Below, piece after piece: positions 1-64,000 of a stretch of 64,000 nt of DNA. The DNA is from Oopsacas minuta (Eukaryota; Animalia; Porifera), in assembly GCA_024704765.1 (NCBI GenBank), contig JAKMXF010000365.1, forward strand, positions 248,001-312,000, read 5' to 3'. Made by a program: the position numbers and the translations under genes. Positions within the stretch are counted from its first letter, which is position 1; each line of letters opens with the position of its first letter. Below the pieces are notes generated by a model. The model was given only the letters and a program-made list of their open reading frames with translations. It was not told the origin of the DNA and did no database searches.

Positions 1-317
1 ACACATGTAATATCTAGACGTGAGTAGCCTGACTATCGTATGCAAATTTCTAATCAATTTCATAATATATTGCAGACTAACATTATTTACTACACAGCAT
101 AGCTAATCAATATACATTTCTAATTATTCATGAGCAACGGACTTGTAGACTAATTTGGAAATACACAGTATAAGCAAGTAGCAAATACTCCCACAGGAAA
201 TCGAGCTACAGAAATTTGTTAAGTGAATATGTTTTAATAACAAAACGAAGTGTATGCATTATTATGTAAAAATTCAAAAAGCGAAACACTAAATTAAAAC
301 CTATTTAAAATGTATAA

Positions 318-899
318 TTACAAAATGGAACATTTCCCCTTTTTGGCTTTCCTTTCCTTCTTTGATGTCTTTTTATCAGTTACCTTATTGTTATGCTGTA
401 TTTTACTTACAAGTGTATGGAACACTCTATCCACATTGATATGAAATTTAGCTGATGTCTCTATGTATTCTCCCCCCAACATGGAGGCGATTGTCTCTCC
501 CTCGTCAGAGGAGATCTTCCTAGATTCGGACAGATCTATCTTGTTGCCTACAACCAAGAAAGGAATGGATCGATTCACTTGTCTCTTGATGTCCTTTTGT
601 ATTTCCTTGATTTCCTGAAGACTGAATCTATCTGTGACAGAGAACAACAACAGATAGCCGTCACATTGATGGTAGAACTGTTCCCGAATAATTCCACACT
701 CATCAGTTCCAGCTGTATCAAGTATCTGTAAGATGTATAAACTGTCCTCCACTCTAGCCGGAGTCTCATATACCTCCTCTATTGTAGGAGTATATCCACA
801 CACGAATTCATTACGTACGTACTGTAGAGTGAGACATGTCTTACCAACAGCACCTGCTCCTAACACGAGGATCTTCAATGCTTCTCTATTACTCGCCAT
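318..899 (-). CDS. Ras-family small GTPase (Rap/Ras-like), intronless
   Basis: GAGAVGKT P-loop, YTPTIE effector loop, DTAGT (Thr at the Ras Q61 position, as in Rap1), NKID, ETSAK, polybasic tail and CAAX CSIL. Confidence 0.92.
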   Translation of the reverse strand: MASNREALKILVLGAGAVGKTCLTLQYVRNEFVCGYTPTIEEVYETPARVEDSLYILQILDTAGTDECGIIREQFYHQCDGYLLLFSVTDRFSLQEIKEIQKDIKRQVNRSIPFLVVGNKIDLSESRKISSDEGETIASMLGGEYIETSAKFHINVDRVFHTLVSKIQHNNKVTDKKTSKKERKAKKGKCSIL

Positions 900-1461
900 T
901 TTTGAATGTTATTGATTAATAATTGTATTTGTATATTTACTTTTCACAGAGAAATCAGTTGCTTTTATACTACTACAAACTGCTATTGCTTTCTATGCTA
1001 TAATCTACTGCAATTGGTATTACCAGCTATTAATCAGTTGATTAGAACAGATAGACATTGTGCCCAACTATGACATAGTGTTGTTCAGCCATTTCTTATA
1101 ATATCTTACGAAACTCTTACTTGATAAATCGTGAAATCATTTACATTTTAAAATCGAACACAGAATGTTGAGTAGACAACATATGCTGTGCGTTACAGCT
1201 CGCCCAATTTAGAATCCCCAACAAATGCAAATAGAGATCATCTTCTTAAACTTCCATTAAAGCTATGTGCTTTATATGTATAATTTGTCCATTTATATTA
1301 TTCTGAACTCTTGAAGAGAAATAAAGGAGAACAATAAGCCATTTCTGAGTATCGTCTCAGTCACATCCGCATTGGCACGTTATTCAATTTCTTATAATTA
1401 TAACTAATAACACTTCACAAATTAATATTTTTGTTATTATGAATAATTTCTAGCACAGATA

Positions 1462-1896
1462 ATGTCGCTATTAAAGCAAGCTTTAGATAGAGGTGTAAAG
1501 GCTACTAAATCATTCCTGAGAGGTAGCAAGGATTTGGAACTGAAACCAAACCTAGTACAAATGGAGAAGATAACAAGGATAGTTAACCGTATGGCTAAAA
1601 CCTATAAACTAACGCAATCCGATAACCTTAACCATATGATATCAACAAAAACATCCATACTGATAGAGTGCGAGAAAGAATTCAATCGTGAGGTTCCTAG
1701 CTATAAGCTAAGAGATATGAAAACATTACACGACATAATCACATACTTCTCTACACCTATACCAAAGAAATACGCATCAGGTCTCCCCAACCTTGAGGAG
1801 GATATTGTAGCCAAGTCAGGGATTGGTAATATTAGGATTTACGAGGACAGTGCTCCTCCGGTAAAGTTCCAGAAGAAGAATCTCCGTGTTTATTAG
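1462..1896 (+). CDS. MRPL50: Mitochondrial ribosomal protein mL50-like
   Basis: ILIECEKEFNREVPSYKLRDMKTLHDIITYFSTP resembles the recalled mL50 core ([25 protein letters not shown]). Confidence 0.65.
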   Translation: MSLLKQALDRGVKATKSFLRGSKDLELKPNLVQMEKITRIVNRMAKTYKLTQSDNLNHMISTKTSILIECEKEFNREVPSYKLRDMKTLHDIITYFSTPIPKKYASGLPNLEEDIVAKSGIGNIRIYEDSAPPVKFQKKNLRVY

Positions 1897-2280
1897 TATA
1901 TTATTCATAGCATATGTGCCTTATTAAATTTGTGTCTGAATAATGTCTTATAATTAACTTCCATGATATTCATCACTGCATTATTAGGTATTATTAGCCA
2001 TTGTCTGTCTATTAATATTTGATTAAGGAAGAGCTCTGTGGCATCAGGTAGTATGTTTAGCTTCCAATTAACCGCATTAATAGTACTGGATAGTACTGGT
2101 GTCTTGTATTCTAAAATACGTGCCGATTCATTAGTGGACCCGTGGTGACCCTTTACCAGTCTTAACGTATTCCGTTGACCCTAGGTTAGAACCGCTTGTA
2201 TAGGAACTAATTTTATTTCAGTTATTAAATTGTTGTGGAATTATTATTTTAATAAATAGCTAATAGACAACAGTACTAAC

Positions 2281-2514
2281 ATGTTAATCAAGGTTAAGAC
2301 ATTGACAGGTAAGGAAATTGAGCTAGACATAGAGCCTAATGACAAGGTAGAACGTATCAAGGAGAAGGTTGAGGAGAAAGAGGGTATACCTCCTCCACAA
2401 CAGAGGTTAATATTTGGGGGGAAGCAGATGAACGATGAGAAACTAGCTTCTGACTACAAGATAGTAGGAGGATCAGTCCTACATCTGGTCCTAGCACTGA
2501 GAGGGGGTCAGTGA
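2281..2514 (+). CDS. NEDD8: Ubiquitin-like protein NEDD8 precursor
   Basis: [19 protein letters not shown]...LVLALRGG plus a 1-residue extension; Ala72 diagnostic of NEDD8. Confidence 0.97.
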
Positions 2515-3281
2515 ATACATACGGTGGATTTATTACACATGCATGTCCTGAATTCAGTTGTAATTGTTTGATACACAAAGCTAGTTGTTGGATTCCAAAC
2601 TTTGCTTGCTTTTTAGTGTATTGAGTATAGTATAATCTCATGTTTGAGGGTGCTGGAAATATTCAAAGTTTAATGTCAATTGATATTATTTCTTAAACCT
2701 GTACAAGGAAGAGATTATATAAATATTGAATCATCCTACAAATTACTTCAGTTACTTTTAAAACATTCTGTCTTCTAAAGATAGATAAAATTGAGGTTAG
2801 CTATGGGTTAGTATTCTGTAAACTTACATCTAAAGCTGGTAGATGTTAATTTACAAATTCTAATATTAAACTTCTATATTATGAATATTGTCTAAGTGGT
2901 CTACCCCGACCTATTTCATTTCCTATTATTTCCTACACTCAATTTCCTGACTCATATCTATTCTGTCGTTCTGTAACTGTTGGAAATATTTCCTTGAGTC
3001 TGTAGAAATTAAGTTCTGTTGTCACTTTCATAATATAAATATTCTCTTAATCTCAGTATAGAGACTATCTTATTACTGCACTGAAAGTAATCATAATTTC
3101 AGTTCTCTTTACTAAGGATATTCGTATTTGTAGTTTATAATTTGTCAGCTTTGGTATGTTGAATCTACCATGGAGAGATACAGTTATTACAAATTTGTTT
3201 ACCAGTATATTTACAAGTAATGGAATGTTAACAACTTGTTGTTTGTTGTTTTAAAATGTTTACAATCTCCACAAATATTTA

Positions 3282-3857
3282 CTAAACCAGACCATCCAAA
3301 TGATGAGACCCGATTGTTTCCAGGAATATATTCTTCTTAGCGAATTTAGGTCTCTTTACATCTCCACTATCAGGCTGCACCCATCCTACGTCCCAATTAC
3401 TAGTGATTGGTAATTTGTATTTAGTCTGAGGGGCGTCTATCTGTCTCTGTTTCAAATACGCTTTCCTTGACGTGTTAGAGCTTAGAGTCTTGTCATATAA
3501 AGTATTCTCTAAGTTCTGTTCTACTTGATACATACCAGCTGTGTTATGTGGCATCCTGAATTCAAGATTTGATTTCTTCCTCGGGATAATAGGTAGCGTC
3601 CAGTAAACAGAACGTTTGTAATCTTTATGTCTAATCAGATCGGAAATTTCTCTGTTGATCTGTTCAATAGGTGGCAGGGAGTTCCCTGAAGTGAATGGTT
3701 TAGGTTTTATCTGTCTTATACAATTTTGTTCATCCTTGTCCTCCTGACATTGTTGTGGAAGATATTTGAAATACCAGTTCACCCTATTGGTCTTTTCTTG
3801 CTCCATTATTGATCTCCATAGAAAGTCGTCACACTTTTGATTTCTGCTACTTGACAT
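3282..3857 (-). CDS. Ciliary microtubule inner protein, SPMIP1/ATP6V1FNB-like
   Basis: N-terminal LWRSIMEQEKTNRVNWYFKY and C-terminal YLKQRQIDAPQTKYKLPITSNWDVGW match the recalled family pattern (W..E...R..W..KY; YL..R....P..K...P..S.W..GW). Confidence 0.6.
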   Translation of the reverse strand: MSSSRNQKCDDFLWRSIMEQEKTNRVNWYFKYLPQQCQEDKDEQNCIRQIKPKPFTSGNSLPPIEQINREISDLIRHKDYKRSVYWTLPIIPRKKSNLEFRMPHNTAGMYQVEQNLENTLYDKTLSSNTSRKAYLKQRQIDAPQTKYKLPITSNWDVGWVQPDSGDVKRPKFAKKNIFLETIGSHHLDGLV

Positions 3858-4156
3858 TATGGCACGTACAGGTTATTCAATACAAAAATAAAATTATTAT
3901 TTTTATCAAAAGTTTCTATTTATACGTCATGCGAACACATACTTATTTGTGAACCAATTAGATTGTGTACTTTACAGAGTCGATTTGTGTTGTTAGTATT
4001 ATTATGACAATATACACGTGTTAACTCAAGCCCCTTAGGTTATCAGCTGTTTATGTGTCACAAAATATAAGATATACAATTTATCAAAGTTCTCGAATAA
4101 TGTCAAATTATTTCTCTTCTAAAATTTAATTTCCTGAGCATCTGAACTCACTGTAT

Positions 4157-7100
4157 TTATGTCCAGGGTAGGAAGTTTGGGAATAGAACTATCCCTGCTA
4201 GAGTGTATGCTAGGAAATACACTAGTATACATCTGCTTCCAAGAGTTGAGCTAGTAACACCTCTTCTAGATGGATATCCTTTGATTAATCTTGCGATGGA
4301 AGAAAAGAGAGATCTGAAATCTGTGTACGCATCTATGTCAATACATTTGTGTATCTCTCTAGCAGCATACCAATATACCAGTGGAGTTGACGAGAAGATG
4401 AATCTCGTCATCACCTAGTGATATTGAGATAACATATTTGCAATCATATCAGTTCTATATCATATTGCTTACCTGAATATGCATGATAAGAATTCCAATT
4501 AGCAACATACAGCTTAGATGAATAGCAAAGCTCAAATCTTTGAATTTCCTGTATAATTTATAATATAGATTTATTTCAGTGTATATCCGCTACCTATCCC
4601 ACCAAATTGTCTATTGTCCATATATAGTAGTCTACTTCCATATATGGACATTGCTCACTTATAGAAGGAATTAAATTCCAAAATAGCTATCAGCAGACGT
4701 AAGCTTACAGATATAATTAATTATAAGAATGGCTATACCTGTGAAGAATGATAACATTAGCATATTAGTATTCTCATATAAAAACTATCAATTATAGGTT
4801 ATTGCATTTTATCAAATTTTGTGATTAGTAATATGTCAGGTCTACCTCCAAGCTACTCGGATGCTACCACTCCCTACCCGCAAGAGAATGCTCCGGCCCC
4901 AACAGCCCCTCTTCCTGAAAAGACTCCATTCCCCACCGAACAGACTCCGTATCCTCCTACCCAAGTACCATACCCTCAATCACAGGGTCCCTATCCTCCC
5001 TCACAGCCCCAGCAAGCAGGTTACCCCCCTCAGGGCTATGCGTACCCTCAACAAGGTTATCCTCCACAAGGTTATCCCCCACAAGGTTACCCCCAACAGC
5101 CTCAGGGTTACTCTCAACAGCCTCAACAGGCTTACCCCCAGCCTCCTCAGACCCACACCACCCAGCCTGCACCACAGCCCTCTAATGTAACTGTAGTCAC
5201 CCACCAGCAACCAGCTAATCGTGTGTATTTCTCTGGGGGAGCCGGTAGCTTTACGGGAGTTATAATCTACGCTGCTATCGCTATACTCTGCTTCTGTCCA
5301 ATAGGGATTATCGCATTCATAGTAGCCATATTTGCTTATAGTGCATACAGTAATGGAGATTATCCTAAAGCTGTTGGACTGAGCAGACTCGCGTCTGGGT
5401 TAGCTACTACCTCATTTGTCATAGGAGTTATATGTATAATCCTGAGCTTCTCCCTGAGGTATACCGTCCTTATCTAGTTGGCTATAAAACTATTTGAATT
5501 ATTATTTTCTATTGGATATTATTATTTTCCTCGTAGCGTATATTTGATTACCATGCTTACCCTTGTACCTATTTGCTGTACTATATTATATATCTGAACA
5601 CTATAATATCCGAACAGCAGGAAGAGTTAGTTATCAAATTGTTCAACTTTTGTCATAACAGGGAAGCTTTATTACTACTTTAATGCAGCCAAATATTCCA
5701 AATTTCGAATCTTCATTTTCATTATCGCTTTGAACCTCACAATGATTCCTACAGAGTATAGCTGATTACAGTTATTTCTGAATCATAAATACGTATTGTT
5801 GTTGTAATTAGTAATACTTGTGAATGGTACTAACTTGCCAATTTATGAAATTTTTAAGTAAAATGAGCAAAATGGGTATTCTTGCATGATTTGTAATATT
5901 ATACATTTCTGAATTACAGACGTATCATAATTAACCAAACAAACTTCTATGAGAATTTATTGAAATGTACCATATGCGCCGAACCCCCGAGGGGATAGGG
6001 GGAGCTTGAGCCTCCTCCTGGATCGTTCAAGTTGTTAGGAGTTTCGTTTGGACAGATAAAACTGTACTTTTATACTTCTTATATTGTCAGCTCAATTCGT
6101 ATGGATGCAATAATAAGACTTCAATGTTTGATTGTATTAATATAATAGAATATTCTGTAATACATTCGTATAACTTATACTACAATTAAAGTAACTATCA
6201 AACAGATGGCATCATCTGTAGATACAACAGATAAGGTTTTAACACAAGAACCTGCTCCCACACCGGCCCCTGAACCTGCTACCCAGGGTATGCAGCGTGA
6301 GGGAGAAGAGGGAGATATCGAATCGGACGCAGAGAGGGAAAGAAAGGAGAAATTACTTCGTAAAGCAATGCAGTTATCCGACGAGATTAGTGAGTTGTAT
6401 GAAATTGCAAACTTAAAAGAGAAGGAATTAGCTCACATTAAGCAAGAGCTAGGTGTTACATTCCTAGATGAGCTAAAGGTATCTATGGGATCTTCTTTCA
6501 AATCTGTCTCTGATAAGTGGCTAGAAATGAAGTCTTCTGATGCTTATAAGAAGACAGAAGATACACTGTACGGATGGAAAGATAAAGTTACTCAGAGTGA
6601 TAGCTACAAGAAAACAGTCACTACCATCAGCACTACTGGAGAGAAAGCTACCCTGGGGTTACAGACCGCTACCTCACGCACTGGGGAAGCCTTCAAACGA
6701 GCAGGAGAATCATTCATAGAGAACGAGACCGTACAGGCGGCATGGGCAAGAATGGTAAATTTTAAAGATTCTCTAATAAATCCTGTTGATGAACCTCCTA
6801 ATACAGATGTGTCAGGAGCAAGACCTGAGAAGGAAGATCTTGTTCCTGATGAGAATACTAAACCTGAGAACAAATAATACAATTTGTGTAATTAGTGTGT
6901 GTTTACTGATCACGTTATCCATAGCATGTTATATCGAATTAATTCTACTCATCAATTGATCAACTTGTGCAGTACCTGAGTCAATCAACTTACAGTCTCA
7001 GATAGGTGTTAAGAATAATTGCAAACAATAGAATATCACACTACACATACTGGGTAAACACCCAATCTGATAGGTCGAGACATTTCGTCACCTATCTCAG

Positions 7101-10100
7101 ATATTTGTACAAGTCCTAAGTTGAACAACTCTACATACCTGTGTCAAATTTCGTGTTTATATCTCTTACCAGTTTAACAATAAACTCTAGTAAAATATAA
7201 GATACTTAACCTCTAGATTGTTATACTCAATATTTATTTATTAGCTATACAATGAGTACTGACTCTCCGCTACTACCAGACCCTGATATGAACTATAACT
7301 CATCTCTCCAGGACTTTACTGGTGATGGAATTTGCATGAAGGATTACGCTAAGATTGTATATCTTAACATTCCATCTGCCCATTCAGATGGTAACCATGT
7401 AGTGTATAATATAGAGGTTGGAATACCTAGCTGTATGTGGAGAGTTAGCAAGCGTTATTCTGAGTTCTTCAATCTCCATCAACAGTTACAATGGTTCTAT
7501 TCCTTCCACTCAGATGAACTCCCAAAGAAGAAACTTATCGGTAACAAAACATCTGCTCTAATCGAGAAGAGACGTAGTAAACTAGAATCTTATCTCAAAC
7601 ATGTTCTCAGAACTTTTCCTATTCCTCCCCCACAGTTCCTTAACTTCATTAACTACCAGTATTATGACGTAGTAGGGGTAACACAAGCACTAGCCTCCCG
7701 TCTCTTCCACGTTGGAGAGAAGATCCTTGCTTCTAACGACCCTGCTATTCTGAGTATAGTACAGATGTACTGCATTACTCGGAGACTCAAACTCCCTCTA
7801 GAGAAGCGATCTAATGATACATCACTAGATGTAGCAAACTTATATGAATTCGTAAACAGGCTGAAGCATCTTAAAGTAGTTTCAGACACACAGGATTGTC
7901 TCAGTTCCTCTGTCCTCTCAGAGCTAAAATTCGATCTCTGCATATTCAGGAATCTTTACTCCTTACAACTAGAAGGAACCTCTATGCACCAGGTAGAGGG
8001 CTGGATACTCCTGCTAGATAGATTAGAACTTCTAGTGATACGTAACTCTGCTCGGTCTGTCTCGGACGCTCTCCTTTCCGAGTCCGCCAGGAAGGAGGAA
8101 CGTCCTGATGGAGTATATGTGTTCCCTCGCGCGTATAAATGGAAAGCTCTGACTCACCTCCATCTAACCAGAAACTACCTCAAACAGATAGACGAGACTA
8201 TCACATTAGCTCCCTGCTTAAAAATGTTAAATCTGAGTCATAACGAAATAGAAGAATTACCAGAGCTTTACTTAACATCACTTCACGATTTAACCGTGTT
8301 AGACTTGTCTCACAATAGACTAGAGCAGATAGAGTCCTTACATACCAAATTAGGAAATATACACACTCTAGACCTGTCCCATAACAGAATCAGGAGTCTA
8401 GTGGGTCTCCGTAAACTATATTGTGTAGTTATACTTAACTTGAAATTCAACTCAATAGATGATCTATCCTATCTGAGCTATCTCGGGAAGTTGCCTTGTA
8501 TAGAGAGTTTACAGCTCGACAATAATCCTATTTGCTATCAAATTCACTACAGAATAGAGGTGTTTGGAGCTCTTCCAATTACTTATCAAACTGTTGTCCT
8601 GGATGGATTCAGACCTAGTCAGAAGGAGCTGACAGCTGCTGAGGGTTTAATTAAGAATAGACCAACTTATGGTGTCCAACAGGACAATTCTGCCCTCCCT
8701 CCCTCAAGTGTGGACGCTAGACGGGTGTCAACGCGTAGAGTAGTTGCAGTGTCTGAGGAGAGGGTGCATGAGGGGGAGGAGGGGAGAGTCTATGAGGGTA
8801 CAGTCTCTGAGAGTGAATCACTGAGAGTAGCTACAGAACAGCTGAGAGATAAAGAGGGTAAGAATTGGTTGAATCATTATAACGAACAGCTGGAGAGGGA
8901 GATCGGACGTACGCCCCCACTAGAACCCTCTGCTACTGGACAGCTCCCACCCACCAAGGCTCAGGGCTACTCAACATCTCAGCAAATAGCTGAGAGCGAT
9001 ATCCGTGGCATCCGACCTGAAGCCGACCTTACCCCCGCAGTAGCTAGAGTATCACACGTCACTGACCTAGACGCTAACAGCGATGCAGAGGATCAAGTAG
9101 GGAGAGTATTCATGGCTAGTGCTGTCATATTTCAGGGATCTCTCAAGGATCTCAGGGATCTGGACCCTTCCGCCCTCCAGGAGCTCCTCTCTCCTCCAGA
9201 TGAAGCACAAAATGAAAGTTTAGTAGTGAAAATAGATCTTGAATCTGTACAGATATTATTTGTTAGTTTAGAAAACTCTAAATCTGAATCTCCCAAGAAT
9301 TTCAACAGTTGGAATACTATTTGTGTTCTACCGAGCTATCCTATTGCTGTCTGTATTGAAGAGAGTACACATTCTAAAACCACATGTCGGTTGCTATGTC
9401 TATCCTCTAACGAAGAAGCAGCTGATTTGTGTGGACTCCTACACGAGCTAGTGGGAGAGGCATCCCCCTCTGATGTGTCCTCTCAAGGGGACCAATCTGC
9501 CCCCTCATCCAACCCCTTAACAAACTCAGGAGAGGAGCTGACCTCTACAATGCAGACTCTATTCGCTACAAAGATTAAAGGGCTATACACTAAGGAGGGG
9601 TTCTTCTCTACCCGTATAGCCTCAGAGCTGCTAGGTGCTGTATACTACATACAAGATCTTATACCCGGGTCTATACAGACTATATCACAGATAAATTCTG
9701 TCGATACAGATCCTAGAGAAGAGGAGCTAGTCTATGCAGCTAAAGTAGGATTCTTAATCCCTCTCTCCTCTAGAGATGAGTTCTATTCTCTTGTACTAAT
9801 CACTACTATGGCTATACATATCTTGGAGATAGATCCTACTCTATCTTCTCTCCTACTGGGGGAGACATCTCATCTACTGACGGTTAGACTATGTGAGATT
9901 TCTAAGATAACAATAGGTTCGTTTGACCAGAGTATTAAATTTGAATCTAGGGGTCTGGGTCCTCTAGGAGTGTTCACACTATTCACCCGTGTCTACTCTG
10001 TTACCCAGGGGATACAAAACTGTCTCAAAGAGGTTCTATTAACCGCGAGGCTAGTACCAGAGGTGATTGGAACCCCAGAAAGAAGCCCCACCCATAATCC

Positions 10101-13008
10101 CCTCCCTTCTATCCAAATTGAATACCAGGGCACTGAGCATATTAACACACTCAAACGTATACTATTCCTACACAGTGTTAAGGACACATACAATTCAATG
10201 GAAGCAGGAGAAATGGAAGAATTTTGTGATGAAGGAGTTAAGAGTATTGAAATTCTATTTTATCTGATAATTAACGAGCACACTAGTGATAACATTATGC
10301 TTCCTATATCGTTGATACTAACTAAACAGATGATATACATTGGGGTAGAAGACTATAATGAAACGAGGGATGTTAAACAGATAACTCCCTTCTTTCAAGT
10401 GCTACGTAGTCAGCCTGTATCAGCTATTGATAACATAGAGCTATTCAGAGGAGAGCAGACAGACAGCCGATTAGAAAGTGAGGTTAATTTATACTTTGAG
10501 GCTCTGGAGCAATCACAAACTAATAAATGGAGGCTGTTTTTTACAGATATTACAATTAAACAACAGTTTATTACTACACTAAAGAAACTATGGAAAGATG
10601 AGTTTTCTAGAGAACTAAAGACATCTACTGTATCTATAGAAATGGGATCTCTTCTCTCTTTTAATTATCGTAGTCTCAAGCACAAGTTTCAAGACAGACC
10701 GCATATAGTTATGCCGCAAGAGCTTGTGGATTTTGCATGGCAGGGAGCGAGATCTCTCAGCGCTTTCCTTGGAATAATTACAAGATTCAGTCCTTCCATC
10801 AAGCAGAGACATGAACAAATAGCATTCCTAATGCTCACCTGGTGCACTCCTTACTCTAAGCCTCATCACCTGATTCCTACATGTGCTATACTCACAGACC
10901 AAGCACTGTATTTATGTACAACACAGGATTACTATAGTCTAGCTACAGACAAGACTCCTAATAGTGAATACACAGTGTGTATGTACGAATCTATTAATCT
11001 GGTACAGATACATGAAGTTGTACTAGGTCTGTTTGATTATCACTTCAGATTAGATACTAACTACTCAACAAACACATACGCCTTCCTTACGTTTGACAAC
11101 CGACAGACATCTGAATTTCTATCACATTTAAGTGATAAATTTAAGAAGATACAGATTCCGGCATTAGGTCAGGAAGAGATACCCAGTAAAGAGGTGAGCG
11201 AGCTAGACGCTAAGTTCTCACTGACAGAGGTCTTATTGGCCTCTCCTTCGGAGGCTGAGATCCACACGCTTACAGAAGCTCTACAATTTGAAGCTAGGAA
11301 GCTAATCCCTGCTTCTCTATTAGAAGGTACTCCTAGCATAATTAGCTACATTCTAGTACTATTTGACATTGGAGAATCCAGTATGCAACCACATGCAATA
11401 CTATTGACCGGACAAGCATTATTCCTGTGTCGTATTGATCTGGTTAGATGGCCTATAGCTAAATTCGTAGTGTCCCCTCCTGTTACCATTCAATATGAAG
11501 TAGTAGACGCACTAGCGTTTGAATGGATTGAGCGAGTAGAACTAGCTAGCTTCAAATCTCCAGCATTTGAATTAGTATTCACTGCTCAGAGAAATACTGA
11601 CGCGAACGATGAAACAAATTCTAACTCAGGCTCTGAAGAATGCATAGATCTATCACAACCAATGGCTTGTTCATGTCGCTGGAGATTAATGACTAAAGAC
11701 TACAAACAGAGGAATATGTTAATGAACGCACTAGACGGTGTATGTCAGGGTCGTGACAAGAATATGCCCATAAGTATACAACTAATGACTCAGAAGAACA
11801 ATTAACACTCCCAGACCCTGTATTAGACTGCTCGGCATTGGATTAGTCATAATTATTGTACATTTTGACAGAAATAATTATTTTGTTATGAATGTGTTAT
11901 ATGATTCTATTTAGCTGATATATAAATATCTCCATATATGGTAATATCCTTAAAGATTTTACGTAATCCGCTTATGTGGCATTTGATATGCTAAAGGTGT
12001 GAAACTACCAAATATTAGAGTATTAACACCTGAATTAACTTACTGGCTCCATCCTCCAGGCTCTGTCCTATATACATCCATTACTTCTTGCCATACAGCT
12101 AATATACTTAATGTAGTAACAGGTAGTGCTAGCATGAAGTTAGGCAGCTGTTTAACCTCGTAGTAGTTCATGAGACCTATACCCCAGTGTTTCTGCTGGA
12201 TATACGAGTAAGGCAATATTCCAGTGTAATTGTAGTCCAGTTTATGAGCAGTGTATACTTGATAGCAAATAATAGGAGATAACCCCAGTAGTAATTGAGA
12301 AATACAACTTAAAGATTTTCTTATGAAAGTAGTAAGCTTAAAATCTGTAACGATTCCTTCGAGATAATACATAGCAATGAAAATACACAATATACTCCCA
12401 TTAGACCTTGTACTACACGACAATGCTAAGTACAAACATGCTCTACTTGTCTTACCAGCTATCAAATAGCGGATACAAGCAAAACTGAATAGAGCAAACA
12501 AACACTCCGTATATACTGCTGACATGAATATATTAGCAGGGTTAATAATGAATAGCAGTACTGTTATATGTGATAATAAGGGCCTGTGTGGATATATGAG
12601 ATCTGTTAGTTTATGCAGCTGATAAGTGGCCATAGGGAATGCTATCAAAGTAAGAGTAACACCTGCTATCAGCATTACACTATGCATTTGTACTCCCATG
12701 AATAATAACGGTGATAATAATGTGTAGGATATAGCACGTATTAGAATAGGATAAAGAGGGAAGAAAGCTAGATTAGTTTCATGCTTGTATCCCTGTTCAG
12801 CTATCAGTAGATAATGCTCTCCGTCCCATGAGGATAACCCCCCTAACAGTACCTCTATCAAATATGAGTGTGATTGTCTCTCTTCGTGTAGAGATACGTC
12901 AGCCATAGATCCTGAATGGTTTGGGATAATAAAGTTACTCACAGACTGTAGAAACAGGATTATTAGTCTGCTTCCTAGTGCTAGATATATTGCATCAGAT
13001 GTACGCAT
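4157..13008 (-). CDS. PIGV: GPI mannosyltransferase 2; 3 exons: 13008-12044, 4548-4473, 4414-4157
   Basis: Exon 1 has [38 protein letters not shown]. Donor CA|GTAAGT at 12043 joins in frame to tacag|G at 4548 ([25 protein letters not shown]). A 58-bp intron then leads to [15 protein letters not shown]...FPNFLPWT, the PIGV C-terminus. Confidence 0.92.
4833..5477 (+). CDS. CD225/dispanin (PRRT/IFITM-like) membrane protein, nested in PIGV intron 1
   Basis: P/Q/Y-rich N-terminus, then two hydrophobic segments with [10 protein letters not shown]...NGDYPKA; first ATG at 4833 (track starts at GTG 4821). Confidence 0.8.
6206..6877 (+). CDS. Tumour protein D52-family coiled-coil protein, nested in PIGV intron 1
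   Basis: [32 protein letters not shown] and [11 protein letters not shown] match TPD52 D1/D2 motifs (EIQTLSQVLAAKEKHLAEIKRKLG; SAYKKTSETL). Confidence 0.8.
   Translation: MASSVDTTDKVLTQEPAPTPAPEPATQGMQREGEEGDIESDAERERKEKLLRKAMQLSDEISELYEIANLKEKELAHIKQELGVTFLDELKVSMGSSFKSVSDKWLEMKSSDAYKKTEDTLYGWKDKVTQSDSYKKTVTTISTTGEKATLGLQTATSRTGEAFKRAGESFIENETVQAAWARMVNFKDSLINPVDEPPNTDVSGARPEKEDLVPDENTKPENK
7252..11805 (+). CDS. NISCH: Nischarin-like PX + LRR protein, intronless, nested in PIGV intron 1
   Basis: PX domain (VVYNIEV...[13 protein letters not shown]...PKKKLIG...[12 protein letters not shown]), LRR block ([24 protein letters not shown]), long PH-like C-terminal region. Confidence 0.85.
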   Translation: MSTDSPLLPDPDMNYNSSLQDFTGDGICMKDYAKIVYLNIPSAHSDGNHVVYNIEVGIPSCMWRVSKRYSEFFNLHQQLQWFYSFHSDELPKKKLIGNKTSALIEKRRSKLESYLKHVLRTFPIPPPQFLNFINYQYYDVVGVTQALASRLFHVGEKILASNDPAILSIVQMYCITRRLKLPLEKRSNDTSLDVANLYEFVNRLKHLKVVSDTQDCLSSSVLSELKFDLCIFRNLYSLQLEGTSMHQVEGWILLLDRLELLVIRNSARSVSDALLSESARKEERPDGVYVFPRAYKWKALTHLHLTRNYLKQIDETITLAPCLKMLNLSHNEIEELPELYLTSLHDLTVLDLSHNRLEQIESLHTKLGNIHTLDLSHNRIRSLVGLRKLYCVVILNLKFNSIDDLSYLSYLGKLPCIESLQLDNNPICYQIHYRIEVFGALPITYQTVVLDGFRPSQKELTAAEGLIKNRPTYGVQQDNSALPPSSVDARRVSTRRVVAVSEERVHEGEEGRVYEGTVSESESLRVATEQLRDKEGKNWLNHYNEQLEREIGRTPPLEPSATGQLPPTKAQGYSTSQQIAESDIRGIRPEADLTPAVARVSHVTDLDANSDAEDQVGRVFMASAVIFQGSLKDLRDLDPSALQELLSPPDEAQNESLVVKIDLESVQILFVSLENSKSESPKNFNSWNTICVLPSYPIAVCIEESTHSKTTCRLLCLSSNEEAADLCGLLHELVGEASPSDVSSQGDQSAPSSNPLTNSGEELTSTMQTLFATKIKGLYTKEGFFSTRIASELLGAVYYIQDLIPGSIQTISQINSVDTDPREEELVYAAKVGFLIPLSSRDEFYSLVLITTMAIHILEIDPTLSSLLLGETSHLLTVRLCEISKITIGSFDQSIKFESRGLGPLGVFTLFTRVYSVTQGIQNCLKEVLLTARLVPEVIGTPERSPTHNPLPSIQIEYQGTEHINTLKRILFLHSVKDTYNSMEAGEMEEFCDEGVKSIEILFYLIINEHTSDNIMLPISLILTKQMIYIGVEDYNETRDVKQITPFFQVLRSQPVSAIDNIELFRGEQTDSRLESEVNLYFEALEQSQTNKWRLFFTDITIKQQFITTLKKLWKDEFSRELKTSTVSIEMGSLLSFNYRSLKHKFQDRPHIVMPQELVDFAWQGARSLSAFLGIITRFSPSIKQRHEQIAFLMLTWCTPYSKPHHLIPTCAILTDQALYLCTTQDYYSLATDKTPNSEYTVCMYESINLVQIHEVVLGLFDYHFRLDTNYSTNTYAFLTFDNRQTSEFLSHLSDKFKKIQIPALGQEEIPSKEVSELDAKFSLTEVLLASPSEAEIHTLTEALQFEARKLIPASLLEGTPSIISYILVLFDIGESSMQPHAILLTGQALFLCRIDLVRWPIAKFVVSPPVTIQYEVVDALAFEWIERVELASFKSPAFELVFTAQRNTDANDETNSNSGSEECIDLSQPMACSCRWRLMTKDYKQRNMLMNALDGVCQGRDKNMPISIQLMTQKNN

Positions 13009-13107
13009 TATGATCTGTTGTAATTGCTAGAATTATTACACATAAATCAACTACTACCATGAGCTATATAAGGGCTAATATTATACTAATGCATTTATAG
13101 TTTTAGC

Positions 13108-14142
13108 ATGGCAACTCCATCAGATCGCTTGACACATTCAGAACACTCTCTCCCAGATGTCAGTGCTGATAACATAGAACATAACCTACCTGTTACTCCA
13201 CCTATGCCACATTACAAAGGTGATAATTATTATAATTATCCAACTCAAGCCCCTGAACTGAACTCTTCTACAACTAATATCAACATGCAGCCTAATCCTA
13301 TGTATCAGGATTTTCAGTCTGGACCTCCTCAGAGGCGTAGCTCGGAGAATCAGGTCATAGTAGAGAAGATAAAGGAAGGAAATCCTGATGCTCAATCCCC
13401 GAGTTCTAATCTAGTTAATAATGTGAAAATATATGAACGTCTTGATTCTATTCTTCCAGGGAAATTAAGTCTAACTCCAAGGTACTCTTACAACCCCCAG
13501 AAGAAGACAGAACGTGACTCTGTGTACCAATACCTCGGGAGTATACGTTCTGACAATAATCAAACATTAGACGGTCTCCCTGTATCCCTTCCTGACTCTA
13601 AATCAAACTATATAGCTCGTGTATGTCTACAGATATTCTTCTCTATTGTTCTAATAATTACTCTATTCATTGCTGTATCTGCTCTGGTAATAGCTATGCT
13701 GTCTCTATCTACTTCAAATGCTCAGATAAGCTCTAGCCAGGAGATAGCACTTATATTAGAAGAATTAACACCTCTAATAAATGCTAATAGTACATACAAA
13801 CTGTTAGTACAGAATATTACTAATACGCAGAATTCACTTAGTTCATTTCGTAATGAAACATTGCAGAATTTCTCAGTATTATTCAACACACCTAATAATT
13901 GTTATGAGCGATCTACTGAATGTCTGGTTGAGAAGCATACTACCTCCTGCAGCACGATTCCTCTTACATTTGATAATTCTACAGAGCGTTTAACCGGTTT
14001 GTCTTGTGTAACTACAAATATGAATGGAGAGGCTCAGATTGTCTTAGACGATAATTCCCGTTATTATTGTTACTGCAGCATTACTATTAGCCAAGAGATT
14101 GTTTGGATGTGTAAGATATCTCTATGGGTTTGTTTACTTTAG
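13108..14142 (+). CDS. Uncharacterised type II membrane protein with Cys-rich C-terminal ectodomain
   Basis: 344-aa ORF: Tyr-containing cytosolic N-terminus, one TM (IFFSIVLIITLFIAVSALVIAML), N-glycosylated stalk, 8-Cys C-terminal domain; no family recognised. Confidence 0.6.
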   Translation: MATPSDRLTHSEHSLPDVSADNIEHNLPVTPPMPHYKGDNYYNYPTQAPELNSSTTNINMQPNPMYQDFQSGPPQRRSSENQVIVEKIKEGNPDAQSPSSNLVNNVKIYERLDSILPGKLSLTPRYSYNPQKKTERDSVYQYLGSIRSDNNQTLDGLPVSLPDSKSNYIARVCLQIFFSIVLIITLFIAVSALVIAMLSLSTSNAQISSSQEIALILEELTPLINANSTYKLLVQNITNTQNSLSSFRNETLQNFSVLFNTPNNCYERSTECLVEKHTTSCSTIPLTFDNSTERLTGLSCVTTNMNGEAQIVLDDNSRYYCYCSITISQEIVWMCKISLWVCLL

Positions 14143-14308
14143 AACTGAGTACACAACATATAACACAAAAGACAATATTTACAATACAAGTTTCATTTTA
14201 TATTCACTTTAACTTATTTTGTAGTTTTTAGAGTTTTTTACTTAACTTAATTATTTGTGTACAACCTCAAAAGAACTTGTCATTATACTTACACCAGTAA
14301 TTATGAGA

Positions 14309-14447
14309 TACAATAGATACCGGTTATAAGAAGTAGCAATACATGATCTTATAACCGGTATAAATATACAGGAATATATGCGAACCGTTTTCAGAGAGGA
14401 TGGTGCTTATACTTATATCCGGTATGTTCTTATAATCGGCTCCACTT
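14309..14447. mobile_element. Degenerate Tc1/pogo-type MITE (family A)
   Basis: Starts TACAATAGATACCGGTTATAAG; shares gtagcaatacatg..cttataaccgg..aaatatacagg..gaaccg with the copies at 24.3, 35.9 and 60.7 kb. Confidence 0.6.
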
Positions 14448-14492
14448 TAATAAATAAATGACATCATAATTTGAATAATTAGAAATCTACAA

Positions 14493-17378
14493 ATGGCAAT
14501 TAGAAGTCCAGATGAACCAGAAGCAGGTAGCAGTAAACACCATCTGGTGCTACAACCATCTGAGGAGATTAGACAGAGACATATAACAAGAATACAGCAG
14601 TCGGCTCCCTTCTGTGTTATGCGATCTAATAAGTCTGGTAAGTTTAATCGCCATAAGAGTATTCCTCTAATCGAGCAGAGAGACACAGACCCTGAGACTC
14701 TGAGACTAGTTGAGGATCAAGAGCGTGCTAACTACTGGAAGAGATGGGGACCGTATTTGTCTGAACGTCAATGGGGCACAGTAAGAGAGGACTACTCGTC
14801 TGACGGATCTTGTTGGGATTATTTATCACATGACCATGCTCGGTCCCGTGCTTACAGATGGGGAGAAGATGGACTGATGGGTATATGTGACAGACAGTGT
14901 AGAATGTGTTTCTGTCTGGGTCTATGGAATGGGAAGGATCCGATCCTCAAGGAGAGATTATTCGGACTGACAGGTCCTCAAGGTAACCATGGAGAGGATG
15001 TGAAGGAATGCTATTACTATATTGATTCAACTCCTACACATTCCTACATGAAAGCTCTGTACAAATATCCCATGTGTGAGTATCCGTATAGTCGAATAGA
15101 GCTGGCTAACAGGGAGTCAGGCATAGGAGGTCCTGAAATAGAGTTGGAGGATTTGGGGGTGTTTAAGGACAATAAGTACTGGGACGTGTTTGTAGAGTAT
15201 GCTAAAGCTTCTCCAGATTCTATTTGTATACGTATATCCTGTCATAACCGGTCTAATAGTCCCGCTACACTTCATGTACTCCCTCAGTTATGGTACAGAA
15301 ATACATGGGTATGGGGGTACCAACACGAGGGGGCTACTGACAAACCTCTCCTACAGCTGCTAGAAGATGGACACGTACATGGAGAGCATAATAGCACCCT
15401 AGGAAAATGGTGTCTATTCGCATCTGATTGCAATGGACAAACTCCTCAAATATTATTCACTGAGAATGAAACTAATTACAAAACATTATATGGAATGGAG
15501 GGAGCTGATAAATACAAGAAAGACGCATTCCATCGCTACATAGTTAACGGTGAGAAGACAGCTGTAAATCCAAATATGGAAGGTACTAAATGTGGGATAT
15601 ATCATACTCAAGATGTAGACAGTAACAGCTGTGTGAAATTTAAGCTAATTCTGTGTAGTGAAAAAGAAAAACCGAATCTTTCACAGGAAGAAATGTTTGG
15701 AGCTTTTTTTGAGAAAACAATTCAAATCCGTAAATCTGAAGCTAATAAGTTCTACAGTAGACTGGTTTATCAGGGAATTACTGACTTCAAGAGTTCTCTG
15801 AGTCCCGATCAGCTGGAGGTAGTAAGACAGTCATATGCCGGTTTGTTATGGTCTAAACAATTCTATCATTATTCAGTTAAGGATTGGCTTAGAGGAGATC
15901 CGAACACTCCAGTGCCGGACGAGGCGAGGTTGTGCGGTAGGAATGCTGACTGGGGACACTTATTCAATCGGGAAGTTATCTCCATGCCGGATAAATGGGA
16001 GTACCCCTGGTATGCTTCATGGGATCTAGCCTTCCATATGATTCCATTCGCTAAGATTGATCCAAACTTTGCTAAAGAACAGCTGATCCTATTCTTACGT
16101 GAATGGTATATGCATCCTAACGGACAGATGCCTGCTTATGAGTTCGCGTTTAATGACGTTAATCCACCCGTACATGCTTGGGCCTGTTTCCGTGTATACA
16201 AGATGACAGGATCTAGAGGAACCAGAGATCAGAAATTCCTAGCTAGGACCTTCCAGAAGCTTGTCCTTAACTTCAACTGGTGGGTGAATAGGAAAGATCC
16301 TAGCGGTAAGAATATATTCGCTGGGGGATTCTTGGGCTTGGACAACATCGGCCTATTCGATCGGAGCCGTCCTCTCCCAGAGGGGTGGGTCCTTGAGCAA
16401 GCAGATGGCACTGCTTGGATGGCATTCTTCTGCATAGTTATGCTAGACATGGCGTTAGAATTAGCTCACACACATGACGTAGTATATGAGGATATGGCTT
16501 CTAAATTCTTTGAGCATTTCATACAGATATCTGATGCTATTAACCAGTTAGGGCAAGGTAAAGGATTATGGCATGAAGAAGATGGATTCTACTACGATCT
16601 GCTACGAATAAACGGTCAATCCTTTCCAATGCGTATCAGATCTATAGTAGGAATTATTCCTATATTTGCTTGTCTAACGCTAGAGGAGCGGGTGATGGAT
16701 AAACTGGGTGGATTTAAAACAAGACTCGAATGGTTTATGAAGTACAGACCTGACCTCTCTGAACAAATATCAGGAATGGACACTAACCATGAAGCAGGAT
16801 ATCATCATCTGCTAGCGATACCCAGTAGAGAACAGCTGATAAAAGTATTACGTTATGTGTTAGATGAAAAAGAGTTCCTGTCACCTTACGGGATACGATC
16901 CTTATCAAAAGCTCATGAGACAGCCCCCTTCGTAATGGAGCTTGACGGACAGACACAGAAGGTTACGTATGTCCCTGGAGAGTCCAATACTCTGATATTT
17001 GGGGGGAACAGTAATTGGCGCGGTCCTATATGGATATGTATAAACTATTTAGTCATTGAATCTTTGGAGAGGTATCATTTTTATTATGGAGATGAACTTA
17101 AGGTTGAGTGTCCTGTAGGATCAGGTAATATGCTTACGTTATATCAGGTCAGTATTGAGCTATCTCTACGACTCACTAAGTTATTCCTGCCTGATAAGAC
17201 AGGGAAACGGCCTTGTCATGGAGAAGCTAAGTCCTATCAAAGTGACCCCTTCTGGAAAGACCTGGTCCTGTTCTATGAGTACTTCCATGGGGACAGTGGT
17301 AGAGGATGTGGTGCTAGTCATCAGACTGGGTGGACAGCTCTCATATCTAGGTGTTTTGAAAAGCTAGCTCATCACTAG
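14493..17378 (+). CDS. GH63/MGH1-like (alpha/alpha)6 glycoside hydrolase, yeast YMR196W-like, intronless
   Basis: WKRWGPYLSERQWGTVREDYS, MPDKWEYPWYASWDLAFH, GGFLGLDNIG, SNWRGPIW, FYEYFHGDSGRGCGASHQTGWT. Confidence 0.88.
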   Translation: MAIRSPDEPEAGSSKHHLVLQPSEEIRQRHITRIQQSAPFCVMRSNKSGKFNRHKSIPLIEQRDTDPETLRLVEDQERANYWKRWGPYLSERQWGTVREDYSSDGSCWDYLSHDHARSRAYRWGEDGLMGICDRQCRMCFCLGLWNGKDPILKERLFGLTGPQGNHGEDVKECYYYIDSTPTHSYMKALYKYPMCEYPYSRIELANRESGIGGPEIELEDLGVFKDNKYWDVFVEYAKASPDSICIRISCHNRSNSPATLHVLPQLWYRNTWVWGYQHEGATDKPLLQLLEDGHVHGEHNSTLGKWCLFASDCNGQTPQILFTENETNYKTLYGMEGADKYKKDAFHRYIVNGEKTAVNPNMEGTKCGIYHTQDVDSNSCVKFKLILCSEKEKPNLSQEEMFGAFFEKTIQIRKSEANKFYSRLVYQGITDFKSSLSPDQLEVVRQSYAGLLWSKQFYHYSVKDWLRGDPNTPVPDEARLCGRNADWGHLFNREVISMPDKWEYPWYASWDLAFHMIPFAKIDPNFAKEQLILFLREWYMHPNGQMPAYEFAFNDVNPPVHAWACFRVYKMTGSRGTRDQKFLARTFQKLVLNFNWWVNRKDPSGKNIFAGGFLGLDNIGLFDRSRPLPEGWVLEQADGTAWMAFFCIVMLDMALELAHTHDVVYEDMASKFFEHFIQISDAINQLGQGKGLWHEEDGFYYDLLRINGQSFPMRIRSIVGIIPIFACLTLEERVMDKLGGFKTRLEWFMKYRPDLSEQISGMDTNHEAGYHHLLAIPSREQLIKVLRYVLDEKEFLSPYGIRSLSKAHETAPFVMELDGQTQKVTYVPGESNTLIFGGNSNWRGPIWICINYLVIESLERYHFYYGDELKVECPVGSGNMLTLYQVSIELSLRLTKLFLPDKTGKRPCHGEAKSYQSDPFWKDLVLFYEYFHGDSGRGCGASHQTGWTALISRCFEKLAHH

Positions 17379-17841
17379 CTTTATAGGGTTATAAGGATAT
17401 TTTAATATAATTCCGGTCATTGTAAATTTTGAGAATTTGCTTCTATCTTTTATTGCCTAAGTTTTTTTTGAATTCGTTTGAGATTATAATTATTTGTGTG
17501 TTTATTGTATAGGATATGTAATCATGATTTTGAATATCAATGTTTGTGTTTTTAGGTGTCCAAAGTCCTGGACTAATTTTCGTGATTCTTTTCGAGATAC
17601 ATTTGCTGGAATTCGTAACCATAGATTTGCTAAATTCGCTTGGATAATATCAATAGAATTGAATTAGCTCATTATCATAAAGTTATTTGAGTAATAAAAT
17701 ACACCCATAATTATTAAAAAATATAATTTGTAATACTTAATGTAATGCATGTGGTAAATTAATAAATTAACTCACATCTTTGGACTATGGATAAGATCGA
17801 TATGAAATATTTGCTATCCTGAATTTAATATATTTAGGGGT

Positions 17842-20800
17842 ATGCCGAGCATTGTACACTGTGATGAGATAGAATCTTACAAACTCTACAAACACAGATC
17901 ATTCTTATTACGTGGCTATGCCATCCCATTCATGCCCATATATGGTATTATCCTCTACCAACTATCTGGTATATATAATCCCCCTCCTGGGTTAGAAGAG
18001 GAAGATCAATCTCTGATATCTCTCATCTTCAAATCAGGCTTAGAGTTACCATTAGCACTTCTCATCATAACTCTATTAGCACATACATTTATGTGTTTAT
18101 GCTGTATATGGTCAGTGCATATATATTGTATGATAACATGCTCTAATGTAGTCAGTGTACATGATGCTACTCTTGTAAAGGTTATACCTACTCCGAACAA
18201 CGGATCTACTGAGCTGAACCAGTTGATACGTAGAGACGGTCAGATTTGGTTTGAATTCCAAAAGCTCCGATACATATACGATAAATCATCTCAATCATTC
18301 TCTCCCCCCTCACTAGAGGAAGGTGATTGTTTTAACACATACCTAACGTCACAAGGGTTGTCAAGCAAAGAAGCATTTAGAAGAGAGAAATTATATGGTA
18401 ACTGTATCCTCACGATAGATCTCCCTCTTTTCTCAGAATTGTTTCTAGAGCGAGCAACAGCTCCATTCTTTATATTCCAGCTCTTCTGTGTATTACTATG
18501 GTGTCTTGATGAGTTCTGGCTGTACGCACTATTCACACTATTCATGTTAGTATCTCTGGAGTGTATGGTAGTATTCCAGCAGAAAAGAAACCTCAGTTCT
18601 ATCCGTGAAATGATCAGAGAGCCAGAGACTATTCAAGTGTACCGTGACATGAAATGGGAGCAATTACCGTCTAACCTCTTAGTCCCCGGTGACATAATAT
18701 CTATACACGTCAGTAGACATGAGTTGACCTCTCCTTGTGACGCTCTGCTCCTCTACGGGACTCTTATCGTAGATGAAGCAATGCTAACAGGTGAATCAAT
18801 TCCTCAGCATAAGGAATCTCTAGGCAACCGATCTGGTGAAGAGGAATTCTCATTTGAAAGAGACTCAAAACTTAATGTGGTATTCTCAGGAACTAAAGTG
18901 CTACAATCAGAACCTGCCCCCAGAGGGGCAACACCCCTGAAGCCTCCTAACGGGGGTGTAATAGCATGCGTACTTCGTACAGGTTTTAACACGAGTCAGG
19001 GTAGACTTGTAAGAACCATCTTATACGGAGTAAAGCGTGTTACTGCTAATAATATAGAAGCTCTGTTGTTCTTAGTATTTCTAATGCAATTCGCTGTATT
19101 AGCTGCTGGATATGTATGGATACATGGTACTATGGATCCAACTCGTAGTCGCTATAAACTGTTCTTACAATGCACATTTATTTTAACCTCAGTAGTACCG
19201 CCTGAACTTCCTATCATACTATCTCTTGCTGTAAATAATTCTCTTATTAGTCTGCTCAGATCTCGGATATTCTGTACAGAGCCGTTTAGACTGCCAAATG
19301 CTGGTAAGCTTAATTTCTGTTGTTTCGATAAGACAGGGACTCTTACTTCAAGTGATATAACATTTATGGGTGTTACTAATATGTCAGCTGATAATCTTAC
19401 TTCTGAACTTGATCATCCTAAATCTAGGTCTATTGAGACACAGCTGGTGATAGGATTGTGTCACTCTTTAGCTTCCATTAGGGGAGGGGATATGATAGGA
19501 GATCCTCTAGAAATCGCGGCATTTACCGCCTCAGATTGGAAACTTGGGAAAGAAAATAAACCACAGATGCCTAAGAGTCTTAAGATGGCTGGTTCATATC
19601 ACACAGCTCGTAAGTTCCATTTTAACAGTACTGTTAAGAGAATGAGTGTTATTTGTGTAAATAACAACAACCACAAGACACTAGTGTTTACTAAAGGAGC
19701 GCCTGAGGCTGTCCTAGACCTGTTGCTTAATGTCCCTCATGGTTACGATAGAGTACATCAGGAATTAGTGTGTTTAGGAGCTAGAGTGCTAGTATTAGCT
19801 TATAAGGAGCTATCCAGTAATATTAAGATATTCTCTAGTCTATCTAGAGAAGAGGCAGAGACTGGATTGATATTCTGTGGATTTATTTGCTTCTCTTCTG
19901 CAATTAAGTCTGATTCAAAGAGCTCTATCCGCCAGCTCCGTCGCTCTTCACATAGACTAATGATGATAACGGGAGATAACCCGTATACAGCATGTTATAT
20001 AGCTCATGAACTAGCTATGAGTAATATTAACAAAACGTTAATCCTAACTCAGAGACAGGAAGGATGGGAATGGATTAGTCCTGATCGTAATATTAATATT
20101 CCTGTTAATGGATTACAACATATGAAAGATCTACGTAGCAGTTATGACCTGTGTGTAACAGGTGATGGCATGTTGTACGTTAGTAACCAGTTTGCATCAG
20201 AGGAATGGGTACAATTAGTGAGAATATTTGCTAGAATGAGTCCTAAGCAAAAAGAGCAGGTAGTGACATCTCTTAATAAGCATTACTATACACTCATGTG
20301 TGGAGATGGTACCAATGACGTAGGAGCGTTAAAACACGCTCATATAGGAGTGTCCCTCCTCTCCCGACCTCTGACAGGGGAACAGGCCGATCTCCCTCGT
20401 CCCAGTTTGTTTGATATCGCTAAAATGGGTAGAGCAAGGAGGAGAGAAGAGCTCATGAAACAGACAGACCTATCAGATGCCCCACCCCCAGTCCGACTAG
20501 GCGATGCCTCAATCGCTTCCCCCTTCACCTCACGGTCTGATAGTATAGCTGCTGTATGTAACATAGTAAGACATGGCAGATGTACTCTAGTAACAATCCT
20601 ACAAATGTATAAGATAATAGCTATTAGTGCTCTAATATCTGCATATTCACAGAGTGCTCTCTACCTAGACGGAATTAAGTTCTCTGATCTACAGGCTATG
20701 CTACAGGGAATGTTCATAGCATTTAGCTTCATGATATTCTCTAGAATCAAACCTCTATCCGATCTAAGTAAACACAAGCCTATTCCCAATGTATTTAACC

Positions 20801-21243
20801 TATACACTCTATCGACTGTATCGCTACAATCAACTATACATTTATGCTGTATTATAGTATTAGTCACAGAGGCTAAGCTGTTAATGACTGATAAGGCATT
20901 AGACTTAGAAGCAGAATTTGAGGCTAACATACTCAATACAGCTGTATTCATAATATCCTTGTGTATGCAGCTAAATACCTGTACTATCAATTACAGAGGC
21001 CGTCCGTTTATCCCCAGTCTGTATGAGAATAAGCCTATGATTATTCTCCTAGCCCTAGGCTATATTTCTCTGTTCTCCCTGTCTCTAGGTATACCTGAAG
21101 AGTTCTGTGAGATGATGGATATTATTATTCTACCGGAGACTTTTCGTTTATATCTGCTAATGATATTAGTAGTAGATATTGTAGCTAGTTTTGCAGTAGA
21201 TTTTGTATTGTTATTATTATACAGGAAATTATGGATGAGGTAA
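17842..21243 (+). CDS. ATP13A1: P5A-type ATPase (ER transmembrane helix dislocase), intronless
   Basis: LTGES, PPELP, DKTGTLT, MITGDN, MCGDGTNDVGALK; P5A-type CTEPFR and SIASPFTS motifs. Confidence 0.95.
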   Translation: MPSIVHCDEIESYKLYKHRSFLLRGYAIPFMPIYGIILYQLSGIYNPPPGLEEEDQSLISLIFKSGLELPLALLIITLLAHTFMCLCCIWSVHIYCMITCSNVVSVHDATLVKVIPTPNNGSTELNQLIRRDGQIWFEFQKLRYIYDKSSQSFSPPSLEEGDCFNTYLTSQGLSSKEAFRREKLYGNCILTIDLPLFSELFLERATAPFFIFQLFCVLLWCLDEFWLYALFTLFMLVSLECMVVFQQKRNLSSIREMIREPETIQVYRDMKWEQLPSNLLVPGDIISIHVSRHELTSPCDALLLYGTLIVDEAMLTGESIPQHKESLGNRSGEEEFSFERDSKLNVVFSGTKVLQSEPAPRGATPLKPPNGGVIACVLRTGFNTSQGRLVRTILYGVKRVTANNIEALLFLVFLMQFAVLAAGYVWIHGTMDPTRSRYKLFLQCTFILTSVVPPELPIILSLAVNNSLISLLRSRIFCTEPFRLPNAGKLNFCCFDKTGTLTSSDITFMGVTNMSADNLTSELDHPKSRSIETQLVIGLCHSLASIRGGDMIGDPLEIAAFTASDWKLGKENKPQMPKSLKMAGSYHTARKFHFNSTVKRMSVICVNNNNHKTLVFTKGAPEAVLDLLLNVPHGYDRVHQELVCLGARVLVLAYKELSSNIKIFSSLSREEAETGLIFCGFICFSSAIKSDSKSSIRQLRRSSHRLMMITGDNPYTACYIAHELAMSNINKTLILTQRQEGWEWISPDRNINIPVNGLQHMKDLRSSYDLCVTGDGMLYVSNQFASEEWVQLVRIFARMSPKQKEQVVTSLNKHYYTLMCGDGTNDVGALKHAHIGVSLLSRPLTGEQADLPRPSLFDIAKMGRARRREELMKQTDLSDAPPPVRLGDASIASPFTSRSDSIAAVCNIVRHGRCTLVTILQMYKIIAISALISAYSQSALYLDGIKFSDLQAMLQGMFIAFSFMIFSRIKPLSDLSKHKPIPNVFNLYTLSTVSLQSTIHLCCIIVLVTEAKLLMTDKALDLEAEFEANILNTAVFIISLCMQLNTCTINYRGRPFIPSLYENKPMIILLALGYISLFSLSLGIPEEFCEMMDIIILPETFRLYLLMILVVDIVASFAVDFVLLLLYRKLWMR

Positions 21244-21464
21244 TAAATAGAGATAATTTGTAGATCAATTCATTCATTCATTATTTAATATTAAAATAAT
21301 TCTGTGGTGCTCAATCTGGGATCCATGGACTCTTTGTGGTCCAGGGAAGACAGCAGGGGCACACAGAATGTTGTCAAAATGGTATAGGAGTCAAATGTTG
21401 GGGACTAATATACCTCAGTGGTAGAGAAATTCATTTTTGAAACATCTAAGTACAGTTAGTTAAT

Positions 21465-22248
21465 ATGGATTCTTCACAAATCAGTGGGGTGAGGTCTCGT
21501 TTAGAAACAGACCGTATAGCTAAATACCTTACAGATAGGATCGAAGGAGTAGAGATAAACTTCTCTACACTCTGTCAAGATATAGCAGGGATTTCCAGGA
21601 AGCACGCACGGCTTAGAGATAAGTACGATCAGTTTGCTAAGGATCTGAGACAGTATGCTGACCAGGAACACACCACAGTGAAATTAGCTATCAATAGTTA
21701 TGCAGAATGTGTAGCTGGGCTAGAAGATTACAGACAGGTGATAAAATCATTAGTAGTATATTCTTGGAAAATAATATTTTTGTGATAATATTATCCAACT
21801 ATTCGATTCTGTGTAGGTAATGATCGACAGAATAGAAGCACGTGTATTACGCCCTCTACAAACATACAGTACAAACTGTAAGAAAGCGCGAGACAATATG
21901 AAAAGTCTACAGCATGTACGTGATAAAGAGCTAGTAAAACTACAGGCATTTGACCGTGTTAAAATCCGCGAGCCAGCTAACAAGAGCAAGTTAACTCAAT
22001 ATGAAAGTGAGATTCAGAAAACTAGAGTTGAAAGTGAGAGAGTATTAGGTGATACTCAGGAGCAAGCTGAGATGTTTGAGAAGAAAAAAGTTGAAGATCT
22101 CAAGAAAATATTTGGAGATTTTCTACAAACACATATGGCTTTCCACGCTAAAGCACTTAGCTTATACACAAGTGCATTCCAATTCCTCCGATCTGTTGAT
22201 GAGGTGGAACAACTGAATGCATTCAAACAGAACATTAATCCTCATTAA
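21465..22248 (+). CDS. CIBAR1: CBY1-interacting BAR domain protein (FAM92/CIBAR); exons 21465-21737, 21817-22248
   Basis: RKHARLRDK, LEDYRQ, FHAKAL motifs; phase-0 intron CAG|gtgata...gtgtag|GTA joins the two ORF-track fragments. Confidence 0.88.
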
Positions 22249-22479
22249 TAATAATACACTTACATCACTAAAGCTATTAAATAAACTACAAAATATTAGA
22301 ATTCGGTACTTGGCTCTATCAGTATGAAATGGAGTGATAATTATAATAAATAAACAAATTAATTAGTAAATAAATAACAACAACATAAAATAGCAAAACG
22401 AATCTAGTAATCAGCAGAATAAATATTTTGGTGTAATAGCAAAAATCAAGAATATCTGACACAATTTGGTGGAAATGAA

Positions 22480-23320
22480 TCACACAACAGTTTCTTGATC
22501 TGGAGGACTTGGTGAAGTGACTTTTGCGTCAGGCTTACTGTTACCATTTTGTGAGTTACCCACTACTACAGTAGCTATAACTAAGGTTACAACTACAACT
22601 ACAAACAACAAGAGGATAATAAATATTATTATAATTGCGATGTATAAGCCCTGATTAGCTTGAAATCCTGATACACCCGGCACTTGGATACAATTGGAAG
22701 AATTGGAATTATCTGCAATACCTTGAGTGCATATGCAATTGAAGCTACCATTCAAATTTATACAATCCTCCTCACAGCCTCCGTTATTGATAAGACACTC
22801 GTTAATATCTTCACAAGTTCTACCATCTATTAACATGTAGCCTGTTTTACAAGTGCATTCATATGAACCTAATGTGTTGGTACAGTTATGCTCGCATCCA
22901 TGTGTATTACCTGCACACTCATCAACGTCTTCACATGTAGTATTAGTCAGTTCCATATACCCACCATAACATCCACATAAATAATATCCTATTGTATTAT
23001 TACAAGTTTGCTCACAGTCTCCGTTATTGTTAAAGCACTCGTCAATGTCTGAACAATTTCTGCCATCCATTAACATGTAGCCAGTTTTACAACTACACTC
23101 ATATGACCCTAATGTGTTGTTACAGATATGCTCGCAGCTATGATTTCCATCGCACTCGTTGATATCTGAACAATTTCTACCATCCATTAACATGTAGCCT
23201 GTTTTACAACTACACTCATATGAACCTAATGTGTTGTTGCAGTTATGCTCGCATCCATCTGTATCCTCGGAACATTCATCAATATCTTCACATGTAGTAT
23301 TAGTCAGTTCCATATACCCA
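22480..23320 (-). CDS. Single-pass membrane protein with tandem calcium-binding EGF repeats; 5' part lost in the assembly gap
   Basis: About six cbEGF units (C.D[IV][DN]EC...C.NT.GSY.C.C..GY), TM LYIAIIIIFIILLLFVVVVVTLVIATVVV, short tail. Confidence 0.85.
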
Positions 23321-23473
23321 NNNNNNNNNNNNNNNNNNNNNNNNNNNNNNNNNNNNNNNNNNNNNNNNNNNNNNNNNNNNNNNNNNNNNNNNNNNNNNNN
23401 NNNNNNNNNNNNNNNNNNNNNNNNNNNNNNNNNNNNNNNNNNNNNNNNNNNNNNNNNNNNNNNNNNNNNNNNN
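23321..23473. other. Assembly gap (~153 N)
   Basis: Run of N; true length unknown. Confidence 0.99.
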
Positions 23474-23685
23474 NGTAGGTATACTGGTAGGTATACTGTA
23501 GGTATACTGTAGGTATACTGGTAGGTATACTGGTAGGTATACTGTAGGTATGCTGGTAGGTATGCTGGTAGGTATACTGGTAGGTATACTGTAGGTATGC
23601 TGGTAGGTATACTGGTAGGTATACTGTAGGTATGCTGGTAGGTATACTGGTAGGTATACTGTAGGTATGCTGGTAGGTATACTGT
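23474..23685. repeat. Minisatellite of mixed 11/12-bp units GTAGGTAT(A/G)CT(G)
   Basis: Directly visible tandem array abutting the gap. Confidence 0.95.
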
Positions 23686-24282
23686 TGTACTTGAGTAGCA
23701 GGCAGTACATCTACACGAAATTGTCTTACTCTGTATTATTCTCATTATTTGAATTAATCGATAAAATTACGAATTACAAATGTCTAATTCGTTATCAATA
23801 ATGGATTTTTGCTCACATATTCAATGCTAAAATAGGTAGTGATCTTGTATGTAAAGTATTATACATTTCATAAACTGCTGACTTTAGTCCAAAGTACAAC
23901 ATTCGCTGTGGACAAGACATAAAATGCTAAGCGACCAAATTCTCGCAGCTAGCATATATTATTATAGGAATAACTTGTGTAAATTATCAAATAACATTAT
24001 GTAATAAGTTCTTCTACACTTCAGCAACTAATGGAATGATTACTTGAATGAATAATTAGTCATAAGCAAGTAGTGTACCTACAAATTGTTAGCTTTGTAA
24101 TCTATTGAAAGCTCGTTGCCTAATAGCGGGCATTTTACAAGAATATTGCTATTTGGAGCAACGATCGCAACCAGGCAATGTATTCAGTCCTTCTTTTCCA
24201 GTTCAGTACGTTAATCAATATATGCGATTTCATAGATGCCAGCTATAAGCACTATCCTCTGGAAAACGATTCTCAATATATT

Positions 24283-24356
24283 CCTGTATATTTAATCCGG
24301 TTATAAGGACATGTATTGCTACTCGTAAGGAGGTTCTTTACAAGCGGCATGTCGTT
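24283..24356. mobile_element. MITE family A fragment, reverse orientation
   Basis: Reverse complement reads ...gagtagcaatacatgtccttataaccggattaaatatacaggaa, matching the copy at 14309. Confidence 0.55.
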
Positions 24357-24555
24357 AAAATAACAGAATAAAGTGAATACAAATATAATTACTGAACAAA
24401 ACTAAAACAAACTACAAATAATTTATTTACAGATATAAAATATAAAATAAATCCGTTACAAGTTGGATTAATCTACACAGAAAACACAATCTTATATCCA
24501 ATATTCAAAAGATCATACAAAGAGGATTAAACTGTTATAAAATAATTCGCAGGTG

Positions 24556-27500
24556 TTATTGGTTGGTTGTAGAGGGTAGATGGCTACTGGAGTTTAGTTC
24601 AGGGTTCCAGGATGCTGCTGACATTGGTAAGAGGAGGTTTGGATGCGTCCTTAGAATATTTCCTTGTGAAATAGACGAGGAGGTGTTTATTGGAGCAGCG
24701 GATAGGTAACCAGTTAATCTATCGTGATTATCTTCCTCTATATACGAATAGAAATTAGATAAATATATATTGAAACAATTCAAATATATAATTTTACCGT
24801 TAAGTGAGCGTAGATGTACAAAGTTAGTAAGTGGATCTTTGAATTGTCTGTATTGCCTTAATTCTGCTTTTAGCATTGTATTCTCTCCCTACAGATAACA
24901 CAAATTAGTAAAATTCAATAAGCAGTAGGAAAGTAGCACTAGTTTATACGGATAACTTACTTTTAAATGATCAACTTCATCTACTAAACTGTTAATATGT
25001 TTCTCAAGGCCAGTCACCCATATTTTCTTCTTGTTTCGGCAGCGAGTAGCTGCGGCCCTGTTCCGTTCTAAATATCTCTTCCTCTTTTCAACGGGGTCTT
25101 CATCTAAGATTGGTTTACGGCCTCTCTTCCTATAGAACAATACACGAATAAATTTTGTATAAATCACTAGAAATAATGTATTTGCATAGCAACGTACTTT
25201 TTGATAGGAATGCCAGTCATAGACATGGTTGTATCGTGTGAAGCACTAGCTGTAGTAGATATTGAATCAGACTGTAGAGAATCACTACTTGATGTTTTAT
25301 GCTGTAGAAGCAAGCTTGAGGAGTCCTGTTAGATAATTATAATTATTAATCTTTGACTTTTGTTGTATATATATATACCATTGGAGTTGTATAAATGTGA
25401 TACTAGTAGATGTAATCTCTTGAAATCATTTTCACAATTTCAACATTATCTAGACTATATTACATAATATACATTTCTATTCTTATATTGTGTAATATTG
25501 GTGGACAACAACAAAGTTGTTATGAGAGACTATCCTCGTGGATATATTGTTTGATATGTTTTTAGGACAATTTACTATTATCCACATATATAACATTATA
25601 TCAGTATTACCAGTTGTTATTATATTCCTTACATGGTGTTACGATTATTAGGATAAATTATTTAAATAGCTAATTAGTGATTCAATTGTTATGTAACAAA
25701 CAGGATTGACTTACCCCAGAGAGTTCCTGTGCATATCCTATTTGGGGACAAACGTTCTCGTCAATAGATAGTTGCCCCCTAGGGAACGGGATATCAGATG
25801 AATACTCGTTAGAGGTGTTTGGTCCATATATGGTACTGCTGGATGAGGTACTGATATTGCTATCATGTTGAGACTCGTTTGGAATAGTTTGTAGACCGTT
25901 AGGGATCATTTCATTTAAGTAACGACGATCTTTTGCTATTGACATTGCAAGGGTGTCACAATTGTCATCTGTCACCTTCTTAAATAGCTAAATATAGAAG
26001 TGTTAAATGCGCGTATTTTATGCAAATATGTAAATAAATAACGTACAGGGTCAAAAGGTGATGGATGGTTGTGCTCCTGATATTCATTAGCTCCGATTAA
26101 TCTCAGAAATCTTGTTGGAGTAGGCGTATCATCTGAAATAGAATAATTATAATAAATAATATTTGTATATATTTATGCTAATTCTGTGCTATAAAATGAA
26201 TCCCTGTATTTACCTCGTTCATTGAAAGAACAGCTAGGTTGTCTATATACAGCTGGGACTTGGTTATATGGATTGAACTTAGTTTCATAGCTCTGGTATA
26301 AGTTGGGATAAATGTCATTATAGCTGCTTATATTGCTATGGAAGCTCTCCATAGTAGTATTTGTATTGTACTTCTCTTCATATGCCTCGTAGTAATTTTC
26401 GAGGCCATAATCATAAGCATTTATACCGGTGCATTGGGGATAAAGATTTAGACACTGATCGCTCTGCATTTTGTTTATTCCGTATTTACAAATGTTTAGA
26501 CTTTCTACTATTCACTCAATTGTTGGTTTATATATACTATGTGTACCGTGTAACAACAACGTAAATAAATCCCTCCGCATAGCTATGACACAGACCAGAC
26601 CAGACTATGAACCACTTAACATAATTTTTCCTATTTCAATTCGAGGTAAATACCCACAATATTTTGATTATTATTCAATTAGCTCACCCATGAATGACAA
26701 CTCTCCTCCTATCCTCAACTTCATCTCATGTTTGTGTTGTTGTTGATGTATTGCATATTCTTCTGCTGTATTAAATCTCTATAGGACACAAAACAAAACA
26801 AATTGAAACTATTTATGCCAGACATAAACAAACATTTAATAATATTAATACTAAACCCACTCTGTACTTTCAATTGGGAAAATTAACCTAAAGCTCTTAT
26901 GCGGTGATATAATGTGTCTGGGGATAGGGGTTATATCATTAATTATTAGTAATAGACACGTAAATATTTATTTGTTGACTCCGGTTAATTTGGCTAATAA
27001 TTAAGTTATTTCTATCTTAAGCTAAGCAATTTCTGAAGAAGTTTGTTAATAATATTTATTTTGAGGGCATAATACTTTGATAATGTTTTACAGGTTTAGA
27101 TTAATTCGTGTAAGGTGTGTTCGCTCATATCTGCGAATTTTCCATGTACAAACTTGTTCCTTATATTAATCAAATACGATTCAACATGATTATAATAAAC
27201 TTGAGAATTTCATGTCTCAATAGAACAGTCTCTTACAACTCCTGGGTCCCTCCCCCCTCTTAAATTAATTGGCCTCTGGATCCAATTACCCTCGATCCAG
27301 CTTCCCCAGTTTCTAGCTGAAAGCATATCTTATTCGGACATGATATTCTATGAAAATTACAACATCTTACAATAAGCAAATATTCTAGTAAAATTACGAC
27401 TACTGCTTCCCCCAGCTTACTATCAAAAGCTCACAAATATGCTGTAAGATATTTTAAGAAATTTATCAGAGCTATGCCATCTAAGAAGTTGAATATTTCC

Positions 27501-28166
27501 AATACATTTGATCCACAAAGCATCGGGACCTTAAGTACGATTAATCCTATTCCTCTAAGCCTTGCACAAAATAAGAAAATTTACACAAAGTTATTCTATG
27601 TACATATTAGGTAATCGAATTCTCTCAAAGACTACTGATTAGGGATAGTTAATGAATAATTACTAAAGTATTGGAAATATGGGAATGAGAAAAAATAGCT
27701 ATTTACACTGATCCAATTTGTATTATTCCCTTAAGAATCTACCCAGTAGCGATGTAATTGTGTCTCTGGAATAATGTAATGTTAAAATATTGAGAGATTT
27801 TAGAAAGCTCAAGGATCAAATTTCTGATCGTATAGCTATGCTGTATGAAGCTAGTTTATTTCATTCATTGTGTAATACAGTATTGTACTACTGGAATGGT
27901 TGTTTAAAGGAAAAGTTGGAAGAATCTTAACTTCCAATTTGTTAAACTAATTTCTCTATATTTTATTTACAAACCATAAATCAATATAAAGTATAATTAT
28001 GACGATATCTTACCTCTTCACATCTTGGCATCTGACAAGTGAAATCGAATTTCTGTAATTCATCAGAGAAAGTACTATTCCTCTTAGTAGTAGGAGTGGG
28101 GGTTGTTGTGATATCAATAGATTCTATAGAGCTAGTAGACATTCTTACTACAGGACGAATAAACAT
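24556..28166 (-). CDS. ATF2/ATF7/CREB5-like bZIP factor with N-terminal C2H2 finger; multi-exon, some middle junctions unresolved
   Basis: FTCQMPRCEE|RFNTAEEYAIHQQQHKHEM (exons near 28.0 and 26.7 kb), DTPTPTRFL exon 26132-26047, bZIP EDPVEKRKRYLERNRAAATRCRNKKKIWV; start either 28166 or 28142. Confidence 0.85.
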
Positions 28167-31100
28167 TAATACATGTCCTATACATAACTAAATTATCAGA
28201 GAGTATTTGTCTAAAATTTGCATATTTCTAGCTTAAGATATGCAGGTTGTTAAATAACAGTAATTGCTATCTGTTGAGGATAATGACAGTATTAGAAAAG
28301 CCATATATGTCAGGATATTTATCTTATCATCTGTTTGTAAGGATAAGCTATAGTAATTGAAAGTATCTAGGATAGACAAGTTCTTATGAATTACAGGAAA
28401 ATTGTCAGTTGTCAGAATTTTCATCTGTGCAGGGAATTGTCAAAAGACTTTCGCGTATAATTCGTTAGAGTTTCTTGGATATTGGCTAGCACAATAACTA
28501 AAATTCCAAAGAACATTTGGCATTCGATTTACGAGAATTATACCCAATATATACTTGGGATGGACTCTGTGTTAAGTATGCGAAAATCTGATGAGAGGTA
28601 CCTACATTACTTGCTAGAAATACTAATTTTTCAAAACTATGAGTTTCACAAACTTATATTTCTAATTTGAGGATGATTTATATGTGTTATGAGCTAATTT
28701 AAGAACAACTTAGCATCAGAGCATTGCAAAGTTTTACACGAATCAAAATTACTGAGCAATCACAAGTACCACATGACATACTTTGCAACCTAGCTAAGGA
28801 ATTTTGCTATATTTATGAAATAGAATGAAGGAATGCTTACCGTTAGCTATGAGTATATACAACTATTAGACCGGGAAATAGGCAACAAATTAGAAGAGAT
28901 TTGAATAATATTTTCATCCTCAATCAAGTTTATATATAACTTCAATTCATTGCTTATTAATATGATAAATAATATTATATAATACTAAATTACAATTACA
29001 AATATTATAATATTAATATTAATCTTTTATTGCGATTATTCTAATTCACAAATACAAATACAAAATGTCCATCTTTGACATAACTAAATGATTAATATCG
29101 ATTAATCTGAATTCAAATAAATAACATTATTAATATCGATTCAGAAGAAATATTAGCGTACACACAGGAGTCCTCCTTCATATTTTAAATATTCTAATTA
29201 ATGGAAATCATTCTAATAATATGGACAAGTTTCGACATGTTCTCAGTAGAATAGATAAAAGTTTATAGCAAATGCATTAGGTAATAGTATAATCATGAAG
29301 TCTCGTAATCAAGTGATCTACAGTGTGTTGCAATTTGAAGATAATGAAATAATATATTCACATGTAAGATACAGTACAGCACTGATTTAGATATTAACAG
29401 AGTTTAGAGTTGTAGGTTGTCACAAGAAATCACATTAAAGATTACGTAATGTCATAAGCTGAAGCCGAGCTAGTTTACTGCTAATACCCAGTATTAGTTT
29501 ACTAATGTTAGAGTCAGAACATTGAGTAAAGTGCAAAGATTACATTTGTTACATTTGTTGCAATATAATTGAGGTTTGTTTGCCAAAGAGTGTATATTTG
29601 TATTTTATTGATAATAATGACTTAGAATTTAAAATTTGCAATATAAGCATTTGTTCCGTAGAATAGTCAATGATTAAAAGCATTGACTGCTTTGTTGTTA
29701 TTTGTATTACATCCATGGTTATATTAGTAATCTTTAATTGTAATTTAGTTTTCAGGTAATGTTTGATGAGTTTATTTACAACTATTATATCGCAGGAAGT
29801 GATATATACTAAAAATTGGACTCAATAGAAAGTGCTCGTCAGCCGTGAAAATAATTGCATCCGGTTCGTATACAATATTTTGTTGTAGATTCCATTCACT
29901 GGCGTATTTTTCATAAAATTCAATAATCAATGCTTCCAATAAAATGTGACATTCCACATCTGTTGCTACATGCACGATTAAGAGTTCAAATAACATAGAA
30001 GATGATGTCATTTATAGAATCTTTACAGGTTTATTGTACTCTTAACTTTTTAGTGTTCCTCACATTTACATTGGCTTTGCTAGATTATTTAGGAATCCTT
30101 GACACTACAAAACACTTATTTTACTATTCTACAATCCACAAATCCTTGATTTAGCCTATTTAGCTACAAAAAGTGAAAGCATGAATGCTGTGTGGTTACT
30201 AATGGCTCTCAGATATGTAGATTTATGCTAGTGGAGAATGTAAGCATTGAAATGGTGCAATGTATGTTGTAGATATCTAAAATTGAATATTATAGAGCTT
30301 CGAGAGGGTATGTAGCTATAAGAAGCGATTGAAGTCGACAAACAGACCAGTTAGAGAGGACAGCTGATGACTGAAATGTATCAACAGTTGAGAAGATGGA
30401 AAATTACTTTATCAAAAAATTGAATATTACACATTATGTCACCTTCTCCACTGACTCCACACATAAATTATAATCCAAGAATTCCTGTTTGGGAATACAA
30501 CTCATATATTCTACGATAATACATGTATTATGTAATGATGTATGGTTTGGCTCGCTGTATGAATAATAAAATAAAATCATAGACTCACCTCAAACAGTTG
30601 AATGTAATTTATACCACAAAACTAAACAGCTATGATAAATGCGTAAAATAGTATTTTTATGATGTATGTAATGTTTGCTAGCTACTTATACTGCAGTGTA
30701 GTCATGGTAGTCCTATTTATCATTACATCAGTGATAGAGCTAAGATAGATTAGTTAATAAGTAATGTAATCTAAGACTTCAATGCAGTGCAATGCATACA
30801 GTAACAGCAAAGCAGTTTATTATGTCAGAATATTTAGATTGCGTAACTTTAATTCTTGTGTTTAATACGATTTCTCAATCCGAGGCAATGGATAAGACAA
30901 ATTGTGAGAATAAGAAAGTGTTTATGGGAGAAATGATACTCAAAGACTATTCGAAACCATCTCCGAATCGATTGTTGTTCGAATCCCATTGAATAGAGAA
31001 TCGAACACGTGACAGATAAGGCTTTATAATCTGTTGCTATATAATGGCCTATAGTCATTGAAATAGTACAAGTCAATTAATATTTAATAGTTTAGCTTAA

Positions 31101-31228
31101 AAGTATAATTTTTCTAATTAAAATTCTCTATGAATATGAACACCATATAGAATAATTAAATAAGTGAAGCAGTATTTGCTACAGAGTAATTCTTCTACTG
31201 TTCTCTACCAATTTTACCAGGAGCTTTC

Positions 31229-31657
31229 TCATACTATTGAGGTTTCACCAGATAGATAATCAAGTGTATGGGAGACGAATGGTATACCGGCTACATTACT
31301 AATTACTGGGAGATTTCTTGTAAAGGTTATTGCTGTAGGAAGGAAAGTGCTGAAAAGTTTTAGAATGCCGAAACTCTCCACTAGCATACCGATAAAGGTC
31401 CATCTTATCAAGATTAAAAATAGTCCTGCAAACATGAAGAGCGAGCCGAAAATCCGTTTCTGACTGAAAAAGAAATTCGTTGTACGGGATAACCCGAGTA
31501 TCATAAAAATACCAGCGAGGAAAAGTAGGTTACCAAAAGCGAGTAGAGCTCTGTCAAATAACATAAACACACCAAGAATCAGGAAGAAGCATCCGAATGA
31601 GACAGCTCCTATCCCAATCTTCTGGAGGTCTGAGATCCCCATGAAGTCTCCAAACAT
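31229..31657 (-). CDS. GOLT1B: Golgi transport protein Got1/GOLT1
   Basis: DLQKIGIG...FDRALLAFGNLLFLAG...VESFGILKLF. Confidence 0.9.
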   Translation of the reverse strand: MFGDFMGISDLQKIGIGAVSFGCFFLILGVFMLFDRALLAFGNLLFLAGIFMILGLSRTTNFFFSQKRIFGSLFMFAGLFLILIRWTFIGMLVESFGILKLFSTFLPTAITFTRNLPVISNVAGIPFVSHTLDYLSGETSIV

Positions 31658-32330
31658 GTTTAACAGCTAGAGTGATGAAATATTGTAATAAACAAATTTA
31701 TAATATGATATTATGATGTTGCGGACTTCATTTATACAACTAAAATTCGTATATAGCTATCCTATTGTTTGTCCGTTATATTATGTCTAATGTCTGTATA
31801 ACGTTTCTTATATTACGGCATTACTCCTAGAAATATTAACCCAATATTTAGAATAATATTTGAGTTGATAGCACGTCTGGAGTAATTCTATCTTTACTCT
31901 TTAAAATTCAATAAAATGCAAATAATTGCAATATCAGTTTTACAGAAAATTACCAAATTAGTTAAACAATTCACAAGCTTGAACCTTAAATCGGATGGTA
32001 AAGGAAGAAAAAAGTTTGCACTTTTGATTACAAACTAGGAATATAAACTTAGTACTCTAGGAAGTGTAATAAATATTCTGAAAATAATAATTACTGATAA
32101 TTACAATTAGTACATAATAAAGCTATAGAAATACAAATCTACAGAAATAATCAAAGTAATCTGAGCAGATAAATCACAAATGAGAGGACTTTAGGAGGCT
32201 ATTATACAATTTCTATAGGATAAAGTTTCACTGAGAATAGGTGCATTAACCATGTGTAAATCAATCAAGTAATTAGCTATACTCAATTGAAAGATTGAAT
32301 TATTAGTTGTGGAGGACAGATTATTATTCA

Positions 32331-33176
32331 ATGGCTTCATTGGAAGATAAATTGCTTGGAGATGCTAAACGGGACAATTATTGTTCTGATTCAGATGAAG
32401 AGACAGAGGTCGTTAGGATACCAATGGGGGATGCTAAGCCAGGGAAAGCTGCTAGCAATCAAACCGGCCCGAAAGGAGTTCTGGGAGATTTCAATTTTGC
32501 ACAAGCAAGTGATTTAGGGGAGTTACAACTAGAAGTAGGAGGAGATGCGTTTCTAGATCTCTGGAGACAGAAGGAATTGAAAGACATGAAAAAGAGTAAA
32601 GAGAAAGTCAAATCACCGGTAGGAGCAGGCAGTAGACTATTGGAGCTGAATCAAGAGACATTCTCTAGCTCTATTGATAATAACGAGCCTAATACTGTAT
32701 TGATAATACACGTGTATGGGGATAATCCAAGATGTAAAGAAGTTAGCAAACATTTAACCTCTCTCAGTGTGTATTATCCTCAGGTCAAGTTCTGTCAAGT
32801 TGATGCAATACATGCAGGTGAATTATTTGTAATTTTCCAGTTCTAATCTTATCGGAGAATGCGAGAAATAAAATAGTTGCAAATTTCAACTCCTAGCTCA
32901 TAGAATATACAATTGTTGCTGCTGAATCATTTTACTGATTATTAACAAAATTTTGTATTTTGTATAGGAATGAGTGAGAGTTTCGTGAGTCAGGGTCTAC
33001 CTGCTATCCTGGTGTACAGAGGTACAGAAGTAATAGGGAGCTTTCCTAACATAACAACCTTAGTAGTGGGAGAAGGCAATGAAATATATTACGACGAACT
33101 AGAGTCTTTCTTGATAGACAATGGAATCCTATTCGCAAGTGTTACTCGACACAACACTATGGAAATGATGAAATAA
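32331..33176 (+). CDS. PDCL: Phosducin-like protein PhLP1; 2 exons, intron ~32818-32967
   Basis: MASLEDKLLG, TGPKGV, thioredoxin-like YPQVKFC and LPAILVYRG; junction GCA G|gtgaat...gtatag|GA ATG. Confidence 0.88.
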
Positions 33177-33385
33177 CAATAATTAGCGGCTATTGAATCC
33201 TGGCATTATACTGTATGAACAGGCATCTTTCATATTCAACAAATACATACAAATAGATAATCAAATATCAGCTACATACATACAATCTATACTTTACATT
33301 ACATTATATGTGCCAACTGAATGTATTCTAATTATATACAAAAGTTTCCTAGTCAATACTATTCAAAAGATATACACAAACATAA

Positions 33386-33416
33386 TACATACATACATAC
33401 ATACATACATACATAC
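33386..33416. repeat. (ACAT)n microsatellite
   Basis: Visible tandem tetramer between the convergent PDCL and STAT 3' ends. Confidence 0.9.
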
Positions 33417-33520
33417 TGTCCTTACTCACAAAATATAGAGAATAAAAATTACAGCAACAAGCATACTATTGTAGAGATAGAGAGTGCCTTTGTAATGTGC
33501 AGAAGGTAGGGACATAAGGA

Positions 33521-36500
33521 CTAAAAATTGTGTGCCATGTGTCCCGACAGGATCATATCGACCTCGTCGGCGTCAAACTCGTCCGGCATAATCTCGTCGG
33601 AGTATACGAGGTTTGTTGGTAGGTCTCTGAGTAAGGGATGTTGCTGGTGATGTATCGTAGGCATATTAGTAGAAGAGGGACTATGATTTACACTGAATGT
33701 TGATATGTTAGAAGGGATATTTTGTGGAGAGTTTAAGCTAGATCTGCTGTCACTTGTTGACTTTATCTAAAGTATAATTAAGCAATTCATGGGATAAATT
33801 CTAAAATACAGTCATCTCCCGTTATATTGAAGTATAAATAGTACAAATATGGTCCGAAACAGTCAAAGTAACATTAATATCATCGGTTATATCGGAGTAA
33901 TTATCCTTGAGTTGCGATCTAACGGGGAGTTGAATGTATACAAACATATATTACCTGGTTATGTCCTCTCAAATCTGTATACTCCAGTCTACAGAATAAT
34001 AAATAATTAATATTAGAGTTATGGATAGCTTTCTTAAAGATATTAACAACTTCGATTCTAAGAAACTGAGCTCAGTAGAGACAGTAGTAAAGACCCAAAC
34101 AGGAGAAGTATTCGTGGAGAAGAGATTAGAGAACGGAGAAGTTAAGATTGAGAAGAAAGAAGGGGAACACGCTGGATTTGTCATAGACTTAACGCCAGAT
34201 CTTAAAGTAGGGATATTAGTAGAAAATAAGATTTGTATTAGTTCACAGGATGTGCCAAGAGATCTACATCTGATACAGGAACAGGGTATAACACATGTAC
34301 TGAATTTATGCTCTCACGCGTCATTTCATACTGACGTCATTAAGTTCTTAGCTGTAGTTTGTTACGATACACCTGAATTCAAGATACATGATTTCTTCGA
34401 TAAATGTTTCGTATTCATAGACAATGCATTGAGTACAGGAAATAATAATAAAGTACTGATACACTGTAACGCTGGTAAATCAAGATCAGTTACAGTAGGA
34501 TTAGCTTATCTCATGCGTACACAAGGAATAAAATGGAGAGAATCTCTGGAACATCTGAAGAAGACTAGACCGCAGGCTCATCCCAACGAAGGATTCATTA
34601 AACAACTAGATGAATATCAAGAACAGCTTAAACTATGATATTTGTTTTTAGTAACAAATATACTCACCCACTACCTCCTTTATCTGCTCCTAGTTTTTCT
34701 AAAGTATTGACTGTTATTTTCATTTGAGAAGTGACGTAATCAAGTGGTCCCTTGTTTGTTTCCTCCGCTAATGATAATATACAGATAAACATGTTGTGTA
34801 ATATTATAATAGTTATGCTAACTAACTAGGTGGGCTGTAGTACTTGGAGAAGGCAGAATGTTTCTCATAACATTGACCATGAGTAGAATATACATGAGTT
34901 AGTTCTGATAGATCCCTCAGTCTAAATCAATAGCAATTCAGTACAAGTAAAGATATAAAAGAAGTACTGACTTATTACCTGTCAGCGAATGGTCGTATTT
35001 GTAAGTCTTTTACGAACCAAGGAGAGAGGAACCATACTTTCTTATCACCTGATATATAGTCATAGAACTTAATACAATAATAATATCTGTAATATATCCA
35101 CAGTCAATCGATCAACTAACCGTTTGCATCCTCAGTTACCCATGCTACACTGATCCCTCCTGTCTCTGTTTCAGAGAATCTTAGCAAGAATGTACCTACT
35201 CTCTGATTAATGAGTATTTCCTGAGCATGCAGCTTACCCATAAATCCGGATATTAAACTACAGCGGGAGATTTTTATATAATAATTCAAACTATGTTAAA
35301 TCTGTCTATCATATACCTTTCTTTCCAGAAGCTACTGAGATGCTTCTTGAGTAGTTCACATATTCCATAGAACCAATCAAAGAACGTGAACGGTTCTCTC
35401 CGCTTCCCTGGAGCTACATGAAGATTTTCCTATGAGAAACACTTGGTGAATACACGTATGTATACTCAGCATAACAAGCAATACATATATTAAGTTGCAT
35501 TTTGAAATAAAGTAATTACGGAGAGCCACAATAGTTAATTACAAATCATCTCTCATGATGTAGATTAGAGGATAAAATGTAATCTAAATTTGCTCAAAGG
35601 GATAAATCAAATACATCTTAAGCTATAGCTATCTTGTAATGTATAAGTTGCTGCCATCATTAAATGTATGCTAATGTAGGTGTATAAAATTCCAAATATG
35701 TTCCAATTAATATTGAATTTAATTAATAAAGAGATCGAGGTACACGCTGCAGATGTTCATGCTGTTGCATTTGATATTAGCAGTAAGTAGTCTCGTGCTA
35801 GAGTAAGTATTGAAATTGTTTCCGTCGTAAACATTTTATATGTAAGATATCAGCGGGAAAGTTGCAGATTTTAGAAGTGTACAAATTCAAAAAGCTTACG
35901 AAACGAAACTAATACAGTGGTTATCGCTTATAAGAACACCCTTGGGAGTAGCAATTATGCTCTTATAACCGGTATATGAGAACCGTTTTCCAGGGTTGGT
36001 TCTTATATTTGATATGTTCTTCTAAGCGATGCCCAGGTAACTTTAGCTTTCTTAACGGGATATTAATTAATACAGTTTTGCTCAGTACAAGAAATAAATA
36101 CTCTGTAGTAACAGCGTAATTAACGAGAGCTCGGCTGACACGTTATTATGACAGTGAAAACTTAGAAACCTGTAACAATTGAAACATATAAGGCCATATA
36201 AATCTAAACGTACGAGTAAATGTGAAAAAGCCATTAAAATTATTGTAAGTTTTCTAATACATTAATCATGTGAGGATTGCTTTATTACGATATATTGATA
36301 TGCATCAGCTTAAGATTAACTCCTTCTTAATTAATATACAACAAATCAGACTATTTGGTATGCTCAATCATTCCATGGAATATGTTCAGGAGGTTGAATG
36401 TAGTCGTAGCTTAGAATTGCAGAATGTGGACCTTTTTGATTTTTCATGAATTGTGATGCGATAAAAACCGCGATTTCTTGCTTAAAACTGTTACTCAGCC

Positions 36501-39500
36501 CTTCTAGCCGAGATGAATCAAAGTCTTCCAGATGGCTCGAGCATTTAGCTTTATCCAATTCCTTCTCAATCTCTCCCCTAATGTCCTCCTCTACTCCCAA
36601 CCAAATTCTAACACTCTCCAAACTTTCCTCGCTTGTGAACACACTCCCATACCTCTGTTTAATAATCTCAAGCAAGAGGAAGTTAGCCCTGTTCGTACCG
36701 ACCTCATCTATCTCACTTCTCATAAGAATATCATCTGTTTTCCTAATCAATGTAACAGGTCCCTTATACATTTTAAGATACGATATAATATTAAGATCGT
36801 AGCAATATCGTAATGAATGTTTTATCAAACTGTGTGGTAGACAGCAAGGTACCAGGGCAGGTACAAGATTGTTAATGTCATCAAATGTAGATTCTAACAG
36901 CAGTCCGTGAATATTCGGGAAGGCAGCAGCTGCATAGCAAGCAGTGAATCCACCGATAGAGCTACCGTGAAGAATAATCCTCTCCAGTGGATAGCCTAAC
37001 TGTTGTACTGCATATGCTATGATAGTGAGAATGGCTTCCTTCTCCTGTCGACCTGTCGGGGACCCTGAGCTGTACCCATACCCACAGTGATTCCAACCAA
37101 GAGCAGCATAACCCTTCCTTAACCAATGATTTATACCTCCTAGCTCCTGGAAGCTGAGGTTTCCCACACACGAAATAGCTAGGAGATTAGGCACAACGTA
37201 ACGAGGTTTCGCATATAGTGTGTCCAGTATCTGACTGCTATTACACTGGAGTCTCGCCCGCACCCCGTTAAAGTTAGTGATAATATTGTAGCGAGCAGCT
37301 GAGAGGTCATATGATGCTCTGTAAGAGGAAAACCTGACACTCCCAGGATAAACGAAGCAGGAGAGGACGCTAGCTAGACAGGTATCAAAGGGATGAGTTG
37401 GAGGTTTGCTAGTATTTGGAGTCAATCTAGACTGATTCTGGTGGAATAAAGGAGGCAAGACTGTGATGTCAAAGTCGAAATACTTTGTGGAATTGTATTT
37501 ATGTTGTTCCAGGCATTGTCTTATGTCTAGCCTCAAGTCTAGAATAAACTGTCTGTATGCTGAATTATTGAACCGTCCGATCCCTCTAACCAGGTAGAGA
37601 ATAAATAGAATTGAGAAGAAAGGAGGAATTAGAAATCCACCGAATGGTACCAATAAACCGAGAGGGAGAAAAGATAATAAAACTAGAGCCCAGAAGCGAG
37701 ATACAATTCTGATAAATCGGTCCGATCTTGCTTCTGCCTGGTTGGGTATGTATGCTGACATTTTCCCATCTAAATAGGAGTAATAGAGGCGTGGCCCTCT
37801 TAAACAAGGAATATACCACTTCAGTACTGACATATGGAATAGATGAATTAATACCAGCACTGTATCAGTTATACAATTGTATATCATTAATTGACACAAC
37901 TTGCTCTAGGACTACTCAATATCTTGTTAGTATATCAAAGTACAGTGGAGATGAATTGTAGATAACTCAACTGCTGGACTGGAGCATCATGCGAGGCAAT
38001 ACTGATAGTATGGCGACATTGGCGAGTAGAATATGTGGTCACATTATAGCTCGATAGTATTGTAATCATATTACAGATATTAATAATGTTCTTCAGGAAT
38101 AAGTAAGAGTTAATAAGTAAGTTTAAATAATGCTTTGAGTATAATTAGATCGACAATTTTCAAAACGGACAAGTGGATAATTTATATATTCAAATCATAC
38201 TCACAATAAATATCTGTAATCTCTCAATTATATTGAAATAAAATTCATTTTTGTATTTGTAATTTTCGACAGACGAGAGTTGAGGCCAGTTGTAATTTGT
38301 AACGATAATTTTAGGTAACAGGTCTGATTGAGAGAGATCTAGTAGTGTATGTCTAGGTCTATCTAAGTGATCAACAGGCACTTTCCAAAACTTCCATTTA
38401 TAATTATTACATAATATAATTGTCTATTGACAATAAAGTCATCATCTCTCTAAACATATTCCTTTGTAGTTATACTAGTACCTCAAACTCGAATTGTGGT
38501 ATTTATAACGATAATATTGATTCAAAGCAATTCAGATTATCCGTCCCGACACAATTAATAAAAACAAATGTATGACATAGAACGCTTTGATATTACCTTA
38601 TTGAAGCTCTGCCATGTAATAACACTATTTCCATTATCTTCTACAATAAAACAGATGGAATAAATCTATATTATTAAACCTCAATTGTTGTTTTCCTGTT
38701 TGTTTGTCCGTTGAATAACTCGAGGCACAATGCGCCGAGTTCATCACGAAGCAACGAGCCAAAGGCTCGTATTCAATTAATAAGCAATGAAAATTCAATA
38801 CAACACTTTGAATGTTTTCTTACCAGAATTTACGTTAGGAAATTTCTTCCAGAGATAGTCAATACAAGCTTCGGGCAGAGCTCCTCCTGTTGTGTTAAAG
38901 AAGTATGCATTCAGAGCTTTTGCTAAGAGGAGCCATGGGACTTGAGAGGGTACCACGAATGGCTCTCGGTTCTAAAACAATGAACACGGTAATTAATTGG
39001 ATGCAAATAGTGATTAATTCAGGTAACTGTGTAAGCAAAATAAATATAGTTAGAAAGGAAAAACTATAAAAATGAGTTAATTATCAAAAGCATAGCTATA
39101 GCTGGGAGGAATATCCTCTTTAAGGGATACTTCAGAATAAGCAGGAGGTATCTGCTCATTTACACCTCCCTGTACATCTCTGCGTCTTTTCATATGTTGG
39201 AAACAGTTAAAACAAGCATAGCATATCATGCTAATAACTAGTACAAATGTTACCAAAAGGCTAATCCCTGATGGAATAAACATGAAGAATATTCTTGAGT
39301 TGAATTCAGTTTGGCCGAGGGCATATGATGAGTAAGGTTTGTGATCACACTTTATCTGTATTATAAAGAGGAGCTGTAGGACGAGTGGCAGTGACAGCCT
39401 GAGATTCATTGTGTCAGGAATGGCGAGATATTACAAATCGCGAATTATTCGAAAAACAGCAATCATAAGTTGTGGGAGCATTATATTGCACAAGAACCGT

Positions 39501-42500
39501 AGAAAATTCGGCAGAAAATGCAACTAGCTTACAGATTCTTACACAGAACCTAAAATGTTAAGTCAACAAAATATCTTAAACACGTATGTTAATTTTAATA
39601 TAGTTGCAGGATTAAGTCAGTTGATGTGTGTAATAATTGGGAACTAAAGAAACAGCTGGTTTTAAAAACAAGTCTATCAACATAGCTTTGTGGAATTCTA
39701 AAGTTTTGTAAGATAATCAGAATTTTAAATTTACAGTCGATTTCGTTAGGTAATCGAGAACCCGTTATACTTTTGATTTATACATACAAATCACATGGGA
39801 GAGCATGCTCCATGAACCTGTATAATACGGAATGTGTTTGTTATTGATAGATTTATAGAGTAACATGTAATACAACAAATTAAAGTACAAATAAAGAAGT
39901 AAATATATTTTCGTATGTACTGTGTATCACACTGCGATATGCGGCTAAGAAGTGAGTGTTGTCAAGGAATCTGACTCTAGATCAATCACACAAATATTTA
40001 TTCACAAATGTCGCATTTTCGAGAGGACACGATATTCCTTTGGACAATTTCTTATGAATATTCTTGGATAACTTTCTCCTGCGTTTGGTAACGAATGAAT
40101 TAAAGAATCTACTGAAGAACGATCGAGTACGAGACAACTTTTTTCGGTTTGTGAATGGTAATGTATCCTGATCAAAGACGAATGCATCGTCGAATTCTTC
40201 ATCAGATAAAAACTCCATATCAAATTCGATATCAAAGTTAGACAAGGAATAGTTACTACTATTTAAAGAGGAAATGGATTCTCTATAGAGAGGCGAGTTT
40301 AGGAGGGAAGAGAATGGATTGAAATCGTCCGTACAAAAACTTGTAGAATGCGGAGAAGCGAGGAAAGCAGCGAACGGATTCAACTCATCGGGACTATGAA
40401 TGTCCTGTCTATCTGAGCTATCAAGGTTCGAGATCAACATACACATGTCAAGCGAATTATCAACCTCTGCAGCTTCGGAAACATCGTTGTGTAATAATAA
40501 TACGGTGGACATAATGAATTCAATTGCAATTACTACTAGAGTGCATATAATAATTTGATCAATGCAAAGTTTTTCTATTTATACTGAACTCTGTAAGAGA
40601 ATATCTAGAAGCTGTCCTATTGGCAAAACGTAATGCAAATACAAAGACTTATATACGGATCCCATTTTGTGCTAGAATAATGCCACAAGACAACACAATA
40701 CATTTATAATATGACGTCATATAAAACTAATGATTATTGTTTCTAGAGTGTGAGAGCATATACCTGATCGAATACTGATACGATAATGGAATTCTATGCA
40801 ATGAATGACGTGAATAGAACATTGTTGCAAGACTATATATAATCACATACCACATCTGAAAATGCTTTATCCCAGAACATCGTGCCTTCAGCACTGCTCA
40901 ATTGACTGCCGTGTACAACTACTGCTACTGGTAAACTGATTGTCTAATTAAACAAATTTAATCATTAATGAAGATTATTACGTATTACAAAAGCAATGAT
41001 TGTATTAGAACTTACAGACACATGGAAATACACATCACTCCCAGGTAGTATGATATTAGATCTGAGTAGTATAGCACACTTCTCATCTGTAACAGTCTAT
41101 AGACGTAATATTAAAATAATTACTGTAGCAGTACTATATTCTATAGCACTTACTTCTGAACCCTTCTTCTCTAACCGTTTGATATTCTTCACTGACTAAA
41201 GATACAACAAAGTATAGAATTGAATAAACAATAGATTTGCTGTTATATTGTACTAACCATGTTACTGAATGTAGCACTCAGTATCTGTGAATTGGGGTTA
41301 TATTCCATAGCCTAAGGGTAGGAGAGAAGTAATGATACAATCATTCCATATAACGAATACAGTCAACTCCCGTCATATCGAATCCTGAAAAATTGTGCAA
41401 ATTGGCCCCAAACCTTCAAAGTAACAAAATTACATAGGTCATATCGAACTCCGTATTTATCGAAGTAATTACAGCGGTCTCTTGAGCTTCGATATAACGA
41501 GAGTTGACCGTAAAGCGTAATTACTAACTCTTTTATTGTTGAGCATCTGTCCACAAGATATATCATTCGCACTACAAAAGTTGTACAAAAGAAGAATCAT
41601 TGAATCTAGCTATTTCTCCTGAGAGCTGATTAGGAGTATAAAGCTCAATACTCGTAATAAGCGTCAGGATATTGTAGCAGTTGTGTAACGAGTAGCACTA
41701 CTCACGTATACTCGGCTAATTACTGCTAATACATATAAATATGCAATTGAAAGGTTTAACTTACTGTAATGTATCTGGACTAGCTGTCAAGCCTTTAGCT
41801 TGCTTCTCACTAAATAATTATTGCAATTAATCTACACAATATTTGCATCAGTGAGATACGTAATTGTTGATGATTTGGACAACACAGATAAGTGAAAATT
41901 TCTAAAACTATAGTCAGAATAAAGATTCCCTTTATGGTAGTTTCTAACAATTCCACCAAACCAAAATTGTACTGAAATCTAGAAGCCAATATTTGGTATA
42001 TCAAGACAGATCTATTAAGTGACACATTCTAAGGCAGTATTAAATTGAACTAAATGGAAACACAATGGATTATAGAATAATTGTGCCAAATTGCTGTGTG
42101 CACAAACAGATGTTAGTCTTCGTCCAGATGTAATGAATTAAGAATCACATATGCTGAATCCGAATAACTACATTAAGTATTTCTTAAATATTCACAGACA
42201 CTCCTGCTGTCTATTCTTTGAATTCAATGTTACGTGAAACGAACGAGAAGGCTTATATAATTGATCTCATTTACCTTATGATAGTAGCTATCACTTCAGG
42301 AGGATTCATATGAATATTTAATTTCCCTCCAACCATCAACCTAGATTAATATAAACAGATAACAACGGGATCAGGGGATTGGAATGTATGTATCTTACCT
42401 CACTGTACATGAGAATCTGGTGTTTGTTTTGAGAACCTGAGGGGGCTGTTTCTCTACCACGAATGAACTAGAAATAATTATTGTAAATATAGAGGGAACA

Positions 42501-45185
42501 TTTCATAAACAAATAATTATTACTTTCTAAGAAGGAATACAATTAAGTTGTCTACTGTCTGGTTATAATCCTCTGGTATTTCTGTACCATTCATCGGTAA
42601 TTGACTCTTCAGTCTGTAATACTAAAGTTGAAATTTTATAAATTTAAGAATTCGCTCCAAGAACCCCCTGGGGACAGTTGAATATCATCAATTTTTCTTA
42701 AAATCTGCTATTACGGTTAACATTTTGAGGTTTCACTAACTTGTTTGATAAACTGTTTATTTCTCCAGAGTAACTCAGCTAAAGTTTCAAACCATCCTTG
42801 TAACACTACTAGCAGATCATCAGCTGGGGGAGAAGTGTCTAATCCTAGAGCTTGGTTCTGTATTCTCTTCCAACCGACAAGTTCATCGTTTACAACCAAA
42901 TGAATAATGTTACTGAGATCAGCGAGTAACATGTGAAACTGTTGTGTAATAGTCTATAAGACAAACCATTAAATGCTCAGATATTGTTTGCTTGTAATAC
43001 CAAATAAAGAACTCGGTAAAACAGTTTACGCTTGCAAAACAAGAATTAAATTCTTCACATATTTACTTCCTAATCAAATTGTTTTAATCCACCATATTAA
43101 GGAGCTCACAATTCTATTCTGTTGTAAATTTTCGACCTCTTTATTTAGCGCTAATTCTGTTTCTTGTAATTTCAATCTCAAGGCTTGAACCTACAACACA
43201 TTCTGTATTAAGTGCAAAAATAGTAGTTTCATCTGCACAATCGGGAATACAGATGTTAAAATATCAAAAATTTAGAGTATCGTATCAAACTCACCACTTG
43301 AGGGTTTACAGGGTGTTGTGAGTGATGAGTTACCATAGCTGTAAGAGAAATTAGAAATATTATAGCAATAAACACAGTCATTTCTAAATACGGAATTAGT
43401 GTATAGTTATGCCATTATAACTACATAGTACATTTTAATATGTCTGAGTAAATACAGAAAGCTGTCCTGAAAATTTGCATTATACACAAATTGTGCTATG
43501 TTAAAGAGACAATTTACCTTGAAGCTTATGGCTCTCGTTAATGTGAATAATAAAGTACTCTTGTTGATGCTCAAGGGATTTTAGAAGTCCTTCTGCTTCC
43601 TAGAGAGATATATAGAAACAGGGAAAATCGTGTAATTGAACAAGTTAGAATTCAATCAATAACATACATGGGTCATGACACAAATCTTTTGAATAGATTG
43701 CCCAATAGCCTCGTGTGAGTTAGATCCTGATAATTGTGAGCCTGGGGGAGAGTGTACCAGTTTTGAGGGGTCAGGAGAGTTAGTACTGTGATGTGAGGCA
43801 GCAGGGCTAGGTTGTGGGCTCATATTAGCTCCCTACAATAAGAACTATACAATTGACAGAACCCATTTCAGACATAAATTAGTATACAAGATGGATAACT
43901 ACTGATTGAGATGAATCCCACACAAAGTTTTTTCAAGATTACTGCAGACAGTTAGGTTTAGACAGAGGCTAGAATATTTTCCTGGTGTAAACTAGCTTAT
44001 CAAAAGACTTCATCAAGCTAATTACTAGCTAATTATATTACATTTGTGATAAAGTTGTTAACGCGAAATATTATAATTGATAATAATTTACTGTAAAGAA
44101 TTTGGTGATGCTATTTGCATGTGATTAATTGGATAGAATGTCTATTATAGTTGTACAAATCAAGAATTCAGTTTATAATCAATTACACCTTTCGAACAAT
44201 GAAGATCGCTTACTTTCATACAAGGAAAGTCCCAAATATTTACAAATTAAAATCAAAGACATAAACAAACACACTTTTCCAATCACATTAGTATATAATC
44301 AGTGAACAATACTAACCTGATACTCTTTGAGGAATTGTCTTTCTGTTTTTAGAATACTCTGCATTTGTTCCACTAAATTGAAGGGATTTGAGTCGAAGTT
44401 CGCCTAACCGAAATAACAAAACACAACTTTAGAGTAAAGCGAAATAAAACAATAATACTTCAATCAGAATTGAGTGTAGGCTAATATACTAAATTGCTTA
44501 TATAGAGCATTGATTTGTACGATTTGATTCTGAGTAAGCCTACACAAGGGTAAATAAGGAAGTGGCCAAGAAATTATTATATAGGAGCTAATAATCGTTA
44601 AATACTACAGCAATTGGACGCATACAATTACCACAATTTGTGATACTTGACTGGCCTCGGCCAATTACATCTATAATTAACACAGACTAGATAAGGCAAG
44701 ATAGAGTACGTACTGGGCAATTTATACGACTTGACAAGCAGTATAATACCATAAATTACTGTACTTACTTACCTGTAATTTTTCAAGAACATCTTCCCAT
44801 TTCATTTTATCTGTAAAGTCTATCATGTGCTGTAGAATGTACAAGAACGAAGCCTCAATTATCAAACCATTGAATGCTGGTGGTTATCATTGAATAGTGC
44901 GTTAAGAGTCATGCATATGTGTATTAAAGCCACATTAATAGAAGTATATGTGAACTTTTAACAAGTGCATTTTTGCATATCCTTCGCATAAATAGACACG
45001 GAGTTATTAAGTAGGGAATAAAGGAATTACTCATTTATTAAACTCCGTATATTGAAGCGGTTCAAGTTTAAATAATTCATTCAAGAGGCAATTAACATTA
45101 AAATGTTACACAACTATGTAATGACACAAGCAAAATAGGGGAATAATATAGTACTATTAAATGGGAATTTGGTGTTGTTGTTGTT

Positions 45186-45220
<35 letters not shown>

Positions 45221-46069
45221 GCTAAAACAACATATCTAAGATTTGTAAATTAGCTATCCAAATGAGTTACCATTCATTCAAGTGAATTAGCATCTGTGAA
45301 AGGTATAATGCAATCGACAGGTAAGAAACCTTTATGCAACTAATAATACTCATTCAATCATCGCAGCAATCAAATCCATTATCAAGTTAATAACTGTAAT
45401 ATTTGTTATAGGGATGCTTATTCTGTGAAGGTGGTTGTAAATAGCGATTTTAACTGATTGTGAGTTTGTAAAGAAGAAGGGAAGTAAATGAATCAATCGA
45501 CCATTTGTCTATGGCTCGAATGCTTTATAGGATATAACATGGATAAAGATACGTGTAGGAATTTGATATTTAGGATTTCTAACAGTAGATTATAACGATA
45601 ACAGAGGCTAGAAAGTGCTCTACTTGTCATTCTTACTTACAGAATATTCTATACTATTACTTCAGCAATACGGTTAATAATACAAATAACAGATACTTAC
45701 ATCTTTAATATTTCTGAGCTGGGTTAACATGTCTCCGTACAGCTGTTGAGCTTCTTGTTGATGGACTGGTACAGACCGATCCAAGTCATGCCTAAGTAAT
45801 ACAAATGTATAAAAATATACAAAATATGTACACGTGAGGTACGATAACCGAACTTACCACCTCTGACTCTCAATCCATTCAGCTAGATGGTCCCGTATCT
45901 CAATAGGGAAGTGCTTACCGTATAACCCCCTGATGCTGTTTAGTATTCTCTGATCGTTAATACTCTTTACATTCTGCCAGAGAGCGCCAGGAGGACTTCC
46001 CATATACCTACAGTATTAAGTTTATTAATCACTCCATACAATACAATGATATAATAAGACTTACGCCAT
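33521..46069 (-). CDS. STAT: STAT transcription factor (STAT5-like), about 28 exons; almost absent from the ORF track
   Basis: Hand-spliced in-frame GT-AG exons give LYGKHFPIEIRDHLAEWIESQRW (N-domain), NDELVGWKR...LQGWFETLAELLW (coiled coil), VEKQPPQVLKTNTRF, LMVGGKLNIHMNPPEV, TISLPVAVVVHGSQ (DBD), FTFFDWFYG, GTFLLRFSETETGGISVAW (SH2), DYVTSQ (pTyr); stop TAG at 33523-33521; first micro-exon (ATG GC at 46069) uncertain. Confidence 0.93.
33807..33938. mobile_element. Tc1/pogo-type MITE (family B) in the last STAT intron
   Basis: Imperfect TIRs TACAGTCATCTCCCGTTA ... TAACGGGGAGTTGAATGTA with TA at both ends. Confidence 0.7.
34021..34638 (+). CDS. DUSP19: Atypical dual-specificity phosphatase, DUSP19-like, nested antisense in a STAT intron
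   Basis: HCNAGKSRS catalytic loop, PNEGFIKQL, DUSP19-type N-terminus (KDINNFDSKKLSSVETVVKTQTG). Confidence 0.85.
   Translation: MDSFLKDINNFDSKKLSSVETVVKTQTGEVFVEKRLENGEVKIEKKEGEHAGFVIDLTPDLKVGILVENKICISSQDVPRDLHLIQEQGITHVLNLCSHASFHTDVIKFLAVVCYDTPEFKIHDFFDKCFVFIDNALSTGNNNKVLIHCNAGKSRSVTVGLAYLMRTQGIKWRESLEHLKKTRPQAHPNEGFIKQLDEYQEQLKL
35913..36033. mobile_element. MITE family A copy within a STAT intron
   Basis: TACAGTGGTTATCGCTTATAAGAAC ... GTTCTTCTAAGCG inverted ends; core shared with the copy at 14309. Confidence 0.6.
36364..37833 (-). CDS. ABHD16A: ABHD16A-like alpha/beta hydrolase (lipase), intronless, nested on the same strand in a STAT intron
   Basis: CLRGPRLY N-terminal motif, GWNHCGYGYSSG, GSSIGG nucleophile elbow, ESTFDD; likely start MSVLKWY at 37833 (the track's upstream extension is doubtful). 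Confidence 0.82.
   Translation of the reverse strand: MSVLKWYIPCLRGPRLYYSYLDGKMSAYIPNQAEARSDRFIRIVSRFWALVLLSFLPLGLLVPFGGFLIPPFFSILFILYLVRGIGRFNNSAYRQFILDLRLDIRQCLEQHKYNSTKYFDFDITVLPPLFHQNQSRLTPNTSKPPTHPFDTCLASVLSCFVYPGSVRFSSYRASYDLSAARYNIITNFNGVRARLQCNSSQILDTLYAKPRYVVPNLLAISCVGNLSFQELGGINHWLRKGYAALGWNHCGYGYSSGSPTGRQEKEAILTIIAYAVQQLGYPLERIILHGSSIGGFTACYAAAAFPNIHGLLLESTFDDINNLVPALVPCCLPHSLIKHSLRYCYDLNIISYLKMYKGPVTLIRKTDDILMRSEIDEVGTNRANFLLLEIIKQRYGSVFTSEESLESVRIWLGVEEDIRGEIEKELDKAKCSSHLEDFDSSRLEGLSNSFKQEIAVFIASQFMKNQKGPHSAILSYDYIQPPEHIPWND
39077..39409 (-). CDS. Small type I membrane protein with two PPxY motifs, nested on the same strand in a STAT intron
   Basis: Signal peptide, TM, juxtamembrane Cys cluster CYACFNC, PPAY and PPSY. 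Confidence 0.6.
   Translation of the reverse strand: MNLRLSLPLVLQLLFIIQIKCDHKPYSSYALGQTEFNSRIFFMFIPSGISLLVTFVLVISMICYACFNCFQHMKRRRDVQGGVNEQIPPAYSEVSLKEDIPPSYSYAFDN
39982..40512 (-). CDS. Orphan 176-aa protein with acidic/Ser-rich body, two NPF motifs and a basic tail; nested in a STAT intron
   Basis: ATG-started ORF of 531 bp, more GC-rich than its flanks; internal repeat DELNPFAAFLASP / DDFNPFSSLLNSP; no family recognised. Confidence 0.5.
   Translation of the reverse strand: MSTVLLLHNDVSEAAEVDNSLDMCMLISNLDSSDRQDIHSPDELNPFAAFLASPHSTSFCTDDFNPFSSLLNSPLYRESISSLNSSNYSLSNFDIEFDMEFLSDEEFDDAFVFDQDTLPFTNRKKLSRTRSFFSRFFNSFVTKRRRKLSKNIHKKLSKGISCPLENATFVNKYLCD
41358..41512. mobile_element. Tc1/pogo-type MITE (family B) in a STAT intron
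   Basis: TIRs TACAGTCAACTCCCGTCATATCGAA ... TTCGATATAACGAGAGTTGACCGTA; shares caaagtaaca core with the copy at 33807. Confidence 0.8.
45173..45220. repeat. (TTG)n microsatellite in a STAT intron
   Basis: Visible trinucleotide tract with one interruption. Confidence 0.95.
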
Positions 46070-46219
46070 ACAGATGTCTGTTATGAGCTGTTATAGATTA
46101 AGTAATAGCTAATTAATTGAGATAATTATAGTTAAGGTTTTAAGCGGTAAGGGAATTCACGACAGGCAGTGATAATAATTCAAACAAATTCTAAAATAAA
46201 ATGGGAAATCTATGAAGAT

Positions 46220-47233
46220 TTAAGATTTTCTATCTTCTGGTTCTACATAATCCATTCCTATAAAATCGAATATATCTCTCTCACATGTTATGGGTAAATG
46301 TTCACCAGGTACTCCTGTAGACCCCATCTTCCTGAGAGAGTACTCGTTGAGAGTAAACCCCTCCTCAAGACATTTAGCACGCATGGACTGATTGAATGTG
46401 TCACTACCTGTGAAATATAATAATCCACAGAAATACTGATCTTTTGGTATAATCCGAATATCAATCCGTCTGTGGATACGAGTAGGAGAGTCAGTAGCAG
46501 AAGGGAGGACACACACACCCATATACTTACTCTCTCCATGAGATAGTGTGTCAATTAATATATTAGAAGAGCTTAGATTATCAACTACACGCTTTAGAAA
46601 CAATCCAGATTTACTCTTCAGCGATTGAGACATGTAGTCAGGATGTGTAATAAGAACATCTACATCACCACAAGTAGCTGCCCCTCTTCTATAAGAACCA
46701 CATACTTTGTATTCTATCTTTTCGTCAACTTCCTTAATTCCTGCTGCCACTAGCTTGAAAATATCCTCTACTTCTTCTCGAGGTATTCTCTGGTTGAAAT
46801 CATTGAGATATTTAACACCAATTTTCTGGTGATGATTCAGCTTATCTAAGTTATTTCGTAACTCATCTAAACTCGTAATTCCGTCCTTGTATAGTTTCTG
46901 AGCAGCAGCTGGTCCAATACCAGTGACCTTGGTTAGTAAACTCATAGCGACGTGACTCTCATCAGCTCGTATCTTCTCTACCCTTTCTAACTTCCCTGTA
47001 GACAGAAATTCATCAATTTTCTCTCCTATCTTAGTACCAACTCCATCCAGTTTTTTAGCCTCAGCGCCTGATGTTATCTTAGTAGAATGTCCTGCTATAG
47101 CTTGCATTGCTTTCTTGTAAACTTTGAATTTAGGAGTAGACCTGTTAATGTTTTTCTCGTACTCAGCTAGTTCATTGAGCATGTCACAGATACCTGAGTT
47201 AGGACTATCATCTGCGAGCTTTCTCTTAGCCAT
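46220..47233 (-). CDS. POLB: DNA polymerase beta (X family), intronless
   Basis: LDGVGTKI and VTGIGPAAA HhH motifs, GSYRRG, GDVDVL, RRIDIR, YFTGS. Confidence 0.96.
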   Translation of the reverse strand: MAKRKLADDSPNSGICDMLNELAEYEKNINRSTPKFKVYKKAMQAIAGHSTKITSGAEAKKLDGVGTKIGEKIDEFLSTGKLERVEKIRADESHVAMSLLTKVTGIGPAAAQKLYKDGITSLDELRNNLDKLNHHQKIGVKYLNDFNQRIPREEVEDIFKLVAAGIKEVDEKIEYKVCGSYRRGAATCGDVDVLITHPDYMSQSLKSKSGLFLKRVVDNLSSSNILIDTLSHGESKYMGVCVLPSATDSPTRIHRRIDIRIIPKDQYFCGLLYFTGSDTFNQSMRAKCLEEGFTLNEYSLRKMGSTGVPGEHLPITCERDIFDFIGMDYVEPEDRKS

Positions 47234-47990
47234 GTAGCTTATAGAACCTATAATAATTATAAGAAACTAACTCATCCGTATAATAATAATCGCAGATGTC
47301 AATGGAAACTTTGGAACTGATTAATAATGATGTAGAAATGAAGCGGAAGTGATAAACACGCTATACTTTATTTTTAACAGAAAACTACTTAGTTTGCAGT
47401 GCCAGAGGCTGGCAACTACAGAAAACCAATCACAGAGGCTAAAAGCTTGGATTTGCCCCACACCAATTGTGTTCCGCGGGCTCTAATAATTAATTATGCT
47501 CTCCAGTAAGTAATTCTAGTTTTTATAGTTTCATTTCTTTACCCTCGAATCTACAAACTTTATTTATTTATTAATTATATTTTAACAAGTCACACGTCAA
47601 GTAATCTACTCAAATTGTTAATTTGTAACAACAGTGTCTATGTTCGACGAACATTTGTATAGCTCTGCATATCTCAAACCATCAAATCAGAGTATACAAT
47701 TAGGTTGTAATGAATCCTCTGAGAAGTGTAGGAGCTTAGAGAAAGCTCAATTATTCTCTAATAGCATTTGTATTGTAGTTTCTATGGTAACAATATATTA
47801 AGGTGAAGTGGTGGAAACTTTAGGAATAGATAACTTGGCTACAATGCTTATACGGAGCGATATAAACTGCGAAACAATAATTTTCTATTTTACTCTTAGA
47901 CAAAATTACCTATCCACTAGGCGGGTACATAAAAGTAACAAATAATCTGTGTCATTCAAAATATTGATCATTATAGCGAGTACAATCCAG

Positions 47991-50900
47991 ATGGTAGATT
48001 CTACAAACAAATCTCATAAACAACTACACGTTTCCTCAACTGGTAATGCTGTCCTATTCACAAACACGGGTATACCATCTCCCATAGACCTGTCTTCATC
48101 ACAGGAGCATTGTCCTACGGACAGACAGGGCTCTCCTATCCACATTACTAAGAATTTCAACTCTTCTACTGAACGACCTATAAATGGGACTATAGAGACA
48201 GGGGAACAGGGGGAAGGGGGAGATTGTAACGAAGATCAATACTATCCATTTCCGGTTAAAAGTGAGGCTTGTATTGAGAAAATAAAACAAGATTGGTGAG
48301 TCAAATACCATAAGATTTATACAAAATATAATCATGTATCTGTTTCGCAGGACTCGTGCAGTCGAATACTTACAAGAAGGTGATATACTCTCTAAAGTAA
48401 GCTAATACTCTGTGGGTTATGTATTTGTCTTATAACTTTATGATAGCTTAGAGAGATGGCTTTACATGGAGAATTAGAGTCACAACCGTTACGAGGCATA
48501 GCATGGAGAGTAAGCTACTTGTCTTCTAATATTAAATCCTCTTAATCAATATTAATATCCCTATAGCTATTTCTAGGCACGCTACCTACTGCTACAGAAG
48601 ATTGGATAGATATAGTGAATAAACAGAGAGAAAAATATAACTCTGATAAAAATAAGGTAATTAGTACTAAGCACTCTATTTATATATTCATTATATTATT
48701 AATTGTGTTCGTATCTAGGCTGACATAGATCCACACAAGAACGCTTCCTCTCATCCTTTATCTAACGAGTCAAATGTAAGGAAATTGAATTATGTTGCTA
48801 GGTAACGGTATAGGTGTAATGGTATGTATTGTAGAGTGCGTGGAACCAATTTTTTCTAGATCAAGACCTATGGCTTATTGTGGATCAAGACGTGTCTAGA
48901 ACGTGAGTAAATTTATTTGTAAATAAACAACAAATAAGTTATTATTATTTGTTTGTTTAGATGGCCAGAAGAGAGAATATTCACAAATGAGAGAATACGG
49001 TAACATATCACATACTTGTAATTCTAGATACGTCTTTATTAACACGTGTACTATATGTAGAAATATTATGAGACGTGTTCTATTCACGTATGCAAAATCT
49101 CAATCTAAAGTTGACTACAGGCAGGTAGTACAAGCCAGTCTACGTATAATACCTTCATATATTTGTTATATATTATATCGTATAGGGTATGCACGAGTTG
49201 TTAGCTAACATTATTTATATGATGTGTAGAGAGCACGAGAGATGTCCTGTGTCTCAGGAAATTCCAGAGTTAGTATTCACTAATTTTTATATTTCTCAAA
49301 ATATTTAATATTAACTCGTTTTTCGTAGATATATTAGACATGTTGTGGATCCTAGCTATCTTGAGGAGGACGCTTAGTAAGTATATGTTATGAATTAGTA
49401 TAAAGTACCATGGATATGAGAGCTGTTTATGTGTAGTACTTTGTTCTCTGAGTTGATGGAATATTGTGACATATGGTATGATGGAGGTCATGAAGAAGCT
49501 ACATTCAAGGTAATACATTGTAAGCTATTAAGTGTATTGAGAAAGCAGTGAATATGTACAATACTTATGTCTTTATTAGGCCAGGACTAATATAAGGATA
49601 GAGACACCATTTGAGAAGGAAGGAGTAGTATTAGGGGTGAGTAACAACACTTATAACAAAAATTGTATCAGATCTTAATTAGTATAATTAGCTGACAGCT
49701 CTATCCAAGAAGCTTAACAAGATACAAGGTACACTTCTCAAGAAACATGATCCTGAATTATCTGAGTACATGGACTCCTTAGAGCTCTCTCCTCAAGTAT
49801 ACGGCATGTATGTTATAGCACTCACCCTCTTATTAATATAAAATTATGTTCATTTATTCTAGTCGTTGGATAAGACTATTATTTGGACGTGAGTTTATCC
49901 TGAAAGATATCCTACTGCTATGGGATGCATTATTCGCACAGGGAACATCTCTAGACCTGATTGATTATATAGCTATTGCTATACTGATGGCTATGAAAAA
50001 CTCAAGTAGGTAGAATTAATAATGATAATCTGTATAATTGTATAACCGTCCATCTTTAGTTATTGATCATGATCAAGGAGACTGTCTACTCAGATTAATG
50101 AAATATCCACAAGACTTCCCTGTGAGGGATATTATCAATCATGCTTTACATCTAAAACATCCAGTTAGTTGTTATATAAATTATATGAAATGTAAACTCA
50201 AAACTGAAATATTTTATCTATTTATAGTCATGGCCTAATCCTTATGGCTCAATCAAACCGGTTATTAGCTCTGAGAAGTTATCAACATTATCATCACCTC
50301 CTAGAGAACAAATAGTAAGTTATGATAATTACGTATAATATTTCTTACATTTTACATATCACTTTTAGGATTATGCAAATAATAATTCTACAGAAGATCC
50401 TTCAAAATGGAGTAAAATGAAGGTAAATCAAAACTGGAAAAGTAAATCTCTTCGTAGTAACACAATTCAAGTTACCAATACACAACCTCTCTCTATTCGT
50501 AGCAAAATACAATCCCTCCCTCGTCCCCGCGTACCAAAATCCGCCCACACACAATTATCTAATCCCCTATCTTCTCCCAAGAAGCAATCAGAGTCCTCTC
50601 TTACAGGGAGCAATTCTCAAAACCCAGTTGCTACCAAAACAGCTGACGTGAGTTATATTTAAGTATTTATTCGTTTATTTAAAATACGTATTTCTCATAC
50701 GAAGGATCAGATATCAAATCTAGAAAAGGAAATAGAATTTTTACGGGTAAAGTCAGACTACTGTGTTGGGAAGTTAACAGCATATGTAGGTAATCATTAC
50801 AGCTGTATATTGGTGGTAGATGGAGTTATTATATTTTAATTGGCAGATCATCTACAAGACATTATGTACCAATCTACGTTTGCTACCAAGGAGAGTGAGG

Positions 50901-51362
50901 ATTTGGCTTATCTAGCTATAGCTGGAATTAAACAAGTTTGTTACATACGAATTTCCTGAATTTTTGCGCGCATGTAATTAAAATCAGTAACAAACAAACA
51001 AAAAAGCAACTGACATTTAGTAATATAGATTGTAGGTTCGTGATGTTCTCAAAGGACAGCTGGAATTAGGAGATTCATCTTTCGGATTAGATTCTAATAT
51101 GTATCACTATTTGAGAGAGAGTAATCCTAATCTTGTAGAGGATCACATCTCCAAAGATTCTCCACCCTCTGATCAAGATAAGCCTCCTAGATACCGTCTG
51201 GGGTCAAAGGAATTAGAAGAAGACTCTGTAGATTTATTTACAAACACTTCTCCCCCAATTAGCGCTGAGATGGTAGAGATACATAGTCCTCCCGATCCTC
51301 TCCTAGATTCCTCACAAGACTTCCCTCTATCTCCTAGTCATCCCCTCGAGTACATAGACTAG
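47991..51362 (+). CDS. TBC1D5: Rab-GAP TBC1D5-like, roughly 20 short exons
   Basis: Spliced exons give LRGIAWR|LFLGTLP, WNQFFLDQDLWLIVDQDVSRT|WPE, DYRQ|GMHELLA, PQVYGI|RWIRLLFGREF, LWDALFA. Confidence 0.88.
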
Positions 51363-51561
51363 ACATGTGTGTGAAAATGGAGAGAATCCGTGGTTTCTCT
51401 TGTCTGTATATTGGAGTGAATGAGTGTAAGATATTGTTAGACATATTCGTGGATAATAATTTAGAGATTAATCTTTCTTCCAATGTAATTATAATATTAA
51501 TTATCCTGTTTTATCGTGTATATTGAATCACAGCATTATCCATACATTAGTGATACAATTG

Positions 51562-53729
51562 ATGGCTGATACTATTCCTGGTGAAGTTAAGAGCAGTTCT
51601 ATGAAGCTATCTAATCCTCATAAAGTAGTAACAGACTTTATAACAGAACTTATTGATTACGTCACTAATGATTGCTACCTCATTCCACCCGATCAGCTGA
51701 TCTCTTTATACATTAAAGATGATAATTCATTGGCTAATGGAGATACAGGATTAATCTCTCCTCTATGTCCTATCCCTTCTCACGAGAAAATGTTCTATAT
51801 TTGTCATAGACTTAACGAATTCTTACGATGGAGTTACAAGTTATGTCATTCAAATTCAAAACTAGATCTAGTCCAGCTGTCGCATCTTATCCCTGGCCTC
51901 TCAGTTAAGACAGATATGTGTTACAAATCAGGTGTAAGGCTACAACAGATTAAAGTATTGAAGCAGTTCGTAGGAGGATACTGTGGACACCACGCATACT
52001 TCAATGGCTTAGCTCTCCTCAATGCAACATCTACACATAACCAACAACTAGCTCTATTATGGTTATTCATGACAGGGCAGAGATTAGCTTACTGGAAGAG
52101 GTAACTTATTGGAATTATACGTAGCTATCTTATATCAATATACTCTATGTTAGGTACTGGGAGACTATTCGCATGTTAAGTTCATACGCTGTACTTACTG
52201 GGGAGACCTGGCCCTGGGTGGTGCAGGACATAGAGAAGGGGTGTGTGGAGAGAACCTATATGTCTTACCTACTCACTTCAGATCCTAGCGTACTAGCTCA
52301 TGGCAGAGACAAGATGTATGTCTTACAGGTAAATTAATTACTGGAAATGAATTTATAAATATATTTGTTATAGAATTATTTTAGTTTGCATTCGGCAGTA
52401 TTTCGTCTTTTAAGAAAGACTTATTCCCTCTACACAAAGCGTTACAGGAATTACAGCACTCAGGACCTACCAGTCTAACTATTCTGCTAGGGGTAACTAA
52501 CCACTGGCTAGCTGCTGTAATATACAAGATAGAGACCAGGGATGAGTCACGGACTGCTGGTATTCTCTCTAATACAGCTACAGGTAATTTACTCGTTTCG
52601 AATTCTAATTATAATGGAATCTATATATTCATATAATCATTTCTGGAAACCAAACGAAAAATTACTGGGATTTCCTAACCTATTTTAACGTGTATAAAAG
52701 TGATACATAAGATTATAATATCATTTCTAAACAGCTACTACATCTACAGACACTAACTATGTGTATAGAATAGTATTCATGGACTCTAATAATGCTCCTA
52801 TACTGGAAGCTACTGAAACAGCACTTGAAGATTATTACTTGGTAAGTTAAAGCACATAGCAGTTCCCAACCTTATTCACATGTGTAGCCCCCTCCCATAG
52901 AATGCAATATAAATTTTGAAAACCTGTGGAAGGGGCCGTGAGCCCCATTCTGGGTCAGTTAGGAACAGCTGTTATTGAATATATAGCCGTTAAAATATTT
53001 ATTTGAATGTATTTAGAAACACATAAAGCAATATGAAAGACGCAAGAAGGAGAAGATGTCAGCCTGGAAGAGTGAGACGTTTCGACAAGCTCTAGAGGAT
53101 GAGAGAGAGTTAATGCGTATTGTAGTCAGCTGTGTGTCTGGTGGTAGTCTGTTATACTTGTCTTATAAATCTGGTATACATAGAATGTTGCTTAACTTCT
53201 ATATTCAAGTAGACACCGTCTGCAAGGTAATATCTATATAGTAGGCTATGAATATATTCTTTGTAGTAATTATTATGTTATTCTATATGATAGATGAAAA
53301 GGCTAGAATACGTCCCTGATATCTCTCTCCCTTGGTTCCTAAGAAATAAGAATCATGCAAACCCGAATAACCCAGATTACAATAAGTACTGCACTTCTGG
53401 TATATACTGATAATACAATATATTTTACTTGTTAATCATATTGTGCTATATTTCTAGGCTATTCATCACCACCAGATATAGAACAATACATGCTAACTCT
53501 AATGAGTTGGTTAGAGGATTGGTACAGACCAAAAGAGATCCGTTGTATGATTTGTGGAGACATGAGAGAATTCTCTATCCCAGAACTTGAACAAGATCTA
53601 TCCTCCTGTCTCACTAAATGGTCTACTCATTTGTTACATGTTCTAACTGGAATAACACACCTTGATATTCCTATTTTAATTGAACTGGTTGATGTATTAA
53701 TTGATATTTCTAAGACTCTTTACACCTAA
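51562..53729 (+). CDS. Uncharacterised 7-exon protein, candidate papain-fold (Josephin-like) cysteine protease
   Basis: Exons ~51562-52103, 52154-52328, 52385-52585, 52735-52841, 53016-53227, 53293-53399, 53458-53729 join in frame; motifs KQFVGGYCGHHAYFN, GVTNHWL, VFMDSNN. Confidence 0.65.
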
Positions 53730-53876
53730 CAGCATTGGTGAGCTATATATTATTATACAAATATGTGCTAATAGTTGTAGATATATTACTATCACATATC
53801 CTCCATATTGATTATTTAACTGAATTATAGCGGTTGCGATAGGTATAAGATATATTATTAATTTAATAACTAGCTT

Positions 53877-55118
53877 ATGGCCAGCTATGGTAGTCCAGGT
53901 ATTTGGGGTAGACTCAAAAACTTCGATGCTTATCCTAAGACTATGGAGAGTTTTCGTATCAAAACTCTCCACGGAGCCGCCGTAACCATAATCAGCTCTC
54001 TCTTCATGTTGGGACTCTTCCTCTCTGAGGTCTCATACTTCCTCACCCTGGATGTCCGGCAGGAACTCTTCGTAGACACGGGTAGATCTCGCGGGGAGAG
54101 GCTAAGAATAAACATTGATATGATATTCCCTAAATGGCCATGTGCCTACTTGAGTATTGATGCTATGGACATCAGTGGAGAGCAACAATTCGATCTACAA
54201 CACTCTATATACAAGACACGGGTTGATGAGGATGGTAACAAGATAGTTAAAGATGATGAAGGAGAGAAAACAGAACCTGGAGAAGGGAAATTAGATTTAG
54301 AAACTCTATCTAATTCTACAGAGTTACAAGATAATTCAGAAGAGGATACAAAAGAAGAAACAGATCCTCATAGATGTTTGAGTTGTTACGGAGCTGAGAC
54401 AGAATCAATACCCTGTTGTAACACATGTGAACAGGTCAGAGAGGCGTATAGGAGGAAGGGTTGGGCAATTAATGATCATGACGTTATAGAACAGTGCGCT
54501 AATGAGGGATGGAAGGATCATTTTGATTCACAGTCTAAAGAGGGGTGTATCGTTCAGGGGTTCTTAGAAGTGAGTAAGGTCGCCGGTAACTTCCATTTCG
54601 CCCCGGGACATAGCTACCAACAACAGAGTGTACACGTGCACGATCTCCATCTATTCGGTAAGAATGCTAGATTCAATGTAACCCATAAAGTTAATAAGCT
54701 ATCCTTTGGTCATGAATACCCCGGTATGGATAATCCACTAGATGGACACATGGAAGTAGATGGGAGTGCTGAGCAAGAAGGGAACTCTATGTACCAGTAT
54801 TTTGTAAAAATAGTGCCTACACATTATTGGAAATCTAACGGTACTGTACTCAAAACTAACCAATACTCAGTTACTAAGCACAAACGTAGTATTAAGCTAT
54901 CAATAGCAGAGAATGGATTACCTGGTGTATTCTTCATATACGACATTAATCCTATGATGATACAACTAAGAGAAGGTAGGAAATCTTTCTTACACTTCTT
55001 GACAGGGGTGTGTGCTATTATTGGAGGAATATTCACAGTAGCTGGCATGATAGATGCTCTCATATACCAATCTAATAAGGCTCTTCAGAAGAAAATAGAT
55101 TTAGGGAAAGCGACTTGA
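53877..55118 (+). CDS. ERGIC3: ER-Golgi intermediate compartment protein 3, intronless
   Basis: LKNFDAYPKT, CLSCYGAE...CCNTCEQVREAYRRKGW, VAGNFHFAPG, LPGVFFIYD, KKIDLGK. Confidence 0.95.
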   Translation: MASYGSPGIWGRLKNFDAYPKTMESFRIKTLHGAAVTIISSLFMLGLFLSEVSYFLTLDVRQELFVDTGRSRGERLRINIDMIFPKWPCAYLSIDAMDISGEQQFDLQHSIYKTRVDEDGNKIVKDDEGEKTEPGEGKLDLETLSNSTELQDNSEEDTKEETDPHRCLSCYGAETESIPCCNTCEQVREAYRRKGWAINDHDVIEQCANEGWKDHFDSQSKEGCIVQGFLEVSKVAGNFHFAPGHSYQQQSVHVHDLHLFGKNARFNVTHKVNKLSFGHEYPGMDNPLDGHMEVDGSAEQEGNSMYQYFVKIVPTHYWKSNGTVLKTNQYSVTKHKRSIKLSIAENGLPGVFFIYDINPMMIQLREGRKSFLHFLTGVCAIIGGIFTVAGMIDALIYQSNKALQKKIDLGKAT

Positions 55119-55296
55119 CTACGAGGCCTGGTGTTAGTAATTTTAATTAGAATAATTGTGTTGATAAATTTAAATTGGTACCGGGTATTTAATTTTTAAC
55201 ATAAATGAATCCTTTACAATTAATTATACTGTACCATAGCCATGGCTGTATGCATTAACCACAGAGAATATTGTATATAATTTATAGAGCTCATAT

Positions 55297-55908
55297 ATGC
55301 GAAAATTAACACAGAATATACTCTCAAACAGGATTGTTAACTTTAAATCAGAATTAATATTCAAAAGATCTGTCACTAATGAAACTGAATTCTACAACAG
55401 ATACTACTATCCTCCTCCTGTTGTTCTCTCTCACCCCCCAGAGCAGGGAGAGACTAGAATAATGCAGTCTAGCTCTATAACTACAGCTCTATCCGACCTG
55501 TCTCTACTACCAGCTAGAGATATATTTGCTGTAGTATTTATTTGTGGTAAGCAGCATAAAATCACAGCTAATGACTTCCTATTAGTCACACAGATGCCTG
55601 ATATCGAATTATACACTCTTATTCAGTTAGAGAAGGTATTACTAGTGGGGTCTGTCAATTGGTCTCTAGTTGGTACACCGCTTATACGCAGAGGCATGGT
55701 TAAGATCATAGCTAGCGTGTTAGAACACAAAACAATGGAACCTGTGATTGTACTAAAAAAGAAGAAACATAATTATAAGAAAACGAACATTCACCGGGGA
55801 GTTATGAGCCTGTTAAGAATTGAAGACATATTTGTAGAAGGTAGTTTTGAAGTTGATTTCAAACCAGCTATCCATCCACAAGACGGCCTCAAATCTATCT
55901 CTTATTAG
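55297..55908 (+). CDS. MRPL21: Mitochondrial ribosomal protein bL21m
   Basis: FAVVFICGKQHKIT, LEKVLLVGS...GTPL, KKKKHNYKK. Confidence 0.88.
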   Translation: MRKLTQNILSNRIVNFKSELIFKRSVTNETEFYNRYYYPPPVVLSHPPEQGETRIMQSSSITTALSDLSLLPARDIFAVVFICGKQHKITANDFLLVTQMPDIELYTLIQLEKVLLVGSVNWSLVGTPLIRRGMVKIIASVLEHKTMEPVIVLKKKKHNYKKTNIHRGVMSLLRIEDIFVEGSFEVDFKPAIHPQDGLKSISY

Positions 55909-56010
55909 TTAGTAATTAGTCGCTTAATACGTACGAATGAATATAATAAAATAATTTTTACGTAAGAGCTACATGCAAATATTTCTAATAATAACTTCTT
56001 AATAGCTTAT

Positions 56011-56505
56011 ATGTCTAAAAGATTTGGGGGTAAGACTTTAAGAAGAGCCTCTAAGTTAGTTAGGAATGTAAGAGCTGGAGATGTTGCAGAAAGATTAAAG
56101 ATGGATCTTCCAGCCGGACAGGCATCTAATGCGCCGCCCCTTGGCCCGAGTCTTGGAGCTCGTGGAATTCAGAGTGGAATATTTGTCAAACAATTCAATG
56201 AAATGAGTGCTCATATAAAAGCAGGTACTCCTATACCCGTGCTTGTAACGATTAAAGGAGATCGTAGCTTCAAAATGTCATTATCAACTCCACCCACTTC
56301 TCATTTTATAAAGCTAGCAGCTGGACTGAAGAAAGGAAGTGGAGCTCCTGGTAAGATCTGGGTAGGAGAGATTAATCTCAGACATGTGTATGAAATAGCT
56401 AAAGTTAAACAGAGTGATACTCATCTACAGTTATTACCACTAGAGAAGATATGTAGATGTATAATAGGATCATGTAGGAGTATGGGTATTAGGGTAGTCA
56501 ATTAG
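56011..56505 (+). CDS. MRPL11: Mitochondrial ribosomal protein uL11m
   Basis: AGQASNAPPLGPSLGARG, HVYEIAKVK, IIGSCRSMGI. Confidence 0.93.
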   Translation: MSKRFGGKTLRRASKLVRNVRAGDVAERLKMDLPAGQASNAPPLGPSLGARGIQSGIFVKQFNEMSAHIKAGTPIPVLVTIKGDRSFKMSLSTPPTSHFIKLAAGLKKGSGAPGKIWVGEINLRHVYEIAKVKQSDTHLQLLPLEKICRCIIGSCRSMGIRVVN

Positions 56506-56607
56506 TTTTACAGATATTATAAGCAAATCACTTACAATTATTAATAGTTATTGTTATGTATTTTAACAATTAGCGATTAAATTGTTTTGTTTACTAGTAG
56601 CTAGCTT

Positions 56608-57630
56608 ATGAGTGGATCAAATGGACCTGGAAGCTCTGGGGGTCGTCCCAATCTCCCCAAACTGAAGTTCAAAAAGCAAGAAGGGAAAGGAATCAAAGCA
56701 GATAGTTCTATCAGCCTTCCCTCCCCTATAGTCACGTGTCTCCTTAACATAGGTGACAACCAATACCCATTTGATATGGATGACCTAGAAGAGAAACAGC
56801 TGTTGGGAGCAGGAGCTTATGGAAAGGTTATTCAATACAAACATAAGCCATCTAATAGTATGGTAGCAGTGAAGCGAGTACGGATTAACATGGACAATTT
56901 GTTGATTGGAGAACTAGCAGTGCTCGAGGAAGCTATGAAGAGAGGGAAGTGTGAGTTCATAGTGTGTTTCTATGGTAGTCTTAAATGTGAAGGGGAAGTA
57001 CTCATATGTATGGAGCTAATGAAGTACTCTATGGATAAGATTACAGAGAACGTATATGCTATTCCTAGCAGAATCCCTGAGAAACAGCTTATGCACATTT
57101 CCTATTCTATCGTGCAAGGTCTGCATTATGTTAAGACAGTACTTAACGTTATACACAGAGATGTTAAGCCTTCTAACATGCTGATAGGATTACATGGAGA
57201 GGTTAAGATATGTGATTTCGGTATTTCAGGTAAACTAATTGATTCAATCGCAAAGACTCATGACGTAGGCTGCCGACCTTATATGGCCCCTGAGAGACTC
57301 CAGCCTGATGAAGATTCCTCCGGATACGGAATCCTCTCGGATGTGTGGAGCTTCGGTATCTCGCTGTACGAGATGTCTACCGGTACTTTCCCTTACGGAC
57401 ACTTCAAAAATGCTTTTGAGCAGGTTACACGAGTAGTAGAGGGGGATGCACCCAAACTTCCTGAGGACTTCCCTTACTCAGACTGCTGTAAGGACATCGT
57501 CCACTCCTGTCTCCGTAAGAACCAGTACGAACGTCCGAATTATGTACAGCTCCTAAAGGATAAGTTTCTCAAAGACTACAAACTAGCAAACGATGATATG
57601 GCCGCCTGGATTAAGACTCTTACTCTTTGA
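56608..57630 (+). CDS. MAP2K4: MAP kinase kinase, MKK4-like, intronless
   Basis: HRDVKPSN, DFGISGKLIDSIAKT (SIAKT activation loop), GCRPYMAPER, N-terminal basic-hydrophobic docking motif RPNLPKLKF. Confidence 0.85.
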   Translation: MSGSNGPGSSGGRPNLPKLKFKKQEGKGIKADSSISLPSPIVTCLLNIGDNQYPFDMDDLEEKQLLGAGAYGKVIQYKHKPSNSMVAVKRVRINMDNLLIGELAVLEEAMKRGKCEFIVCFYGSLKCEGEVLICMELMKYSMDKITENVYAIPSRIPEKQLMHISYSIVQGLHYVKTVLNVIHRDVKPSNMLIGLHGEVKICDFGISGKLIDSIAKTHDVGCRPYMAPERLQPDEDSSGYGILSDVWSFGISLYEMSTGTFPYGHFKNAFEQVTRVVEGDAPKLPEDFPYSDCCKDIVHSCLRKNQYERPNYVQLLKDKFLKDYKLANDDMAAWIKTLTL

Positions 57631-57920
57631 GCTGAGTAGAGACGAGTTACATCATTCATTTTACTATTACTAGTCAGAAGCTAGCTGCAGTCCTGCGTGT
57701 ATATGCTTAACATTAGTCACCTGCCCATGACATGTTACGAGTTATTCTAGTGGTTAGCAATGTGTGTAATAGTAATGTATCTTATTTTAATGTTAAAATA
57801 TTATAATATAAACTATTCTTCTTTGTCAGTTTCCAGGAGTTGGAGCTGTATTTAGCTATTTATGGTTGACATATAAATATTTGTAATAATCAATGTAGTT
57901 ATTGTTAGATCTTAGATATA

Positions 57921-59726
57921 ATGACGTTATCAAGCCCATTAGTAGCTGGAGTACTTACAGTCAGTGATAGCTGTTTTGCTGGAAATAAATCAGATAAAAG
58001 TGGAGATATTTTAGAAGATTTGATACGATCATCATTACCACAATTTGGTGTAGTGATACGTGTTCTTGTTCCTGATGAACAGAACCTTATTTCTTCTCAG
58101 CTCAAGAATTGGTGTGATAAAGATAAACTAGACTTAGTCATCACGACAGGAGGGACCGGACTAACTTCCCGAGATGTTACACCAGACGCAACTAGGTCAG
58201 TACTACATAGAGAACTTCCTCATCTCTCTACAGTAATGCTTATAGAGGGACTTAAGCATACTCCATATGCTGCATTGTCTAGACAGATATGTGGGAACAG
58301 GGGTAAAACATTAGTACTGAATTTCCCTGGTAGCAGCTCTGCCGTTAAGGAATGTTTCTCAGCTGTTTTACCAATAATAGGACACTCAATTAATCTGCTA
58401 AATGATGAACATCAAGAGATCAATAAATTACATGAACCAGTTATAGAGGATAAACTTAAAATTACAGAGCTCAAACAATATCCAATGGTTTCAGTTGGGG
58501 AAGCTCTACATCATATAACAGATCAATCTGCTCCTCTTAGTAACCAAACAGTCTCATTGGAATCTACACTGAATAGAACACTGGGTAGTGACATACATGC
58601 ACTTTCTAATATCCCTCCATTCCCAGCTTCTGTTAAGGATGGCTATGCTATAAGGTCGTGTGATAAAGCAGTAACCCGTGAAGTAATCGGTGATTGCATA
58701 GCTGGATGTAAACCTGAAATAGAGCTGTGTAGAGATACAGTTGCTTATATAACCACTGGAGCTTATCTACCTAAAGGAGCTGATTCTGTTGTTATGATAG
58801 AGTATACGAAACTAATTGAGAAAGATGGAAAGAGATTTATAACTCTACTCTCTATTCCAGAGAAAGGTCAAGACGTACGCGAACCAGGTACAGACATGAG
58901 AAAGGGGGAACTAGTATTAGAGAGAGGTTGTTTAATCGGTCCGATGGAGATAGGAATTCTAGCTGCAGCCGGAGCGAGAGAAGTCTCAATATTCTCCCTA
59001 CCCTGTGTAGGTGTATTCTCTACGGGAGATGAGATACAAGATATATCACAAGTAGACGCTAGATCTCCCTATGGAGTTATTGATACCAATCGTGTAACAC
59101 TAATCGCAATGTTACGTAACGATGGTTACGATGTACGAGATATGGGTATCGTAAAAGATGATCCAAATGAACTACGTAGCGTAATGCTAAGGGCCCTTGC
59201 ATGCTGTGACGTCATAATATCATCCGGTGGTATGTCAATGGGTAATAGAGATTATGTTAAGCCGTGTCTAGAAGCGATTGGTTGCAAAATATGGTTTGGG
59301 AAAGTTAAGGTAAAACCTGGGAAGCCGACCTGCTTTGCTACGCTTAGAGAGGGTGAGAATAGGAAGTATATATTCGGACTCCCAGGTAACCCAGCATCTG
59401 CTATAGTGACCTATATGTTATTTGTTTGTAGATGTCTTAGTGTACTTAGTGGTAAGAAGGGAAAATGTAATCCCGAAATACCAGTCATAATAAGTAACAA
59501 TAAAGAGCTAGGAGATCGTACCGAGTACAGACGGGTTTTCCTGACCTGGGAAGATGGTAAACTAATAGCTAGCAGTACGGGGGGACAACAGAGCAGTCGT
59601 ATACTCAGCATGAGGAATGCACAAGCTCTGCTACGTATACCTGCTATAGATGAGTATTCCGGTAGTAGGATAGATAAAGGTACTGTATTAAAAGCTATCT
59701 TGATTACGAGATGGATTAGTTCATGA
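57921..59726 (+). CDS. GPHN: Gephyrin (MogA-like G domain + MoeA-like E domain), intronless
   Basis: LTVSD, DKSG, TTGGTG..RDVTPDAT, NFPGS (G domain); SVKDGYA, ITTGA, STGDE, SSGGMS, KPGKP, GLPGNP, GGQQSSR (E domain). Confidence 0.93.
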   Translation: MTLSSPLVAGVLTVSDSCFAGNKSDKSGDILEDLIRSSLPQFGVVIRVLVPDEQNLISSQLKNWCDKDKLDLVITTGGTGLTSRDVTPDATRSVLHRELPHLSTVMLIEGLKHTPYAALSRQICGNRGKTLVLNFPGSSSAVKECFSAVLPIIGHSINLLNDEHQEINKLHEPVIEDKLKITELKQYPMVSVGEALHHITDQSAPLSNQTVSLESTLNRTLGSDIHALSNIPPFPASVKDGYAIRSCDKAVTREVIGDCIAGCKPEIELCRDTVAYITTGAYLPKGADSVVMIEYTKLIEKDGKRFITLLSIPEKGQDVREPGTDMRKGELVLERGCLIGPMEIGILAAAGAREVSIFSLPCVGVFSTGDEIQDISQVDARSPYGVIDTNRVTLIAMLRNDGYDVRDMGIVKDDPNELRSVMLRALACCDVIISSGGMSMGNRDYVKPCLEAIGCKIWFGKVKVKPGKPTCFATLREGENRKYIFGLPGNPASAIVTYMLFVCRCLSVLSGKKGKCNPEIPVIISNNKELGDRTEYRRVFLTWEDGKLIASSTGGQQSSRILSMRNAQALLRIPAIDEYSGSRIDKGTVLKAILITRWISS

Positions 59727-59832
59727 TTTTAATGTATTTTCGTTCATCACTTTACCAGAATTTTGTATTAAAATAATTTACACAAAAGTATTACAAATAA
59801 TTTCGAGATTATTTACACATATACAAAGTCAA

Positions 59833-60613
59833 TTACATTAATTTACAAGAAGAAGTTTGGGTAATGTCTTCATTGTTGTTATAATCATCAACAAAAGTTT
59901 CTCGTTTTTTCATCCACTGAATGAAGGATAGGCCTCCTATATAACACTTCATATGGTTCGGGAGAGGTAGTTCATTTAATTTCTCATGGCTATACGGATA
60001 GAGATATAAGTTTATTTTTTCTCTGGCCAGACTTCTGAGAGATCTGTCACATAGATTTTCATGAAGAAGAAGGAACTGTAATACTTCAGGGAGTTGTGAT
60101 ATATAATCACAGTTAGCAGATGGAGGATTCTTTCTATAGCTAAGCGATTTTAGAAGACTAGTGCTCGATTCTTTAGCTACATCAAGTGGAGTTTGTCCGA
60201 ATTTGTTTAAACAAGTCAGTGAAACCATACACTAAATACATGTAATTAAGCGTGAATAATATGTTAGTGAATATAAATACCTCTGTCACGAAATATGCTG
60301 CTATTTCTCTATGTATCCGATGTCTCGCAACACAGTGAAGAGGAGTTTCCCCTAAATCGTCAGTAGCCATAGGATCTGCACCGTTCTTTATCAGTAACTT
60401 CACCAGTTCAAGTACTGTCCCTGATTTAATATAGTTAGAAAAATGTTTTATACAACAAGTTTCATGTAACGGAGTTCTACCATTCCTGTCTCTACAATCA
60501 ATATTTCCTCTAGTAGAAATGTAATCCTTAATAGATATTAGATCACCTGATAGGCAGGCTGCATGTATTGGGAAACTTGGAAGACGTTTCTTTACACTTT
60601 TTCGTGATAGCAT
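59833..60613 (-). CDS. Ankyrin repeat and SOCS box (ASB-like) protein; 2 exons, intron ~60280-60232
   Basis: GRTPLH, GETPLH, GQTPLD ankyrins; SLRSLAREKI...LPLPNHMKCYI SOCS box; junction GAG|gtattt...atttag|TGT. Confidence 0.8.
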
Positions 60614-60647
60614 ACTATCCTATGCTGAAATAATATTCTATTTATAT

Positions 60648-60724
60648 ACATGTCCTCGTAACCGGCATAAATACAGGAAAGTATGAGAACCGTAGGATGG
60701 TGCTTATAACCAGTATCTACTGTA
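60648..60724. mobile_element. MITE family A right-end fragment
   Basis: acatgtcctcgtaaccggcataaatacagg...gagaaccg...CTTATAACCAGTATCTACTGTA, whose end is the inverse of the 14309 left end. Confidence 0.55.
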
Positions 60725-60840
60725 TTTGTAAAAGCTTTAATAATTACATACCCATTGATCCAATAAATAAATACAATCATGAATCAACATAACGTGTATA
60801 TCTAAAAAGAACTCAGCAATAGATCATAGCTTGTGTGTCT

Positions 60841-62385
60841 TCATATGTTCCTGGGTACTACTAAATTAATGACCCCCTGAGTAGCACTGTACCCTCCTAT
60901 GAAGCTTCCAACATACACAACCACACCCCCAAATCCTATATATAGGATCTGCTTCCATAGAGAGCTCCTTGATCGAGCACCAACTGCATAGCTTACTATA
61001 AGAAATCCTGGATATACAATAGAGAACATTGCAGCTACTCCTCCGATGGGAGTTATAACAACCTCAATGCTTGGAAGGAATACACCCAATAATAGACTGA
61101 TTGCGAACCAGCAAAGAGAAATTAGCTGTAATCTGAACAACTGTGTCTTCCCAGTGTCTACAGTTAATATAGTTAGATTACTCCATTTTATGGATAATAA
61201 TCTGATCGTTTGTACTACGAATTCGTCTGTAGGAGAACGTCCGAGAAATGCTAGTAGCGGATATGATGTAATCATAGATACTAAGAGACCTAGAGAGAGA
61301 GAGAGAGAATTTGTATAATTAGATTTTCCCTTAAAAAGTAAATTATTATTGCTATACGGTTACCTATTCTAGCAATAATTACTAATGTATTATGTGCGTC
61401 ATAGCTTTTGATAACGTCTGGATCAACTGTAACTCCAAATGTTAGAAATCCGAATACTCCAGTGAGTGTATAAACCCAGAAACAAATGAGAATAGCTGCT
61501 ATAGCGATGAATACGAATTTCGGGACAGACTTCTTTCTATACGAAAAATATATAAATTCAAGAAATTTACCGATAAATAGAACTCACTTTAACCCAGCGT
61601 ATACAGGTACAGTAGCTAAATGACATTGATAGCCGAAACAGAATATTGGTAGAGCTGAAAAAAATTTAAAAGCACTCCAGGACGGATCATCAGACACATC
61701 AAATTGTGTAGCAGTTCTATTCTGACTATCTCTTATAAAGTACACAGTAAATGTCATAATACTTATATACAGACACGAGCATACACCCGCTAAACTAGGC
61801 CAGTTGAGGAATCGAATATTTCTGAATAAACACAGAGGGAATATGAAGATAATAGCAATAGCAGATGTCCAAATTCTACGATCAAAATACCACTGTAGGT
61901 ATAGTTGGTTAGGAAGTAATTCAAATAATTTCTCAACTTGATCTCCTATTATCACAGTATAAGTAACACATGAGCCAAATGTGTAGAGAATAATACAGAT
62001 CTATGAAATATGATTAAAGATTGGAATCATATCACACATATATTATCATTACCTGGACAATAGTAGCAGCTATAGACCCGAATAATCTCTTTATCATCTG
62101 CTGATAGGAATTAGCTCTAGATAGCTCTGTAGCATAAGCTATTACTACTAGATTAATAGCCATAAGGATAGCTAGACAGACCTCTAGTACAAGACCTCTT
62201 ATTACTCCTCCAGCGAACACGAATGCTTGTGGGAAGCTAAGCAGTCCTGCTCCTAGCGCAGCATTAACTATAATGAATACAGATCCTATAGGAGATGATC
62301 CCTTATCTTGTTTAACAGGTATTACCTTATCTTCTTCATCACTCGTTGAGTAATTAATAGAGCTATTGCTAACCATTACTGTCAT
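60841..62385 (-). CDS. SLC38A7: SLC38A7-like amino acid transporter; 4 exons
   Basis: FIIVNAALGAGLLSFP, YTFGSCVTYTVIIGDQ, PIFCFGYQCH, GFLTFG, TSYPLL; three GT-AG introns join the track fragments. Confidence 0.88.
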
Positions 62386-62402
62386 AATAATCTCAGTAAA
62401 AT

Positions 62403-62475
62403 ACAGTGGAATCTCGAAGATACGAACACCAACAGACGGTCAAAACTTCTTAGCTTTAAACGAGGTTCACTATTC
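62403..62475. mobile_element. Short MITE-like remnant between ARMC8 and SLC38A7
   Basis: TACAGTGGAATCTCG ... CGAGGTTCACTAT imperfect inverted ends of the pogo type. Confidence 0.4.
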
Positions 62476-62547
62476 TCAATAGAAAGTTAATTATTAAATT
62501 TTACACTCAATGACATCCTACAAATTTAAATGTGTCTTTATGTAGAG

Positions 62548-64000
62548 TTATGAGATGTCTATAGTAAATCCTTCAAGAGCTTCCTTAACCAACTCAGATA
62601 GAGGTTTATTATTAGTATATTTCGGATCAGATAGTCTCTGCAGAGCTGTCCTAATACCAGACCCCTCTAGCTGAGCTTGTCTGTCTACAAATCCGTGATG
62701 ATCCTTATCTACCAGATTAGCTATAATAGATATTACTGAGAATTGGAGATCAGCTGGTCCGTCTGTTATAATTTCTTTCAAATAGTCTCGGATTTTATCG
62801 TCCTCACACATCTACAGAAATAAAATTTCATGTTATACGGTGTAGCCTCCATGAACGGGGTATCAGGGACGCCGAATTATGCTACCCCGGTTGTACTAGG
62901 AATTCGCTCTATTTATTTTTCACTCTGTTTCCAGAAGTTCCCCATTTCCACATGCTTATATTATCGCTTATTTGGTATATACCTTTTTCTTCGTGACATT
63001 AGAGCCACTACTGATGTTAGCTAATACACACAGAGCTTGCTCTTTGACCTCATAACTCATATCATTATTCTGAGTAACTGTAAACACTATATCCAATCCG
63101 CTCTCCTCTTCTAGCTGTAAGAACTCTTCAATCTCAGAATCTGTTGACAATATATTCCTGAGTATACCTAGGCTACGTAGAGTGAGTCCATGGGATGTAG
63201 GATTACTGAGATGGGTAAATAGAAATTGTGGATAAGACGGGAGAGACTTAATAGCTGTCCTTACAGTAGCTAGACACATGAATGTACTATTCATTAACCC
63301 CCAATAACAGAGCTCTGTTAATTCATCATTGCTACTAACGATACCTGCATGAAACTTTGTTATGACGTCAGATTTAATTAGGTCCTCTTTAACCGGAGAG
63401 AATTCTAACACGAGATTAACCAGCAGTGCATATGAAGCTATAACTACATCCATACTCTGTGTGGATGAATCAGCTGTTTTCAATACGTGTCTCCACACAG
63501 GGTAGTCTACAAATGAAGTTCTCAGCTGTCTTACAGATCTAGACAGAGACAGGAGACATTTTAGACTGCTCAGCTTAATGGATTGGTTCTCATACACCAG
63601 ACCTCTGACCAGCTGTTCCATCACGTAACCCTTTTTATCGGTTACACATCTTCTGAGGGATTCATCTTCTGAGCAGAAACGGGATAGAATATAGAATATC
63701 GCGGATTTTAACGCTGTCTTCTCTGGAGTTAATTCAGGTGGAGTTTCTACGAACACATCTACATCCATAGCCTCTCCTTCCCTGCTATCAGCTTCTAGCT
63801 CACTAGCAGCCTTCAAATAATCTGTGAGTGTATTCAGGAACTGATCAGTAATCGCTAATACCTGTTGTAACTCTAAATCTCTTCCGATAGCTATTGATAT
63901 GATCTTAACAGCTTCACACTGTATGTTATAAGTACTATCTGATTCAGGTCTAGCTAGAGCTACTAGTCTAGGTAATATTTTGTATTTTAGAATAGAATTG
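62548..64000 (-). CDS. ARMC8: Armadillo repeat-containing 8 (CTLH/GID complex), 5'-partial; intron ~62982-62812
   Basis: CLLSLSRSVRQLRTSF, NLVLEFSPVKE, LGILRNIL, VKEQALCVLANI; the frame stays open to the window edge. Confidence 0.88.

Follow-up and report, generated by a model that had tools for sequence, protein, structure and literature searches.

The locus described here raises the question of whether a string of short STAT-coding stretches, interrupted by what look like complete genes, forms one gene that hosts these genes in its introns, or several separate ones. It lies in a window of 64,000 nucleotides of the glass sponge Oopsacas minuta (contig JAKMXF010000365.1, positions 248,001 to 312,000), to which all coordinates below refer. 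From the comparisons that follow, we consider it very probable that this is one STAT gene of 27 exons, three introns of which (introns 18, 20, and 25) are enlarged because each encloses one or more complete, independently conserved protein-coding genes, four in total.

The STAT gene is carried by the minus strand, from an ATG at 46003-46001 to a stop codon at 33521-33523. Its 27 coding exons, of 34 to 246 nt each, are spread over 12.5 kb and separated by introns that are GT-AG in every case; their summed length is 2544 nt (i.e., 847 codons plus the stop). A preliminary description of this DNA had proposed about 28 micro-exons of approximately 35-250 bp between 33521 and 46069: the multi-exon structure, the exon sizes, and the stop end stand, while the coding exons number 27 and the coding sequence begins at 46003, not at 46069. 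It had also rightly pointed out that the gene is hidden from the open reading frame (ORF) track. Indeed, the ORF finder missed it because the longest internal exon has just 71 codons. Our model was compared to P0012, an 850-aa STAT from an RNA-derived contig (L005) of another glass sponge. Both align in 27 collinear blocks with no indels and 716 identical whole codons out of 835 (85.7%). Against this cDNA-derived protein, the phase arithmetic holds across the 27 exons, giving one continuous reading frame with no in-frame stop.

Pfam profile scores were taken exon by exon, without concatenation, and the matches on the minus strand follow the STAT domain order, exon after exon. Exon 1 (45858..46003) encodes residues 1-48 of the N-terminal domain plus 2 nt before a GT donor, with 37/48 residues identical to P0012 and a STAT_int match at 46015-45857 (48.7 bits, profile positions 1-42). 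The genomic sequence L012 of the relative begins within this exon, and the relative's 5' UTR is without a match in the O. minuta genome. Exon 2 (45701..45791) is a tblastn match to P0012 residues 53-82 and exon 3 (44773..44829) aligns to positions 323-378 of the cDNA L005, both with fitting AG/GT borders and phase; exon-like stretches in intron 2, suspected at first as STAT exons, were rejected. The end of the N-terminal domain is encoded by exon 4 (44317..44403; 27/29 identical to P0012), where STAT_int matches again at 44403-44302 (positions 94-119). Exon 5 (43668..43832; 48/55) carries a Ser/Pro-rich spacer and the start of the coiled coil, to which exon 6 (43518..43599; 26/27) also belongs. 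After exon 7 (43295..43338; 44 nt with AG/GT borders, 13/14) and exon 8 (43110..43190; 26/27), the largest internal exon, exon 9 (42741..42953), encodes coiled coil and matches STAT_alpha at 42953-42720 (48.7 bits, positions 72-141); exon 10 (42524..42621; 30/32) follows.

The DNA-binding domain (DBD) starts in exon 11 (42399..42467; 22/22 identical), with the beginning of STAT_bind at 42502-42398 (positions 1-18), which scores 27.3 bits where the cut-off is 27. It continues through exon 12 (42275..42340; 21/21), exon 13 (41765..41809; 45 nt, fitting in phase, a tblastn match to P0012 403-417), exon 14 (41529..41571; 43 nt, 12/14), exon 15 (41258..41311; 18/18), exon 16 (41154..41195; 42 nt, 14/14), and exon 17 (41016..41096; 27/27), and ends in exon 18 (40851..40943; 31/31 identical to P0012 492-522), which closes in phase 0 on the GTATGT donor of intron 18. 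Single micro-exons of the DBD are too short for a Pfam score of their own; taken together, exons 11-18 share 88-100% identity with the part of P0012 to which STAT_bind gives 123.9 bits. The linker begins in exon 19 (38824..38971; STAT_linker at 38971-38798, 29 bits, positions 2-48), continues in exon 20 (38597..38640; 44 nt, 13/14, AG/GT), whose donor opens intron 20, and ends in exon 21 (35317..35429; 36/37). Exon 22 (35121..35257) encodes the SH2 core, matched at 35295-35119 (32.9 bits, positions 3-44), and carries the motif GTFLLRFSE with the phosphotyrosine-binding arginine. SH2 extends into exon 23 (34979..35048; 20/22) and is followed by exon 24 (34827..34921; 25/31, GTTAGT donor). At the expected place C-terminal to SH2, exon 25 (34668..34767) holds a candidate phosphotyrosine motif, GPLDYVTSQ, conserved in P0012, and ends at the GTGAGT donor of intron 25. 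Exon 26 (33955..33988) is a 34-nt micro-exon (LEYTDLRGHNQ, 7/11 identical to P0012) that fits exactly the 34-nt cDNA gap between exons 25 and 27, and its counterpart is a separate AG/GT-flanked micro-exon in the assemblies L008 and L009. Finally, exon 27 (33521..33766; 62/81 identical to the P0012 C-terminus) encodes a Ser/Pro-rich, acidic tail, which matched no Pfam family, and the stop.

The orthologue P0012 shows the same domains over its full length (STAT_int, 80.9 bits; STAT_alpha, 85.7 bits; STAT_bind; STAT_linker; and SH2), and its best structure matches are STAT5A/B (E ~1e-130), with STAT6 at ~1e-77. A profile search revealed just one STAT_alpha/STAT_bind locus in the O. minuta genome. 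As judged from these sequence comparisons, this locus represents the one canonical STAT gene in O. minuta, and it is STAT5/6-like. It shares with vertebrate STAT5A, STAT5B, and STAT6 the order N-domain, coiled coil, DBD, linker, SH2, tyrosine motif, and acidic tail; it differs from them by its 847 aa with a Ser/Pro-rich insert following the N-domain and by the 34-nt micro-exon, which holds a second conserved Tyr motif. A search of the same genome gave no match to JAK-specific domains and was too weak to show their absence.

Three host introns stand out. Intron 18 (38972..40850, 1879 nt) lies at the DBD/linker boundary and holds two ORFs, of 176 and 110 codons (ORF176 and ORF110); intron 20 (35430..38596, 3167 nt) lies within the linker and holds an ABHD16 gene; and intron 25 (33989..34667, 679 nt) follows the candidate phosphotyrosine exon and holds an antisense phosphatase (DUSP) gene. 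All three are bounded by GT and AG, and the first two are in phase 0 on both sides. These bounds, the positions of the introns along the protein, and their content are exactly those that the preliminary description had given, as is the presence of passengers in both orientations; three lie on the host strand and one is antisense to it. The same description had also proposed that the flanking exons are joined over the passengers, and the cDNA of the relative agrees: L004 and L005, which are 97.5-100% identical to the same species' genomic L009/L012, have the orthologues of introns 18, 20, and 25 all spliced out, across the ORF176-like, PPxY (ORF110-like), ABHD16, and DUSP genes. By its O. minuta coordinates, each whole passenger coding sequence falls within a donor-acceptor pair, and a relative with the same passengers has the corresponding exon ends joined in its cDNA. 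In O. minuta, splicing of the host across these introns is argued for by this orthology and by an RNA-seq-hinted public model, P0022, whose junctions from exon 21 to exon 27 (including the exon 26 micro-exon and the junction over intron 25) are those of the present model, and which is itself chimeric.

This public protein of NCBI (P0022, 695 aa, 100% identical to the window) indeed fuses ABHD16 (37761-36469) to STAT exons 21-27, and would suggest that the locus consists of separate or broken genes, one for an N-terminal piece of STAT and one for a fusion of ABHD16 with SH2. However, the fusion loses the final 34 codons and the stop of the ABHD16 ORF, which is conserved at full length in relatives, and the relative's cDNA joins exon 20 straight to exon 21, without any ABHD16 sequence; phase 0 on both sides fits the junction 38597|35429. 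Moreover, the O. minuta annotation was made with Augustus/BRAKER1, and the prediction of nested genes is often disabled in such programs (PMC10282587). The comparison of these sequences indicates that P0022 is a chimera, and a locus made of separate genes is highly improbable. Neither the phosphatase nor the 176-aa ORF turned up among public records in the searches made.

Within the single host gene, two of the passengers belong to known families. The ABHD16 gene (36364..37830, minus strand, ATG at 37830) is an intronless ABHD16-type lipase of 488 aa, with Pfam matches to ABHD16_N (53 bits) and Abhydrolase_1 (31.2 bits) and a GSSIG nucleophile elbow in its translation. It resembles human ABHD16A, a phosphatidylserine lipase, in combining ABHD16_N with an alpha/beta hydrolase carrying a GxSxG-type nucleophile. 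It aligns with its nested orthologues over 488/488 residues (84% identity, dN/dS 0.04), and three intronless paralogues exist in the O. minuta genome. The DUSP gene (34021..34638, plus strand) encodes a 205-aa DUSP19-like atypical dual-specificity phosphatase (DSPc, 97.8 bits) with the active site HCNAGKSRS. Both human DUSP19 and DUSP3 share this DSPc fold and an HCxxGxxRS active site. DUSP19, the name proposed in the preliminary description, is the best PDB match (4.8e-20), with DUSP3 near-equal (1.9e-19), so that the phosphatase assignment is kept and the closeness to DUSP19 over DUSP3 is marginal. Its ORF fills 618 of the 679 nt of intron 25, leaving 32 nt to exon 26 and 29 nt to exon 25, and orthologues occupy the same intron in four relatives (69-79% identical, dN/dS 0.05-0.07).

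The preliminary description had pointed to synteny in other sponges, and we found the same host-passenger gene order, with the same nesting, in four other glass-sponge assemblies (L006, L007, L008, and L009/L012). Between species, the non-coding intron sequence is unalignable, while the ORFs and short flanks align. Over the four nested ORFs, dN/dS ranges from 0.04 to 0.28, with dS above 1.3 (saturated), which indicates that they are under purifying selection and are probably functional genes in their own right.

The two ORFs of intron 18 are those for which another reading can be defended, namely that ORF176 and, above all, ORF110 arose by chance, are regulatory DNA under conservation, or serve as alternative exons of STAT, which would leave two or three nested genes. 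ORF176 (39982..40512, minus strand) encodes an orphan protein of 176 aa, with an acidic N-terminal half and a basic C-terminal tail; ORF110 (39077..39409, minus strand) encodes 110 aa with a signal peptide, one transmembrane segment, and two PPxY motifs. For both, there was no Pfam match over threshold and no reliable match in the atlas search, and the collections searched contained no transcript of any of the four nested genes. ORF110 is fast evolving: its L006 orthologue is only 39% identical, and no counterpart was detected in L007. Against this reading, orthologues of ORF176 occupy the same position at full length in L006, L007, L008, and L009/L012 (45-70% identity), its start, stop, and length are kept in five other assemblies, and its dN/dS is ~0.09 with saturated dS. 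As for ORF110, the L006 orthologue is intact, with 110 aa and the same motifs (dN/dS 0.28); a 116-aa ORF in L008 keeps the signal peptide, the transmembrane segment, and both PPxY; and the gene is duplicated in L012, as two tandem PPxY membrane ORFs. Neither ORF is found in the STAT cDNA of the relative. We thus consider it unlikely that they are anything other than genes, and retain four passengers.

How these passengers are expressed can be approached through their flanks. Promoters of their own probably drive the transcription of the nested genes, because the flanks upstream of ORF176 and ABHD16 (100-130 nt before the two ORFs, ~130 nt for ABHD16) are conserved while the remaining intron is unalignable. 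AATAAA/ATTAAA hexamers are found near these two genes only, that of ORF176 being an AATAAA 18 nt before its own stop. Alternatively, the same-strand passengers could lack promoters and be cut from the STAT pre-mRNA in an operon-like way, e.g., by spliced-leader trans-splicing and internal polyadenylation. A trans-spliced leader of ~37 nt is reported for the glass sponge Aphrocallistes vastus (PMC10282587), three of the four passengers have the orientation of the host, and the DNA polymerase beta gene upstream shows operon-like spacing, with an AATAAA 18 nt before the STAT ATG, beside a TAG acceptor-like site. However, leaders are found on only 4% of long reads in A. vastus (PMC10282587), host cis-splicing would face competition from any usable acceptor in front of a nested gene, and ordinary promoters would account just as well for the conserved upstream flanks of ORF176 and ABHD16. 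Such processing is quite unlikely, and own promoters remain our preferred reading. A full-length STAT pre-mRNA would arise only if RNA polymerase II transcribed past the three same-strand units with their poly(A) signals and met the phosphatase unit head-on; ordinary cis-splicing would then remove the host introns together with their passengers. The phosphatase ORF lies only ~30 nt from either neighbouring STAT exon, so that its mRNA is predicted to extend, in antisense, into exon 25, exon 26, or both.

It is tempting to see in this nesting a conserved regulatory device rather than mere packing, host and passenger expression being mechanically linked across Hexactinellida. We regard this as improbable. 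If it were true, the phosphatase, with its antisense gene in the intron next to the phosphotyrosine exon of the only STAT gene and its predicted overlap with host coding exons, could be coupled to STAT output by transcriptional collision or sense-antisense RNA, and the three same-strand passengers could compete with full-length STAT via intronic polyadenylation or trans-splicing.

Nested genes have been reported as abundant and conserved in the glass sponges A. vastus and O. minuta (Francis et al. 2023, PMC10282587), with 83 counted in the O. minuta v1 annotation versus 2432 in A. vastus, O. minuta being under-counted. Since this pattern is already published, the STAT locus is a well-documented new example of it and a correction of the annotation, not a new principle. 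That study does not speak of the STAT host or of its four passengers, and STAT is absent from the O. minuta genome paper. As in the published cases, which are complete, mostly single-exon genes in host introns, many of them conserved between hexactinellids, the passengers here are whole genes; unlike them, three introns of the one STAT host hold four passengers, and three of these passengers lie on its own strand. The classical nested genes of bilaterians (e.g., Drosophila; PMC5174743) similarly place a short passenger in a long host intron, with transcriptional interference expected. The STAT locus differs from these in that most of its passengers have the orientation of the host and in that the DUSP gene fills 91% of its intron, with a predicted mRNA overlapping host coding exons.

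A bacterial-style listing of ORFs in the window returns only the passenger genes, the DNA polymerase beta gene and scraps. In a six-frame Pfam search of the whole assembly (61,460,524 bases, 365 contigs), STAT pieces were found at this locus only and all on the minus strand, i.e., STAT_alpha (42726-42950), positions 1-18 of STAT_bind (42398-42451) and a piece of SH2 (35125-35247). An exon-by-exon scan of stop-to-stop frames recovered, on the same strand, STAT_int (46015-45857 and 44403-44302), STAT_linker (38971-38798) and SH2 (35295-35119). Many micro-exons are below the length needed for an individual domain score. As domain-family searches did not settle the micro-exons or the C-terminus, we sought an orthologue using the 78-aa STAT_alpha frame. 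This led to the protein P0003 and, within its 90% cluster, to P0012, an 850-aa STAT from another glass sponge. Both come from Logan contigs (L004 and L005, runs SRR29297748 and SRR29297746), which are intron-less and hence RNA-derived. P0012 displays the complete STAT architecture in Pfam, and its nearest solved structures are STAT5B/5A, then STAT6. Each exon was searched individually, and the whole-protein architecture was read from this orthologue. For JAK, a six-frame genome search with Jak1_Phl and the JAK-type FERM_F2 gave zero matches, an absence that the tool's controls show to be uninformative.

Searching the window with P0012 (tblastn) and L005 (blastn) gave 27 collinear blocks, whose splice sites were read and then checked exon by exon with a script. 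The resulting coding sequence runs on the minus strand from an ATG at 46003 to a stop at 33521-33523. All introns are GT-AG and no exon contains an in-frame stop; the exons measure 34-246 nt and total 2544 nt (847 codons plus the stop). Residue numbers differ from those of P0012 by a constant offset of 3, with zero indels, and 716 of 835 whole codons (85.7%) are identical. Twenty-two introns measure 56-484 nt and intron 2 reaches 871 nt. The three large introns follow residue 519 at the DBD/linker boundary (40850-38972, 1879 nt), residue 583 inside the linker (38596-35430, 3167 nt), and the exon carrying the candidate phosphotyrosine motif GPLDYVTSQ (34667-33989, 679 nt). The preliminary description had proposed three gene-bearing introns at precisely these coordinates, and this GT-AG model, aligned to a cDNA-derived orthologue, reproduces them; their placement relative to the domains likewise agrees with the Pfam limits of P0012, on which our own placement is based.

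These introns carry four genes. ORF176 (40512-39982, host strand, 176 aa) matches no Pfam family and gave only sub-threshold leads in an atlas search. The same holds for the atlas search with ORF110 (39409-39077, host strand), whose product combines a signal peptide with a single membrane segment and carries two PPxY motifs. The third, ABHD16 (37830-36364, host strand), is intronless and encodes 488 aa with an ABHD16_N domain and an alpha/beta hydrolase fold. An AATAAA precedes the stop of ORF176 by 18 nt, and a second one lies 80 nt past that of ABHD16. The fourth gene, on the opposite strand to its host (34021-34638), encodes a phosphatase (DSPc, 97.8 bits; active site HCNAGKSRS). Among solved structures DUSP19 matches it best, with DUSP3 nearly level, so we call it DUSP19-like and go no further. 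Elsewhere in the genome, two more intronless ABHD16 paralogues were found, 58% (G000:C14:30241-31695) and 34% (G000:C302:147889-149454) identical to the nested copy. In the ABHD16 tree, relatives contribute several paralogue clades, and the nested copy of the distant relative is not settled as a strict orthologue.

The position of the phosphatase gene could be read differently, with STAT ending at a TGA after exon 25 and the phosphatase being a convergent neighbour. We rejected this reading, as this TGA lies within a perfect GTGAGT donor. Past exon 25, P0012 continues with 11 residues (LDYTDLGMHMQ), whose O. minuta counterpart (LEYTDLRGHNQ) is encoded by an AG/GT-flanked micro-exon at 33988-33955, the 34 nt of which are exactly the length required. 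The 81-residue tail that follows in P0012 is 77% identical to 33766-33524. This micro-exon and its splice sites are also present in two other glass-sponge contigs (L008 and L009), and the public O. minuta model uses it. Thus, the donor, the micro-exon and the conserved tail together show that the phosphatase gene is truly intronic. It occupies 618 of the 679 nt of its intron, leaving 32 nt to exon 26 and 29 nt to exon 25. The micro-exon also carries a second tyrosine motif (L-E/D-Y-T-D-L), conserved in three species and located 24 residues past the candidate phosphotyrosine.

Splicing of the host across its passengers was examined in a relative. Each block of the cDNA contigs L004/L005 is 97.5-100% identical to the genomic contigs L009/L012, which indicates that cDNA and genome come from one species. 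In L009/L012, all 27 STAT blocks are present with unchanged lengths. The mRNA of this species joins exons 18 and 19 across 2686 nt holding an ORF176-like and two PPxY genes, exons 20 and 21 across ~3.7 kb holding ABHD16, and exons 25 and 26 across 809 nt holding the phosphatase gene. Hence, the junctions predicted in the preliminary description are found at the orthologous locus for all three host introns. In O. minuta itself, the public model P0022, built with RNA-seq hints, has identical junctions for exons 21-27. The nested arrangement is confirmed, and its interpretation as one STAT gene with complete genes in three introns, three of these genes on the host strand and one antisense, is supported.

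In the mechanism that we propose, polymerase II would cross three same-strand units nested in the STAT gene, ordinary cis-splicing would remove them together with the host introns, and the passengers would be driven by their own promoters within conserved upstream flanks, while the phosphatase transcript would overlap STAT exons in antisense. Less probably, the passengers could be expressed through trans-splicing: a spliced leader was reported in A. vastus (PMC10282587), and the operon-like spacing between polymerase beta and STAT (46004-46222) would suit it. L012 starts inside exon 1, and the relative's cDNA was compared with its own genome from that point onward; the 5' UTR of this cDNA has zero matches in the O. 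minuta genome. The intronless polymerase beta gene (47233-46220, STAT strand) ends 216 nt ahead of the STAT ATG, and its sole AATAAA lies 18 nt upstream of this ATG, adjoining a TAG acceptor-like site (46008-46010).

We also compared the locus among four other glass-sponge assemblies from ENA, L006 (ERZ25069837), L007 (ERZ25072730), L008 (ERZ25766962) and L009/L012 (ERZ20067936), reached by searches with the STAT_alpha exon, ORF176, ABHD16 and the phosphatase. In line with the synteny check proposed in the preliminary description, all four keep the same order: STAT exons 1-18, an ORF176-like gene, a PPxY membrane ORF (except in L007), exons 19-20, ABHD16, exons 21-25, an antisense DSPc gene, the final exons and a phosducin-like gene. 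In the three loci with enough upstream sequence (L006, L007 and L008), the polymerase beta gene directly precedes STAT exon 1. Between species, dS of the nested ORFs is saturated (1.3 to >2.5), and intron DNA can be aligned only in the ORFs and in flanks of 100-130 nt around them, which shows that the nested ORFs were kept through selection, not recency. Their dN/dS values are 0.04 (ABHD16), 0.05-0.07 (phosphatase), 0.08-0.09 (ORF176) and 0.28 (ORF110). The PPxY ORF was not found in L007 and is duplicated in L012; this passenger comes and goes between species, and the other three are retained. In intron 18 of L012, from the more distant sponge, two small membrane proteins, each with a pair of PPxY motifs, are encoded in tandem (10001-10462 and ~10680-11047).

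The public annotation of the locus is chimeric. P0022, an NCBI O. minuta protein labelled 'Abhydrolase domain-containing protein 16A' and 100% identical to translated window DNA, fuses ABHD16, truncated at 36469 and devoid of 34 conserved codons, with STAT exons 21-27. Word searches yielded no O. minuta record of the lineage-specific ORF176 or of the phosphatase, while the same type of search did retrieve P0022; looking up the exact phosphatase protein sequence also gave no record. In glass sponges, nested genes are abundant, making up 12% of genes, and often conserved; 83 are listed in O. minuta v1 versus 2432 in A. vastus, the low count being ascribed to gene predictors often unable to nest (PMC10282587). 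The chimera and the absent records fit this published remark: an 'ABHD16A' with an SH2 domain is a concrete outcome of annotation unable to draw nested genes, and such errors can skew gene-content comparisons. The O. minuta genome paper argues that core metazoan signalling genes were lost in the lineage (PMC10280926); the single STAT gene of this glass sponge now has a correct model. The locus is described neither in the two sponge genome papers (PMC10282587, PMC10280926) nor in the literature found by search. As glass-sponge nesting is already published and the STAT gene already known from metazoans, it constitutes a well-supported new example and not a new principle; what is new is an unusually well-supported nested-gene locus and the correction of a chimeric public model. 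It offers a compact, deeply conserved test case of how a host transcript copes with three same-strand passengers and an antisense one predicted to overlap its exons.

Intron 2 was also inspected. Its exon candidates, including NLIMDLIAAMIE (~45390-45355), were rejected, being absent from the cDNA-derived orthologue and devoid of usable splice sites. So was a poly-Gln run (45187-45249), a CAA/CAG-type microsatellite that reads as Gln in one frame and is noncoding according to the cDNA. A block of ~285 nt (45227-45512, minus strand) is 68% conserved with L006 and partly with L007, and contains a nearly invariant 25-mer, the remaining intron DNA being unalignable. This block is not in the cDNA and shows neither an Rfam match nor a covariation-supported fold; it may be a regulatory element. 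At the other end of the gene, the relative's STAT cDNA contig reads without splicing into the final exon of the phosducin-like gene, which is convergent (L005 2975-3167, window 32971-33163); this reflects either overlapping 3' ends of the two genes or a merger by unstranded assembly.
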